Below, piece after piece: positions 1-64,000 of a DNA stretch of 64,000 nucleotides; position 1 is the first letter of the stretch, and every line of letters begins with the position of its first letter. A model generated the notes under the pieces. That model was not told the origin of the DNA. It searched no databases and worked only from the letters and a program-made list of their open reading frames with translations. Source of the stretch: Haliotis cracherodii (taxonomy: Eukaryota); contig NW_027266277.1 in NCBI RefSeq assembly GCF_022045235.1, forward strand, positions 434,001 through 498,000, read 5' to 3'. The position numbers and the translations under genes were made by a program.

Positions 1-231
1 TCATTCATAACATGATTAAACACGTTTCTGAGTCAGAGTCATGTCTTTTGTTATGTTTGTGGTAACTTACACACATATCACCTAGTGATCCTTATCAAAT
101 TTTGAGTAGTATATTTACTTTGATTGAATTCAGGGTGAATCTGGAAATTGAACCCTCGTTTATTGGAATCTGACATGCATGGAGGGAAGTCTAGGTCTCT
201 GTACGCAACTCTGCACAGCGAATTGCGGCAT

Positions 232-1075
232 CCCCTCATCTGTCCCCCACCCCCTCATCTGTTCCGTCCCCCCTCATCTGTTCCGTCCCACCCCATCTGT
301 TCCGTCCCCCCTCATCTGTTCCATCCACCTCATCTGTTCCGTCCCACCTCATCTGTTCCGTTCCCCCTCATCTGTTCCGTCCCCCCTCATCTGTTCCATC
401 CACCTCATCTGTTTCGTCCCCCCTCATCTGTTCCGTCCCCCCTCATCTGTTCCGTCCCACCTCATCTGTTCCGTCCCCCTCTTCTGTTCCGTCCCCCCTC
501 TTCTGTTCCGTCCCCCCTCATCTGTTCCGTACCCCCTCATCTGTTCCATCCACCTCATCTGTTCCGTCCCACATCATCTGTTCCATCCACAACATCTGTT
601 CCGTCCCACCTCATCTGTTACACCCACCTCATCTGTTCCATCCACCTCATCTGTTCCGTCCCACCTCATCTGTTCCGTCCACCTCATCTGTTCCATCCCA
701 CCTCATCTGTTCCGTCCACCTCATCTGTTCCGTCCACCTCATCTGTTCCGTCCCCCCTCATCTGTTCCATCCACCACCTCATCTGTTCCATCCACCTCAT
801 CTGTTCCATCCACCACATCTGTTTCGTCCCACCTCATCTGTTCCGTTCCACCTCATCTGTTCCGTCCCACCTTATCTTTTCCGTCCCACCTCATGTGTTC
901 CGTCCCACCTCATCTGTTCCGTCCACCTCATTTGTTCCGTCCCACCTCATCTGTTCCGTCCACCTCATTTGTTCCGTCCCACCTTATCTTTTCCGTCCCA
1001 CCTCATCTGTTCCGTCTCCTCTCATCTGCCCCCAACCCCTCATCTGTTCTTTCCCCCCTTATCTGCCCCCTCATC
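232..1075. repeat. Minisatellite, 16-20 bp unit CCTCATCTGTTCCGTCCCA
   Basis: Direct tandem repetition. Confidence 0.95.
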
Positions 1076-1773
1076 AGTTCCAAACCGCACCCCCTACCCA
1101 CCCATTCCTCAACTATATTAATCTAATACCGATTGGCCCCGTTAAGGATTTACAGCGATCTTCTGACGCCAACTGGCTTCAAGTCATGAAATAATTACAT
1201 ACCACTCTCTTTCTGAATACTCTCTTCTGTCGGAAGTGGACTCCAGATCGAAAACACAGCCGGTGCTGTGTGCCCATGTGTTGAATCGAACCTTGGTTTT
1301 CGACAAATAGAAGCTTCAACTACTCACCACCCCCAACCCCCCAACAACAAACAAAAAAACAGTATTTGCAGTAGTATTTTAAGGATGCGTCCAGGCGTCA
1401 TGTGAAAATTAAAGATCGTCACAAATACAGTCAGTGATATAACATGACTGGCGGCGGGTTAAATCGCCTACCATATTGATCTCTCACATTTATTAATCTA
1501 TCAAACTTAAATAAAATGTATCATTAACTAAAACAATACCAGAGGATTTTAAGACATTTTAAATGCGAGTTCAATGTTAACGAGGAAGAATTAACTCACA
1601 TAGGCCACAAAGGACAGGGTAGATAAAATCAACAGTCGCATGCTTTGTCTCACTTCACACAATTACTAACGTCAGCTGGGGAGGTCAGCTGTTATCTTTA
1701 GTTCAGATAGTGCCTATTTTGACATTGCATTTGTAAGGTCATATGAACTCAGAATGTAGTTCAAATACTACGA

Positions 1774-2058
1774 GTGAGTGAGTGAGTGAGTTGGGTTTAA
1801 CGCCGCTTTTAACAGTAGTCCAGTTATATCAGGGCCTGTCAGCTTAATGTGGGAGGAAAGCCCGAAGTGATGCAGGTCTCAGATGTTTACCACTTCGGTG
1901 AAACCCAAGAGCACGGGTATGGTGCTGACAAACCTAGAAACATAATCAGGGCGAACCGGGATTCGAACCCACAATCATAGGTTTCTGGTGTGCCCAAGGG
2001 ACGCAACTCTGCATATCGAATTGCGGCGCCTTGGGCGAGTGGGCCACCCGTGCCCCCC
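1774..2058 (-). mobile_element. SINE family B (tRNA-derived, about 270 bp)
   Basis: A/B boxes separated by a long spacer, (ACTC)n tail, TSD AAATACTACGAG. Confidence 0.88.
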
Positions 2059-2244
2059 AAATACTACGAGAACATATTGTGTTTAAGAAGATAAAATAAG
2101 TTGTACCAGGATCACTTTGGGTACTGGGGGTTTATGCGTTTCGCGTTAGGTTTTATACCACGAGCCGGACATGTTTTAATGTGACATTGTTAAAGAATTA
2201 ACCCAATTTCAAAAATGATAGAAAACAGCTTTTCGATTGAGGTG

Positions 2245-2408
2245 AATGAGTGAGTATGGTTTTACGCCGCTTTTAACAATATTCCATCAATATCACGGCG
2301 GGGGACACCAGAAATGGGCTTCACACATTGTAGCCATGTCGGGAATCGAACCCGGGTATTCGGCGTGATGAGCGAACGCTTTAACAAAGGGGCTACCCGA
2401 CCGCCCCC
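2245..2408 (-). mobile_element. SINE family A
   Basis: Reverse-complement match to 7073-7237. Confidence 0.85.
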
Positions 2409-3394
2409 GATTGAGCTGAGGTGAACATGTACGATGCACATGACTTCCATTGACTCGGAATAAGCGTGCTGAATTTTGCTTTGATGCGGGGTATAAGCGA
2501 TTTATTCCGTCTCTCAGAAATCCACGTGCAGCCTGTAATGCTCATGGCGGGGTATAAAAGATTTATGCCCCCGCTGAGAAATTTATTCCCCTCCAAGACG
2601 TGTTACACAGTATTTTATCAAGATCACGTGGACCAGTCAGATCTCATCCTTCTGACATGGAGGTATGATAAAATTTGAATGACCCCGGTTTTTCACAAAA
2701 GCCTGGAAATGTTAAGATTACAGATTTGTACATGTGACAACAGAAATCCCTGTGAAAATCGTGCAAACATATATTCATGTGATATAGTAATAGGTACTGA
2801 AATGTCACAGACTTAATAAGTGTAAAATCCGAGGTCAAAATCCTAGAGTTGCTGACTTCCACTGCTTTGGAACAAATATGACTCCCCTTCCGATTTCGCT
2901 TCACATTTTTAGCATGCATTAATAATACACACAGGAGATATGGATTACCAACGGACTTCAAGTACCGGTGACAGAATACAAAGAAAACGGGTTATTCGTG
3001 GACTCGTGTATTCGAAGATCAGGAAATGAAAATTTAATGTAAAATATCAATAGATCTTCAAAACAGATACTGCCGGTTTACATATGAGCCCCACAAACAA
3101 TTTCTCGTCTCGGAGGACACCGATTTCACGTAAAATGATCTTTTCGTCAAGGGCTATTTACGAAGTGCCGGGTGTTGAAACTTGATACAACACTCTTGTT
3201 ATTCACAAAACCGGTCGATAGTGTGTCTGTGGTGTCTACCCGGTAGAGGCAGGAGGTGTTGCCTATACCAACTGCTGATGCGCAACACCGCCGGTGGTGA
3301 CAGCATCACGTCTTGCGAGTTTGAGTATTTCGTCGGGATAATGGAATGGAAGTGTGAATCTGGGCCCGTCTCGATGTGCAAGCGTAGCTATTCG

Positions 3395-4480
3395 ACTATT
3401 GTAATTCCAATACTTTAGCACAGACTTACGAAAGAGGTTATGCTACAGCTATCGTAATTCCAATACTTCAACAAAGACTTACGACAGACGTAACGCTACA
3501 ACTATCGTTATTCAAATTCTTCAAAACAGACTTACGACAGGCGTAACGCTACAACTATCGTTATTCCAATACTTCAACACAGACTTACGACAGACGTAAC
3601 GCTACAACTATTGTAATTCCAATACTTCAACAAAGACTTACGGCAGACGTAACGCAACAACTATTCATTTGTAATTCCAATACTTCAATACAGACTTACG
3701 ACAGACGTTATGCTACAGCTATCGTAATTCCAATACTTCAACACTGACTTACGATAGACGTAACGCTACAACTATCGTTATTCCAATACTTCAACACTGA
3801 CTCACGACAGACGTAACGCGACAACTATTGTAATTCCAATACTTCAAAACAGACTTACGACAGACGTAACGCTACAACTATCGTTATTCCAATCCTTCAA
3901 CACTGACTTACGATAGACGTAACGCTACAACTATCGTTATACCAATACTTCAACACTGACTCACGACAGACGTAACGCGACAACTATTGTAATTCCAATA
4001 CTTCAAAACAGATTTACGACAGACGTGACGCTACAACTATTGTAATTCCAATACTTCAAAACAGACTTACGACAGACGTAACGCTACAGCTATTGTAATT
4101 CCAAAGCTTCAACACTGACTTACGACAGACGTAACGCGACAGCTATCGTAACTCCTATGGGGGCACGGGTGGCCCAGTCGTCTAAGGCGCCGCGATTCGC
4201 TGTGCAGGGTTGCGTCCCTTGCGCATGTCAGAAACCTATGATTGTGGGTTCGAATCCCAGTTCGCCCCGATTATGTTTCTAGGTTAGTCAACACCATACC
4301 CGTGCTCGTGGGTTTCACCGAAGTGGTAAACGTCTGAGACCTGCATCACTTCGGGCTTTCCTCCCACATGAAGCTGACACGCCGTGATATAGCTGGAATA
4401 CTGTAAAAAGCGGCGTTAAACTCAACTCACTCAATCACTCACTCGTAACTCCTATTCTTCAACACAGACTTACGACAGTT
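3395..4480. repeat. 53-bp minisatellite (about 15 units) inside a Harbinger-like MITE
   Basis: Unit ACTATCGTTATTCCAATACTTCAACACAGACTTACGACAGACGTAACGCTACA. Confidence 0.92.
4159..4443 (+). mobile_element. SINE family B inserted in the 53-bp satellite
   Basis: TSD TCGTAACTCCTAT. Confidence 0.9.
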
Positions 4481-4999
4481 GCAGCTTGACAATCGCTTTT
4501 TGAAAAGGAGACCTGGCGGTGATTTGTTTTGAAGTTACTGAACACCAGAGATGACCAGGCTCACCGACTTGGTTGATGCATGTCATCGTATCCCAATTGC
4601 GAAGATCGATGATCATGATGTCAATAGAGGTTATCACGCGAGTGTGTTTGGGGATGGTAAATATCCTGCAGTAGGAATAAACATTGTATTTAGCAGAATG
4701 ACGAGGGTGACCCCATGTTTGTTTATAAACAGTGAAAGTAGTCCTACTTGACCTTTGATATTTGCATCTCTATCCGCATATGACCCCAACGGATATCGTT
4801 TTTATCCGTTGGCCTTATCCTGTCGAGAAACCTACCCATTATATGATAAATCACTGTATTATTAACAAACAGCCGTCATATAGCTGGAATAGTGCTGATT
4901 GAACATCTTCGTGATCATTCATGTCACCAAATTGGACGATGTCACGAGAAACACCAAGTGCAGGTCTATCACGTGCTCTCGAGCAGTCCAATTTGCAGT

Positions 5000-5400
5000 A
5001 GGGGTGTTGGGTGAGCGGTAGGTGACACAAAGCAGAAAACATTTCTGCGGTGAATTAACTTGAAACCACAATGATTCAGAATTATTATACTTCCAGATTT
5101 GTTCTATGCTTGACCTAAGTGAATAAGAAAAATATACATTTATGCCACCCCAAAAGAATTTCTGTCCCCCCTGTGCGGGTCATGGAAGAGCTCAAGGAGA
5201 AGGTCGGCTGACTGAACACCGGCGTGGTGTGAGTGGGCGAAGCAACACAGGTCGTAGATTTGAGTCAATTTGTGTCGGATACTTCTGATATTCAAGAGGA
5301 ATATCCTTACATCGTTACTTGTGTTTGATTCTTTTGGACCGGGATTTGGATGTATATCACCAGCAATGAGCAACAGAAGGAGAGATTCATTTCAAGTTTA
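5000..5400 (-). mobile_element. Non-LTR retrotransposon (CR1/L2-like) ORF2 N-terminal fragment with 2A-like motif
   Basis: LLIAGDIHPNPGP followed by an APE-start-like IFLLNIRSIRHK; decayed. Confidence 0.7.
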
Positions 5401-6097
5401 CACACAAACCAACCAAATATCATGACAAATGTGGAATAGGTACACAGTGAAGTGTTTTTTTTTGCAAAGGATGCTGACTTGACTGATGAACGCTTCATGC
5501 CTAAGGTGAGTTGGCTCTCATCTTTTTATGAAATAACCCAATCGTTGCCCTGCACGTTGTCATTATGCTCTGCGATGATTACAAAAGGACAACATGTATC
5601 AACGCCAAAGGTTTCCAAGTTAAAACATGTCAGTTCAAATAAGTACATTTCTACAATCCCTGCTTGACTCTAACATGCTGCTGTATTTATCAACCCAAAA
5701 TGATGCAATATTCAGATAATCAAGTATTCTTCCCTGAATTTGGGAAATACTCGATTTTTATTGGTAAATTCTTTTACAGTCATTTTCGGTAGGCATATTT
5801 AAATGATATGTGGAATTAAAGGCTACAAACTGTTTATGTAGAAGCATGGTCTTAAAACACAAAGAGTACTGACATAGGGAACACCCCGCATATTGTCAAC
5901 CCAACATAAACATACTTCGCAGTTGTAAATATGTTTCAGAAACTGAGCCTAACTGCGCCAATGTTGACCCAATGTTGACCCGATGTTGACCCTATGTGAA
6001 GTAGTATGATTTAAGGTAAGTGATCCCCCAACAGCGGCAATAAGGACTCGACTTAATGTCACATGTATTGCCAACAACTGACCAGTGAGTCGGTGGA

Positions 6098-6358
6098 ACC
6101 GTGAAGATTCCCGGGTAGAATAGGTCTTCAGCAACCCATGCTTGCCGTAAAAGGCGACTATGCTTGTCGTAAAAGGCGAAAACGAGATCGGGTGGTCAGG
6201 CTCGCTGACTTGGTTAAAGCATGTCATCGATCTCAATTGCGTAGATGGATGCTCATGATATCAATCACTGGATTGTCTGGTCCAGACTCGATTATTGACA
6301 GACCGCCGTCTTATAGCTTAAATATTGCTGAGTGCGGCGTTAAACAACAAACAAACAA
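6098..6358 (+). mobile_element. SINE-like family C (about 280 bp, (AAAC)n/(AACC)n tail)
   Basis: CCGTGAAGAT...GTCGTAAAAGGCGA...GCTGAGTGCGGCGTTAAAC; roughly twenty full or partial copies in the window. Confidence 0.85.
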
Positions 6359-7072
6359 AGTGAGTTGGGTTTAAGGCCACTTTTGACAGTATCCAAAGCA
6401 CTGACCTCTCCCGCCTTTTGTCTTGATTACTGTATATAATTGGGGGCGGAGTGGGAAAGTGGTCAAAAGCGCCAGGCCACCCGGCCTGTTATTCAGCCTG
6501 TTAACAATGTTAACAGGTCTTAAAAGTGTCGTATCCACACCCTGGGTACAGTATGTTCATATACCGAAACACAAGCGTCAAAGCATGTGGTGTCATCCTG
6601 GATAAGTGACTTTGTTCAAATGTGCCTCTGTTCACCCAGGAGGGTGGATGAAAATAAACCCCAAGCACCCTTACGCAGCTTGGTTTGTATACTCCCCATG
6701 GAGTTGAGAATGATTACTGAAATGCGCGCGGATCAACGCTCGAGGAACAAATAAACCGCATTTGAGCAGATTCCAGTACCCGCATATGTTCGGTATATAA
6801 ATTTATGATATATTAAAACTGTGACGTCATGAAATTGTTTGAATGCTAATTATTTTTCAGGAATGGAGAATTGTTTGTTAACTATACATTATCTTGAACC
6901 AGCATTTGAATTCATTTCCACTTGGAATAGACGGAACTATTTTTTATATTTATTGACAAGTGAATAATTTCATTTTTTCTCGAAAACGTGTCGCCAGAGG
7001 GGTTCGAACCCGCATCGTTTGATTTGAAAAGGTGTAATTGTCAACCACAGATACTGCGGCACATAAATGTTT

Positions 7073-7237
7073 GGGGCGGTCGGGTAGCCTAGTGGTTAGA
7101 ACGTTCGATCGTCACACCGAAGATCCGGGTTCGATTCCCGACATGGGTACAATGTGTGAAGCCCATTTCTGGTGTCCCCCGCCGTGATATTGCTGGAATA
7201 TTGCTAAAAGCGGCGTTAAACCATACTCACTCACTCA
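7073..7237 (+). mobile_element. SINE family A (tRNA-derived, about 150 bp, (ACTC)n tail)
   Basis: A box TAGCCTAGTGG, B box GGTTCGATTCC, GTC anticodon-like loop. TSD ACATAAATGTTTGG on both sides. Confidence 0.9.
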
Positions 7238-7366
7238 CATAAATGTTTGGCGTGATATTAACTATAAAATAATTTCATACTGTTGCATAATGCTTAAAAG
7301 ATCAAAATAATATGAATATTATTTGTGTTAAAAAAGGTTACCTTCCACGATGTTCATATTTATAGG

Positions 7367-7645
7367 TGGGGCACGGATGGCCCAGTCGTCTAAGGCGCCG
7401 CGATTCGCTGTGCAGAGTTGCGTCCCTTGGGCACGCCAGAAACCTATGATTATGGGTTCGAATCCCGGTTCGCCCTGATTATGTTTCTAGGTTTGTCAGC
7501 ACCATACCCGTGTTCGTGGGTTTCACCGAAGTGGTAAACGTCTGAGACCTGCATCACTTCGGGCTTTCCTCCCACATTAATCTGACACGCTTTGATGTAA
7601 CTGGAATACTGTTAAAAGCGGCGTTAAACCCAGCTCACTCACTCA
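7367..7645 (+). mobile_element. SINE family B
   Basis: Full copy, TSD TCATATTTAT. Confidence 0.9.
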
Positions 7646-8627
7646 TATTTATTGCATTAAGATAAACCTTTGATGAGAAAAAAACAAGTGCAAATGCATG
7701 TCCGTATGTGCATATAATGACCTATGTTTACTAGATATTATTTGAGTCGGTGTTTAATGACATATCTTACTCATATGTGTTTTTGTTTACTTTTATACGT
7801 AGATGAACATGTTGTGTCACCCGTGAAGATCCGGGAGATGAATTGGTCTTCAGCAACCCATGCTTGCCGTAAGAGGCGACTAACGGGATTGGGTGGTCAG
7901 ACTCGTTGACGCATGTCATCGTACCCCAGTTACGTGGATCTATGCTCATGATGTCAATCACTGGATTGTGTGGTCCAGACCGCCGTCATACAGCTGGAAT
8001 ATTGCTGAGTGCGGCGTTAAACTAACAAAAACGTGTAATGTCCAAAACAACCTCAGCACTACGACTGTTAAGGTATGGGAGTTACTGTCACCTTAGCGCT
8101 AAGATCGCTTTGTACAACGGAACCCTGATCCCCAACTGCACGAGTGACTGCATGATTGTATAACCCAGGTCCAGACAGGTGTTTCAACAATAATGTCCTA
8201 TTGCGATTATTATTACTGTAAATACATTTAGACCCGGGGTAGAATAGGTCTTCAGCAATCCATGCTTGTCGTAAGAGGCGACTAACGGGATCGGGTGGTC
8301 AGGCTCGCTGACTTGGTTGACACATGTCATCGTACCCCAATTGCGTGGATCGATGCTCATGATATATAGCTGGATTACATAACAAAACCAAAATTATGTC
8401 ATCAGTTCATAAATCGAAGACAAAGCAAACGCAGTACAAAAATAGCTGTAATCCACGGAATTGACATGCATCAACCAAGCCAGCGGGTTGCTGAAGACCT
8501 ATTCTTCTCCGGATCTTCACGGGTCTCATTTATATGTAACAGGGATTGTTTACAAACTTGCAAATCGTATCGCATTGATCATTTCATATAATGAGCCAAT
8601 TTCGGACATCTGTTCGAAAGACACTGA

Positions 8628-8816
8628 AAGACCGCAAAAGCAATTTCAAGCTAGCAATCACCAGTGGTCAACTTCAGGAACAAACCAGTGCTCTTCACAT
8701 GGTCTGCAGTTAATGGCTCTTCTGCAGTTCTAGGTTCATAACGTGGATGCTATGTCTTTGAGCGACACTGGTTGTCCAATGATGATTGCTAGCTTGAAAT
8801 TGCTTTTGCGGTTTTT
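8628..8816. repeat. Inverted repeat / small MITE
   Basis: ACCGCAAAAGCAATTTCAAGCTAGCAATCA and its exact reverse complement about 130 nt apart. Confidence 0.7.
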
Positions 8817-8989
8817 CACTACCACGTCTGACTCGGCAATATTTCAGCTATGACACCAGTGATACACACCCTTTAGTCACCTCATATGACAAACATGGGC
8901 GGCTGAAGACCACTTCTCACCCGAGTCCCAGAGGTGTGTAGTGTAATGGATAACAAAGAAGACTGGTGGCTGGCACACATTTATTCGGC

Positions 8990-9375
8990 TCAACTACAAA
9001 TTTTAAATTCATCAAATAGCTGGTTCCAGCTTTCTCCATAGTTCTGTGCCTTATCCTCCCGAGTCGCTTGAGTAATGATCCCTGAAAGTATAATTAATAT
9101 TACACATCAAACTGATGATATGAAAGCTCTAAATATGTTGCGCAGTTGCCTATGGTCTGTTTTGATAATAAACGTCGCAGCACAAATTTCCGTTCTGCGC
9201 CAAAGTGGAACAATTTGGTTCAATTGTGTTGAGGCAGAAACAGGATGATCATTCCGCAAATATACTCACTAAACCCGTTTAACTGGCCTAAAACTCGGCC
9301 CTTGGCGAGAATAGAAATCATGGCAACAATACGTAGGACGAAGTGGCAAAACCAGAAGGCTTCTTCGCGCATCAT
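8990..9375 (-). CDS. Candidate 2-exon small ORF, 65 aa (exons 9375-9270, 9081-8990)
   Basis: MMREEAFWFCHFVLRIVAMISILAKGRVLGQLNGF-R-IITQATREDKAQNYGESWNQLFDEFKICS*. GTGAGT donor, TTTCAG acceptor, compatible phase, AATAAA immediately after the stop. No recognisable homology. Confidence 0.3.
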
Positions 9376-10079
9376 GGAATTTGCTCACGTGAGGCATTGT
9401 CTTCATCAGCTGACGAACGTCAACAAATTCAATCCTTAAGTGTATGTTTGTGATTTTATGCCGCATTCAGCAATATTCCAGCTATATGATGGCGGTCGGT
9501 AAATAATCAAGTCTGGACCAGACAATCCAGTGATTGATATGAGCATCGATCCCTTAAATGTATGACCATGCTTTTTGACTGAACCTGTATACAGTATAAC
9601 AAAAGTGGTTGAATGGAATCGCAAACGCAGGTTGAACTTCTTAAGATGATAGTTTCATCATAGCAGATGACGTCAGCTCGGAAGGCCCTGTGGAAATAGA
9701 TACAGCGTTATGCAACATACAACATTACGGTTAGAACTTATGAACATATCACAATCTTATAGGATCCACGCAGTTGGGACACACGACACAATGAACAATA
9801 TCACAGTGGATTGCCACGAAAATATATGATAGATGACTCAGGGTATGCTTGTGTCACGGTCACTCATCATGTGCGGAATTCTAGTCCACTAGAGGTGAAG
9901 GAATCTCATTTCTTTGTCGGCGTCAGGGGAGGATTTCAGGGGTGAAGGGGGAGATTTTGTTTTAGAGGCCAAAAACAGACGGATACAGATGTGGATGCCG
10001 CCGGGACTTCCTACAGAACAGCACTGGCAGAGAATATGCCGCAACATAGACACTTTAGACCAGGTAATAACTAAACACT

Positions 10080-10460
10080 AAATTGATAATATGCAACTTT
10101 TTAAAAAACTATATTCATACTGTCAAAACAGTAAAACGCACTGGTTTAAACCAAGAGAGTGGAAAATGATGCCAAACAATGGTTGTATTGAGGACGAAGT
10201 CCATTTTGTGTTTGTCTGCCCGTTTTACGCAACATTAAGACAAAAGTATATTCCTGTAAGATTCTATAACAATCCATGTATTAAGACTTTTAGTAATCTC
10301 TTAAATAGCAAAAATGACTGTATACTCAGAAATGTAGCTAAGTATGTGAAGGAAGCCCTATTATTACGTACCAATCTCTAATATTATACCCTTAAGATTG
10401 TATATTACTATATATAACTGAAATGTACATGGGCCTATGGCCTCCCATACATGAATGAAC
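10080..10460 (+). mobile_element. LINE ORF2 3' end fragment
   Basis: CIEDEVHFVFVCPFYATLRQKYIP is the C-terminal Cys/His motif typical of CR1/L2-like ORF2. Confidence 0.7.
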
Positions 10461-10699
10461 ACACGTATAACATGCCAAACTTTGCACACCTTTCATTTGT
10501 GTTCATTAAGTTGGTACACACGTGCACACTGCAATATGTGTTTTTAAAGTTTGTCTGAATATGTAAATTCTGTCCTGAAAACAGTAGAAATACATTTCTA
10601 CAGGCACAGTAGAAATGTTTATATACTTGCCTCTTTAAGATAACGTAAGGGGGAATAACTGGTGTTTAAGGATCAATACATATACAGCTGCGTGGTGTT

Positions 10700-13070
10700 G
10701 TGGTGGTTCACCTTTCCCCATGTAAGGGGAGTTTACTGCTGTTCAACTGGCATTTAATAATGACCTCCGTGTTTCCCGACCCTCGGTTTTCAGTTTGTGA
10801 CCACATTGTAATGGATTTTCAAGAGTTGTATTCACGTCTGAATAATGGCCCTTCTTGAGTAAACCATACTGCTATGCAAATGCATTACAATAATGTTAAC
10901 AATAAGAACAGTTTGATAGGAATTTTATTACATTGTTGTATGTCTGCGCTTCCGTGATCAATTTCTCGTTTCCTCTTCTCATGCCACACCGGCATAGAAA
11001 CAGAGCCATATGATACAGATAAAGGTAACATCGGACTTTTTTTGTAGTTCCTGTTCTTTGCACATGATAACCATGAATGTAAAAGAGCCACACTTGCCTG
11101 CCTGCCATGTTGCTTACAGTCTCTGATGAAAGAAACGAGAAGTTCAGCTCCTGTCCCCCACAGACACATCTCCAGCATCTGCCAAGCCCTATGATGGTCC
11201 GTGGCATGTCGGCACGAGTCTTGGGCTCGAATTGTCCTGAAACCCAGCGTGATGGCAAAATATTTAAGGATTGCATCCCACAATAATTTAAAACTTGCCT
11301 TTGCCATGTTGATTTCCATGTGTCCGGGTCCTGGGAGCAATTAGATGTTTCCGAATGTCCGGTGTTCCTGTGGATTGTGACATGGTAGGTTATGGTCATC
11401 ATCCAGATGCTTCTGTAATTTAGGCACGCCATGAATATCGGTGGCACTGCAGATGGAACATGAGTAATGATTGTCTATCACACGCGAAGCAAGGTTATAT
11501 GGTAGGCCATCACATCCACTCACACACCGTGATCTAAATAATCCCACACCAACATCTTCCAAAATTCTGCGTACCATAACCTCCATTGACATATGAACAT
11601 GGATTTATAATAACGGGTTCACCTACAACAAGATCTAGGTGGAACAGTTCACCAGCCTCAACAATGTCATACTTGTTTGGTGTCCTATGTGATCTCACGA
11701 TTCTGATCTTTGATGTATCGTCATCCCGACTCACCGTGTAGTTGGTGTCATCCATAGCTGTGGGTGGATCAGGCAGCACGGCACAGTCAAAAGTGTCACT
11801 CACGCACCTGTACCTTGTTCTGCAAGGACTGTCCAACATTACAGTTAGTGCTTTTGTACGTTGATGACGAAAGACATCCATAGATGAAGATATAAAAGAG
11901 TGCATTCTGCAGAGATATGACGTCATACGTCAACCAGTTGCATGGACTGAGATGGGGTGTTGTCTGCAACGTAGTGTCTGGTGGGAAAATGTGGAACAAT
12001 GTCGTTACAACACTCACCATGGCTTAAGAGTCGTATTTCACTCGCCAATTCCTCGCCAGCACCTGATTGTTGTCAAAACATGTTATAATATCTCCTGCTG
12101 TTGGACACTTTGCAGGCATGGTAGCTTGTTCACTGATCCACTTGAGTATGCTTTGGTAAGAGCCAGATGGATTCGTCTTGGACGACAGATTGCAAGCCAC
12201 TTTACTGCCTGTAACATAATATAGTAACAGGTTCATGGCAAACGATAACGGGCAAATGACATTACTATTCCTTGCACCATATAAGTGTTCATAGGCACGT
12301 GCCAAATATGCATGTTTTGTTGCAGAACTATCACTACTAACATTCGTCAGTGATTGTAACAGGGCGACAACAATAGGGTTCTGATGTGTCAACCATTCCT
12401 TGGCATCATACATGCTGAGGTTATCTGGTTCCCTGTACTGGGATGACACAATATGGCTGTCATGGTACAATTGTTGCGGTTGAGCGTTACCAAGTGCGAC
12501 AGCAATTAATCGCAAATCCTCATGGTGTAGACACCGGATTCAATATAACGTGGACATCGACAGCTGTGGGAAAGGTGTTATCGGATGGTTGGTTGGTTGG
12601 TTGGTTGGTTTGTTGTTTAACGCCTCACTCAGCAATATTCCAGCTTTGTGACGGCGGTCTGTAAATAATCGAGTCTGGACCAGACAATCCAGTGATTTAT
12701 ATCATGAGCATCGATCCACGCAATTGGGATCGATGACATGCATCAACCAAGTCAGCGAGTCTGACCACCCGATCCCGTAAGTCGCCTTTTACGACAAGCA
12801 TAATCGCCTTTTGCGGAATGCATGGGTTGCTGAAGACCTATTCTACCCCGGAATCTTCACGGGTGTGTTATCGGATGGATTTGGCAGATGGTTAACTTCA
12901 ACATAGTTTGCACATTCAGTGCACAAATGATTGTTTGTGGTTGACAGCCACCCATTTTTTCTCAAGAAAGTTTTCACAGGTTGCCTGATTTTGCGCCATT
13001 TCAGTTTGTAAACTTTAAAGGTTTTTTCTCCGACAAAATTGTCATGTTGTGTACAACCACATTCCATTCT
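10700..13070 (-). pseudogene. Frameshifted transposase-like coding region (large DNA transposon relic)
   Basis: Consecutive overlapping minus-strand ORFs with motifs FDNNQ, CDGLPY, CSIC..H..H and PGPGHMEINM, broken by frameshifts and a SINE with a target-site duplication. Confidence 0.55.
12590..12864 (-). mobile_element. SINE-like family C inserted in the transposase-like relic
   Basis: TSD GTGTTATCGGATGG. Confidence 0.88.
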
Positions 13071-13243
13071 ACCTTCAATTATCTATATATATCTACTGGA
13101 GATAACAAATGTTAGATCACAATGTAAATGTCTTTACATACGTCGATCGGCGTATGTTATATACGCCAATTGACGTATAATGCGTCGATTGACTTATTAT
13201 ACGCCGATTGGTGGTTATTCCCGACCTGCTGGTACCACTGGAA

Positions 13244-13517
13244 CGAGTGAGTGAGTTGGGTTTAACGCCGCTTTCAGCAGTATTCCAGTTATATCACGGC
13301 GTGCCAGCTTAATGTTGGAGGAAAGCCCTAAGTGATGCAGGTCTCCGACGTTACCACTTTGGTGAAACCCAAGAGCACGGGTATGTTGCTGAAACCTAGA
13401 AAATTAATCGGGGCGAACCGGGATTCGAACCCACAATCATAGGTTCTGGCGTGCCCAGGGGACGAAACTCTGCACAGCGAATCGCGGCGCCTTAGACGAC
13501 TGGGCCACCCGACCCCA
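13244..13517 (-). mobile_element. SINE family B
   Basis: Full copy. Confidence 0.85.
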
Positions 13518-13807
13518 ACCACCCTCGGAACGATCCAATCAAGGTGACTCAAAGGACTGACGCAACACCAGACTTTGTACCCCCTTGACTAGAAGCTAAC
13601 CTACGCCACTTTATGACCAAGTTTCATTTTAAAAAGAAACATTTAAGACGCAGAATCGCAGAATTATCAGCATGTTCTGTGATTTGTTCCTGCAAGACAC
13701 TGTCAAATTTGGGTAGTTTAGGTTATTGACAAACAATGACTTGTAAATGATTTTTAACGCATTTGGAATACAGAGTATCAAAGAAAACACAAAGTTGGAA
13801 CAAAGCG

Positions 13808-13986
13808 TGTGAGTGAGTGAGTGAGTGAGTGAGTTTGGTTTTACGCCGCTTTTAGCAATATTCCAGCAATATCACGGCGGGGGACACCAGAAATGGGCTT
13901 AACACATTGTACCCATGTCGGGAATCGAACCCGGGTCTTCGGCGTGACTAGCGAACGATTTAACCACTAGGCTACCCGACCGCCCC
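13808..13986 (-). mobile_element. SINE family A
   Basis: Full copy; TGGAACAAAG flanks both ends. Confidence 0.88.
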
Positions 13987-15280
13987 GTGGAACAAAGTAC
14001 AAAGCTCTTCCACGTCTATCACTGTACTTTCAAACGATGTGCAAATTCATCATCAATTTGAGAAGCTTTCTAAATCAAAGTATGGAAATCAGTAGCTGCG
14101 TTTTGTTCACGTACAGTAGTTCTGTCAATTTCTTCTGTCAAATATTTCTTGAAAGTTTCAAAGTCAGACGTTGATTCAATGGGACAGACCAAAAACACTT
14201 AACACAGGGCCCCGGTAGTTAAATAAGTACAAGTCAATGAACCTCTTTCAAAACTCAAAACAAATCTCGTAAATGTTCTCGATGTATGCAGAAAATGTTA
14301 TTTGCTTGGGGTAATTAACTGGCATATTAAAACCTCCCCCGACAGTGCAAGCTGTTTGGGGTTCCCAGAGCAACACGAATTCTCTCCCTCTGGGTCGGGC
14401 ACTCCGTGCGACACACTCAATAAAAACTGTCAGGGAAATGATATACAAACATTTTTCACTTACATGTTGGATTTTCATTTGTTGTATCTTCAAACGTTCT
14501 TCACCTATCCCCAAATGTAAGTGTTGAAAAGGATGGCTGCCCGCCGGCACGCTAAACATTCCTTCAGATCGACCACACAGGAAGGAAGACAAGGCTGATC
14601 TGCACATGCTGCACGGACGACCCGTTCACCATACTCGGCCCTGATTGGTCTGTCGTGTCACGTGCTGTGGCCCGTGGGTATCGCAACATTTAAAGTAATC
14701 CCATTATATGTTTACACCTTTGGATTGACACACATAAATAAAAGGTGAAATAAGGGTTTGTGCAGCCCCTGCGAACACCTCTAGAGAAATCAGTTACTTT
14801 GATCATCTCAGGAAATCAAGGGAAATGTTCAGTAAACCACTGAATACATAAGGCTGCCACACGTTTCTGCATATATTGGGCGGTGGGGTAGTCCAGTGGT
14901 TAAAGCGTCCGCTCGTCACGCCGAAGACCCAGGTTGTGTTGATCGATGCTCATGATATTAATCACTGGATTGTCTGGTCCAGACTCGATTATTTACAGAC
15001 CGCTGAACCTGGAATTTTGCTGAGTGCGGCGTTAAAGTTACAGCACTGTACACCTTGCAATACAGGGCCGCGTTCCTCAAGGCGATTGTAGCGTTACCAC
15101 TGTAGTGAGTCTATGTAAAAGTATGGGAGTTACGATCGTCTTCTCGCCACGATCGCTTTGAGGAACGGCGCCCAGAGCTGTAGATACTTGCAAGAGAATG
15201 CATGGAAGGAAAACAATCATTGTTATAAATCAGCTTTAATGAGCCAAATAAATATGCAAGAAGAACACCCTGTGCAACGT

Positions 15281-18200
15281 TTAGGAGCTGGGGGTGATGG
15301 TCAGATCGTAGACGGTGTGCCTGAAGCACTCGGCGACGGCGCGGATGTCGTGGTATTTGCTGCGGATCTCGCTAAGGCTGCCCTTGCTCTCGCCAGTGTG
15401 GGATTTGATCTGCTGGTAGACCTCATCCTGAAAGAAACCAGTGTGACATGTATTATGATTATGATTATGATCACCACTGTCATTATAACTAACAGGGAAA
15501 CCTTAGACCAAAATCAGCTTTAACTAGACAATCTCATCAAAAGTATTCCTTATTTATCAATTTCGTCACAACAGCTTTCGTGTTACCTTAATTTGATTCG
15601 TGATTTTACAACGATGTTTATGATAAAGTCCCGGGTTCCGTTTTACAAATATCTCTTGGTGATCCGACTGTCGTCAGTCCTTGTTGACTTCATCTTCCCG
15701 AGACAAGGGAGTTAACTGACTTTAAAAGTCCATTTTACACCCTTGCCGAACTAGGCTGTAATTCCTGGGCTCGATCGTAACGCAACCAGTGGCTATTACG
15801 AGTTAGTCCCTTCTAAGCCTCTCCTATGAACCAATCAGATTCCACCCCTCGTATCAGTTGCTTTTGCTTCAAACAAAATGTTGGGTGGCGCCCAGTCAGG
15901 ACGATCTGATCGATAATCAAGATCTTTATTGTGATAAAACGGGTCTTACGTCGCGAAATGCATCAAATCACGTGCGCACCTTGATTAATAACATGACAAG
16001 TTTTGGAAAGTATCTGTTGACAACGAGTTGGCGGTACTCATGCTTTTCAAATCCTGTAACCGACCGAAATCTGCACGACAGTTTACGAACCGGATTACGA
16101 CTCCGTTGCGCGATTTTGATTGGACTATGCATAGACTCGTTAGTCCAGCAAAAATGTAATTCCATAATACCAGCCTAGCTCGGCAAGGGTGGAAACTGGA
16201 CTTTTATAGTCAGTTGACTCTCTTGCCTTGGGAAGATGTGTTGACTTACGATCGTCTTATTAATCAGATCAGAGAGCTAGAGTTTTCACGCTTACACAAT
16301 CGTAAGTCATTCATGGAGTGTTAGAAAACCGGTAACCATAACATACTGAAATGTCCTATGAAGGCAAATGAAGTCCCATGAAGTTCTATGAAGTTTTATG
16401 AAGTTCTATAAATTGTTATGAAGTTCTATGAAGGCCTGTGAAGACCATGCAGGACCGTGAAGGCCAAGGAAATCCTATGAAGGCCATGAAGGCTTAGGAA
16501 TGCCAATGAAGGCCTGTGAAGGCCCATGAAGGTCTGTGGAGGCCAATGAAGTCCTATGAAGGCCAATGAAGTCCTATGAAGTAGCGGGCATCTGGCAGCC
16601 TTGAAACGGTAGGGTTTAAGAAAAACCGCAGGCTACCCCCTGGAGTCTAGCAGCTTTAAGAATATGAGGTGAAGGACATTCTTACCCTTTTTGCGAACAC
16701 CTGATGTCATCACCGATCCATTCTTATCAGTTTTACCCCTTGTCTTTTACGCCCATCTGAATCTATTCCGGCAGTAATCGAGACTAATTATCCATGTACA
16801 TATGAACTGTCAATGCAAGAGAATAACCATACTAGATTTTCTGCCAAAACAGATTCCGCTTGGCGTAAAGGGCAAACAGCTATGGAAATTATATGAATGT
16901 GTAGCAGGGCGTGGAGTCATCCCACAGATGACATCCTTACCTTGTCAGCTTGCTGACGGGGTTAACCTCTTTGGTCGTGTGGGCAAGGCGTCCGACCTCG
17001 GATCAGAAGGTCCGTGGTTCGCGATCGAATCCCATCACGGGACTCAGACATTTTCTGACCGCTAGAAATGGACCACTGCTAACCCGTGATGACCCAGGCG
17101 TCGCGAAAATGGTAAGAATGTCCTGCCCTACCGGTACCCCACGCCATTCATACAATTTGTATAAAAAAGTAAGTATTTATTGCCTGACGCAGCACAGCAG
17201 GACTTCTGCCATGCGACGTCAGCCTGCAAACAAACCAGACAATCAAGTGATCGATGGACGACACACGAGAGTATCATAACTGATTTTGTTGAAGCTAATA
17301 AAAACGGTATATTAATTTTGAGGTGGTGAAATGGGGTTTAGCGTCGCGTCCAAGATTATTGTACTTAAATAGCGACGTGCATGCACGTGTGTGTGTTTGT
17401 GTGGCTGCTTGTACTAGTCCGGACTGATGCCGATTTATAGTGCTAGCTCACTGAGATACCGTGCCGCAATTTAACATGAATTCCCCACTCAGACTCAGTG
17501 TACTGACTCCGAGCCGACCAGTCCTTGTTTTAGCCCCTTAATGCCAAGCGCAAGACAGGGTAACAACAAGTACCATCTTTTAACGTCTTTTGGTATGACG
17601 CGGCCAGGGATCGAACCCTGGACCTTCCGCTCTCCGGGCGGACGCTCTACCACTAGACCACGGAGGCTGTCTATTAATTTTGAATTCCGTGTGGTGTGTA
17701 CACGTACCTCAAGCTTCTCCCTGGAGTCCTTGTGCTGGAGCAGCTTCTCGGTGTCGCTGTTCACTGACACCAGGTAGCAGGAGTCGGCGTTCCTCACCAG
17801 CATCAGATCCTGACCAATCAAATCAATTGTTACAATTGCAGGATATCTTCATAATGTTGACTTGATGTCTTCCCAATATTTACTTGATATCCTCATAACA
17901 CCGACTTGATATAAACAAAACACCAAAACACTCGAGCAGGATTCTCTTCAAGTATCCTCTACAGCCACGACCCACAGAGCGTTCGCTTTATGGGTGAGTG
18001 AGTGTGGTTTTACGTCGCTTTTAGCAATATTTCAGCAATATCACGGCGAGGGACACCAGAAATAGTCTTCACACATTGTACCCATGTCGGGAATAGAACT
18101 CGGGTCTTCGGCCTAACGGGCGAACGCTTTAACCACAAGGCTACCCCACCGCACCGCGCTTTATGGAACAAGGGCACATATAACACAGCAGAATTACCAT

Positions 18201-19323
18201 GAATTGATTATCTTTGCAAAACATCAAACCCTACAACACAATTCTACTACCCAATAATATTAAGAACATTTGAGACGGAAGAGACTTCTCATAGCCCGTG
18301 GGAAGTACTGCCATACAATTTCGGTCATCTGTTAGAAAATTCCATAATTTCCTTTGGTTCGCTTTTCAAATTTTGAATCGAGAAATTTGTCAAATATTTT
18401 TCAAAACAAATTTTTGAATAGAAGTCGATAGTTTGAAACTAGTGCTGCAAATGTCGAGAAGGCTGTTTTCTGATTGGCTAATTTCGACTTCCCGTTAGTG
18501 CTTTCATTGGTCGATAAAAATTCGCAAAAGGTCGTTCTAACGTGACCTGTGATAGGATGTCCTCAAATATTTGTGTAGCGAGCACAAAGATTTGATTTTT
18601 AGGAAATTGATCATTCGCGGATGCCTAAAATCGCAACTCTTCAACTCCTCAGTAAATTGTGACGCTTAATCTCCTCAGTAAATTGGGACGCTTAAACTCC
18701 TCAGTAAATTGGGACGCTTAAACTTCTCAGTAAATTGTGATGCCTGGGCCACCCGATACTCAAGATAATGAGTGAGTGAGTGAGTGAGTTGGGTTTAAAG
18801 CCGCTTTGAACCAAAGATGCTGAGGTTCTGTCTCGTACTTACATGGGTTCTGTGGTACTCAAAGCTCCAGCCGTGGATCCTGTCGCTGTTCCAGCCAAGG
18901 ATGTTGTTGATGATGTCGACAGGTTTGAATTGAGCCTGGAAGAGTGAGTGAGTGAGTTTGTGTTAACCCGCTGTGAACGAATGCTGTGTATCATCGCAAC
19001 ATAGGAACAGGTAAAGTAAATATATTTAAAAAACACATCTTTCAACAATGTTGACAATTTATGTGTTCAACCCCACCTAGCCCGAATATCAAATTTTCGA
19101 TTTCTTGTGGGTTCGACTGTTGTCGTTTGCCGTCTGTGAATAATGTTTATTTCAAAGCAACAGAGAACGAGTACTATTCCTTGTCAACTGTCCCAAAAAC
19201 TGATTGAATTTTTAAAAAAGTTCTGTGAATCAATTTACAAATGAACACATCCAATTCCCTCGACAAAGACGACACACTCACAGCAGCAAGAGCGCAGAGC
19301 CCCAGAACGATGAAGGCCTTCAT
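15281..19323 (-). CDS. Gene A: secreted 127-aa two-Cys protein, vdg3-like / BRICHOS-like (tentative); exons 19323-19282, 18935-18843, 17809-17708, 15427-15281
   Basis: Canonical GT-AG phase-0 introns give an open frame: MKAFIVLGLCALAA|AQFKPVDIINNILGWNSDRIHGWSFEYHRTH|DLMLVRNADSCYLVSVNSDTEKLLQHKDSREKLE|DEVYQQIKSHTGESKGSLSEIRSKYHDIRAVAECFRHTVYDLTITPSS*. It has a signal peptide and an ATTAAA about 45 nt after the stop, and is colinear with paralogs B-D. The family name is from recall, not a search. Confidence 0.92.
15691..16238. mobile_element. Mutator-like MITE (gene A intron 3)
   Basis: About 68-bp TIRs (CATCTTCCC...CTAGGCTG) and a 9-bp TSD TGTTGACTT. Confidence 0.75.
16355..16582. repeat. 10-bp minisatellite (ATGAAGNCCT-like)
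   Basis: Direct tandem repetition. Confidence 0.85.
17321..17668 (-). mobile_element. SINE family D (tRNA-derived, about 340 bp)
   Basis: A box TGGTCTAGTGG, B box GGTTCGATCCC, TSD TATTAATTTTGA. Confidence 0.88.
17992..18155 (-). mobile_element. SINE family A (gene A intron 2)
   Basis: Full copy, TSD CGCTTTATGG. Confidence 0.85.
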
Positions 19324-19374
19324 GTTAAGTAGTTCTTTCTGTGATGACAAGGACGATTGAACACCTGATGCGTC

Positions 19375-19497
19375 TTTAAATACACTTTTTTAGCAGAGGA
19401 TAGACCTTTTTAGATATCTTTTGAGCAGATAAGATAACGTATTTCTGAAGAACGAAAGGAGCGCCCTTTTATCAGTCACGAACTGGATCTTATCAGA
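19375..19497 (-). promoter_or_regulatory. Gene A promoter: TATA-like TATTTAAA and cluster of GATA motifs
   Basis: TATTTAAA on the minus strand about 55 nt upstream of the ATG. AGATAAGATAA, TTATCA and CTTATC occur within 120 nt. Confidence 0.5.
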
Positions 19498-19585
19498 ATG
19501 ACTTGCATTTCTCAGAAGGGCTACGTCTTAGTTAGGCTGAAAGTAACAGCTACCGACTGAATTTGACCAGTTTGTTTCTGATGTG

Positions 19586-19745
19586 GTGAGTGAGTATGAT
19601 TTTACTCCGCTTTTAGCAATATTCCAGCAAGATCACGCCGGGGAACACCAGCAATGGGCTTCGTACATTGAACCCATGTGGGGAATCGAACCCGGGTCTT
19701 CGGTGTGACGAACAAACGCTCTAACCACTAGGCTACCCCACCGCC
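19586..19745 (-). mobile_element. SINE family A
   Basis: Match to family consensus. Confidence 0.85.
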
Positions 19746-21708
19746 TTGTTACTATTGTATGAAAATAATGAGTTTTATGCCTCCTTTATGTGGAAAATGC
19801 GTTCGCTATAGCTGTAAATTCTATATACATAATTCATTATTGGCGTGATATGATGTTGTAAATTAATTGGGACATTACTCTTATTGTTAGTACTTTATAT
19901 CCGTTCAGGTGGCACGTCAGAAACTTATGATTGTGGGTTCGAATCCCGATTGGCCCCAACTATGTTTCTAGATTTGTCAGCACCATAGCCGTGCTCGTGG
20001 GTTTCACCAAAGTGCTAAACGTCTGAGACCTGCATTACTTAGGATATTCTTCCCACAATAAGCTGATACGCCGTGATATTAATGGAAATTACTGTTCAAA
20101 GCGGCGTATTACCTAATTTACTCACTCACAAACAGCCATTTTCTACAAGGGCTGGTCAAAAAGTTCTAATTGTGAAAGTGTTTCTAATTATATTTTTTCA
20201 CATAATCTCCCTGCTTTTCAATACACTTCTCATATCGATAGTGAAGCTTTCTTATTACAGTCAGGAAGAAGTTTTCTGAAACCACCCTGGAAAATCTATT
20301 CACGGCAGTGTTGAGGTCATCGTTGTCGTCATAGCGCTTTCCATGAAGGTGTTCTTTCAGTTTAGGAAACAGGTGGCACTGTTTGACCAGTCCTCGTACA
20401 AGTTGTCAACAAGATGACGATCCATGTTTGCCATGAAAGTGTTGTGGATGGAAGAACCCATTCAAGAATCCATTAAAACGGCCTTGCACAACGTGTGAGC
20501 TGTGCAAGTTACTTTTTGTTTGTTTGTTTGTTTGCGCCGAGTCTGTATAAGACAAATCAGTGATTGATGTTATGAATAACGATCCATACTGTCGGGGTTC
20601 GATGCCATCCAAGTTACCGAACCTGACCACCCGACTTATTTAGTCACCTCTAAGAACCAGCATATGTTGCCGGGGTCCAATTTTAACAAAGGGACATCCT
20701 TTATCAAAATTACTCAGTTGAGTATATATATATATATATCTATATCTGCATCCTTCGCTATGTGCATGTGACATTGAAGGATGAATGGTGAGGTTGTAGT
20801 TTAATTATAGGGCAGTAGAAATGCTGTATGACTTGGCTTTGGTGGTTGTTGGTTTGTTGTTTAACGCCGCACTCAGCAATATTCCAGCTATATGAAGGCG
20901 GTCTGTAAATAATCGCGTCTGGACCAGACAATCCAGTGATTGTCACGCAATTGGGATCGATGACATGCATCAACCAAGCCAGCGAGCCTGACCACCCGAT
21001 CCCGTTAGTCACCTCTGATGGCAAGCATGAGCTGCTAAAGACCAATTTTAACCCGGATGTTCACGGGGGCGTGGCTTATGGAAGATACGCGGTGGACACA
21101 CAGAATCCCGCCCCTGTGTCTTTGACAAAAAAACAACATCAATATGAGTCGATACAAGTTTAAAACTGACAATGGTGAGATTCTATTCATCATCCAAAAT
21201 CAATTTTCAAACTGTTTCAATGTGTAAACAGAATTATAAACCTATCATCACAATACCCTATATTGCACTAGGTTCCTGACAACCTCGATTAAACCCAGAT
21301 GGGAAGTAAATCAGTAACCAGCCCATCTTCCAAATCAAGGTTGTGACCTGGCCTTTTGATTTGAAAATAATGTTGATTTTTGGTTGGTTAAAAGTCACAT
21401 TTATTAAGTGAAAATTCCATGACGTGAATCCATTCTGCAACCTCACACATCGTGTTACGTTTTGTAACCCACTGTTTTCATCCTCAGCCACCGGGGCAGG
21501 TGTTTTTCAATTTTACAAAGTTGTTAAACTTTACATGTCATGACTCCAGTTGGTCCATGTTGCACGTGGTTTTTCTCTCGAACTCTTTGATCGAATTCCT
21601 TTTATACCGCGACTCGGAGTCGTGTTTTATCCCCAACATAACCAATGTTTCCAGTGTAAAATACAACCAAACTAGCTTCAGTGCAGACAGATGTTACAGT
21701 CTGTAAAC

Positions 21709-21900
21709 GGGGCGATCGCGTAGCCTCGTGGTTAAAGCGTTCGCTCGTCACGCTGAAGATCCTGGTTCGATTCCGAACATGGGTATATGTGTGAAGCCCA
21801 TTTCTGGTGTCCCCCGCCGTGATATTGCTGGAAAATTGCTAAAAGCGGCGTAAAACCATAATCGCTCACTCACTCACTCGCTCACTCGTTCACTCACTCA
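21709..21900 (+). mobile_element. SINE family A
   Basis: Full copy with (ACTC)n tail. Confidence 0.85.
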
Positions 21901-22133
21901 CTACAGTCTGTTTTTTCTATAGAAGCCAGTTTGGGATGATATGATTGTGTGCATGGTAGAATACGAGATCCAGCTAAGTTACATAATATAGTAAATGTAT
22001 AGTTTGTAGGTGGTGATGTGAAATGGGGTTTAACGTCGCGTCCAAGATTATTGCACTTGTATAGCGACGTGCATGCACATGTGTGTGGCTGCTTGTACTC
22101 GTCTATGCCGATTTTAAAATGCTCGCCCACTTA

Positions 22134-23625
22134 TACTCTTCAAAAAAAGAAACGCACAGGTAGTTTGCAGTTCATTTAACCTGACTACACAATAAATCCT
22201 GTATATAAATTGGATATATGTTATTGGAAAATGTTGGAGGCCTGATATTCGACAAACGGATGGTCAAAACGTAGCCATTGTCGATTCGCAAACGGCATTG
22301 TTTTCACACTTGTTCAAAAATGGCATGGAGGAAAACAGTAAAGCAAAATGCACGTGCACGTTATGGCATTCTTAACTCGTGGTATTGGCTATAAAAAGGC
22401 AAGCATAAGCCAATAATTTGTCATTCAATTGTCAACATTTTTCAAGTTCGAAAATGCCGAGACTCAGCACCATAGGACGTATCCAAAGAGGGGAATCCCA
22501 GTCTTCTGTTGCACGCCACTTCAACGTCCACCACTGCACCATTTGCTGCCTTTGTAACCGATACACACAGCTCAATTCCACTGCAGACCGTCCGAGAACC
22601 GGTCGACCAAGAGTTACCATCCATGCACAGGATCGCTACATTCGTCTGTTCCACCTACGCCATTGCAATGCCACAGCTTTGGAGACAGCAGGACGCATCC
22701 CTGGTTTGAAGAGGATATCGGATCAGCCTGTCAGGAACCATCTTCGTGTGGCTTGAATCCGACCCATAAGACCAGGTATCGTCCCTGTTTTGCAACAGAT
22801 TCATCGACAGAGACGCTTGCGTTGGTGCCATACATTACAGCCATGGAATTTGGGAACATGGAGACGGGTGTGGTGCAGCGATTAATCACGATTTCTTCTT
22901 CACCGACGAGATGGAAGACAACGTGTTTATCGTCGTCGAAATGAGCGTTTTGCCCACATTGTGTGTACTACGTGAATTCAACAAATTCGGTGGTGGTAGT
23001 GTCATGGTTTTGGGGGCCATATCCTACATCAGTTGTGATTCAGGGAAATTTGACAGCAAATAGCTACATGTATCAAATTCTTTAACCACACCTTCTTTCA
23101 ATCATTTACCGTCAGAGGGAGCTGTTTCAACAGGACAACGCTCCACCGCACACAGCTCGTGTCGCGGTAGACTGCCTTCATATATAATGCCAACATAAAC
23201 ATCTTGCCCTGGACGTTGTGATCTCCAGATCTCAACCCAATCGAACACCTTTGGGATGACCTCGATCGACGTGTACGTCAACGTCAGAACACGCCGCAGA
23301 CACTCCCACAACTGGCCAACGTGTTACAACCAGAATGGGGCAGAATTCCGCAGGACAGAATTCGTACACTTATGCAGTCAGTGCCAAGAAGATGCAGAAC
23401 CGAGATTGCTGCCCGGGGTGGTCACACGAGAGTTCAGCGCAACCTTGTGACCTTATTTAACATGACAATGAACATTTTTCAATGCCTTTGTACAACGACA
23501 ACATGTGACTTTCGAGCTCCAAAATTTCATATTTGTATCTATGATATTAAATAAAATATATCGACTTATGAGGTACAATAAATTTACTAAAAATCTACCT
23601 GTGCGCTTCTTTTTTTTGAAACATG
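22134..23625 (+). mobile_element. Degenerate full-length Tc1/mariner transposon (DD34E-type transposase pseudogene)
   Basis: TIRs (TTCAAAAAAAGAAACGCACAGGTAG / CTACCTGTGCGCTTCTTTTTTTTGAA) flanked by TA. Broken ORF with HTH region (VARHFNVH, DRPRTGRPR), FQQDNAPPH and SPDLNPIEHLWD motifs. Confidence 0.92.
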
Positions 23626-23872
23626 TAGATACCATACAGCAGTTTAACATGAATACTCAACTCAGACACAGTGTCTTCCGAGCCGACCAGTCCTTGTTTC
23701 AGCACATGGGTGATACAAGTATTGATGACACTACCTTAAGTATGATGCTGTTCTCACCTGTTCAAGGATCTGCTGATTATAGGTTGGTGTGTGTGTCAGC
23801 CTCATTGTTGCCACCAGAGCAGTAATCGTCCTTGCTGGCGTTTCCTTCGGTTTCTAAAGTGTTTGACAATTA

Positions 23873-24600
23873 TATACTGAACCAAATTAAAAACTTCACA
23901 ATCCTAAAATTTTAACATTTGACCAGTTATCATTTTGGGCCCCTATTGTGTATTTAAACAGTAATGGCCACGTATTGTCTTCACATAACACCCGTTTTTG
24001 TGCAGGTGAATCGATCAAAATCATGTGCACAGCACTATAGTGGCAAAAGTGTTTTTTCACGTGCAACTGGTCACGTGGCCATAATACCGCACGTGTTTTC
24101 AGCTATACTTATTAGCAGCCATTAACAAAAAAAAAAAAACACAAGAAAACAAAAAAGTCTTTACGGCCATTTGTCATGCCATGCCTTTCAATTGTGCAAC
24201 GTGAACGTGCCATCGGCATGTTGCAGACGGGAACGTCCGTCGCAAGGACGATGGGTTGTAATCGACGGACTGTTTATGATTTACAGATGCGCCTACAGCA
24301 AACGGGTACCACCGCTGATCGCCCTCGGCCAGGTCGACCACGTATGACGTCACATGCAGGGGATCGTCAGATTGTCTTACGTCACCTCCGTAACCGATTT
24401 GTGACGGCTACATAAACCAGAAATGAACTGTTTAGGGGTAGACTGAGTGCGTAAACTGTTCGAAACCGTCTGAGAACTGCTCACCTTCAAGCACGACGGC
24501 CATACTGCGGGCCGATTCTGACTCAATTACACAGACGTCAACGTCAATTGTGAGCACAGCGACACTTACGATGGACTTACTTACTCCGAAACGTTGTGTT
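23873..24600 (+). mobile_element. 5' part of a second Tc1/mariner element
   Basis: ORF 24176-24415 MPCLSIVQRERAIGMLQTG...DRPRPGRPR...LRHLRNRF is a Tc1 HTH region, truncated. Confidence 0.8.
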
Positions 24601-24983
24601 CCTCTAAAAGAAGTTGACATCCGAATATTCTGCTCTTTATGTGTATCACTTCTAAATGCCTTTCATAAGAGTAACTGTCGGTTCGTGAATAGGAATTAGT
24701 TAGGAGCAGACAGTTGTTCACATCCCAACTGACTCAAAGTTAAAAAGATTTTTTTCTGCTGTTGAAGAAGGTGGGCCGTCGCTAGTAAATTTTTACAATT
24801 ATGTGAGGTCTCAAACCTTTCATCCGGCCAATCAGAGCGCCACTTACCAGATCTGAAAAGTCACCGTCGGTATGTGCTTTCTGCAACCTGAGACTTAACA
24901 CTGACTATTCTGAACAGCAGTTACGGACTGTTCGACTGATTGCTAGACATAGTCTATCCCCCGATAGGACAGCATTTGAAATG

Positions 24984-25198
24984 GAGTGAGTGAGTGAGTG
25001 AGTGAGAGAGAGAGTGAGTGAGTGAGTGAGTGAGTGAGTGAGTGAGTGTGGTTTTACGCCGCTTTTAGCAATATTCCAGCAATATCACGGCGGGGGACAC
25101 CAGAAATGGGCTTCACACAGTTTACCCATGTCGGGAATCGAACCCGGGACGTCGGCGTGACGAGCGAACGCTTTAACTACTAGGCTACCCCACCGCCT
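24984..25198 (-). mobile_element. SINE family A
   Basis: Full copy with a long (GAGT)n tail. Confidence 0.85.
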
Positions 25199-25659
25199 CA
25201 CTTTTAGGAAATGTAAGAGAACTTTTCATAGCCCGCGGGAAGTACTGCCACACAACTCGACCATCAATTAGACATTCCAGAATTTTCTTTTGTCCAATTT
25301 TCAAATTGTGACTCGAGAGCCATGTGAAACTAGTTATTAAAGCGTCGTCAGGAAAAGAAGTCGAAAGAAGAAATGGGCTCCACACATTGTACCCATGTGG
25401 GGAATCGAACCCGGGCCTTCGGCGTCACAAGCGAACGCTTTAACCACTAGGCTACCACACCGCCCCATCTACATGTATATCAAGAACATCGAAGTAAGTA
25501 GAATAGCTTTACACAACATAATTGTTTTGATAGAAATTGTTACTTTCACAACCAACTGTCCTTTCGAGAAATACAATGGTTCGTTAAAACAATAGAGTAA
25601 CGTCACAAATATGTTTAATTCTCAAGAAATGTTATCAATCCAATGTTAATTTTATTTTT

Positions 25660-25729
25660 GAGGTGATGTGAGGTGAAATTGGGTTTAAGGTCGCGTCCAA
25701 GATTATTGCACTTATATAGCGACGTGCAT

Positions 25730-25780
<51 letters not shown>

Positions 25781-26033
25781 CTAGACCAGACTGATGCCGA
25801 TTTATAGTGCTAGCCTACTGAGATACCATGCTGCAGTTTAACATGAATACCCCACTCAGACACAGTATACTGACTCCGAGCCGACCAATTCTTGCTTTAA
25901 CCCTTAATGCCGAGCGCCAGACAGGGTAGCAACAAGTACCATCTTTTAACGTCTTTTGGTATGACGCGGCCGGGGATTGAACCCCGGACCTTCCGCTCTC
26001 CGGGCGGACGTCCTTACGTCCACGGAGGCGGTC
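25660..26033 (-). mobile_element. SINE family D with internal (TG)n
   Basis: TSD TTATTTTTGAG. Confidence 0.88.
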
Positions 26034-26220
26034 TTATTTTTGAGAAAAAGTAACCGAATTCCATTTTGAAAGAATGTGAAGAAATGAATTTTGAATTTGC
26101 TCACTTCATTTTAATAACCCAGTGTAAGCACCGTTAACAATTACTGATAGGGAATTCCTGACACTCCTCAACACGCAGTAACCCTATTGCCTAATCTCAC
26201 TCAGAGACTCGCGGACCAAA

Positions 26221-29200
26221 ATGAAGGCTCTTCTCGTGTTCACAGCCTTGGGAGTTGTGCTGGTAAGTTGACAAACAATGGCATTAATACGAGTTATGTA
26301 TCATGTCTGTATAGGTACCAATCACACCAATACACCATGTGGTAGACCAGGGCCCACTTGCACAAAGCGATCTTAGCGCTAAGACTATTGTAAGCCAATG
26401 CTAAAGTATGGGAGTTACGATCATCTTAGCGCTAAGATAGCTTTGTGCAAGTGGGCCCAGGTGTACTTCATCTGACAGGGGGCGGTCGGGTAGCCTAGTG
26501 GTTAAAGCGTTCGTTCGTCACGCCGAAGACCCGGGTTCGATTCCTCACATGGGTACAATGTGTGAAGCCCATTTCTTGTGTCCCCGGCCGTGATATTACT
26601 GGATTATTGCTAAAAGTGGCGTAAAACCAAACTCACTCACTCACTCATCCCACAGATGACAAGAAGACCGAAAGTCTGATTCATTCTTTTCATCTGTGTC
26701 TACCCTATTTCGTTTTAGGAGAATGTCACCAAAACGTTAAATCATTGAGTTTCTCTCAAGGTACAAGTTTTATTCGACATTTGTATAAACGTGGAGTGAG
26801 TGGGTGAGTTTGGTTTAACACCGCTTTTAACAGTATTCTAGTTGTATCACGGCGTGTCAGCTTGATATGGGATGAAAGCCCGAAGTGATGCAGGCCTCAG
26901 ACGTTTACCACTTTGGTGAAACCCACGGGTATGGTGCTGACAAATCTAGAAACATAATTTGGATTCGAACCCACTATCATAGGTTCTGACGTGTCCAAGG
27001 GCGGTCGGGTAGCCTAGTGGTTAAAGCGTTCGCTCGTCACGCCGAAGACCCAGGTTCGATTCCCGACATGGGTACAATGTGTGAAGCCCATTTCTGGTGT
27101 CCCCCGCCGTGATATTGCTGGAATATTGCTAAAAGCGGCGTAAAATCAAACTCACTCACTCACTCACTGATGTGTCCAAGGGACACAACTCTGGACAGCG
27201 AATTGCGGCGTCTTAGACGATTCGGTCACCCGCGCCTCCATGCACAAACTTTGTCCTAATGTTTTCTGACAAACAGGTTATATAAATCTGATAATGATTA
27301 CATTTAACCAAAGCACACAATTTGAGTGCATAACATGAATATATAGAATGAAATATAGGACATAACTCACCGTGTGTGTGGCACCGAGCGCAAGGACGTC
27401 AGATTCGCCATGTATGTAATTAGCCATGGTGACCCTCCCGAATGTAAATATATAGATTGTCAGTTATGACATAAACATGGTAGCAAAAACTTAAGTATGA
27501 TCTGCCATTCTATATCAACCAAGAAATATAATCGGGCGATCCGGGAGTCTCTTAGCAGCACGAGACACGCCACCCATTTCACCAGGTGTCATTACTGTCG
27601 TTGACGAGAGCTCTAAGCATGACAAGAGACGCCACCCATCTCAAATACCAGGTGTCATTACTGTCGTTGATGAGAGCTCTAAGCATGACAAGAGACGCCA
27701 CCCATCTCAAATACCAGGTGTCATTACTGTCGTTGATGAGAGCTCTAAGCAAGACAAGACACGCCACCCATCTCAAATACCAGGTGTCATTACTGTCGTT
27801 GATGAGAGCTCTAAGCATGACAAGAGACGCCACCCATCTCAAATACCAGGTGTCATTACTGTCGTTGATGAGAGCTCTAAGCAAGACAAGACACGCCACC
27901 CATCTCAAATACCAGGTGTCATTACTGTCGTTGATGAGAGCTCTAAGCAAGACAAGACACGCCACCCATCTCAGATACCAGGTGTCATTACTGTCGTTGA
28001 TGAGAGCTCTAAGCAAGACAAGACACGCCACCCATTTCAAACACCAGGTGTCATTACTGTCGTTGATGAGAGCTCTAAGCATGACAAGGGACGCCACCCA
28101 TCTCAAATACCAGGTGTCATTACTGTCGTTGATGAGAGCTCTAAGCAAGACAAGACACGCCACCCATCTCAAATACCAGGTGTCATTACTGTCGTTGATG
28201 AGAGCTCTAAGCATGACAAGAGACGCCACCCATCTCAAATACCAGGCGTCATTACTGTCGTTGATGAGAGCTCTAAGCAAGACAAGACACGCCACCCATC
28301 TCAAATACCAGGTGTCATTACTGTCGTTGATGAGAGCTCTAAGCAAGACAAGACACGCCACCCATTTCAAACACCAGGTGTCATTACTGTCGTTGATGAG
28401 AGCTCTAAGCATGACAAGAGACGCCACCCATCTCAAATACCAGGTGTCATTACTGTCGTTGATGAGAGCTCTAAGCAGGACAAGACACGCCACCCATTTC
28501 AAACACCAGGTGTCATTACTGTCGTTGATGAGAGCTCTAAGCAAGACAAGACACGCCACCCATCTCAAATACCAGGTGTCATTACTGTCGTTGATGAGAG
28601 CTCTAAGCAGGACAAGACACGCCACCCATTTCAAACACCAGGTGTCATTACTGTCGTTGATGAGAGCTCTAAGCATGACAAGGGACGCCACCCATCTCAA
28701 ATACCAGGTGTCATTACTGTCGTTGATGAGAGCTCTAAGCAGGACAAGACACGCCACCCATTTCAAACACCAGGTGTCATTACTGTCGTTGATGAGAGCT
28801 CTAAGCAAGACAAGACACGCCACCCATCTCAAATACCAGGTGTCATTACTGTCGTTGATGAGAGCTCTAAGCAGGACAAGACACGCCACCCATTTCAAAC
28901 ACCAGGTGTCATTACTGTCGTTGATGAGAGCTCTAAGCAAGACAAGACACGCCACCCATCTCAAATACCAGGTGTCATTACTGTCGTTGATGAGAGCTCT
29001 AAGCAGGACAAGACACGCCACCCATTTCAAACACCAGGTGTCATTACTGTCGTTGATGAGAGCTCTAAGCATGACAAGGGACGCCACCCATCTCAAATAC
29101 CAGGTGTCATTACTGTCGTTGATGACAGCTCTAAGCAAGACAAGACACGCCACCCATTTCAAACACCAGGTGTCATTACTGTCGTTGATGAGAGCTCTAA

Positions 29201-32200
29201 GCATGACAAGACACGCCACCCATTTCAAACACCAGGTGTCATTACTGTCGTTGATGAGAGCTCTAGGCAGGACAAGACACGCCACCCATTTCAAACACCA
29301 GGTGTCATTACTGTCGTTGATGAGAGCTCTAAGCAGGACAAGACACGCCACCCATTTCAAACACCAGGTGTCATTACTGTCGTTGATGAGAGCTCTAGGC
29401 AGGACAAGACACGCCACCCATTTCAAACACCAGCTGTCAAACACGGGAACGTTGCCTCCTTCAACAACAACAAGAACAGCAACAGCAACCGTATTGTCTC
29501 TATAACATGCGTCACAGGCTCAAGCTAGTGAGTTGGGTTTAATGCCGCTTTTAACAGTAGTCCAGCTATATCACGGCGTGTTAGCTTAATGTGGGAGGAA
29601 AACCCGAAGTGATGGACCATCCATGCCCGTGCACACACGTAGCTGAGCAGCTGGCATATCGGACGGGTGATGCATCAGTGACATTTGTATATGGCAATCC
29701 CCGATAGCCTGGAAACTCTCCCGCGGTAATCATATTAGGGGACCCACGTAGATCCGGGTTAGAATTGGCCTTCAGCAACCCATGCTTGTAATAAGATTCG
29801 ACCAACGGTCATGTAAAAATTGTGACTTTTAACCAATCAAAAATCAACGTTAAATTCATATCAAAAGGCCAGTTTAAAAAAACCGTAAAACCTCAAAGCA
29901 GATTTAGAAGTCACCCAGGTCAAAACCTTGATTTGGAAGATGGGCTGGTAACTGATATACTTCCCATCTGGGTTTAATCGAGGTTGTCAGGAACCTAGTG
30001 CAATATAGGGTATTGTGGTGATAGGTTTATAATTCTGTTTACACACTGAAACAGTTTGAAGAATGATTTTGGATGATGAATAGAATCTAACCATTGCGAG
30101 TTTTAAACTTGTATCGAGTCATGTTGATGTTTTTTTTTTGTCAAAGACACTGGGGCGAGATTCCGTGTGTCCACCGGGTATCTTCCGGAAGCCAGGTCCC
30201 GTGAATATCCGGGTTAAAATTGGTCTTTAGCTACCCATGCTTGTCATAAGAGCTGACTAAGCTTGCCATCAGAGGCGACTAACGGGATCGAGTGGTCAGA
30301 TCCTCTGACTTGATTGATGCATATCATCGTAACCGAATTGCGTAGATCGCTGTTCATGCTGTCAATCACTGGATTTTCTGTTCCATATTCGATAATTTAC
30401 AGACACGCCGTTATATAGCAGGAGTAATGCTGAGTGCGGCATTTACCAAGAAACAAAGAAGTGATTATGCATAATAAAGAACTATTTATATTCAGGGAAT
30501 GAGTTAGGTCCCTTAAATTGTTAGGAGAAGTTAGGAGATGCCCTCTCTACAAAGACCTGAGAGGGGAACTAAATTCATCACCCGGATTTGCTATGCACCC
30601 ACTATCGCTAAAAATACCATTAAATCATCCAGAGCCCTTTGCAAAAATTATCTCTAATTTCATCCACAAAATGTTCAGGCAAAGAAAATCTGCATCTCCT
30701 CCCTAACAATATAATCATAGCAATATTTGTATTCTGTTTTGTATGTCAATGTTTTAATTAGTCATGTTCATGTTTTGTACCCTGCCCCCTGTGGGTGTTT
30801 ATGTACAATAAATATTATTCTTCTTCTTCTACATATATATCAATATACATAGGGGGTTACAGCGAAGTTTTAAACGTCTGAGGCCTGCATCACTTCGGGC
30901 TTTCCTCTCGCATTAGGCTGACACTGGAATATATGTTAAAAGCGGCGTTAAACCCAATTCACTCACTCAGTCACTCAGTCACTCACTCACTTACTCTCAC
31001 CCACCCACCCACCCACCCATCCTCACTCACTCACTGACTCACTCTCACCCATCCATCCACCAACTCACTCACTCACTCACTCACTCGCTCACTCACTCAG
31101 GTTAGATCTGACCACTAATGTGTCAGTCGACCAACAGATGATCGGGAATGCAAGATGTCGTCTAAACGTACTGCTTCTTTGCATTAGATATCCCTTGTTT
31201 GATGAAGGCTTGTCTCATTATATATTAATATTGATATCATATTTCAGGCGCAGATTGTGTACTACCATCCAGAACTCGTCCATGGCTACTCGATGGAGTA
31301 TCACAGCTACGCTGTATGTGCTTTATCATATTTCTCATCAGGGAAAAATCATTTTTGGTTCATATTCATGTTCATTCCTCCCTCGTTATAATGCCCCTCG
31401 TTATAAAGCCAAGTTGTAATCAGAACGGATTTCTGCCATATGAATATAGTGCCACCCAGGTTATTATGCCACCCTGGTTATAAACCCACCCTGGATATAG
31501 TCCAATCATGGATATAACCCCACCCTGAATAAAGTTTCACACTGGTTATAACTCCACCCTAGATATAATCCCACCCAGGTTGTAGTTTAACCCTGGTTAT
31601 AATGCCACCCTGGATATAACCCCACCCTGGTTATAACCCCACCCTGGTTATAATCCCACCCTGGTTATAGTTTCACTCTGGATTTAACCACACCCTGGTT
31701 ATAGGTTAACCCTCGATATAATGCCACCCTGGTTGTAGTTTAACCTTGGATATAATCCAACCCTGGTTGTAGTATCACCCTGGATATAATCCCACCCTGG
31801 TTATAACCCCACCCTGGTTTTGTTTCACCCTGGATATAATCCCGCCCTGGTTATAACCCCACCCTGGATATAATCCCACCCTGGTTGTAGTTTCACCCTG
31901 GATATAATCCAACCCTGGTTGTAGTTTCACCCTGGATATAATCCCACCCTGGTTGTAGTTTCACCCTGGATATAACCCCACCCTTGATATAATCCCACCC
32001 TGGATATAATCCCACCCTGGATATAATCCCACCCTGGATATAATCCCACCCTGGTTATAGTTTCACCCTGGATATCATCCCCCCCTGGTTATAGTTTCAC
32101 CCTGGATATAATCCCACCCTGGTTGTAGTTTCACCCTGGATATAATTCCACCCTGGTTGTAGTTTCACCCTGGATATAATCCCACCCTGGTTATAATCCC

Positions 32201-34211
32201 ACCATGGATATAATCCCACCCTGGTTATAATCCCACCCTGGATATAATCCCACCCTGGTTGTAGTTTCACCCTGGTTATAATCCCACCCTGGATATAATC
32301 CCACCCTGGTTATAATCCCACCCTGGATATAATCCCACCCTGGTTATAATCCCACCCTGGATATAATCCCACCCTGGTTATAATCCAACTCTGGATATAA
32401 CCCCACCCTGGTTATAATCCCACCCTGGATATAATCCCACCGTGGTTATAACCCCACCCTGGTTATAGTTTCACCCTGGATATAATGCCAGCCTGGATAT
32501 AATCCCACCCTGGATATAATCCCAATGCCAATTCCCTCTTCTAAATCAGCAAACTAACTGTATTGATCTCAGTTTGTTTCACAGCTAATCCCCACACAGA
32601 GACACATTCACTTTCTTTAAATAACAAACAATTAGAGATAATAACTTCTTATATAAGCAAAGATAAACTGACATGTAATGTAGATATGTATATACAGTAT
32701 CAGTAAGGTTCTGTTTTCATCTCGCTGGTTACATTTTCTGCATTATATCGAGGGAGGACGGTACGCTGAAACTCAATTACGTTGACCGGATATTCCGGAC
32801 ACCCCATACTCCGGACACTGGGAACGTCTTTATATACACATAAAATACCCATGATTCGTTAGTCCTAAATTTGGACCGGAATATTCTATTCGGAATTGTA
32901 CCATCAGGCTTTGCTATGTTGAATTATCATCCAAAACTTGGTCCACGTGATATCATTGGGTGACATATCTCCCTAGAGATCTTAACCATGACGTCAGAAT
33001 TGAATAACATCACTAATCTGTCTGCACTGAATGATGTTAGATGATAAATAAGAACCTCATACTTATGTCTTTTGATTCCAATGTTTTCAACACTTGTCGA
33101 TAAATGTTTCAAATTCCTAGACAAGACTCGGATTTGCTCTCAGAAGACACTTTGGGGGTTTCTGAATATCACTTGAAACTAAAATAATTCTTTAATCGTC
33201 ACCGGTATTGGATTGAAGAAGATTATTATAAAGCATAAATATATCAGACATTACAGTTTATTGTATTTATAAATGAAAGCACGACAGGAAACCGACTGAT
33301 TCATGTAAGATAATAAAGACTCTATATTTCAGGACATCATCGTTGTCAGGAACGCTACTGCTTGCTACATCGTCGACGTCTCCGCCGGCCTCGAGGGCGA
33401 CCTGAGACAAAGCACTACGAGAGCAAAGATAGAGGTATAAAATTGAAATGTGCGACCATTTGTAACCATGTATCTTACTGATGCTAGTTGCTTCTCAGAG
33501 CTGCCGAGATGCAGTGTGCGTGGATTCATCCCTTGTGGCATCTTTGATCTGTAAGGGTTATAATTGTTCACGTGAATATACGTGCCCGACCAGTGTACCC
33601 CTGGACTTCTATCCCACCCACCCACCAACTCACCCACTCACCCACTCACCCACTCACTCACCCACCCTACCACTCACTCATTCACTCATATCAGCCACCC
33701 ACTCACTCATTCACCACATACCCAACCACCCACCCACTCACCACATGCCCACCACTCACTCACTCACCACACACACACACACACACACACACTCACTCAT
33801 CCAGCCACTCACTCACCACGTACCCACCCACTCACTCATAGCATACACCCACTCACTCATTCACCACAAACCCACCCACCCACTCACTCACCACATACCC
33901 ACCACTCACTCACTCACCATACACAGACTCACTCACTCATCCAGCCACTTACTCGCTCACCCACTCACTCACTCATTAATAATCCTTTGAAATCATATCC
34001 CTATTTTACAATCAAACACTCCTCCCTATGATATAAAAGTACATCAAGTGTTGTATTATTTCAGGAGGAAATCTACAACCAAATGATGAGTCACAATGGA
34101 GAGGTCGTGTCCTCCATCGACAAGATCCGACACGAGATCCAGGACATCCGTGCTATAGTCGAGTGTTTTCGCCACAATGTCTATCAGATCAAGTACATGC
34201 CCTCAACATAG
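26221..34211 (+). CDS. Gene B: secreted 118-aa paralog; exons 26221-26262, 31248-31313, 33333-33434, 34065-34211
   Basis: MKALLVFTALGVVL|AQIVYYHPELVHGYSMEYHSYA|DIIVVRNATACYIVDVSAGLEGDLRQSTTRAKIE|EEIYNQMMSHNGEVVSSIDKIRHEIQDIRAIVECFRHNVYQIKYMPST*. GT-AG phase-0 introns; AATAAA at 34222-34227. Confidence 0.92.
26351..26457. mobile_element. PIF/Harbinger-like MITE
   Basis: TIR GGCCCACTTGCACAAAGC with a 3-bp CAG TSD. A relative lies at 15066-15171. Confidence 0.75.
26478..26647 (+). mobile_element. SINE family A (gene B intron 1)
   Basis: Full copy. Confidence 0.88.
26795..27238. mobile_element. SINE family B (minus) with nested SINE family A (plus, about 27000-27168)
   Basis: The family B sequence is interrupted; TSD CTGAYGTGTCCAAGG flanks the family A copy. 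Confidence 0.85.
27550..29435. repeat. 66-bp tandem array, about 28 highly similar units (gene B intron 1)
   Basis: Unit CCAGGTGTCATTACTGTCGTTGATGAGAGCTCTAAGCAWGACAAGASACGCCACCCATYTCAAAYA. Confidence 0.97.
30500..30830 (+). mobile_element. LINE 3' end fragment
   Basis: CPLYKDLR...IISNFIHKMF*, then AATAAA and a (TTC)n tail. Confidence 0.5.
31450..32525. repeat. 17-bp minisatellite AATCCCACCCTGGATAT inside a TIR element (about 31375-32763)
   Basis: Tandem units flanked by CCTCCCTCGTTATAATGC and GCATTATATCGAGGGAGG. Confidence 0.92.
33615..33975. repeat. Compound (ACTC/ACCC)n microsatellite
   Basis: Low-complexity sequence. Confidence 0.9.
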
Positions 34212-34384
34212 GAATCAGTGAAATAAAGCAATCGAATGTACAATCCAAGCAAATTAGTCCTGACATCTGAAAAAAGTAGCTTGTATGTGTCGAATGCGAG
34301 GTAAATCCATTTATTCGTATTTTCAAGATATAGTTTGAATACACAAAAGGACAGTGGTTCTGTTTACGTAACATTTTTACACAT

Positions 34385-36112
34385 TCACCCCAACCACCAC
34401 TTCCACACAAACACATACAACACAATACACACAATACACCCTTACACACACAATACACCCCTACACAAACAATACACCCCTACACACCCATCACATACAC
34501 ACACACAATACACACACATCGCACCCCTACACACACATCACACCCCTACACACCCATCACATACACACACACAATACACCCCTCCATACACATCACACCC
34601 TACACACACATCACACCCCTACACACACAAAACACCCCTCCACACACATCACACCCTACACACACATCACACCCCTACACACCCATCACACACACACACA
34701 CAATACACCCCTACATACACATCATATACACACACAATACACCCATACTACACATATCCTACCTCTACACACACAATACACCCCTACACACCTATCATAT
34801 ACACACACAATACACCCATACTACACATATCCTACCTCTACACACACAATACACCCCTACACACCATCATGTACACACACAATACACCCCTACATACACA
34901 TATCCTACCTCTACACACACAATACACTCCTGCACACCCATCATATACACACACAATACACCCCTACACGCACATATCCTACCTCCATACACACAATACA
35001 CCCCTACATACACATATCCGACCTCTACACACACAATACACCCCTACATACACATCACATACACACACAATACACCCCTACACACACATCACATACACAC
35101 ACAATACACCCCTACATACACATCACATACACACACAATACACCTCTACACACACATCACATACACACACAATACACCCCTACGTACACATATCCTACCT
35201 CTACACACACAATACACCCCTACATACACATCACATACACACACACAATACACCCCTACACACACATCACATACACACACAATACACCCCTACATACACA
35301 TATCCTACCTCTACACACACAATACACCCCTACACACATCACATACACACACAATACACCCCTACATACACATATCCTACCTCCACACACACAATACACC
35401 CCTACATACACATATCCGACCTCTACACACAATACACCCCTACACTCACATCACATACACACACAATACACTCCTACATACACATATCCTACCTCTACAC
35501 ACACAATACACCACTACACACACATCACATACACACACAATACACCCCTACATACACATATCCTACCTTTACACACACAATACACCACTACATACACATA
35601 TCCTACCTCTACACACACAATACACCCCTACATACACATATCCGACCTCAACACACAATACACCCCTACACTCACATCACATACACACACAATACACCCC
35701 TACATACACATATCCTACCTCTACACACACAATACACCACTACACACACATCACATACACACACAATACACCCCTACATACACATATCCTACCTCTACAC
35801 ACACAATACACCCCTACATACACATATCCTACCTCTACACACACAATACACCCCTACACACACATCACATACACACACAACTCACCCCTACATACACATA
35901 TCCTACCTCCACACACACAATACACCCCTACATACACATATCCGACCTCTACACACACAATAGACCCCTACACACACATCACATCACACACACACACCCC
36001 ACACACACATACACCACATCCCTACATTGATGCGACAGGCACACATCACACATTAACACACACACATCACACCCTTACACTCCCACACCCAACACTCATA
36101 CACACAAACCAC
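34385..36112. repeat. CA-rich compound minisatellite ending at an assembly gap
   Basis: Units such as ACACACAATACACCCCTAC. Confidence 0.93.
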
Positions 36113-36260
36113 NNNNNNNNNNNNNNNNNNNNNNNNNNNNNNNNNNNNNNNNNNNNNNNNNNNNNNNNNNNNNNNNNNNNNNNNNNNNNNNNNNNNNNNN
36201 NNNNNNNNNNNNNNNNNNNNNNNNNNNNNNNNNNNNNNNNNNNNNNNNNNNNNNNNNNNN
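36113..36260. other. Assembly gap (N run)
   Basis: Run of Ns. Confidence 1.
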
Positions 36261-36261
36261 A

Positions 36262-37394
36262 CCAGTGTGACCAGGTCTTGCATTCGAATGACTTTGACGC
36301 ACACGTCTCCCGAATAATGACTCAAACCTGTTCAATAGGGAAAAGTCTGTCGTCATTCCTGACCATGGCATTCTGCTGGGATGAGCACAGACGACTAGCA
36401 CACGGTGAGAACGGGCGTTGTCGTCCTGAAAGACAAAACGCCGACCCGCACGCCCTGCAAACGGGACAACACAGGGTGTCTGTATGTTGTCCCGAAAGTA
36501 CTGTCCACTGACCCGTCCTTGTACAATATGGAGTGGAGTTTATATAAACCTATTTATTTTCATAAAGTTGAGGGATTGGCAAACAAGCAAATGTTGCTTA
36601 TGTGAATGCCTCTCCCAAACATGATACACATACAAATTACAATGTAATAAAAGTGACATGAGAAATAGCATACATGATATAATTGACATTAAAGATAATT
36701 ATTGTTCTGTAAGTGTTTTATTACTCGATTATCTTTCGCAACTACAGCTACGTTATTATTTACATCCAGTACAACGTCATCGCAGTATCATATAGAAAAG
36801 CCAACATTAAAAAAGAAAAGAAAAAAAAGACAGATAAAATCTCTAAATCGGTAAGAAGATAGATAAAACTGTGCCCTCATTTCAAAATTTCAAGATTTGT
36901 TACAGTCGCTGAATTACCATTTACAACTGATTTTTAATCGTAGCCTTTTACGAAATAATACATATTTTGCCACGTAAGAAAGAAATAATCGATTAAGTGC
37001 ATCTTCTGTGTGACAGCCACAACATCTCGGGCTGTCGGACATAAATCTGACAAATGTGTCGGCGTTAAGATCACTGCAGCCAAGTCTGAGACGGGAGTGT
37101 TTTACCTGTCAGAATCCTGATCCATAATTTACATCAAAGTATAGACCATTCCTATCATTGCTTTTTATAAAACTTTTAAATCTTCCTAAACTACTGGCAT
37201 TTGTGTATTCAGTAGGTAGTGAGTTCCAAATATTTGACTCGCCGTTTCAGCTCGATTTCGTAGAGCCTGATTTCGATCAATCGATCCTGTACTCTTATCG
37301 TTGACCTGGGACGCCCTGAACGGGGTCGATCGTCAACATTTTGTGTTTGTTGGTGCCTGATAAACAGACTGTGAAACATTGAAAGTAATGTCAC
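36262..37394 (-). mobile_element. Tc1/mariner remnants
   Basis: VDDRPRSGRPRST motif at 37209-37394; catalytic-region-like fragments at 36262-36530. Confidence 0.55.
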
Positions 37395-37933
37395 ATTAAA
37401 ATCAGATCTTGGTTCCCGCTATCGCTAAACAAAGATCTGAGGACGTCCCATTAAGGGTCACGTCAGAACGACCTTTCATCCGACCAATCAGAGCGTCGCT
37501 TACCAGATCATGAAAGTGACAGTCTGAATGCGTTTTCTAATCATGCAACCACGAAATATTTAACACGGGGTATTCTGAACGACAGTTACGGGTTTTATGA
37601 TGATATCCATACAATCTGTGCAATCTATAAGCCATTCCAGAATGTTCTTCTTATCAGTTTTATTTTTTTTAAACGAGAATACGTCAAAATATGTTTCGAA
37701 GCGTAGTCGCCAGTTTGAAACTAGTGTCAAGCGTTGTCTGAAATGGAAGTCGCCAGGTTGAAAGAGTGCCGTAGAGCTCGAGAAAGCTGCTTTCTAATTG
37801 GCTAATGTCGATTTCTTGTCAGTCATTTCATTGGTCGGTCAAAATTCGCGAAAGGTCGTTCTGACGTGACCCGTAATGGGATGTCCTCAGATCTTTGTTC
37901 AGCGGTAGCGAGAACTAAGATCTGATTTTAATG
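37395..37933. mobile_element. MITE with long TIRs
   Basis: TIR AAAATCAGATCT...GGGTCACGTCAGAACGACCTTTC. Second copy at 50322-50909; partial copies near 18270-18620 and 24800-25370. Confidence 0.8.
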
Positions 37934-38034
37934 AAATTGTGTCACTGCACTGCGACTTCTGTAAGTTTCCACCTTTGGTGTTAAGTTTTACAGACAAACG
38001 TTCTTGCATAGGATGTTTGTCGTCAACACTTATT

Positions 38035-38305
38035 CTTGTTTGTTTGTTTGTTCGTTTGTTTGTCTGTTTGATGTTTAACGCCACACTCATCACTATTCCA
38101 GCTATATGACGGCTGTCTGTAAATAATCGAGTTTCTATCAGACAATCCAGTGATTGACATCATGAGCAGCGATCCACACGGCTGGGACACGACATGCATC
38201 AACCAAGTCAGCGAACCCGACCACCCGTTCATAACAATAAAAATAGTCGCCTTTTACGGCAAGCATAGGTTGCTGAAGACCTATCCTACCCCGGATCTTT
38301 ACGGG
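38035..38305 (-). mobile_element. SINE-like family C
   Basis: TSD CACTTATTC. Confidence 0.85.
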
Positions 38306-38512
38306 TCACTTATTCGTGTCCTGGTTTTACTTGGTATTAATATATTTATTTCATGATCCCCTACTTTTTCGAAGAGTATAGGCAGACAATGAATTATGCA
38401 AAGACACAGTATCGGTAATTTCGCTAAAATGAGTGATTATTTATTGATAATGTTTACCTGTATCACTAATGCCACGTGATATAAACATATCAACCACATT
38501 CAAATCTCCATC

Positions 38513-38573
38513 TATAAAAGTGTGTGATTCAGTGATCAGCTCACTGTCTATTTTCCAAGGACGAAAGGTAAGT
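38513..38573 (+). promoter_or_regulatory. TATA box, Inr-like TCACT and short non-coding exon 1 with donor (GT at 38568) for the acidic/basic protein gene
   Basis: TATAAAAG at 38513, TCACT about 28 nt downstream, then AAG|GTAAGT. The next strong acceptor before the ATG is TTTGCAG at 41210. Confidence 0.6.
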
Positions 38574-38617
38574 ATTCTTAATCTAATGCTTCATCCGTGA
38601 ATTTGCATATATAAATA

Positions 38618-38780
38618 GGGGCGGTGGGGTAGCCTAGAGGTTAAAGTGTTCACTCGTCACGCCGAACACTCGGGTTCAATTCCCCACATAGGTACAATGT
38701 ATGGGGCCCATTTCTGGTGTCCCCCGCCTTGATATTGCGGGAATATTGCTAAAAACAGCGTAAAACAATACTCACTCACT
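38618..38780 (+). mobile_element. SINE family A
   Basis: Full copy, TATAAATA flanks. Confidence 0.85.
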
Positions 38781-39139
38781 TTTATAAATAATTTCACGGA
38801 GTGAAGCCAGGGTTGGCTTGTGGCAAGGCTGCTCCTAAAACTGAGAACACAACGAAAAGAAGATTTGAACAAAAACGACGGTTTCCGTAAAGCATTAATT
38901 TTAAATTTCAGAAAATGCATTTTAGCTGCAAAGAAATAATTATTTCATTTATGTTAACGTTCATAAAGGCGATTCTGGTTTAGAGGGTGTTGGGGAAACC
39001 TAGTGGTTCAAACCTAGTGCTTCCCCAAATTGGTACAATGTGTGAAGCCCATTTCTGGTGTCCCCCGCCCTGATATTGCTGGAATATTGCTAAAAGCGGC
39101 GTAAAACCTGACTCACTAGCTCTGGTTTAGGAACGATTG

Positions 39140-39402
39140 ACCTTGTCGTCTCAGGCGTCGCAATTCGCTATGCAGAGTTGCGTCCCTTGGGCACGCCAGA
39201 AAACTATGATTGTGGGTTTGAACCAGGTTCTCCCTGATTATGTTTCTAGGTTTTTTCAGCACCATACCCGTGCTCGTGGGTTTCACCGAAGTGGTAAACG
39301 TCTGAGACCTGCATCACTTCGGGCTTTCCTCCCACATTAAACTGATACGCCGTGATATAACTGGAATACTGTTAAAAGCGGCTTTAAACCTCACTCACTC
39401 AC
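39140..39402 (+). mobile_element. SINE family B
   Basis: Near-full copy adjacent to a family A fragment. Confidence 0.8.
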
Positions 39403-40760
39403 TCTGGTTTAGCAATGATACCAAGCCATCTTTGTTAAAAGCGACGTTAAACCCAACTCACTCACTCACTTAGGTTTAGCAATGATACCCAGCTGTCTTC
39501 GCTTATTAAGGGGTGCCCAAGTAGATCGGGTGGTCAGTCGCGGTCACTTGGATGACTGCGTGTCATCGTGACCCCACGGCATACGCTATTGTCACCTCTC
39601 GAAAAAAACTGTCAAAATTAATTCAATTTCTTTCCATATTTCATTCATATTTTGTCGGTCTGCTGAGCAAACCAATTGCAACTTATGTTATAGACCTAAG
39701 ACAGATCTGACAGTAAAGCAATGAATTTGCAACGATATGACCCCAACCCAACTATGTTTGAAATGTAAATTTGTGATGGAAAAGGAAACTATTTATTTTC
39801 AAAGATACGGTGTCTACGAAACACATCTTAAGTTGTATATTATGCGACTTTTTTAATTTTTAAAATGTTAAAAAATTATAAAAACAAGTGGAAGCATTGT
39901 TTGCGTTCTGACAAAGAACCAATAAAGTTCATTTCATGGACGTAATATCGTTAACATAAGATATTTTCAAATATCCTCCCACATTAAGTTGACAGGCAGT
40001 GAAAACCTGGAACACTTGAGTCCGTGACGTTTCTGCATATTATAAAGACAATACGGTTGTTGTTGTTGTAGTTGGCAACGTCCCCGTGTTGCTACTGTCG
40101 CCGCGGTTTCAAAATAATATTTATGTCGATTGTCGATGGAGACGCCCTATATGTAAATTGATATAGAAGTTGCTATGATATCGACTGTGTTATGATACTT
40201 ATTAAATGTATGCTACTCAAAAGAAGTTAAGGACCATCCGATTCTTTGATATTAATACAGTAAATCTGTCCTTCTATGGGATATCTACGCGGAGTTAGGG
40301 ATCACAGTTCTATACAAGATTGTTGTTGAAATGAATTGTTGAAGAAACAATGAGTGGGCACTAACAACTCAAGACAATCAATACAGTGTCCAAGGACATT
40401 AAAAACCTTGTACAAAAATATATATCTTATAATACAACAAACACTTACCCTTAACACGGGCAGGAATAACACCTGGCGTTTGAATATCTGGCGTTCCTTG
40501 GCCTGCCTCGAGCACACATCAACGAGAGTTATGCCACCTAGTGTTTGAAATAGGTGGCGTGTCTTGTCATGCTCACAGCTCTCATCGGAGACACCAATGA
40601 CACCTGGTGTTCGAAATAGATAGCGTTCCTTGGTCTGCCTCGAGCTCTCATCAAAGACAGAAAGGACACTATGAATTAAGGATGGGGGCGCTCTTTTCAA
40701 CGAGAGTAATGAAAGCCACACCATTCCAACCACATATTGGCTCCAATCACATAAAACCCC

Positions 40761-41025
40761 ACCCGTGAAGATCCGGGGTAGAATAGGTCTTCAGCAACCC
40801 ATGCTTGCCGTAAAAGGCGACTATGCTTGTCGTAAAAGGCGACTAACGGGATCGGGTGGTCAGATTCGCTGACATGGTTGATGCATGTCATCGATCCCAA
40901 TTTTGTGGATCAATGCTTATGATGTCAATCACCGGAATGTCTGGTCTAGACTCGATTATTTACAGACCACCGTCATATAGCTGGAATATTGCTGAGTGGG
41001 GCATTAAACAACAAAAAACAACAAC
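40761..41025 (+). mobile_element. SINE-like family C
   Basis: Full copy. Confidence 0.85.
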
Positions 41026-41228
41026 ATAAAAGCCCACTACTCTCATATAATATAACATAACACGGGGAATTAATCAGCAAAGACGTCATTCTTTTGAGCT
41101 TATCTCATCTGAATCCATCATCCACCACAGGCATAAAATGAACAAGAAAAAATAAACCCAAGCAAGAAATAATGACTTGAACTATATGATTTGAGATAAT
41201 GTGTTTGCAGCAGACAGGCCAGGAGACA

Positions 41229-44200
41229 ATGAAGTGGTACCTTCTAGCTGCGTGTGTCGTCCTACTTGGACAGGGAGAAGCTAAGCCGGTTGAAGGTAAT
41301 TATCGTCGCATCCACCTTAATTTAAATTAATTTGATAACATACATTTAATTGTTATTCATATTAATATCATATCAATTCTTTCATATATTACCCGTGAAG
41401 ATCCGGGGTAGAATAGGTCTTCAGCAACCCATGCTTACCGTAAAAGGCGACTATGCTTGTCGTAAAAGGCGACTATGCTTGTCGTAAAAGGCGACTAACG
41501 GGATCGGGTGGTCAGGGTCGCTGACTTGGTTGATGCATGTCATCGATTCCAATTGCGTGGATCGATGCTCATGATATTAATCACTGGATTGTCTGGCCCA
41601 GACTCGATTATTTACAGACCGCCGTCATATAGCTGGAATATTGCTGAGTGCGGCGTTAAACAACAAACCAACCAACCAAGTTATTATACGAATAAATAAA
41701 TGTTATGATGCTGGTTATAACCGGGGTAGAATAGGCCTTCAGCAATCCATGCTTGCCGTAAAAGGCGACTGTGCTTGTCGCAAGAGGCGACTTACTTGAT
41801 CGGGTAGTCAGGCTCACTGACTTGGTTGATGCATGTCATCGTATCCCAGTTGCTTGGATCGATGCTCATGATGTCAATCACTGGATTGTCTTGTCTGACG
41901 AGATGCGAACCGGTGTAGAAAGCTCAAACAACTCTCCCTAGATTTGACTCAAGAGTCATATGGGCCTAGGCATTCATGACTCGCCTAGCCAGGCTCAAAA
42001 CACTCCCTCAAGGCTCAGCTAACTCCCCTACTGGGCCCAAATGACTCTCCTTATTTTGAATTAAAATGATTACTCGCCTCTATAGTTCTCATGATATCCG
42101 AGAATTTAATCTCCACAAAGCTGTTTTTCAACATTGCAAGTCATTATGAGAATTTCCTGCTCAAAATCCCAGTAGACGATCCTACTTATATTGTTAAAAC
42201 AATATTGATCGATGAGGCAACAGGCGTCATTGCGATCTAGTCAATTACAGGTAAAGGGTTAAGATTGAAAGAACAGAGAAAATGTTTATACAGTGCATAG
42301 TGGTTGTGAGATTATGACTACCATTTGTTAGAGTTGTCAAACAGACTATCCACTCACACTACCTTTCAAAATCATCGACACGCATTTTTATTATGTGACC
42401 TTTTCCGTTCAGGTAAAACAAATTCCCCAAATACTTGGTAAATTTTGATTCACGGACAACAAATACCACGTTGTACAGCTTATTATAAAATTCACCTGGT
42501 AGGTAAATATATCCGATTTTAGTTACTCACAGTTTATAATGCGCAGTTGCCGAGATTTAGTGTACTGAAATGGGCGAGTCGCTGCATTAGGAACAATAGG
42601 TAACTTTAATAAAACCCATAAAAGATTCTATTTTTACAAGACGATTAGTTTTCGTGTATAAAGAGACACAAGTGTATCAAACACCTATTACCCAATAAAA
42701 CAATGACCGCGCCCAGTGAACACAAAGCAGCACACTTAAACTTCACTTTAAGGTAATTTGACGATAAAAATAAGGTGAGGTGAAATGGGGTTTAACGTCG
42801 CGTCCAAGATTACTGCACTTATATAGCGACGTGCATGTACGTGTGTGTGTTTGTGTGGATGCTTGTACTTGTCCGGGCTGATGCCGATTTATAGTGCTAG
42901 CCCACTGTATGCTGACTCCGAGCCGACCACTCCTTGTTTTAGCCCCTTAATGCCGAGCGCCAGACAGGTTAACAACAAGTACCATCTTTTAACGTCTTTT
43001 TGTATGACGCGGCCGGGGATCGAACCCCGGACATTCTGCTCTCGGGCGATAATAACCTCAAAAAGGAAACTTATTAACATATCACATAAGGTAAAGTAAA
43101 TATTTTCATATGTTTTGAACAATACAGATTTCAATTAATTTTTTTACATTGTGATCGTTCATGCATATCAACATTTTACACGAAGAAATAAGATTACCTT
43201 ACAGGTCATAGTGCCAATATAATTATCTTTTTCAAAAATATTACAGATATTACAATCAAACATCAGGTGCAGTATAATTTGAAATACAAAGTTTGTAAAT
43301 CAAACAGAAAAATGAATGCAATTTTTTTCTAAGTTAAACAAATATTGCAGTAAACCGTCAATATCACATCATATCAAGCCATTGTGTCAGAAAATAATGT
43401 TGCTGATGTGTAACAGTATTAAAAAGTCTAAACGAAATGAATTGATAATGTCCTTCAAATTTATCACATAAATTCTTATTATGCCAAACACCTGGTAAAT
43501 TCACAATTTGTAAAAAAATATTAAGTGCAATCATCGAAAATACGGTGCTGTATCATCGAAAATATATTATTTGTGTTACGACATTCACAGACTGTTGCAC
43601 AATTAGTGTCAAAACATGTGTATTCTTCAAAACAAATGGGGGAGTCATTTGAGTCGGTTGAGTCATTTGAGCCTACGACGGGGGAGTCATTTGAGCCGCC
43701 TACACTGGGATTCGAACCCCACAAAAATAGGTTTAGGGTCTGCCCAAGGGACGCAACTCTGCACAGCGAATCGCGACGCTTTAGACGACTGTGTCCCCTA
43801 TTATATGACCTGAACCCTGCATTGTTAAGATTAATCCAACACAAGCATGCTGTAACCTGACTAAGCAGATCGACTTATGAGCATTTTGTACTCCTAAAAA
43901 TACTTAAAAAAACATTTGCCTCAGGTTTTATAACAAACATGAGGGATGTCCTTTTTTCGTTTTGTTAATAAATATAAATGTGTTCGCCTCATCTTTTTGA
44001 GGAAAGATATGCATTTCTTGAATCAGTTGCTGAAATAATTTCCGTCTCTTAAAATAATTGCTAAATAGTTGGTCTCTTGTGGTCACCAGATGGACAGTCC
44101 GGGGCATCTCAAAATCTATTCAGGTCACCTGGCCAGGTAACGTATGACAAAGAGGAACACGACGACGTTGAGCAGCATAACGAAGATTTTGACGACGTTG

Positions 44201-44607
44201 ACAAGTATGATGAAGAAGATGACGAGGATGACGAAGAAGAAGACGAGGGTGACGAAGAAGATGACGAGCATGACGAAGAAGATGAGGAGGATGAGGATGA
44301 GGATGACGAGGATCATGGTATAAAAAGCCAAAAGGGAGGATTCTTGAAAAGGCACAACCTACCGGAACCAAAAAACTGGGGGAAAATGAATTCAAAGGAG
44401 CAAAAGAAATATATAAAAAAATATAGGAAGAAAATCCGTCAATTGAGGCAAAAGAGCAACGATGACATACAACGGAAGGCGAAAAAAATGAAACGACTTG
44501 GGGACGAAATCATAAACGACAGCCATGATTTGAAAAAAACTGGGCAGAAGATCCGCAGCAAAGCAGTTGACGTTTTGCGTTCTGTAAAACTTCTTGACAA
44601 CCTGTAA
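41229..44607 (+). CDS. Secreted 194-aa protein: signal peptide, poly-Asp/Glu tract, Lys/Arg-rich C-terminus; coding exons 41229-41295 and 44090-44607
   Basis: MKWYLLAACVVLLGQGEAKPVE followed by a phase-1 GT-AG intron joins the 44077-44607 ORF (DGQSGAS...DEEDDEDD...GFLKRHNLPEPKNWGK...LLDNL*). There is an acceptor at 41210 and AATAAA at about 44630. Confidence 0.85.
41391..41895 (+). mobile_element. Tandem pair of family C SINEs
   Basis: Two copies joined by an AT-rich linker; the same pair is inverted at 61607-62130. Confidence 0.85.
41910..43708. mobile_element. Non-autonomous hAT-like DNA transposon
   Basis: TIR CC(A/G)GTGTAG, subterminal GGAGTCATTTGAG repeats inverted at the two ends, 8-bp TSD GAT(G/T)CGAA. 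It contains a family D SINE. Confidence 0.65.
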
Positions 44608-45264
44608 TCTGGATCAAGACCAGGTGTCTAATAAAGGTGTAACAGCAAACATATAAGCCTTTGTTTGTTTATTTGTTGTCGTTTGTTGCTCCTGCCTCCT
44701 CGTGAAGGGGCCACCCAAATCAGCCTCGACCTCAGCGGTCACCCAAATCGTTTTTGAGCGTTTTGTTTCTTCTTTAACGCCGCACTCAGCAATATATGAC
44801 GGCGATCTGTATATAATCGAGTCTGGACCAGAAAATCCAGTGATTGACACCATGAGAATCGATCTACGCGATTGGGACACGATGACATGCATCAAGCAAG
44901 TCAGCGAGCCTGATCACCCGATCCCGTTAGTCGCCTCTTACGACAAGCAAAGTCGCCCCTTACGACAAGCATTGGTTGCTGAAGACCAATTCTGACGCAT
45001 CCTTACGGGTTGTTTTTTTAATGCAGAGAATGTTGTACACGACGAAGATGTTAACTAAAATGGTTCTGACGATAATGCAACAACTCCCAATGACAATGCA
45101 CATGGTGATAATGATTAATAATTTCACATTGTACCTGAAGCACAGATCCAACTCTGCTAGAAAAAAACCAGTTGGCTTGGGGATTGCAGTGAGGAATAAG
45201 AGATAGTTAGTAATATTATAGATCTGACAAGACATTTCAAGATATTGTTCAAGACGTTTACTTA

Positions 45265-45615
45265 GTGTGAGGTGGGGTGAAATGGGGTTTAACGTCGCGT
45301 TCATGATTGTTCCACTTTTTTTGCGACGTGCATGAACATGTGTGTGTCTGATTGTACTAGTCTGGGCTAATGCCGATTTTATAGTGCTAGCCCACTGAGA
45401 TACTATGCCACAGTTTAACATGAATACCCCACTCAGACACAGTATACTGACTCTGAGCCGACCAGTCCTTGTTTAAGCCCCTTAATGCCGAGCGCCAGAC
45501 AGGGTAACAACAAGTACCATTTTTTAACGTCTTTTGGTATGACGCGGTCGGGGATCGAACCCCGGACATTCCGCTTTCCGGTGAACGCTCGACCAGTAGA
45601 TCCCGGAGGCGGTGA
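45265..45615 (-). mobile_element. SINE family D
   Basis: Full copy. Confidence 0.85.
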
Positions 45616-46164
45616 CTTACTGTCGGTGTGTGTACATACCACTTGAAGGTTCTGAACACGTGCATAATGGTATACTCATTTTTGAATTATCTCTCGGTGA
45701 TAGAGTTACTGTGTTTGGTGATTTAAATGATGTTGTTTCTTGTTGAACACCGCACTCAGCAATATTCCAGCTATATCACGGCGGTCTTAAAATAATGGAC
45801 TCTGGGCGTGACAATCCAGGGATTGATATCATGAGCATCGACCTACGCAATTGGGATACGATGACATGCATCAACCAAGTCAGCGAGCCTGACCACCCGA
45901 TCCCGTTAGTCGCCTCTTCTGACAAGCATAGTCGCCTTTGACAGCAAGTATAGGTTGGTGAAGACCTATTCTAACCCGGATCTTCACGGGTAGACATTGT
46001 TTGTGGGGAATAAACGTGTCTCGAAAATATTTCATTTATATCACGTTCAATTGTCAATCGTTCATCTAAATAAAACACGGGGACTAATGCTACAAGTCAA
46101 AATAGGAATTCCATCAGCTATCGCTCTTGTCACTGATGCATCATTGTAAAACGATAATGAGTAG

Positions 46165-46333
46165 TGAGTGAGTGAGTGAGTATGGTTTTACGCCGCTTTT
46201 AGTAATATTCCAGCAATATCACGGCGAGGGACACCAGAAATGGGCTTCACACATTGTACCCATGTCGGGAATCGAACCCGGGTCTTCGGCGTGACGAGCG
46301 AAAGCTTTAACCACTAGACTACCCGACCGCCCC
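46165..46333 (-). mobile_element. SINE family A
   Basis: Full copy. Confidence 0.85.
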
Positions 46334-46677
46334 AAAACGACAGTGCAGGTGTGACCTCAAGCAAATTACATCGAAAGGGGAAAGCAACACCCATGCAGCC
46401 TAAGAAGCCAGATGTTAAACACATCCTTCGTCTCCTGGTGGGGCACGGGTGGCCCAATCGTCTTAAGCGCCGAAAATGACTGCAGAGTGGCGTCCCTTGG
46501 GCACAAAGCCCAAAGTGATGCAGGTCTCAGACATTTATCTCTTTGGTGAAAGCCTCGAACACAGATATGGTGCTGACAAATCTAGAAACAAAATCGGCGC
46601 GAACCGGGATTCGAAATCACGATCAAAGGTATCAGGCGTGCCCAAAAGACACAACTCCACAGCGAATTCCGTCACCT

Positions 46678-47487
46678 GTACACACACAAACACGTATAAC
46701 AACTTACGCACACACAAACACGTGCAAAAACTCACGCACGCGCACACAAACACACACAGACACACAAACACGTGTAACAACTCACGCACACACACAAACA
46801 CTTGTAACAACTCACGCACACACACAAAATCGTAATGACTCACTAACACACAAACACGTGTAACAACTCACGCACACACACAAACACGTGTACCGACTCA
46901 AGCACACACAAATACTTGAAACAACTCACGCACACACAAACACGTGTAACAACTCACGCACAAATGAATACTTGTACCAACTCACGCACACACAAACACG
47001 TGTAACAACTCACGCACACATAAATACTTGTACCAACTCACGCACACACAAACACGTGTAACAACTCACGCACAAACAAAAACACATGTAACAACTCACG
47101 CACACACACAAACACGTGTAACAACTCACGCACACACAAACACTTGTAACAACTCACGCACACACACAAACACTTGTAACAACTCACGCACACACAAACA
47201 CGTGTAACAACTCATGCACACACAAACACTTGTAACAACTCACGCACACACACAAACACTTGTACCAACTCACGCACACACAACACGTGTAACAACTCAC
47301 GCACACACAAACACTTGTAACAACTCACGCACACACACAAACACGTGTAACAACTCACGCACACACAAACAGTTGAAACAACTCATGCATACACAAACAC
47401 GTGTAACAACTCACGCACAAACAAAAACACATGTAACAACTCACGCACACACACAAACACGTGTACCAACTCACGCACACACAAACA
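46678..47487. repeat. Minisatellite, 28-30 bp unit CACACACAAACACGTGTAACAACTCACG
   Basis: Direct tandem repetition. Confidence 0.93.
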
Positions 47488-47517
47488 TCTGTGACAAGAA
47501 TGCGTTGATAAAAGGGA

Positions 47518-47793
47518 TCCGTGAAGATCCGGGATAGAATAGGTCTTCAGCAACCCATGCTTGCCGTAAGAGGGCGACTATGCTTGTCGTAAGAGGCGAC
47601 TTACCGGATCAGATGGTCAGACTCGCTGACATGGCTGATGTATATTGTCGTATCCCAATTGCGTAGATCGATGCTCATGTTGTCAATTACTTTATTTTTC
47701 GGTCAAGACTCGATTATCTTCAGACAGCCGTCATACAGCTGGAATATTGCTGAGTGCGTCATGAAACAACAAACAAACAAACAAACAAACAAA
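47518..47793 (+). mobile_element. SINE-like family C
   Basis: Full copy. Confidence 0.8.
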
Positions 47794-48606
47794 GAGGATT
47801 GTGTATAATCACATGTATAACTAATAGTGGTACCAAAGAAATGGTTACATAAATTGTTGTTCTGTCACCTTTAATATCATTTAAGCCTGTTCCTCTTTGA
47901 AGAGATTATTAACATGTTCGGAATTCTATAACTTCTAGATAAGATAAGATAAGGTCACGTTTACTCGCCCAGGGATCACGTGATCGTCACACCGTCCCCT
48001 TCCCACGGTCACATCAAAAGTGTGCATTATTTTTTTTACTAACATACTTGTTTCAAATGAAACCACATACATCGACCCTTAAAACAGTCTCAAATACCAA
48101 TGGAATTAAACTTACAGGAATAGAATCTAAATGAAAATCGTAACAATTCTAATATATGCAAATAATAAACGTACACAAAAGGAATAACTTCAAAGGGGGA
48201 GTTCGAACCCCGGTTCGCCCCGATTATGTTTCTAGGTATGTCAGCACCATAGCCGTGCTCGTGGGTTTCACCGAAGTGGTACACGTCTTAGATCTGCATC
48301 ACTTCGGGCTTTCCTCCCACGTTAAGCTGACACGCCGTGATATAACTGGAAAAGTGTTAAAAGCGGCGTTAAACCCAACTCACTCACTCACTCACTCAAT
48401 GGGGGGCCTACCAATGGATCTGTTATCATGGTTATCAGTCGTTAAAAAAACCAAACTGCGAATTATGAAATTAAAGTGGAGCTAAACCGTGTATGTATAA
48501 ATGAATGACAATGCATTAAAGGCAATTTTTGTTTGGTGTAATTGATTAATTTTAATAAAAATATTCTATTTTGGGACTTCAACCGTCACGATCTTATGTC
48601 GGAGGA

Positions 48607-48630
48607 CTTATCTTATCTAACATATAAAAG
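48607..48630 (+). promoter_or_regulatory. Gene C promoter: tandem GATA sites plus TATA box
   Basis: CTTATCTTATCT directly followed by TATAAAAG, about 55 nt upstream of the ATG. Confidence 0.55.
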
Positions 48631-48679
48631 ATGACTCATTGGATTGTACCGTCTCTTTAGGACACATATCCGTGGAAAT

Positions 48680-51600
48680 ATGAAGGCGGTCTTTGCTCTC
48701 GCGCTCTTTGGGTTTGTTGTGGTAGGATTTCTGTCTCATTCTCAAATCATACATAATGACTATAGTAGCACTGGGGCACATGCAGAGTTGCGTCCCTTAG
48801 TCGAATGAGGATCCGCTAATCATGTATTCAAATCACTGTTACGCCTTGATTATGATCCATAGTTTTCCAGCCGTGCTGGTAGGTTTCACCAGAGTGGTTT
48901 GTTTGTTTGTTTGTTTGTTTCTATGTTGTTTAACGCCGCACTCAGCAATATTCCAGCTATATGACGGAGGTCTGTAAATAATCGAGTCTGGACCACACAA
49001 TCCAATGATTGATATGAGTATCGATCCACGCAATTGGGATACGATAACATGCATCAACCAAGTCAGCGAGCCTGACCACCCGATTACCTTAGTCGCCTCT
49101 TACGACAAGCATAGTCGCCTTATTGCGATAAGCATGGGTTGCTGAAGACATATTCTACCCGGGATTTCACGGGTGTCACCAGAGTGGTAAACGTCTAGAC
49201 CTTTTGACGCCTGATATGACTGAAATCCTGCTAAATGTGCATAAGAAAACTTCCAACTTTAGGAAAAAGAAAACAGGTTTACTGCACACAGCGACGGTTC
49301 CATGTAGCTTTCACACTCGCTGGAGTATTTTGTCTGAAATAAAATTTTGTTTTGTTTTTAGGCCCAGCATCCCAATAATTACAACCGTGATCGAATCCAT
49401 GGCTACACATTTGAATATCACTCATACGCTGTAAGTATAAGTCTACTTGGAGGTATTCCACACGTTGCTTTTTAGGCGGTCAGTGTATTTCCAGCCTGCT
49501 TTCCTGGGTAGGTTGCGCTTGCGCTACACTCAGACTAGCGCAAGCGCAGCCTATCCACGGAACCTGACTGATGTCTTTCCCGATTTTGTAAAAAGCACAC
49601 TTATTGTGAACGACTTGGAACGTTACTATCCTTTCCTGCTTCGGGATTGTACAATAGTAACATATTGGTAAATGGAAATACGACCAAGTGACCATCTCCA
49701 ACTCAACTTCTCGTCTTACAGACTCAAGTCATTTGGTTCTCGGTCTTTCCAATGCTATGAACTCATAAAGCAATAAGCACCACATCTGTGCAGACTTACA
49801 TGTGTATCCTGTTTAGTTGGCTTCATGTCCCATTGGCTTCCACCTATGTGTTTTCTGTCCATGCTGTGACAGTATTATCCTTCTGTTGTCATTACCTACT
49901 CATGTTATCCCACTCATGGATGCAGTTGTGTGTTGAATGGTAAAACTGTATTGTATTTTTGTTCATATAACTAGGTTTTAGAATTACATCTCTTGACATC
50001 AACAATAATGTTAACTTCTTTGAAGCCTGATATTTTAATGTTTGTTTGTTGTTTAACGTCGTACTCAGCAATATTTCAGCTATATGACGGCGGTCTGTAA
50101 ATAATCGAGTCTAGACCACACAGTGATTAATATCATGGCCATCGATCGATGCAATTGGGATACAATGACATGAATCATCAATCAAGTCACCTGACCACCC
50201 GATCCGTTAGTCGCCTTTTACGACAAGCGTTGCCAACTATTACGACAAGCATGGGTTGCTGCAGACCTTTTCTAACCCTGATCTTCACCAATCTCATTAA
50301 AAACCCTGATCTTCGCCAATCTCATTAAAATCAGATCTTAGTCCTCGCTATCGCTAAACAAAGATCTGAGGACATCCCATTACGGGTCACGTCAGAACGA
50401 CCTTTCATCCGACCAATCAGACCGTCGCTTACCAAATCGTATAAGTGACAGTCGGAATGTGTTTTCAAATCATGCAACCTCGAAAACGTTAACACTGGGT
50501 ATTCCGTACGACAGTTACGGCCCATACGACTGATTTCGTCAAAATTATCGTCTATCTCTCGCTTCCGTGGGATAAACATTTGAATGGAGGAGGCGTTGCA
50601 CAGTACGTGGGAAGCACTGCCATACAATCTCAACCATATATAAGACATTCCGGAATGTTCGTTTGTTCAGTTTTCAAAATATTAATCGAGAACTGTGTCA
50701 ACATACTTTTCAAGCGTTGTCTGAAATGGAACTCACTCGGTTGAAACGAGTGCCGTAAAGCTCGAGAAAGCTGCTTTCCTATTGGCTGATGTCGACTTCT
50801 TGTTAGTCATTTCAGTGGCCGGTCAAAGTTCGCGAAAGGTCGTCCTGACGTGACCCGTAATGGGATCTTTGTTTAACGGCAGCGAGAACTTAGATCAGAT
50901 TTTCATGAGATTGGATGTTCACGGGTCTAGTATTTTAATGACTTCACGCACATGTCTCCTCCGGTATTTTAATTACTTCACGCGTGTGAGTTCTCCGGGG
51001 GTTTATTTTAAAACATTTATTTTGGTTTTAGCCAAAAAATATGTTGTTAGATAAAAGCGACAAAACCGTTTCAATCATCATATGAAATATCTATTGTACG
51101 ATTCCGACTAAATCATAATCATGAGTTTAGGAATAACTATCAATTAGTGATGATACCACGTGTTCGCGAAAAGGTGATCGTTTCCTGACACCCCCACAAA
51201 CACATGCAAAGGCAAGTCAAGTGTTCTGAAAAAGACGGAAACACGTATGACTAAAGTGAAAGCTAGAAGTTAGAGGCCGACTGTTTGATATTAATAACTA
51301 TATATTGATAACTAATGGGGTGACGTTTCCGCTTCAAGACAATCGTGCAAAACAATTCCTTGGAAACCACAGCACATCATTAAACCCAGCAAATTGGGTG
51401 AAAGGTCTGGTGATAAAAATGTTTGCTCGTCACGCTTAATTTTCGGGCTCGATTCCCCATATGGCTACAATGTGTGAAGCCCCAGTCAGGTGTCCCCCTG
51501 CTAAAAGCGACGTAAAACCATACTCACTCCAACAAGTCAAGCGAAAAGGTTCCCCAAAACAAATTGACAACCTCAAGTCTAGTGGATAGACTGTCTGCCA

Positions 51601-52972
51601 GGAGAGCAGAAAGACGGCGGTTCGATCCCTGGCCGCGTCAAACTAAAAGGGGTTAAAATATTGTACTTGCTTGACGCTCAGCATTAGGTTTGTTTGTTTT
51701 GTTTGTTTGTTTGTTGTTTAACGCCACACTCAGCAATATTCCAACTATATGACGGCGGTCTGTAAAAAAATGGAGTTTGGACCAGACAATCCAGTGATTG
51801 ACATCATGAGCATTGATCCTCGCAATTGGGATACGATGACCTGCATCAACCAAGTAAGCGAGCCTGACCACCTGATCCCGTCAGTCGCCTCTTACGACAA
51901 GCATAGTCGCCTCTTACGGCAAGCATGGTTGCCTGAGGCCTATTCTACCCCAGATCCTCACGGGTCCTCGGCATTAGGGACTAAAACAAGGACTGGTCGG
52001 CTCGGAGTCCGTATAGTGTGTCTGAGTGGGCTTAAACTGAGTGAGAAACAGGCATTAGCCAAGATTAGAACAAGCAGGCATACACAGACACACTTATCTT
52101 TTTGATTTACTTTCAGGATTTACTGGTAGTCACTAACACCAGCACCTGCATCCTGGTTTCCCTCCCGGGCAAGGATGCTGTCATGGGTGACCTCCAGCAA
52201 CGCTACGCAATTGAAGTGAGGCACCCCTTCAACACCACTTAACACCCTTTAACACCAACAAACACTCATCAACACCCCACAACACCCATCAACACCCCAC
52301 AACACCCATTAACAAGCCTCAAAATCAGCCAACACCCCACAACACCCATCAACACCCCACAACACCCATCAACACCCCACAACACCCATCAACACCCCAC
52401 AACACCCATCAACACGCCACAACACCCATCAACACGCCACAACACCCAACAACACCCCACAACACCCATCAACACTCATCATTCCTAAGCATAGTCGCCT
52501 TTTACGGCAAGCATGGGTTTCTGAAGACCTATTCTGAACCGGGTCTTCTCGGGTCTGCTGGAAGTAAAAAGGAGATCAAACATTTGAACATCTCCAATAA
52601 TTGGCACACCAGTTTAATACATGCATTTCTCTACAAATCTTTACCAAATGGTATTTCCAGGTGTTCAAAAAAGGGCCTGTACCCTACGTTATCTTTCGGG
52701 GAAATAAGTTGCGCCCCTTCGGGATGATATGATCCTATGATCGTGGGCTCGAATCCATCATTATGATGACCAGCACCATGCGGGGTAAAACCTCATTCAC
52801 TCACTCACTCATTCCACAGGACAAAGTCTACGCCCAAATCACGTCCGGCCAGGGGGAACATCGTACCAGCCTCTCCCAAGTCCGCCAGGACTATCACGAC
52901 ATCCGGGCAGTGTTCGAGTGCTTCAGAAAGACTGTCTACGAACTAACATACTCAGCAGCCACTTCAAAATAA
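48680..52972 (+). CDS. Gene C: secreted 120-aa paralog; exons 48680-48721, 49362-49430, 52117-52215, 52820-52972
   Basis: MKAVFALALFGFVV|AQHPNNYNRDRIHGYTFEYHSYA|DLLVVTNTSTCILVSLPGKDAVMGDLQQRYAIE|DKVYAQITSGQGEHRTSLSQVRQDYHDIRAVFECFRKTVYELTYSAATSK*. TATAAAA at about 48623; AATAAA overlaps the stop codon. Confidence 0.92.
48895..49174 (-). mobile_element. SINE-like family C nested in a family B remnant (gene C intron 1)
   Basis: TSD TCACCAGAGTGGT. Confidence 0.85.
50322..50909. mobile_element. MITE, same family as 37395-37933, inserted in a family C SINE
   Basis: Colinear with 37395-37933; TIRs present. Confidence 0.8.
52230..52480. repeat. 20-bp minisatellite AACACCCCACAACACCCATC (gene C intron 3)
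   Basis: Direct tandem repetition. Confidence 0.9.
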
Positions 52973-53954
52973 ACACCTCTATTCTGCTGATCACATCCCC
53001 TGGTGTTATTAAAACATTGTCATATGATTGTTATTATATTGATTTCTTTAAAAAATATATTTGTTTTGCATATATGGTATCGCTTCAATTAGGAGATAAA
53101 CCGATTTTCGATTTTAAGGTTTCAAACGTTGATTTGATACTTGTAAAAATAATGAGGAATCGAACGCTTTAGCTTTACGGAAACTGTGGTGTGAAGGTTA
53201 CACAAAACTAAATGATTTCACAAAAACTTCTACAGTAATGTTTTACTTTTTAAACAATAACTTGGCATTCAACAACTATCACATAAACATGAAAACACAG
53301 CCTAGCCTAAAAGCAGCAATACAAACAAACAAAATAGCTAGCTTAGCCAATTCCTTTTCAGAGTTCAGGAAGTTGAAAACACCAACCCCATTCCGCACCA
53401 AATGTCACCTGTCGGAAAATATCTGTGGTCACACTCAGCATAAGTCATCATGTTACGAAAAAGCAGTAAATATTGAAAAACTTGGTCAGTTATGGATTGA
53501 TGTACATTTAAAAAAACATAAACATCTCACACAGAACCATCCCATGACAGCTGCCTGATGTCTCAATCTGCACTGAAGGCCACGAAAACCACTGTGGGGA
53601 CAACATATTTGGTGTAGAAGAAACTGGGTGTTGGTGGAATAGTGTCGACCATTTGCATTGTCCACTGAAACCGTCTTTGCATGTCCACAAAAGAAAATTT
53701 ATACGAAAGGGATCGTAGTTGATGACATAGATGGTTCACAAACATATCAGGTGCAGCGTAATGGATGCGCCATCAACATTGTCTTACGTAGATATCGGGC
53801 CAGGAGCATGATTCTAACATGTCATGCAAAATTATCTTACCCACAAATTAAAGGTAAATCTTAAAATAAAAGAGTCTAAAGCTATTCATTATGTTAGGGT
53901 TATCAACTTTAGAGGTATTTTTCTAGTACTAGCGATACACTGTCTGACTGTCTG

Positions 53955-56900
53955 TTTGCCGTGCAGCTCGTGTAGTTGATAAGGACATGGCAACCCGTGC
54001 AGCTCGTGCATATGATAATGACATGACAATCCATGACATCGTGTGTATGTCATTATCAAATACACGAGCTGCACCAAATCAGATATTTGATATCAAAAGG
54101 ATTTTTTAAGTTACTTGAAAAATAATAATTAGCTAATCACATATAGGAAGAGTGTATTATGATAATGACACGGCAGCCCGTGCAGCTCGTGTATTTGACA
54201 ATGACATGTCAGCCCGTGCAGCTCGTGTATATGATAATGACATGACAGCCCGTGCAGCTCGTGTATATGATAATGACATGTCAGCCCGTGCATCTCGTGT
54301 ATATGATAATGACATGACAGCCCGTGCAGCTCGTGTATATGATAATGACATGGTAACACGTGCAGCTCGTGTATATGATAAGTACAGCCCGTGCAGCTCG
54401 CGTATATGATGATGACATGGCAACACGTGCAGCTCGTGTCTATGATAGTGACATGGCAACACGTGCAACTCGTGTATTTGACAATGACATGGCAACACGT
54501 GCAGCTCGTGTATATGATAATGACATCACAACCCGTGCACCTCGTGTATATGCTAATGGCAGCCCATGCAGCTCGTGTATATGCTAATGGCATGTCAGCC
54601 CGTGCAGCTCGTGTATATGATAAGGAAAACCCGTGCACCTCGTGTATATGCTAATGACATGACAGCCCGTGCAGCTCGTGTATATGATAATGACATGACA
54701 ACCAGTGCAGCTTGTGTATATGCTAATGGCATGTCAACCCGTGCAGCTGGTGTATATGATAGTGTCATGACACACCTTGGAACTCGTGTGTATGATAGTG
54801 ACATGACACCCAGTGCAGCTCGTGTGTATGGTAGTGACAGCCCGTGTATATGATAATGACATGGCAACCAGTGCAGCTCGTGTATATGATAATGACAGCC
54901 CGTGTATATGATAATAACATGGCAACACGTGCAGCTCGTGTATATGATAATGACAGCCCGTGTATATGATAATGACATGGCAATACGTGCAGCTGGTGTA
55001 TATGATAAGGACAATCCGTGCAGCTCGTGTATATTCTAATGGCATGTCAGCCCATGCAGCTCGTGTATATGATAGTGACATGACCGCCCGTGCAGCTCGT
55101 GTATATGATAATGACATGGTAGCCTGTGCAGCTCGTGTATATGATAATGACATGGCAACACGTGCAGCCCGTGCAGCTCGTGTATATGATAAGGACAACC
55201 CGTGCACCTCTTGTATTTGACAATGACATGGCCGCCTGTGCAGATCGTGTATATGATAATGACATGGCAACACGTGCATCCCGTTTATATGATAATGACA
55301 ACCCGTGCAGCTCGTGTATATGATAAGGATATGGCAACACGTGCAGCTAGTGTACATGTATATCATAAGGACAGCCCGTGCAGCTCGTGTATATGATAGT
55401 GACATGGCAACACGTGCAGCTCGTGTATTTTGACAATGCCATGACAGCCCGTGCAACTCGTGTATTTGACTATGACATGGCAGCCCTTGGAGCTCGTGTA
55501 TATGATAATGACATGACAACCAATGCAGCTCGTGTATATGATAATGACGGCCATCCGTGCAGCTCGTGCATATGATAATGACATAGCAACACGTGAAGCT
55601 CGTGTCTATGATAATGGCAGCCCGTGCAGCTCGTGTATATGATAATGGCATGTCAGCCCGTGCAGCTCGTGTATATGATAATGACATGGCAACACGTGCA
55701 GCTCGTGTCTATGATAATGGCATGTCAGCCCATGCAGCTCGTATATATGATAGTGACATGACAGCCCATGCAGCTCGTGTATTTGACAATGCCACTGCAA
55801 CACGTGCAGCTCGTGTATATGATAATGGTAGCCCGTGTATATGATAATGACATGGCATTACGTGCAGCTCGTGTATATGATAAGGACAACCCGTGCAGCT
55901 CGTGTAAATGCTAATGGCATGTCAGCCCGTGCAGCTCGTGTATATGATAATGGTAGCCCGTGTATATGATAATGACATGGCATTACGTGCAGCTCGTGTA
56001 TATGATAAGGACAACCCGTGCAGCTCGTGTATATGCTAATGGCATGTCAGCCTGTGCAGTTCGTGTATATGATAATGACATCACAGCCCGTTCAGCTCGT
56101 GCATTTGAAAATGGCAGCCCGTGCAGCTCGTATTAATGATAGTGACATGGCAACACGTGCAGCCCGTGCAGCTCGTTTATATGATAAGGTAAACCCGTGC
56201 ACCTCGTGTATAGGAGAGTGACATGACAGCCCGTGCAGCTCGTGTATATGAAAATGACATGACAACCAGTGCAGCTCGTGTATATGCTAATGGCATGTCA
56301 ACCCGTCCAGCTCGTGTATATGGTGGTGACATGACACCCCGTGCAGCTCGTGTGTATGATAGTGATATGACACCCCGTGCAGCTCGTGTATATGATAAGG
56401 ACATGGCAACACGTGCAGTTCGTAAATATTATAATGACAGCCCGTTTATATCATTATGACATGGCAATACGTGCAGCTGGTGTATATGATAAGGACAATC
56501 CGTGCAGCTCGTGTATATGCTAATGGCATGTCAGCCCGTGCAGCTCGTGTATATGATAGTGACATGACCGCCCGTGCAGCTCCTGTATATGATAATGACA
56601 TGGCAGCTCGTGTATATGATATTGACATGGCAACACGTGCAGCCCGTGCAGCTCGTGTATATGATAAGGACAACCCGTGCACCTCGTGTATATGCAAATG
56701 GCATGACAACCCGTGCACCTCGTGTATATGCAAATGGCATGACAACCCGTGCAGCTCGTGTATATGCAAATGGCATGACAACCCGTGCAGCTCGTGTATA
56801 TGATAAGGACAACCCGTGCACCTTGTGTATATGATAATGACATGACAACCCATGCAACTCGTGTATATGATAATGACGGCCACCCGTGCGGCACGATTAT

Positions 56901-57262
56901 ATGATAATGACATGGAAATACGTGCAGCTCGTGTATATGATAATGGCAGCCCGTTTATATCATAGTGACATGACAACCCGTACAGCTTGTGTATGTGGTA
57001 ATGACAGCCCGTGCAGCTCGTGTATATGCTAATGGCATGTCAGTCCGTGCAGCTCGTGCATGTGACAATGACAGCCCTTGCAGCTCGTGAGTATGATAAT
57101 GACAGTAGTGCAGCTCGTGTATATGATAATGATAGCCCGTGCAGCTCGTGTATATGATAATGACAGTCCGTGCAGCTCGTGTGTATGATAATGATAGCCC
57201 TTGCAGCTCGTGTATATGATAATGTCAGCCCGTGTAAATAATAGTGATATGGCTACCCGTGT
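53955..57262. repeat. Complex minisatellite, variable 30-40 bp unit CCCGTGCAGCTCGTGTATATGATAATGACATG
   Basis: About 3.3 kb of tandem variants between genes C and D. Confidence 0.95.
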
Positions 57263-58348
57263 CTGCTTTACGTCAATAATGACATCTACATGACGTCAAC
57301 GTTGCTTGGTATAACGTTTCCAACTCTCTTATCTTGAACAGTGTAGCTATCAATAAAAGGAATGAATGACGTATGTCGCATTTCATGTAGCCCTTCTTCG
57401 ATCTGGAAACACAAAACTCGGACACTCGCTACGAACATCGCATCTACATGTCTACAACCTGGCGTCTTCACACGAGTGGCAGACTGACGGATAGCGGGTG
57501 ACACAATTATATCTCAGTTCCAAGACAATTTCATATTCATATTGTTTGATTTTTCAAGAAAGTGTTCGAAAGTATCGAACGTTACAGATGACTACACAGT
57601 TAGTCTTACGTCGACACTGCAGCCTAGTTTTGTTTATATGTGTTTGTTTGTTTGTTGTTTAACACCGCACGCCAGCAATATTCTAGCTGTATAACGGCGG
57701 TCTATAAATAAGTAATCGAGGTCTACATTTCGCCATGTAGATTATCCAAAATACTTAGTGTGTTACCAATATTACAATCGTTTATTTGTGACGATACTGG
57801 TAAATTACTTCATTTGTTTATAAAGCTTATTGAAGTGAGTGACAATTAGGATTTAACGCCGCTTTGAACAGTATTTGAGGAATATCAGTGCGTGTCATCA
57901 GAACGAACGCAGGTCGCATATAACCTGTTTAAACCCACGAACACGGGTGAACACAAATAGCGGATCATAATCTGTATGAATCTGGGATTCGAACCCACGA
58001 CGAGTAGACAGTGTAGGTCGTAAGGATTTGTCACTTCGTTGATACCCAACAATAAGACCACGGTGTGACAAACTAAACCATAATTCATGACAGTGACGAA
58101 AGTGGGGTTGGAACCCAAAACTGCGGATCCTGTTAAGCTTAAGGGACGCAACTCGCAATGGTTTCCCGAGGCCACACGACGACGCGCCATTACGTAATTC
58201 AATGGGTTATTTAGGTACGGCATTGTAAGTATATATTTAATTGGGATACTCTTTCTGACTTTATAGATAAGACCTTTTATCAAACGACAAGGTGACGCTT
58301 CTCAGCTATTTAATTTCTTTATACGTCAACGTGCCACAGAACTTCCAA

Positions 58349-61300
58349 ATGAGAGGTCTTTCTTTTGCAGCCATTTTTCGGTACTCAGCTGTGAGTAAAA
58401 CGTTTTTTCACCCATCAATTCTTGATATTTTAATCTCTGTATTTGACATCTAAAGGCCTTTATAAAGTTGCTTGAAAAATAGTAATTTATAATTCTCATG
58501 CAGACAGAGTGTGTTAGGAGTGAGGGCCGCCTCCGCGCAGCGTCCATCCGCCGCGTCATACCGAAAGATGGTACTTGTTGTTACCCTGCCTGGCGCTCGA
58601 CATAAGGGGCTCAAACAAGGACTGGTCGACTCGGAGTCAGTATACTGTGTCTGAGAGGGGTATTCATGTTAAACTGCGGCATGATATCTCATAGGGAAGC
58701 TCTATAAAATCGCCATTAGCCCGGACGTGTACAAGCGCACGCACAAACAAACACACGCACACGCACGTCGCTACATGACTGCAATAATCTTGAACGCGAC
58801 GTTAAACCCCATATCACCTCGCTGCCTCACCTATTAGGAGTGAGTAAAATTGTTATACATCGGGTCGCCCAAATTATCACAACTATATGAAAAAAGGCCA
58901 CAATTTCTATATTTTCGAATATACTTTTAATACAATTGAGCATTATTTAGGGACTGATCATTTATTATAGGAGCGAGGGGGGCATGAGAGATTGCTTCAT
59001 GTATGTGGGTGGGCCACGACAAATTGTCACATACAATGGGAGGGGTGTGTGAGTATGGGAAATTATGATAGTCTTGAGACCAATTTCACCGACCCCACCC
59101 CATAATATATGACTAGCCCCTCTCCTCACCTTTGACCCGTGAAAATTCGGGTTAGAAAAACTGTTTAGCAACCCATGCATGCTGTAAAAGTCAACTGACT
59201 ATGCTTGTTGGAGGGGGCGACTAACGAGAGCGGGTGGTCAGGCTCGCTGATTTGGTTGATGTAAGTCATCGTAACCCAAATACGTGGATTAATGGTGTCA
59301 AACACTGAATTGTCTGGTCCAGACTCGATTATTTACAGACCGCCGTCATATAGCTGAAATATTGCTGAGTGCGGCGTTGAACAAAACACAATCAAACAAC
59401 CAAACAAATAAACAAACAAACCTCACCTTGCCGTTTGGGCACGCTGACATACAATCAGTCAGTTCGTAAATGCAACCGTGTTCTTATTTGTAGAAACTAA
59501 ATACAAGAAGGGGTCTTGACAGACCTATTCTCCCCCGAGATCTCCAAGAGGCGTTTTCATTTTGATCGACTCTTGTTGTGAAATGTTGATTTTCATTGTA
59601 TGACAGCCATGGATTTTCCTTTGTAGGCCTTCATTTTCACCATTACATCATTTAATGAACTGTACATGGGCTACCGATTTGAATATCACGCACCGAACGT
59701 AAGTTAAACAAAACATTTTACTTATATCATTATAATATTAAGCATGTAATAATCATAGCAAAGTGTTTTCTTGTACCATGTTTACAGGGTCTACTTGTGG
59801 AACACACTGATCTATCATGTTACATTGTACCATGTTTACAGCGTCTACCTGTGGTACACACTGATCTATCATGTTACCTTGTACCATATTTACAGGGTCT
59901 ACCTGTGGTACACACTGATCTATCATGTTACCTTGTACCATGTTAACAGGGTCTACCTGTGGTACACACTGACCTATTATGTTATCTTGTACCATGTTTA
60001 CAGGGTCTACTTGTGCTACACACTGATCTATCATGTTACCTTGTACCATGTTTACAGCGTCTATTTGTGGAACACACTGATCTATAATGTTACATTGTAC
60101 CATGTTTACAAGGTCTACTTGTGGTACACACTGATCTATCATGTTACCTTGAACCATGTTTACAGGGTCTACCTGTGTAACACACTGATCTATCATGTTA
60201 CCTTGTACCATGTTTACAGGGTCTACTTGTGGTACACACTGATCTATCATGTCACCTTGTACCATGTTTACAGGGTCTACTTGTGGAACACACTGATCTA
60301 CAATGTTACCTTGTCCCATGTTTACAGTGTCTACTTGTGCTGAAAAACTGATCTATCATGTTACCTTCTGCCATGTTTACAGGGTCTACTTGTGGTACAC
60401 ACTGATCTGTCATGTTACATTGTGCCATGTTTACAGGGTCTAATTGTGGTAAACACTGATCTATCATGTTACATTGTACCATGTTTACAGGGTCTCCTTG
60501 TGGTACACACTGATCTATCATGTTACCTTATAGCATGTTTACAGGGTCTACTTGTAGAATACACTGATCTATCATGTTACATTGTACCATGTTTACAGGG
60601 TCTACGTGTGGTACAAACTGATTTATCATGTTACCTTGTACCATGTTTGCACTGACTTCTTTTGATACACACCGATCTATTATGTTACCTTGTATCATGT
60701 TCACAGGGTCTACTTGCGGAACAAACTGATCTATTATGTTACATTGTACCATGTTTACAGGATCTACTTGTGGTACACACTGATCTATCATGTTACCTTC
60801 TACCATGTTTTACAGGGTCTACTTGTGGTACACACTGATCTATCATGTTACATTGTACCACGTTTACAGGGTCTCCTTGTTTCACACACTGGTCGATCAT
60901 GTTACCTTGTACCATGTTTACAGGGTCTACTTGTGGAACACACTGATCTATCCTATTACCTTGTTCTATGTTTACAAGGTCTACTTGTGGTTCGCACTGA
61001 TCTATCATGTCACCTTGTACCATGTTTACAGGGTCTACTTGTGGTACACACTGATCTACCATGTTACATTGTACCATGTTTACAGGGTCTACTTGTGGTA
61101 CACACTGATCTACCATGTTACATTGTACCATGTTTACAGGGTCTACTTGTGGTACACACTGATCTATCATGTTACATTGTACCATGTTTACAAGGTCTAC
61201 TTGTGGTTCGCACTGATCTATCATTTTACGTTTTATCATGTTTACAGGGTCTACTTTTGATACACAACAACCTCAAATGTTTCCTTGTCCACGTCGATCT

Positions 61301-62349
61301 CCGCCTCAGCCAGGCGTTCAACAATCAAACTGAGAAAGACAGGATTAAGGTAAGAGAGTGAGTGAGTATATTCTACTTCCCATGTGTTACCACAGCAAGC
61401 AGATAGATATCGAGACTTAGCAGACCAGTCGTCGATGAAATGAGCAACAAACGTCGGCTTTACACAATCAGCAGATCCTGCTGCTCCTAATGCATACCAC
61501 CCAATCCCCATTTAGCACGGAAACCCACCGGAATGCGAGTGTCTGTGAGGATAATATTCATTTATACTGAACAAAAAATATCACGAATAATTTGGGGAAT
61601 ATTTTATGACGGCGGTCGAATCTGGCCCAGACAATCCAGTGATTGATATCATGAGCATCGATCCACGCAATTGGGATACGATGACATGCATCAACCAAGT
61701 CAGCGAGCCTGACTACCCGATCAAGTAAGTCGCCTCTTGCGACAAGCACAGTCACCTTTTACGGAAAGCATGGATTGCTGAAGGCCTATTCTACCCCTGT
61801 TATAACCAGCATCATAACGTTATACCAGGCCCAATTTATTCGTATAATAACTTGGCTGGTTGGTTGGTTGGTTGGTTGGTTGTTTAACGCCGCACTCAGC
61901 AATATTCCAGCTATATGACGGCGGTCTGTAAATAATCGAGTCTGGACCAGACAATCCAGTGACTAATATCATGAGCATCGATCCACGCTATTGGGATCGA
62001 TGACATGCATCAACCAAGTCAGCGAGCCTGACCACCCGATCCCGTTAGTCGCCATTTACGACCAGCATAGTCACCTTATACGGCAAGCATGGGTTACTGA
62101 AGACCTGTTCTACCCCGGATCTTCACGGGTCACTTAGTAATTCTCTTTCGTTTCTATAAACTTTTTTCTCAGGATGACATACTGGCCATAATATCGGACG
62201 GAACTTCAGCCGTCAATGTGTCATCTGACGTCCTCCGTTACGACTACAGCGACTACCTGGCCGCATCCCAGTGCAGAGACCTCCAAGTCTACAAGCTCCC
62301 CTACACCTATGACACACAAGCTGGTGTGGAAATGACGACTGTCTACTAG
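58349..62349 (+). CDS. Gene D: divergent 130-aa paralog; exons 58349-58390, 59627-59698, 61248-61349, 62173-62349
   Basis: MRGLSFAAIFRYSA|AFIFTITSFNELYMGYRFEYHAPN|GLLLIHNNLKCFLVHVDLRLSQAFNNQTEKDRIK|DDILAIISDGTSAVNVSSDVLRYDYSDYLAASQCRDLQVYKLPYTYDTQAGVEMTTVY*. It keeps GYxFEYH, both Cys, a 42-nt exon 1 and a 102-nt exon 3. Exon 1 is the least certain. Confidence 0.85.
58525..58832 (+). mobile_element. SINE family D (gene D intron 1)
   Basis: TSD TTAGGAGTGAG. Confidence 0.8.
59765..61290 (+). repeat. 54-bp tandem array (about 28 units) derived from the gene D exon-3 acceptor and exon start
   Basis: Unit TTTACAG|GGTCTACTTGTGGTACACACTGATCTATCATGTTACCTTGTACCATG; the last unit is the real exon 3 boundary. 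Confidence 0.95.
61607..62130 (-). mobile_element. Tandem pair of family C SINEs (gene D intron 3)
   Basis: Inverted counterpart of 41391-41895, including the linker. Confidence 0.85.
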
Positions 62350-63016
62350 TCTCGGCTTAAAATCGGGATGATTGTTTACCCAAAGTGAGAACCGAATTTA
62401 AAAAGGAAAATATATTATTTTATTAATGTACCATCGTTATTGTTTGTGTTAAACTTTGAGGGTTTAGACGTGGGTGTCTTGACGAGATGACCAGATCTGG
62501 GATCTTTAAGGCTTCCATAGTCTGTCTTACAGTCCCTGATACAAATATATCAACTACAGCCCATGCAAGTCTATAATGTTTGGCAAGTCTAGATTACTGC
62601 AGTATCAGAAGAGAATCACTGGGCTCCCTTTTTATTATATTTTTATTAAGATAACTGAACAACTGGTTTTTTTTGTACGATATGTTCATTTCAGAGACTA
62701 TATGTTAGTCTAAGGCTTCCAGGTTGACAATGACTTCAGAGAAAACACCTATTTCCTTGCTGACGTCTTGAAATGCCGCCCGCCACCGGTCACAGTACAG
62801 AGAGCACTAGGACTTTGTGAAGCAAGTCCTCTACGCCTGGCCTGCAAGAGGTCTCCACTTGGTTCCAGCAGTTTCGAGTTTGTCTTCATAGCCTCCATAT
62901 CTGGGCTAGAAACTACCTCATGACCCTGTTGGAACCTTTCGTCAGCTTCATACAACTTACTCGAGGTACATTCAGTAACCAGGTAAACTGCCCAAAGCTG
63001 GGTGATTTTGGTGAGA

Positions 63017-63290
63017 CTCGTGAAGATCCGGGTTAGAATAGGTCTTCAGCAACCCTTGCTTGCCGCAAAAAGCGACTTTGCCTGTCGGAAGAATCGCCTT
63101 ACTGGATCGGGTGGTCAGGCTCGCTGACTTGGTTGATGCATTTCAACGTATCCCAATTGCTTGGATCGATGCTCATGATATCGATCACTGGATTGTTTGG
63201 TCCAGACTCGATTATTTACAGACCGCCGTCATACAGATGGAATATTGCTGAGTGCGGCGTTAAACAACAACAACAACAACAAAACAAAAG
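63017..63290 (+). mobile_element. SINE-like family C
   Basis: Full copy. Confidence 0.8.
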
Positions 63291-63347
63291 ACTTGGTTGA
63301 CCGCTGAGGTCGAGGCTGATTGGGATGGCATGCCCTAGGGAGAGCCC

Positions 63348-63582
63348 TGAGTGAGTTGGGTTTAACGCTGCTTTTAACAGTATTCGAGGAAACCCCGAAG
63401 TGATGCAGGTCTCAGACGTTTACCACTTCGTTGAAACCCACGAGCACGGGTTTGGTGCTGACAAACCTAGAAACATAATCGGGGCGAACCGGGATTCGAA
63501 CCAACAATCTGGCGTGCCCAAGGGACGCAACTCTGCACAGCGAATCGCGGTGCCTTAGACGATTGGGCCCCCCGTGCCCCCC
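63348..63582 (-). mobile_element. SINE family B (internally deleted)
   Basis: Match to family consensus. Confidence 0.8.
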
Positions 63583-63687
63583 TAAGGTGAAAGAACTGAT
63601 CAAGGTAATTCCGCATAGTGGTGTTTTACTGTTGGGTATCTAATTTCTTCATGCGTATTTGTAAGAAGCAAATCCAAATTAAATGAC

Positions 63688-64000
63688 GACCGCCTCCGTG
63701 GTCTTGTGGTAGAGCGTCCGCCCGGAGAGCGGAAGGTCCGGGGTTCGACCCCCGGCCGCGTCATACAAAAAGACGTTAAAAGATGGTACTTCATGTTACC
63801 CTGTCTGGCGTTCGGCATTAAGGGGCTAAAACAAGGACTGGTCGGCTCGGAGTCAGTATACTGTGTCTGAGTGGGGTATTCATGTTAAACTGCGGCATGG
63901 TATCTTAGCGAGCTAGCACTAATATTCGGCAGCAGTCCGGACTAGTACATGCAGCCACACAAACACACACACGTACATGCACGTCGCTATATAAGTGCAG
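63688..64000 (+). mobile_element. SINE family D (runs off the window)
   Basis: Match to family consensus. Confidence 0.88.

Follow-up and report, generated by a model that had tools for sequence, protein, structure and literature searches.

What kind of protein is encoded by the two-exon gene that lies among BRICHOS-like genes in a 64,000-nucleotide stretch of Haliotis cracherodii DNA (contig NW_027266277.1, positions 434,001 to 498,000; hereafter the window)? A sequence-only reading had proposed either a host-defense peptide precursor or a biomineralization protein, and had raised a pairing with chaperones encoded next to it. The two exons, 41229-41295 and 44090-44607 on the forward strand, give an open 194-aa frame on joining, with GT at 41296 and AG ahead of 44090. 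The features of the gene are these:

41229..41295, + strand: coding exon 1, 67 nt, followed by a phase-1 intron; likely signal peptide and first mature residues
41229-41282, + strand: likely signal peptide, residues 1-18, within exon 1
41296..44089, + strand: GT-AG intron with several high-copy interspersed repeats, from splice sites and contig depth
44090..44607, + strand: coding exon 2, with spacer, acidic block, linker, basic tail and stop; a contig piece of run X2 begins exactly at 44090
44630..44635, + strand: AATAAA polyadenylation signal; exon-2 contigs of runs X1, X2 and X16 end at 44619-44646

The protein is the NCBI automatic model XP_071109397.1 of H. cracherodii (P0001; 100% over exon 2). 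This model starts at an in-frame ATG 10 codons upstream of the ATG chosen in the sequence-only reading, the latter being where the H. rufescens and H. rubra models begin. Twenty-one of the 23 sequencing runs, with five organism codes, share part of the stretch, none with half of its words, and 4 were compared. Contig depth was the same on both exons in runs X1, X2 and X10 (16.8, 108.9 and 68.6, respectively), and was very high within the intron at 41378-42007, 42764-43141 and 43646-43897. Contigs of these three runs covered 42-43 letters of the donor bin and 60-62 letters of the acceptor bin, as a join of 41295 to 44090 requires. The joint was absent among the 15 joints listed (3095 others exist, and repeats dominate the table) and the runs are only presumed to be RNA; the splice was therefore inferred from depth arithmetic, and on that presumption the depths fit the proposed transcript join to the base. 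The exon-2 contig of run X16 started within the intron, at 44056, and all changes listed in exon 1 of run X10 (at least 4) were synonymous. The orthologous models and the depth pattern exceed chance, and the gene is real and spliced.

Homologs were found in Haliotis only, namely XP_071109397.1 itself, XP_046333666.2 of H. rufescens (P0002) and XP_046553342.1 of H. rubra (P0007). Among 1.84 billion representatives there were 5 matches, of which P0001 is the query's own protein; P0008, P0009 and P0010 were set aside as repeat-driven matches, with 26-30% identity over 42-46 residues. Within the searches made, in which the word index did not take in close relatives of P0007 (e.g., in H. asinina), the gene has thus far been found only in abalones. 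Pfam gave no family at cut-off for the protein, its tail or its homologs, and the structure atlas gave no usable match for the tail. No paper on the protein was found in the literature searched, a body that covers few subscription journals, and the three homolog accessions occur in 0 papers there. The names of the three NCBI models, "46 kDa FK506-binding nuclear protein-like", "glutamic acid-rich protein-like" and "leiomodin-3-like", disagree with one another and likely reflect the acidic block alone.

The layout of the protein comprises four further features:

44146..44313, + strand: Asp/Glu block, residues 42-97, built in part from a 21-nt tandem repeat with in-frame length variation
44347..44352, + strand: Lys-Arg (KR), proposed convertase site, residues 109-110, kept in P0002 and EK in P0007
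44368..44412, + strand: PKNW-x-KM cap opening the tail helix, from invariant alignment columns
44467..44595, + strand: six-heptad repeat, residues 149-191, from hydrophobic periodicity and conservation

Our counts reproduced those reported earlier: 44 of 56 residues in the acidic block are Asp/Glu, the block is followed by GFLKR, and the 84-aa tail has 0 Cys, 26 Lys/Arg and 10 Asp/Glu (charge about +16). The block is 11 residues longer in P0002, and the run X16 record over it is 12 letters longer than the window span. The acidic block precedes the basic tail in all three homologs, with a charged fraction of 0.48-0.53 and a kappa of 0.36-0.55. The signal peptide and its cut between GEA and KP were read from the sequence; by eye there is a basic n-region, a hydrophobic core and small residues at -3/-1, and 16 of the 18 residues are identical in the H. 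rubra homolog. These data support the earlier description of a likely secreted orphan protein with charges segregated along the chain.

The tail had also been credited with amphipathic spacing, which was confirmed and proved more specific than claimed, namely a heptad repeat. Small residues (A, G, S, G, A, V) occupy one core position and large ones (I, M, I, L, I, V, L) the other. Over tail residues 39-84 the best hydrophobic period was 3.50 (3.48 in P0007), and hydrophobic power was 109.9 at period 3.5 compared to 61.1 at 3.6 and 24.9 at 3.67 (shuffle p 0.0004). Exchangeable apolipoprotein-type helices follow an 11/3 repeat with a period near 3.67, and a repeat of that type was rejected on the period. 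A best period of 3.5 over six heptads points to helix-helix packing. Identity to P0007 was 25/43 in the heptad segment versus 12/37 in the first half of the tail and 2/12 in the linker, making the segment the best-kept mature part in P0007, the short spacer excepted. Core positions were invariant in 11 of 13 cases versus 13 of 30 elsewhere (Fisher p 0.013), in a register picked from the window protein's own hydrophobic pattern and, as two of the three homologs share 92% identity, with effectively one real comparison. In any case, charged residues often diverge more than hydrophobic or small ones do. AlphaFold gave the tail as one helix over tail residues 14-83 (mean pLDDT 92), a single-sequence prediction that carries no information on oligomer state; a homodimer prediction scored 0.12 and gave no answer on pairing. 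Beta-prone residues numbered at most 4 in any 7. The W-x-x-M-x-x-x-E-x-x-x-Y spacing of the tail is one that we take to resemble an HMG-box, a reading for which Pfam gives no support. Taken together, the conserved feature of the tail, as judged from the alignment, is a long six-heptad repeat of the coiled-coil type.

We favor, at somewhat less than an even chance, a secreted polyampholyte, likely a self-neutralizing building block of a secretion, whose acidic block would serve as a screen for a basic coiled coil. While the protein is still intracellular, the acidic block, probably disordered, would mask the basic helix. Once it is secreted, salt and calcium (the latter perhaps bound by the block) would release the helices, which could then bundle and attach to polyanions of mucus, a gland matrix or a similar secretion. 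Cleavage would not be needed; if present, its site would not be fixed across the genus. The salt-dependent packing is borrowed from FITZAP of abalone, by analogy and not homology; as far as the available text of PMC6952181 describes it, this acidic disordered partner keeps cationic proteins packed while salt is low and lets them go in seawater.

The order of signal, acidic region, KR and cationic Cys-free tail of about +16 is also that of a precursor from which a convertase would free a 70-85-aa cationic helical peptide, antimicrobial or membrane-active, after the acidic propiece. The signal and acidic spacer of such precursors are present, the tail is cationic and amphipathic, and its hydrophobic moment reaches 0.71 in 18-residue windows. 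The earlier claim that a cut at KR releases a peptide beginning HNLPEPK is nevertheless weakened. KR is present in 2 of 3 homologs, including H. rufescens, whereas in P0007 the position is lost to EK. P0007 has other dibasic sites, an RR followed by Pro 4 residues beyond that position and a KRR 14 residues beyond it, so the processing site may have shifted rather than been lost; however, a cut at the KRR would come after the conserved PKNW cap, and the boundary of the propiece is not conserved as a convertase site. Only 22 of the 84 tail residues (26%) are hydrophobic, which is low for lytic peptides, and the sequence has no Gly-Lys-Arg amidation signal. No Pfam family reaches cut-off, and the conserved period of 3.5 over six heptads speaks for packing between helices. 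Rate of change fits a defense role: the protein differs from that of H. rufescens at 16 of 194 residues compared to 3 of 127 for neighbor A (Fisher p 0.03). Defense proteins and reproductive proteins alike typically keep the signal while the mature part evolves faster. In the part of PMC11767717 available, Hydra periculin-1 is described as anionic toward its N-terminus and cationic toward its C-terminus. On balance we regard the defense-peptide explanation as doubtful, yet worth keeping in view.

The same divergence bears on a protein of the sperm acrosome, egg jelly or gonad secretion that would carry an acidic shield of the FITZAP kind within its own chain. The protein matches its H. rubra homolog at 87/182 residues, compared to 100/125 for neighbor A and a homolog from H. 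asinina; P0007 could be paralogous rather than orthologous. Signal, acidic block (27/43 acidic) and basic tail are all retained in it. Structures of lysin and sp18 are present in the PDB, but sequence searches of solved structures gave no match at E below 0.2, and lysin and sp18 did not appear. Packing of cationic proteins by an acidic disordered partner does occur in abalone sperm; however, FITZAP is about 6 kDa as encoded, according to the accessible portion of PMC6952181, versus 23 kDa for the protein described here. Its motifs were absent from one small supplementary file of PMC9022041, which is uninformative. We consider a reproductive role very unlikely. A shell-matrix role, in which the acidic block would bind calcium carbonate and the basic tail anchor to the organic framework, is slightly less remote but still quite unlikely. 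It agrees with the 44 acidic residues in 56 and with the many uncharacterized, disordered, very acidic proteins of abalone shell that PMC6003135 reports in its available text. In contrast, four predicted tryptic markers of P0007 and PKNW were found in 0 of the 27 supplementary files of that H. laevigata shell proteome, in a text search that covered cells of more than 400 characters only in part and would miss low-abundance proteins or an H. laevigata ortholog that differs. MKWYLL had 0 matches in 24 of the 27 files, and matches to SFWEK in 5 files belonged to an unrelated shell protein. [quoted passage not shown] These results are weak evidence against the shell-matrix proposal of the sequence-only reading.

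The remaining question is whether the flanking genes explain the protein. Four paralogs surround it:

15281..19323, - strand: neighbor A (P0003, XP_071109387.1), four exons, 127-aa likely secreted BRICHOS-like protein
26221..34211, + strand: neighbor B, paralog of A, 118 aa, same four-exon plan, 50/118 identical to A
48680..52972, + strand: neighbor C, paralog of A, 120 aa, 57/118 identical to A
59627..62349, + strand: neighbor D, more distant paralog, exons 2-4 found and signal exon not found, 26/106 identical to A

BRICHOS proteins were the nearest named look-alikes of this family, with atlas feature scores of 0.86-0.87 (below 0.9) and TM of 0.60-0.65 (under the naming bar); the earlier BRICHOS-like label is borne out at the level of a lead. 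The model of neighbor A itself had a pLDDT of 46, reached proSP-C BRICHOS only at Z 3.2, and returned nothing clear in fold searches. At this low confidence it shows four consecutive strands, then helices, with two Cys, aligned in 4/4 mature paralogs, at the start of the fourth strand and the end of the last helix. This pair matches the positions that BRICHOS proteins link between strand 4 and helix 2, by a bond that is putative here. His stands in 4/4 paralogs at the conserved BRICHOS Asp site at the end of the second strand, as placed from the weak model. The four proteins end 14-24 residues past the second Cys with no further Cys, a convertase site and a C-terminal disulfide hairpin are absent from them, and Pfam gave no family at cut-off for them or their single exons. 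They look like BRICHOS-fold proteins without an in-chain client, as a lead only, and may be related to the vdg3 digestive-gland family of H. asinina (AAX11341), itself a lead.

Could our protein be their client, chaperoned in trans? What supports this is the neighborhood: the gene sits among the four paralogs, and the two orthologs in H. rufescens bear consecutive accession numbers, a hint that the linkage is kept there. Described clients, however, are disulfide-bridged beta-hairpins encoded in cis (PMC9714404, PMC9756803), whereas the tail is Cys-free and predicted to be one helix. The protein and its neighbors share no sequence, and their exon plans differ (67 nt, phase 1, versus 42 nt, phase 0). 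The suggested chaperone/client pairing is thus unsupported; pairing of the neighbors with a helical tail is unlikely, and as an account of the protein it is barely credible. A bolder combination, which we consider very improbable, is an abalone-specific charge-switch protein with a FITZAP-like shield and a basic small-core coiled coil, stored neutralized; seawater or a convertase cut would release a long helical effector bundling on microbial or mucin polyanions, co-secreted with the tandem client-less BRICHOS-fold chaperones.

If the screened coiled coil is correct, the protein would be a compact model, free of Cys and simple to express, for a coiled coil of a marine secretion that salt or calcium switches, and three misleading database names would be corrected. 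If it is a defense peptide, farmed and endangered abalones would possess a previously undescribed long helical antimicrobial. The likely BRICHOS-fold family without clients may be the more useful lead.

Cationic precursors with an acidic propiece include the frog skin dermaseptin type and spider cytolytic peptides. These, and Hydra periculin/arminin in what is available of PMC11767717, share with our protein a signal, an acidic region, a basic site and a cationic C-terminal part; it differs in a cut site that is not positionally conserved, an 84-aa heptad tail, 26% hydrophobic residues, no amidation signal and no Cys. In the arenicin type of BRICHOS precursor the mature peptide is a Cys-rich beta-hairpin (PMC9756803), whereas here there was no BRICHOS hit, 0 Cys in the tail and a helical model. 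Neighbors A-D share with BRICHOS proteins (PMC9714404) a signal exon, four consecutive strands followed by helices in the low-confidence model and the Cys pair, and differ in His for the conserved Asp as placed from that model, the lack of a C-terminal hairpin client and of a Pfam hit. Molluscs commonly have acidic secreted proteins that are confined to one lineage and lack known domains, as the accessible text of PMC6003135 indicates, so the bare finding of one would not surprise a specialist. Acidic low-complexity shell proteins (PMC6003135, PMC2989941, both as partially available) are likewise secreted, domain-less and lineage-restricted with a long acidic block; our protein differs in its ordered basic heptad tail and in the absence of its markers from the H. 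laevigata shell proteome files. With FITZAP and lysin/sp18, as portrayed in the available text of PMC6952181, it shares the opposition of an acidic, likely disordered stretch to a highly cationic secreted partner. FITZAP, however, acts in trans as a peptide of its own (3-4 kDa), whereas the abalone protein described here carries both charges in one chain.

Joining two forward-strand exons reproduced the gene and the residue counts given by the sequence-only reading, which had proposed a secreted prepro-peptide cut at a KR site. As translated, the joined exons encode 194 residues, with an acidic block (44 Asp/Glu in 56 residues) followed by GFLKR and by a Cys-free tail of 84 residues, of which 26 are Lys/Arg and 10 are Asp/Glu.

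41229-41295, forward strand: target exon 1, with GT directly after its end
44090-44607, forward strand: target exon 2, with AG directly before its start
44630, forward strand: polyadenylation signal AATAAA, downstream of target exon 2

The exon-2 protein was 100% identical to the NCBI model for H. cracherodii (P0001, XP_071109397.1). That model starts 10 codons upstream of the ATG chosen by the sequence-only reading, which is the start in the models of H. rufescens and H. rubra. ACGTCA lies 147 bases upstream of the ATG, and no TATAAA was found in the 230 upstream bases scanned. Part of the acidic block is a 21-nt tandem repeat (44199-44313), and its in-frame length varies between species. Between gene B and the target is an assembly gap of 148 N (36113-36260). 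Open frames at 22409-24699 and 36096-36539 resemble, by eye, decayed pieces of what we take to be a Tc1/mariner-type transposase.

Contigs from 4 of the 23 listed sequencing runs were placed on 41000-44760. Contig depth was identical on both target exons in runs X1, X2, and X10; depth ratios gave 41.9, 43.0, and 42.1 letters, respectively, in the donor bin (42-44 expected) and 61.9, 60.0, and 61.9 in the acceptor bin (60-62 expected). The splice was read from this depth table, as the 41295-44090 join was absent among the 15 joints listed (there were 3095 others, and repeats dominate). The depths thus fit the transcript joining 41295 to 44090 that the sequence-only reading had called for, and this support is strong but indirect because the runs were guessed, not recorded, to be RNA. 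The exon-2 contig of run X16 begins at 44056, within the intron. In X10, coverage of the bin upstream of exon 1 comes to exactly 38 letters, and the contig piece therefore starts at 41214, directly after an acceptor-like CAGCAG (41199-41214). This start points to a possible untranslated exon further upstream; the earlier ATG would then be intronic, and the NCBI model's 10 additional N-terminal residues might not be produced as modelled. However, X1 reads through 41214.

Word-index searches for relatives returned only P0001 and the H. rufescens ortholog (P0002, XP_046333666.2). HMMER with the last 97 residues against 1.84 billion representatives gave 5 matches, including the target protein itself and an H. 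rubra homolog (P0007, XP_046553342.1; E 2.5e-9); the remaining 3 were dropped as short and repeat-driven. The Atlas, a structure- and feature-based comparison of predicted proteins, gave no usable match, and Pfam and PDB no significant match. Across these sequence and structure searches (word index, HMMER, Atlas, Pfam, PDB), the family appears restricted to Haliotis. Its three members bear three disagreeing database names, which likely derive from the acidic block alone. A literature search, with most subscription journals outside its scope, returned no paper on the protein. The gene is real, already auto-modelled, and undescribed, and belongs to a common class of lineage-restricted, domain-less secreted proteins of molluscs. 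Its new specific feature is a conserved small-core heptad helix.

Six heptads span residues 149-191. The core position with small residues (A,G,S,G,A,V) is unchanged at all 6 of its 6 sites, and the one with large residues (I,M,I,L,I,V,L) at 5 of 7. Core positions were invariant in 11/13 versus 13/30 elsewhere (p 0.013), with the register chosen from the target's own pattern and effectively one independent comparison. The best hydrophobic period was 3.50 for the target and 3.48 for P0007, with far less power at 3.6 and 3.67, and alignment-free AlphaFold predicted the tail as one long helix. Helix-helix packing calls for this combination of a strict 3.5 period and a narrow core of small and large residues, which suits a lytic peptide less well.

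Outside the core, P0007 shares 16 of 18 signal residues with the target. Its acidic block (27 D/E in 43) again precedes a basic tail (30 K/R versus 11 D/E; 37/84 identical to the target). The KR site is not kept: FLKR aligns with FWEK, in a linker less conserved than any other part (2/12 identical). P0007 carries RR before Pro and KRR 14 residues downstream, and the cut site has therefore possibly shifted. Overall identity was 87/182, compared to 100/125 for gene A and an H. asinina homolog; judged from these alignments, P0007 may be a paralog rather than an ortholog.

The target is flanked by a tandem family of four genes, paralogs of one another, each likely secreted and with a BRICHOS fold likely from prediction.

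15281-19323, reverse strand: gene A
26221-34211, forward strand: gene B
48680-52972, forward strand: gene C
59627-62349, forward strand: gene D

Their proteins have 116-127 residues (about 120) and two aligned Cys. Genes A-C have a 42-nt, phase 0 signal exon; scans of 53000-59626 found none for gene D, and that interval holds a tandem array (54152-57224; 36-nt period, about 90 copies). An ATG exon at 1600-1641 on the reverse strand (42 nt, hydrophobic translation, GTGAGT donor) matches exon 1 of A-C in size and phase and is likely a fifth paralog extending beyond the left end of the window. Intronic minisatellites of about 28 copies each, in gene B (27549-29439, 66-nt period) and gene D (59770-61266, 54-nt period), yield long spurious open frames. 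Upstream of gene C (48622-48637) is a TATAAA with an AP-1-type TGACTCA shortly after it. H. asinina has at least 4 close homologs of gene A. A-D are possibly the vdg3 family. Excerpts of PMC3517415, PMC5549309, PMC4203926, and PMC4938671 describe vdg3 as a mollusc family whose expression in the digestive gland is very high and whose function is unknown.

These neighbors may be BRICHOS-like, as the sequence-only reading suggested. In the Atlas, the top rank went to a mollusc cluster (0.88), followed by BRICHOS clusters (0.86-0.87; TM 0.60-0.65), all below its naming bar, while Pfam found no BRICHOS in A-D and one neighbor's predicted structure (pLDDT 46) was too weak for fold comparison. Against the BRICHOS features in the excerpted PMC9714404, A-D share the Cys pair, but the conserved Asp is likely His, within an invariant Tyr-His, and the C-terminal hairpin client is lacking. 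Pairing in trans of the target with these neighbors is very improbable: only neighborhood favors it, and target and A-D have neither sequence similarity nor a common exon plan, and the annelid BRICHOS antimicrobial clients in the excerpt of PMC9756803 are Cys-rich beta-sheets produced in cis.

A processed cationic defence peptide would fit the signal, acidic, KR, and cationic layout as well as the faster divergence (16/194 differences from H. rufescens versus 3/127 for gene A, p 0.03), but we consider it unlikely given the moved cut site in P0007 and the low hydrophobic share of the tail (only 26% in all three homologs). The acidic block would also suit a shell protein, an improbable reading; four P0007 tryptic markers and PKNW occurred in none of the 27 files that supplement the H. 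laevigata shell proteome (excerpted from PMC6003135), an absence that weighs little because long cells were cut in the searched text. A reproductive role is likewise quite improbable.

We tentatively propose self-screening followed by bundling of the basic helix. Calculated from its sequence, the mature chain is a polyampholyte whose charge is both high and segregated (charged fraction of 0.51, kappa of 0.52, net charge of -22). Tails of about +16 would repel one another, and bundling therefore likely requires screening. In the simplest model, the acidic block would screen the basic tail inside the secretory pathway; after release, seawater salt and calcium would shift the charge balance, and the freed helices could bundle and bind polyanions. 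In abalone sperm, as described in the excerpt of PMC6952181, low salt lets FITZAP pack lysin and sp18, which it frees in seawater. The logic would be the same, by analogy only, but FITZAP acts in trans.

What the first reader, a model, noticed from the sequence alone, without database searches (positions are those of the whole stretch)
59765..61349. Minisatellite built from a gene's own splice acceptor: about 28 stacked 3' splice sites in front of exon 3 of gene D
Seen: the 54-bp (18-codon) unit contains TTTACAG followed by GGT CTA CTT GTG GTA CAC ACT GAT CTA TCA TGT TAC MTT GTA = GLLVVHTDLSCY(I/L)V. This aligns without gaps to the true exon 3 start GLLLIHNNLKCFLV and to paralog starts DIIVVRNATACYIV and DLMLVRNADSCYLV. 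Each unit also has a branch-point-like CTGAT about 30 nt before the next AG. The last unit has the most T-rich tract (TCATTTTACGTTTTATCATGTTTACAG). Single-base insertions near 60345 and 60807 put the upstream units out of frame. Downstream of them the frame is open into exon 3 (ORF 60690-61361), with intact in-frame CAG acceptors ending at 60815, 60869, 60923, 61031, 61085 and 61139. The sites at about 60977 and 61193 are mutated to CAA. Inference: alternative acceptor choice could insert up to 8 copies of a Cys-containing 18-aa module, or divert transcripts to decay. Array length could therefore act as a splicing or expression dial.
Basis: partly seen in the sequence, partly recalled or inferred. 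Interest (0 to 1): 0.85.

Follow-up and report, generated by a model that had tools for sequence, protein, structure and literature searches.

The report
Splice-acceptor "mirage" minisatellite in abalone gene
An intron of a small secreted-protein gene, very probably of the black abalone, consists almost entirely of 27 tandem copies of the gene's own intron-end/exon-start junction; this kind of repeat is already described ("mirage" minisatellite), and nothing I could test shows that the extra splice sites are used.

Summary
A 54-bp array of 27.7 copies lies at 59770-61266. Each unit copies the last bases of intron 2 plus the first ~45 bases of exon 3 of a four-exon gene (58349-62349). Its product is identical to RefSeq XP_071109373.1 of Haliotis cracherodii (130 aa). 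The unit occurs nowhere else in the 1.18-Gb genome.

Of the 27 intronic units, 23 keep CAG. Six of these are in frame and would add 2, 3, 4, 6, 7 or 8 modules of 18 aa. The other 17 run into stop codons.

The "splicing or expression dial" is not. The RefSeq models of two species use only the last acceptor. The acceptor AG is not conserved among units. The open frame has no weight, because the unit lacks stops in two of three forward frames.

The class is known: "mirage" minisatellites of amphioxus, and the mirror-image donor arrays of human F7 and IFI6. There the look-alike sites are silent, or only the one or two next to the exon are used. This scan has already reported the same kind of array on other DNA of this genome (four notes).

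Verdict: a new member of a known kind, of modest interest.

The parts
58349..58390 (+). Exon 1 of gene D: start codon plus 14 aa, the start of the signal peptide; donor GTGAGT
   Evidence: P0005 residues 1-14 map at 100%; sequence read; donor
59627..59698 (+). Exon 2 (24 aa, phase 0 at both ends); donor GTAAGT at 59699
   Evidence: P0005 residues 15-38 map at 100%; sequence
59699..59769 (+). The only non-repeated part of intron 2 (71 nt). Its last bases (59764-59769) already resemble the unit
   Evidence: the left flank aligns to the unit over 24 nt (22 of 24) up to the first CAG at 59787
59770..61229 (+). 27 intronic units of the 54-bp minisatellite: 23 with CAG, 3 with CAA (AG shifted by one base), 1 with CAC. 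Together with the intronic part of unit 28 they make up 95% of the 1549-nt intron 2
60343..60343 (+). Extra G in unit 11; shifts the frame of everything upstream of it
   Evidence: (alignment of units)
60808..60811 (+). T-run with one extra T in unit 20; downstream of it the units are in frame with exon 3
60798..61229 (+). Units 20-27, in frame with exon 3. Six CAG look-alike acceptors (ending 60815, 60869, 60923, 61031, 61085, 61139) would add 8, 7, 6, 4, 3 or 2 modules of 18 aa
61213..61247 (+). Likely branch point (CTGAT, A at 61216), pyrimidine tract and authentic acceptor CAG (61245-61247). No AG lies between the branch point and the acceptor
   Evidence: the role of the motif is inferred
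61248..61349 (+). Exon 3 (34 aa). Its first ~47 nt are homologous to the unit. In the model it encodes strands 40-44 and 48-53, with the conserved Cys49. Donor GTAAGA follows
62173..62349 (+). Exon 4 (58 aa plus stop codon), with the second conserved Cys

Best explanation
This is a 'mirage'-type minisatellite: a tandem array whose unit spans an intron/exon junction.

A 54-nt piece covering the end of intron 2 and the first ~45 nt of exon 3 of a small secreted-protein gene was duplicated in tandem. It then expanded upstream, by slippage or unequal exchange, to 27 copies, which now make up 95% of the intron. The copy still joined to the rest of exon 3 (acceptor at 61247|61248) is the one spliced. 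The 23 CAG-bearing copies upstream are look-alikes that are mostly or wholly silent.

SHOWN
- The anatomy of the array.
- That the unit is specific to this locus.
- The homology of the unit to exon 3.
- That the only protein models on record use the last site.

INFERRED
- How the array arose.
- Why the last site wins: it is the only copy followed within 102 nt by a good donor (AAG|GTAAGA), which fits exon definition, and its tract has gained T's.
- That the array is near-neutral.
For: - Array.
- Locus-specific in 1.18 Gb.
- Exon 3 aligns to the unit over ~65 nt. Four paralogs share a 102-nt exon 3 in the same phase.
- P0005, identical to the four window exons, is RefSeq XP_071109373.1. The H. 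rufescens ortholog XP_048250722.1 also has 130 aa. The H. rubra and H. asinina orthologs have 132 aa without repeats.
- No conservation of the AG or of the frame within the array.
- No GTRAG donor inside the array, so no pseudo-exons are expected.
- The window is 19.9% minisatellite in 12 arrays, so repeat birth is frequent here.
- The class is described, with splicing kept: PMC3087553, PMC3902484. Mirror-image donor arrays: PMC1557585.
Against: - No RNA reads or junctions were seen. RefSeq models are predictions, and I could not see what supports them.
- By local sequence the look-alikes are almost as good as the true site: the same seven bases before the exon, the same branch-point motif at -31, and 13-15 against 14 pyrimidines of 20. 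Some use of the nearest ones (61139, 61085, 61031, or AAG at 61194) is quite possible.
- In human IFI6 and CBS the two donor look-alikes nearest the exon are used.
- The first acceptor (59787) keeps the native intron context and has the best tract.
Confidence: 0.75

Rival explanations
1. Several acceptors in the array are really used. The six in-frame ones give isoforms with 2-8 extra 18-aa modules, each a copy of a strand-turn-strand piece with two Cys. The others send transcripts to nonsense-mediated decay. Array length would then tune isoform mix or expression.
For: - 23 intact CAGs, each with a branch-point motif and a tract nearly equal to the true one.
- The period of 54 nt is 18 codons, and the last 8 units are in frame.
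- Precedent: the proximal donor look-alikes in IFI6 and CBS are used.
Against: - No isoform on record among candidates of up to 231 aa.
- AG and frame are not conserved beyond chance.
- A period divisible by 3 has a prior of one in three.
- An insertion would fall inside the beta-sheet core of the predicted fold, next to the conserved Cys49.
- Mirage arrays in amphioxus do not yield aberrant mRNAs.
Confidence: 0.12
2. The array is mildly or strongly harmful. Upstream acceptors, above all the first at 59787, which gives an 89-nt intron in native context, capture much of the splicing. That gives transcripts with early stops (first at 59944), so this allele of gene D would be a hypomorph on its way to becoming a pseudogene.
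For: - The first acceptor has the best pyrimidine tract.
- 17 of the 23 CAG look-alikes lead to stops.
- The gene sits in a cluster of paralogs that could cover for a loss.
Against: - All four exons are intact and the product is 95% identical to the H. rufescens product, so the coding sequence is maintained.
- No YTNAY motif lies 12-50 nt before 59787.
- Known mirages splice normally.
Confidence: 0.1
3. Assembly artefact or a chance resemblance. The array would be collapsed or expanded wrongly, or would be an unrelated intronic repeat that merely looks like the exon start.
For: Tandem repeats are hard to assemble. Only one haplotype was available to me.
Against: - The units differ by 6.4% on average, so they are individually recognisable.
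- The genome matches in size a PacBio HiFi assembly with 37x coverage (PMC9709981).
- Unit 28 runs without a break into the exon at 41/54 identity, and the homology continues to ~61294.
- 0 of 100 shuffles give any match to the unit core.
Confidence: 0.03

Closest known systems
'Mirage' minisatellites of amphioxus (Adh3, globin BflGb6 and BflGb9, troponin C, PGBD5)
   Same: - Tandem arrays whose unit spans an exon/intron boundary and repeats the splice signal.
- BflGb6 is the same type as here: the 3' end of the intron plus the 5' part of the exon.
- The terminal copy is the authentic junction.
- Edge units are the most diverged.
(PMC3087553; PMC3902484)
   Different: - Here the host is a mollusc.
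- There are 27 copies, against 3-6 in BflGb6.
- The unit of 54 nt keeps the reading frame.
- The array fills 95% of the intron.
- Splicing, length polymorphism and somatic instability were tested in amphioxus but not here.
Human minisatellites that repeat a splice donor (F7 intron 7, 37 bp; IFI6/6-16 intron 2; CBS intron 13; LMNB2; PDGF)
   Same: - The first monomer spans the exon/intron boundary, so identical look-alike sites follow the real one.
- Only the site next to the exon is used (F7, LMNB2, PDGF), or that site plus the two nearest look-alikes (IFI6, CBS).
(PMC1557585)
   Different: - These are the mirror image: donors after the exon, not acceptors before it.
- Acceptor choice involves the branch point and the pyrimidine tract, so the rule of selection need not be the same.
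Tandem alternative acceptors (NAGNAG) and disease-causing duplications of 3' splice sites (from my own knowledge, not checked here)
   Same: Two or more acceptors in a row compete, and in-frame choices add or remove residues.
   Different: Those are single duplications of 3 to a few tens of bases, not a 1.5-kb array. No use of the extra sites is shown here.
BRICHOS domain (Pfam PF04089; proSP-C structure 2YAD)
   Same: - The model of the gene product aligns best to 2yad_B: Z 7.6, rmsd 3.1 A, 76 of 79 residues. The BRICHOS monomer 8ovi follows at Z 5.2. The next, unrelated entry has Z 3.9.
- Two invariant Cys (49 and 106) and an invariant Asp55.
   Different: - No Pfam match even at E 10 and no PDB match by sequence.
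- Z is under 8 and the Foldseek E-value is only 0.18.
- Call it BRICHOS-like, not a shown member.

Membership tests
Mirage (splice-junction) minisatellite | Tandem array whose repeat unit spans an exon/intron boundary | tested here: met
   The unit is the last bases of intron 2 plus the first ~45 nt of exon 3
Mirage (splice-junction) minisatellite | The authentic junction is the terminal unit, continuous with the rest of the exon | tested here: met
   Unit 28 (61230-61283) runs into exon 3, which maps at 100% to XP_071109373.1
Mirage (splice-junction) minisatellite | The splice signal is repeated in the copies | tested here: met
   23 of 27 intronic units keep CAG, and 3 more keep a shifted AAG
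Mirage (splice-junction) minisatellite | Regular splicing is kept and the look-alike sites are silent | not testable with these tools
The RefSeq models of two species use the last acceptor, which fits but is not proof
Mirage (splice-junction) minisatellite | Length instability or polymorphism | not tested
   Only one haplotype of one individual was available
BRICHOS domain (PF04089) | Match to the Pfam profile | tested here: not met
   No match at E up to 10 for the single exons or for the full-length orthologs P0001 and P0003. PF04089 finds nothing in the window
BRICHOS domain (PF04089) | BRICHOS fold | tested here: inconclusive
   AF2 model with pLDDT 74. 2YAD is the top hit: Foldseek E 0.18-0.4; VIA Z 7.6 with 76 of 79 residues aligned, well above the next unrelated entry at 3.9 but under the cautionary Z of 8
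BRICHOS domain (PF04089) | Two conserved Cys and one conserved Asp (from my own knowledge of the family) | tested here: inconclusive
   C49, C106 and D55 are invariant in six sequences. The Asp lies after the first Cys, not before it as I recall for proSP-C

The most novel reading that the evidence does not exclude
The nearest in-frame look-alike acceptors (61139, 61085, 61031 and further up) are used at a real level. The gene would then make a ladder of secreted BRICHOS-like proteins with 2-8 extra Cys-bearing hairpin modules. Array length, varying among abalone, would set the isoform mix or the share of transcripts lost to decay. That would be the first splice-acceptor minisatellite shown to act on the product.
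Probability: 0.1. Interest if true: 0.6.

Novelty: new member of a known kind. Interest (0 to 1): 0.3.

Why it matters
Arrays of near-identical splice sites are natural experiments on how the spliceosome picks one site among many. The human donor arrays (F7, IFI6) were used in exactly that way.

This array offers 23 acceptor look-alikes with the same branch-point motif and an almost equal tract. Six of them are in frame. With RNA data from black abalone it would therefore give a clean test of acceptor choice.

It also adds to the signs that junction-spanning minisatellites are common outside lancelets. Taken alone, it does not change what is known.

Tried and rejected
- Spliced model: I searched the exons one by one, by reference. 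The full-length protein I used (P0005) came from the database and turned out to be identical to the four exons.
- Family by sequence: no Pfam match. PF04089 against the own genome hit nothing in the window. A PDB profile search gave nothing.
- RNA structure that might hide the look-alike sites: rejected. The last units fold no better than shuffles (z -0.53).
- Selection on the array: neither the AG nor the branch-point block nor the frame is conserved beyond chance.
- Higher-order repeat: rejected overall, since identity is flat across lags. Units 23 and 27 do share CAA and a TTCGC variant four units apart.
- Internal donors that would make pseudo-exons: no GTRAG anywhere in the array.
- Dating the first duplication from amino-acid states: unresolved. 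The units share V-V and Y with H. rubra and H. asinina. The left edge of the array and unit 17 share states with the present exon (K-C-F and L-L-L-I-H).
- A resemblance between 59714-59731 and the T-rich tract at 61221-61238 (16 of 18): I did not test it against shuffles and I make no claim from it.
Full report
WHAT IS THERE

Tandem Repeats Finder reports one array at 59770-61266: period 54, 27.7 copies, 87% matches, no indels. I cut it unit by unit. There are 27 intronic units, on average 93.6% identical to the consensus. A 28th unit (61230-61283, 41 of 54 matching) holds the real acceptor and the start of exon 3. A 34-nt unit core with up to 3 mismatches occurs 23 times in the window and never in 100 shuffles.

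- The two single-base insertions are an extra G in unit 11 near 60343 and an extra T in the run 60808-60811.
- ORF 60690-61361 exists.
- The in-frame CAGs end at 60815, 60869, 60923, 61031, 61085 and 61139, and CAA stands at 60977 and 61193.
- A CTGAT motif lies 31 nt before almost every AG.

Four corrections.
- 23 units, not 28, keep CAG.
- The three CAA units still carry an AG one base on (AAG|G), out of frame.
- The last tract is not uniquely the richest in T. The first acceptor at 59787 has the same T count, more pyrimidines and the longest pyrimidine run.
- The open frame says little, because the unit has no stop in two of three forward frames and long ORFs also run on the minus strand.

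THE GENE

I searched the exons one by one, by reference. A phmmer search of 1.84 billion proteins with exon 4 alone found P0001, an uncharacterized protein of Haliotis rubra. Searches with P0001 and with an alignment returned P0005, an uncharacterized 130-aa protein of Haliotis cracherodii.

P0005 maps at 100% identity to four window exons:
- exon 1, 58349-58390;
- exon 2, 59627-59698;
- exon 3, 61248-61349;
- exon 4, 62173-62346.

It is RefSeq XP_071109373.1. Its 90% cluster also holds XP_048250722.1 of H. rufescens, also 130 aa and 95% identical.

The genome (1,182,234,246 bases in 80 pieces) matches the published black abalone HiFi assembly (1,182,252,637 bases in 81 scaffolds; PMC9709981).

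Intron 2 is 1549 nt. Only its first 71 nt are not repeat.

Three paralogs in the window have an exon 3 of the same 102 nt and the same phase, starting at 17809(-), 33333(+) and 52117(+). The acceptor position 61248 is therefore ancestral, and the array is derived from it rather than the reverse.

WHAT THE PROTEIN IS

Pfam finds nothing, neither in the single exons nor in the full-length orthologs. A PDB profile search by sequence also finds nothing.

An AlphaFold model of P0005, built on six family members (pLDDT 74), has four strands, then helices, then a last strand.
- Its best PDB matches are the six chains of the proSP-C BRICHOS domain 2YAD, with Foldseek E 0.18-0.4.
- VIA-align gives 2yad_B Z 7.6, rmsd 3.1 A and 76 of 79 residues aligned. 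A BRICHOS monomer (8ovi) follows at Z 5.2. The next, unrelated entry has Z 3.9.
- Two Cys (49, 106) and Asp55 are invariant.

I call it a small secreted BRICHOS-like protein, not a proven member. The part of exon 3 copied into the array encodes strands 40-44 and 48-53, with Cys49.

ORIGIN

The exon aligns to the unit from 61230 to about 61294, some 65 nt or 1.2 units. The left flank aligns to the unit over the 24 nt before the first CAG (22 of 24). So the array is a copy series of the junction, with the usual diverged edge units.

The unit is specific to this locus.
- All 23 genome-wide matches to the core (up to 3 mismatches) are inside the array, and the control pattern gives 0.
- BLAST with 271 bp of the array hits only the array.

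The window is 19.9% minisatellite, in 12 arrays. Repeat birth is therefore frequent here, and one array seeded across a junction is not very surprising.

When the first duplication happened stays open.
- The units read V-V and Y, as H. rubra and H. asinina do.
- The present exon and H. rufescens read L-I and F.
- Yet unit 17 shares the exon's L-L-L-I-H codons, and the left edge shares K-C-F.
- This may reflect exchange between the exon copy and the array, or parallel changes.

DOES IT DO ANYTHING

For each AG of the intron I translated the contiguous genomic DNA as far as the exon-3 donor.
- Six CAGs stay in frame and would add 2, 3, 4, 6, 7 or 8 modules of 18 aa.
- The other 17 CAGs, and the AAG and TAG sites, meet stops at 59944, 60085, 60178, 60349, 60653, 60836 or 61258.

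By local sequence the look-alikes are nearly as good as the true site, and there is no GTRAG donor inside the array. What sets the last site apart is the good donor 102 nt downstream (AAG|GTAAGA) and three changes to T in its tract. That exon definition is what favours it is my inference.

I found no sign of selection for use of the copies.
- The G of the AG varies in 4 of 27 units, against a mean of 1.7 per column.
- Two indels and about four substitution stops fall in the upstream 19 units. Finding none in the last 8 units has a chance of roughly 0.1 by my estimate.
- The last units fold no better than shuffles (z -0.53).
- No longer isoform is on record among candidates of up to 231 aa.

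WHAT IS KNOWN

Tandem repeats that span an exon/intron boundary were named "mirages" in amphioxus.
- They are reported for Adh3, troponin C, PGBD5 and globins.
- BflGb6 is the same acceptor type as here.
- RT-PCR there suggests that regular splicing is not disturbed, although many copies keep the AG or GT (PMC3087553; PMC3902484).

Human genes carry the mirror image, donor arrays.
- In F7, LMNB2 and PDGF only the authentic site is used.
- In IFI6 and CBS the two nearest look-alikes are used as well (PMC1557585).

Four earlier notes of this scan describe the same kind of array at other loci of this genome, and they gave me the lead to the term. I checked the literature claim myself, but not their loci.

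VERDICT

- The proposed origin is supported.
- The function is unsupported and, by analogy with the known cases, unlikely beyond minor use of the nearest copies.
- It is a new member of a known kind, and a good natural test case for acceptor choice once RNA data are laid on it.

Noticed in passing
window 17708-17809(-), 33333-33434(+), 52117-52218(+), 61248-61349(+): Four paralogous genes in the window share a 102-nt exon 3 in the same phase. Matching exon-2 pieces lie near 18852-18872(-), 31272-31307 and 49401-49424. A matching exon 4 lies at 52817-52963. This looks like a tandem cluster of small secreted BRICHOS-like proteins, so far found only in Haliotis.
   Followed up: partly
window 52225-52475: A 20-bp array of 12.6 copies begins 7 nt after the donor of the paralog's exon 3 (exon end 52218). 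The unit does not contain the donor, so it sits against a junction without copying it.
   Followed up: partly
whole window (234-1065, 3395-4155, 27549-29439, 31445-32524, 34404-36106, 46681-47487, 54152-57234 and others): 12 minisatellite arrays cover 19.9% of the 64 kb. A 36-bp array of about 90 copies ends 1.1 kb before the start codon of gene D. I checked only the arrays at 59770 and 52225 against exon junctions.
   Followed up: no
window 6138, 12782, 30239, 40801, 41431, 41750, 44929, 47557, 49090, 51883, 62046 (22-bp TRF hits); also 59150-59400, 61560-62110, 63000-63270: A dispersed repeat, carrying a 22-bp motif that TRF reports again and again, lies on both strands in introns 1 and 3 of gene D and throughout the window. 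It looks like a SINE- or MITE-like element.
   Followed up: no
P0002: A 1179-aa protein built of about 13 tandem repeats matched the exon-4 peptide in 13 stretches (E 3.5e-16, 33% identity). Its source and its relation to this family are unknown.
   Followed up: no
window 60635-60688 (unit 17): Unit 17 has lost its AG (CAC). Its first half carries the same two base changes as the present exon 3 (codons for L-L-L-I-H), and its second half is array-like. This could be a trace of exchange between the exon copy and the array.
   Followed up: partly
window 36113-36260: A run of 148 N directly after the 34404-36106 repeat block.
   Followed up: no
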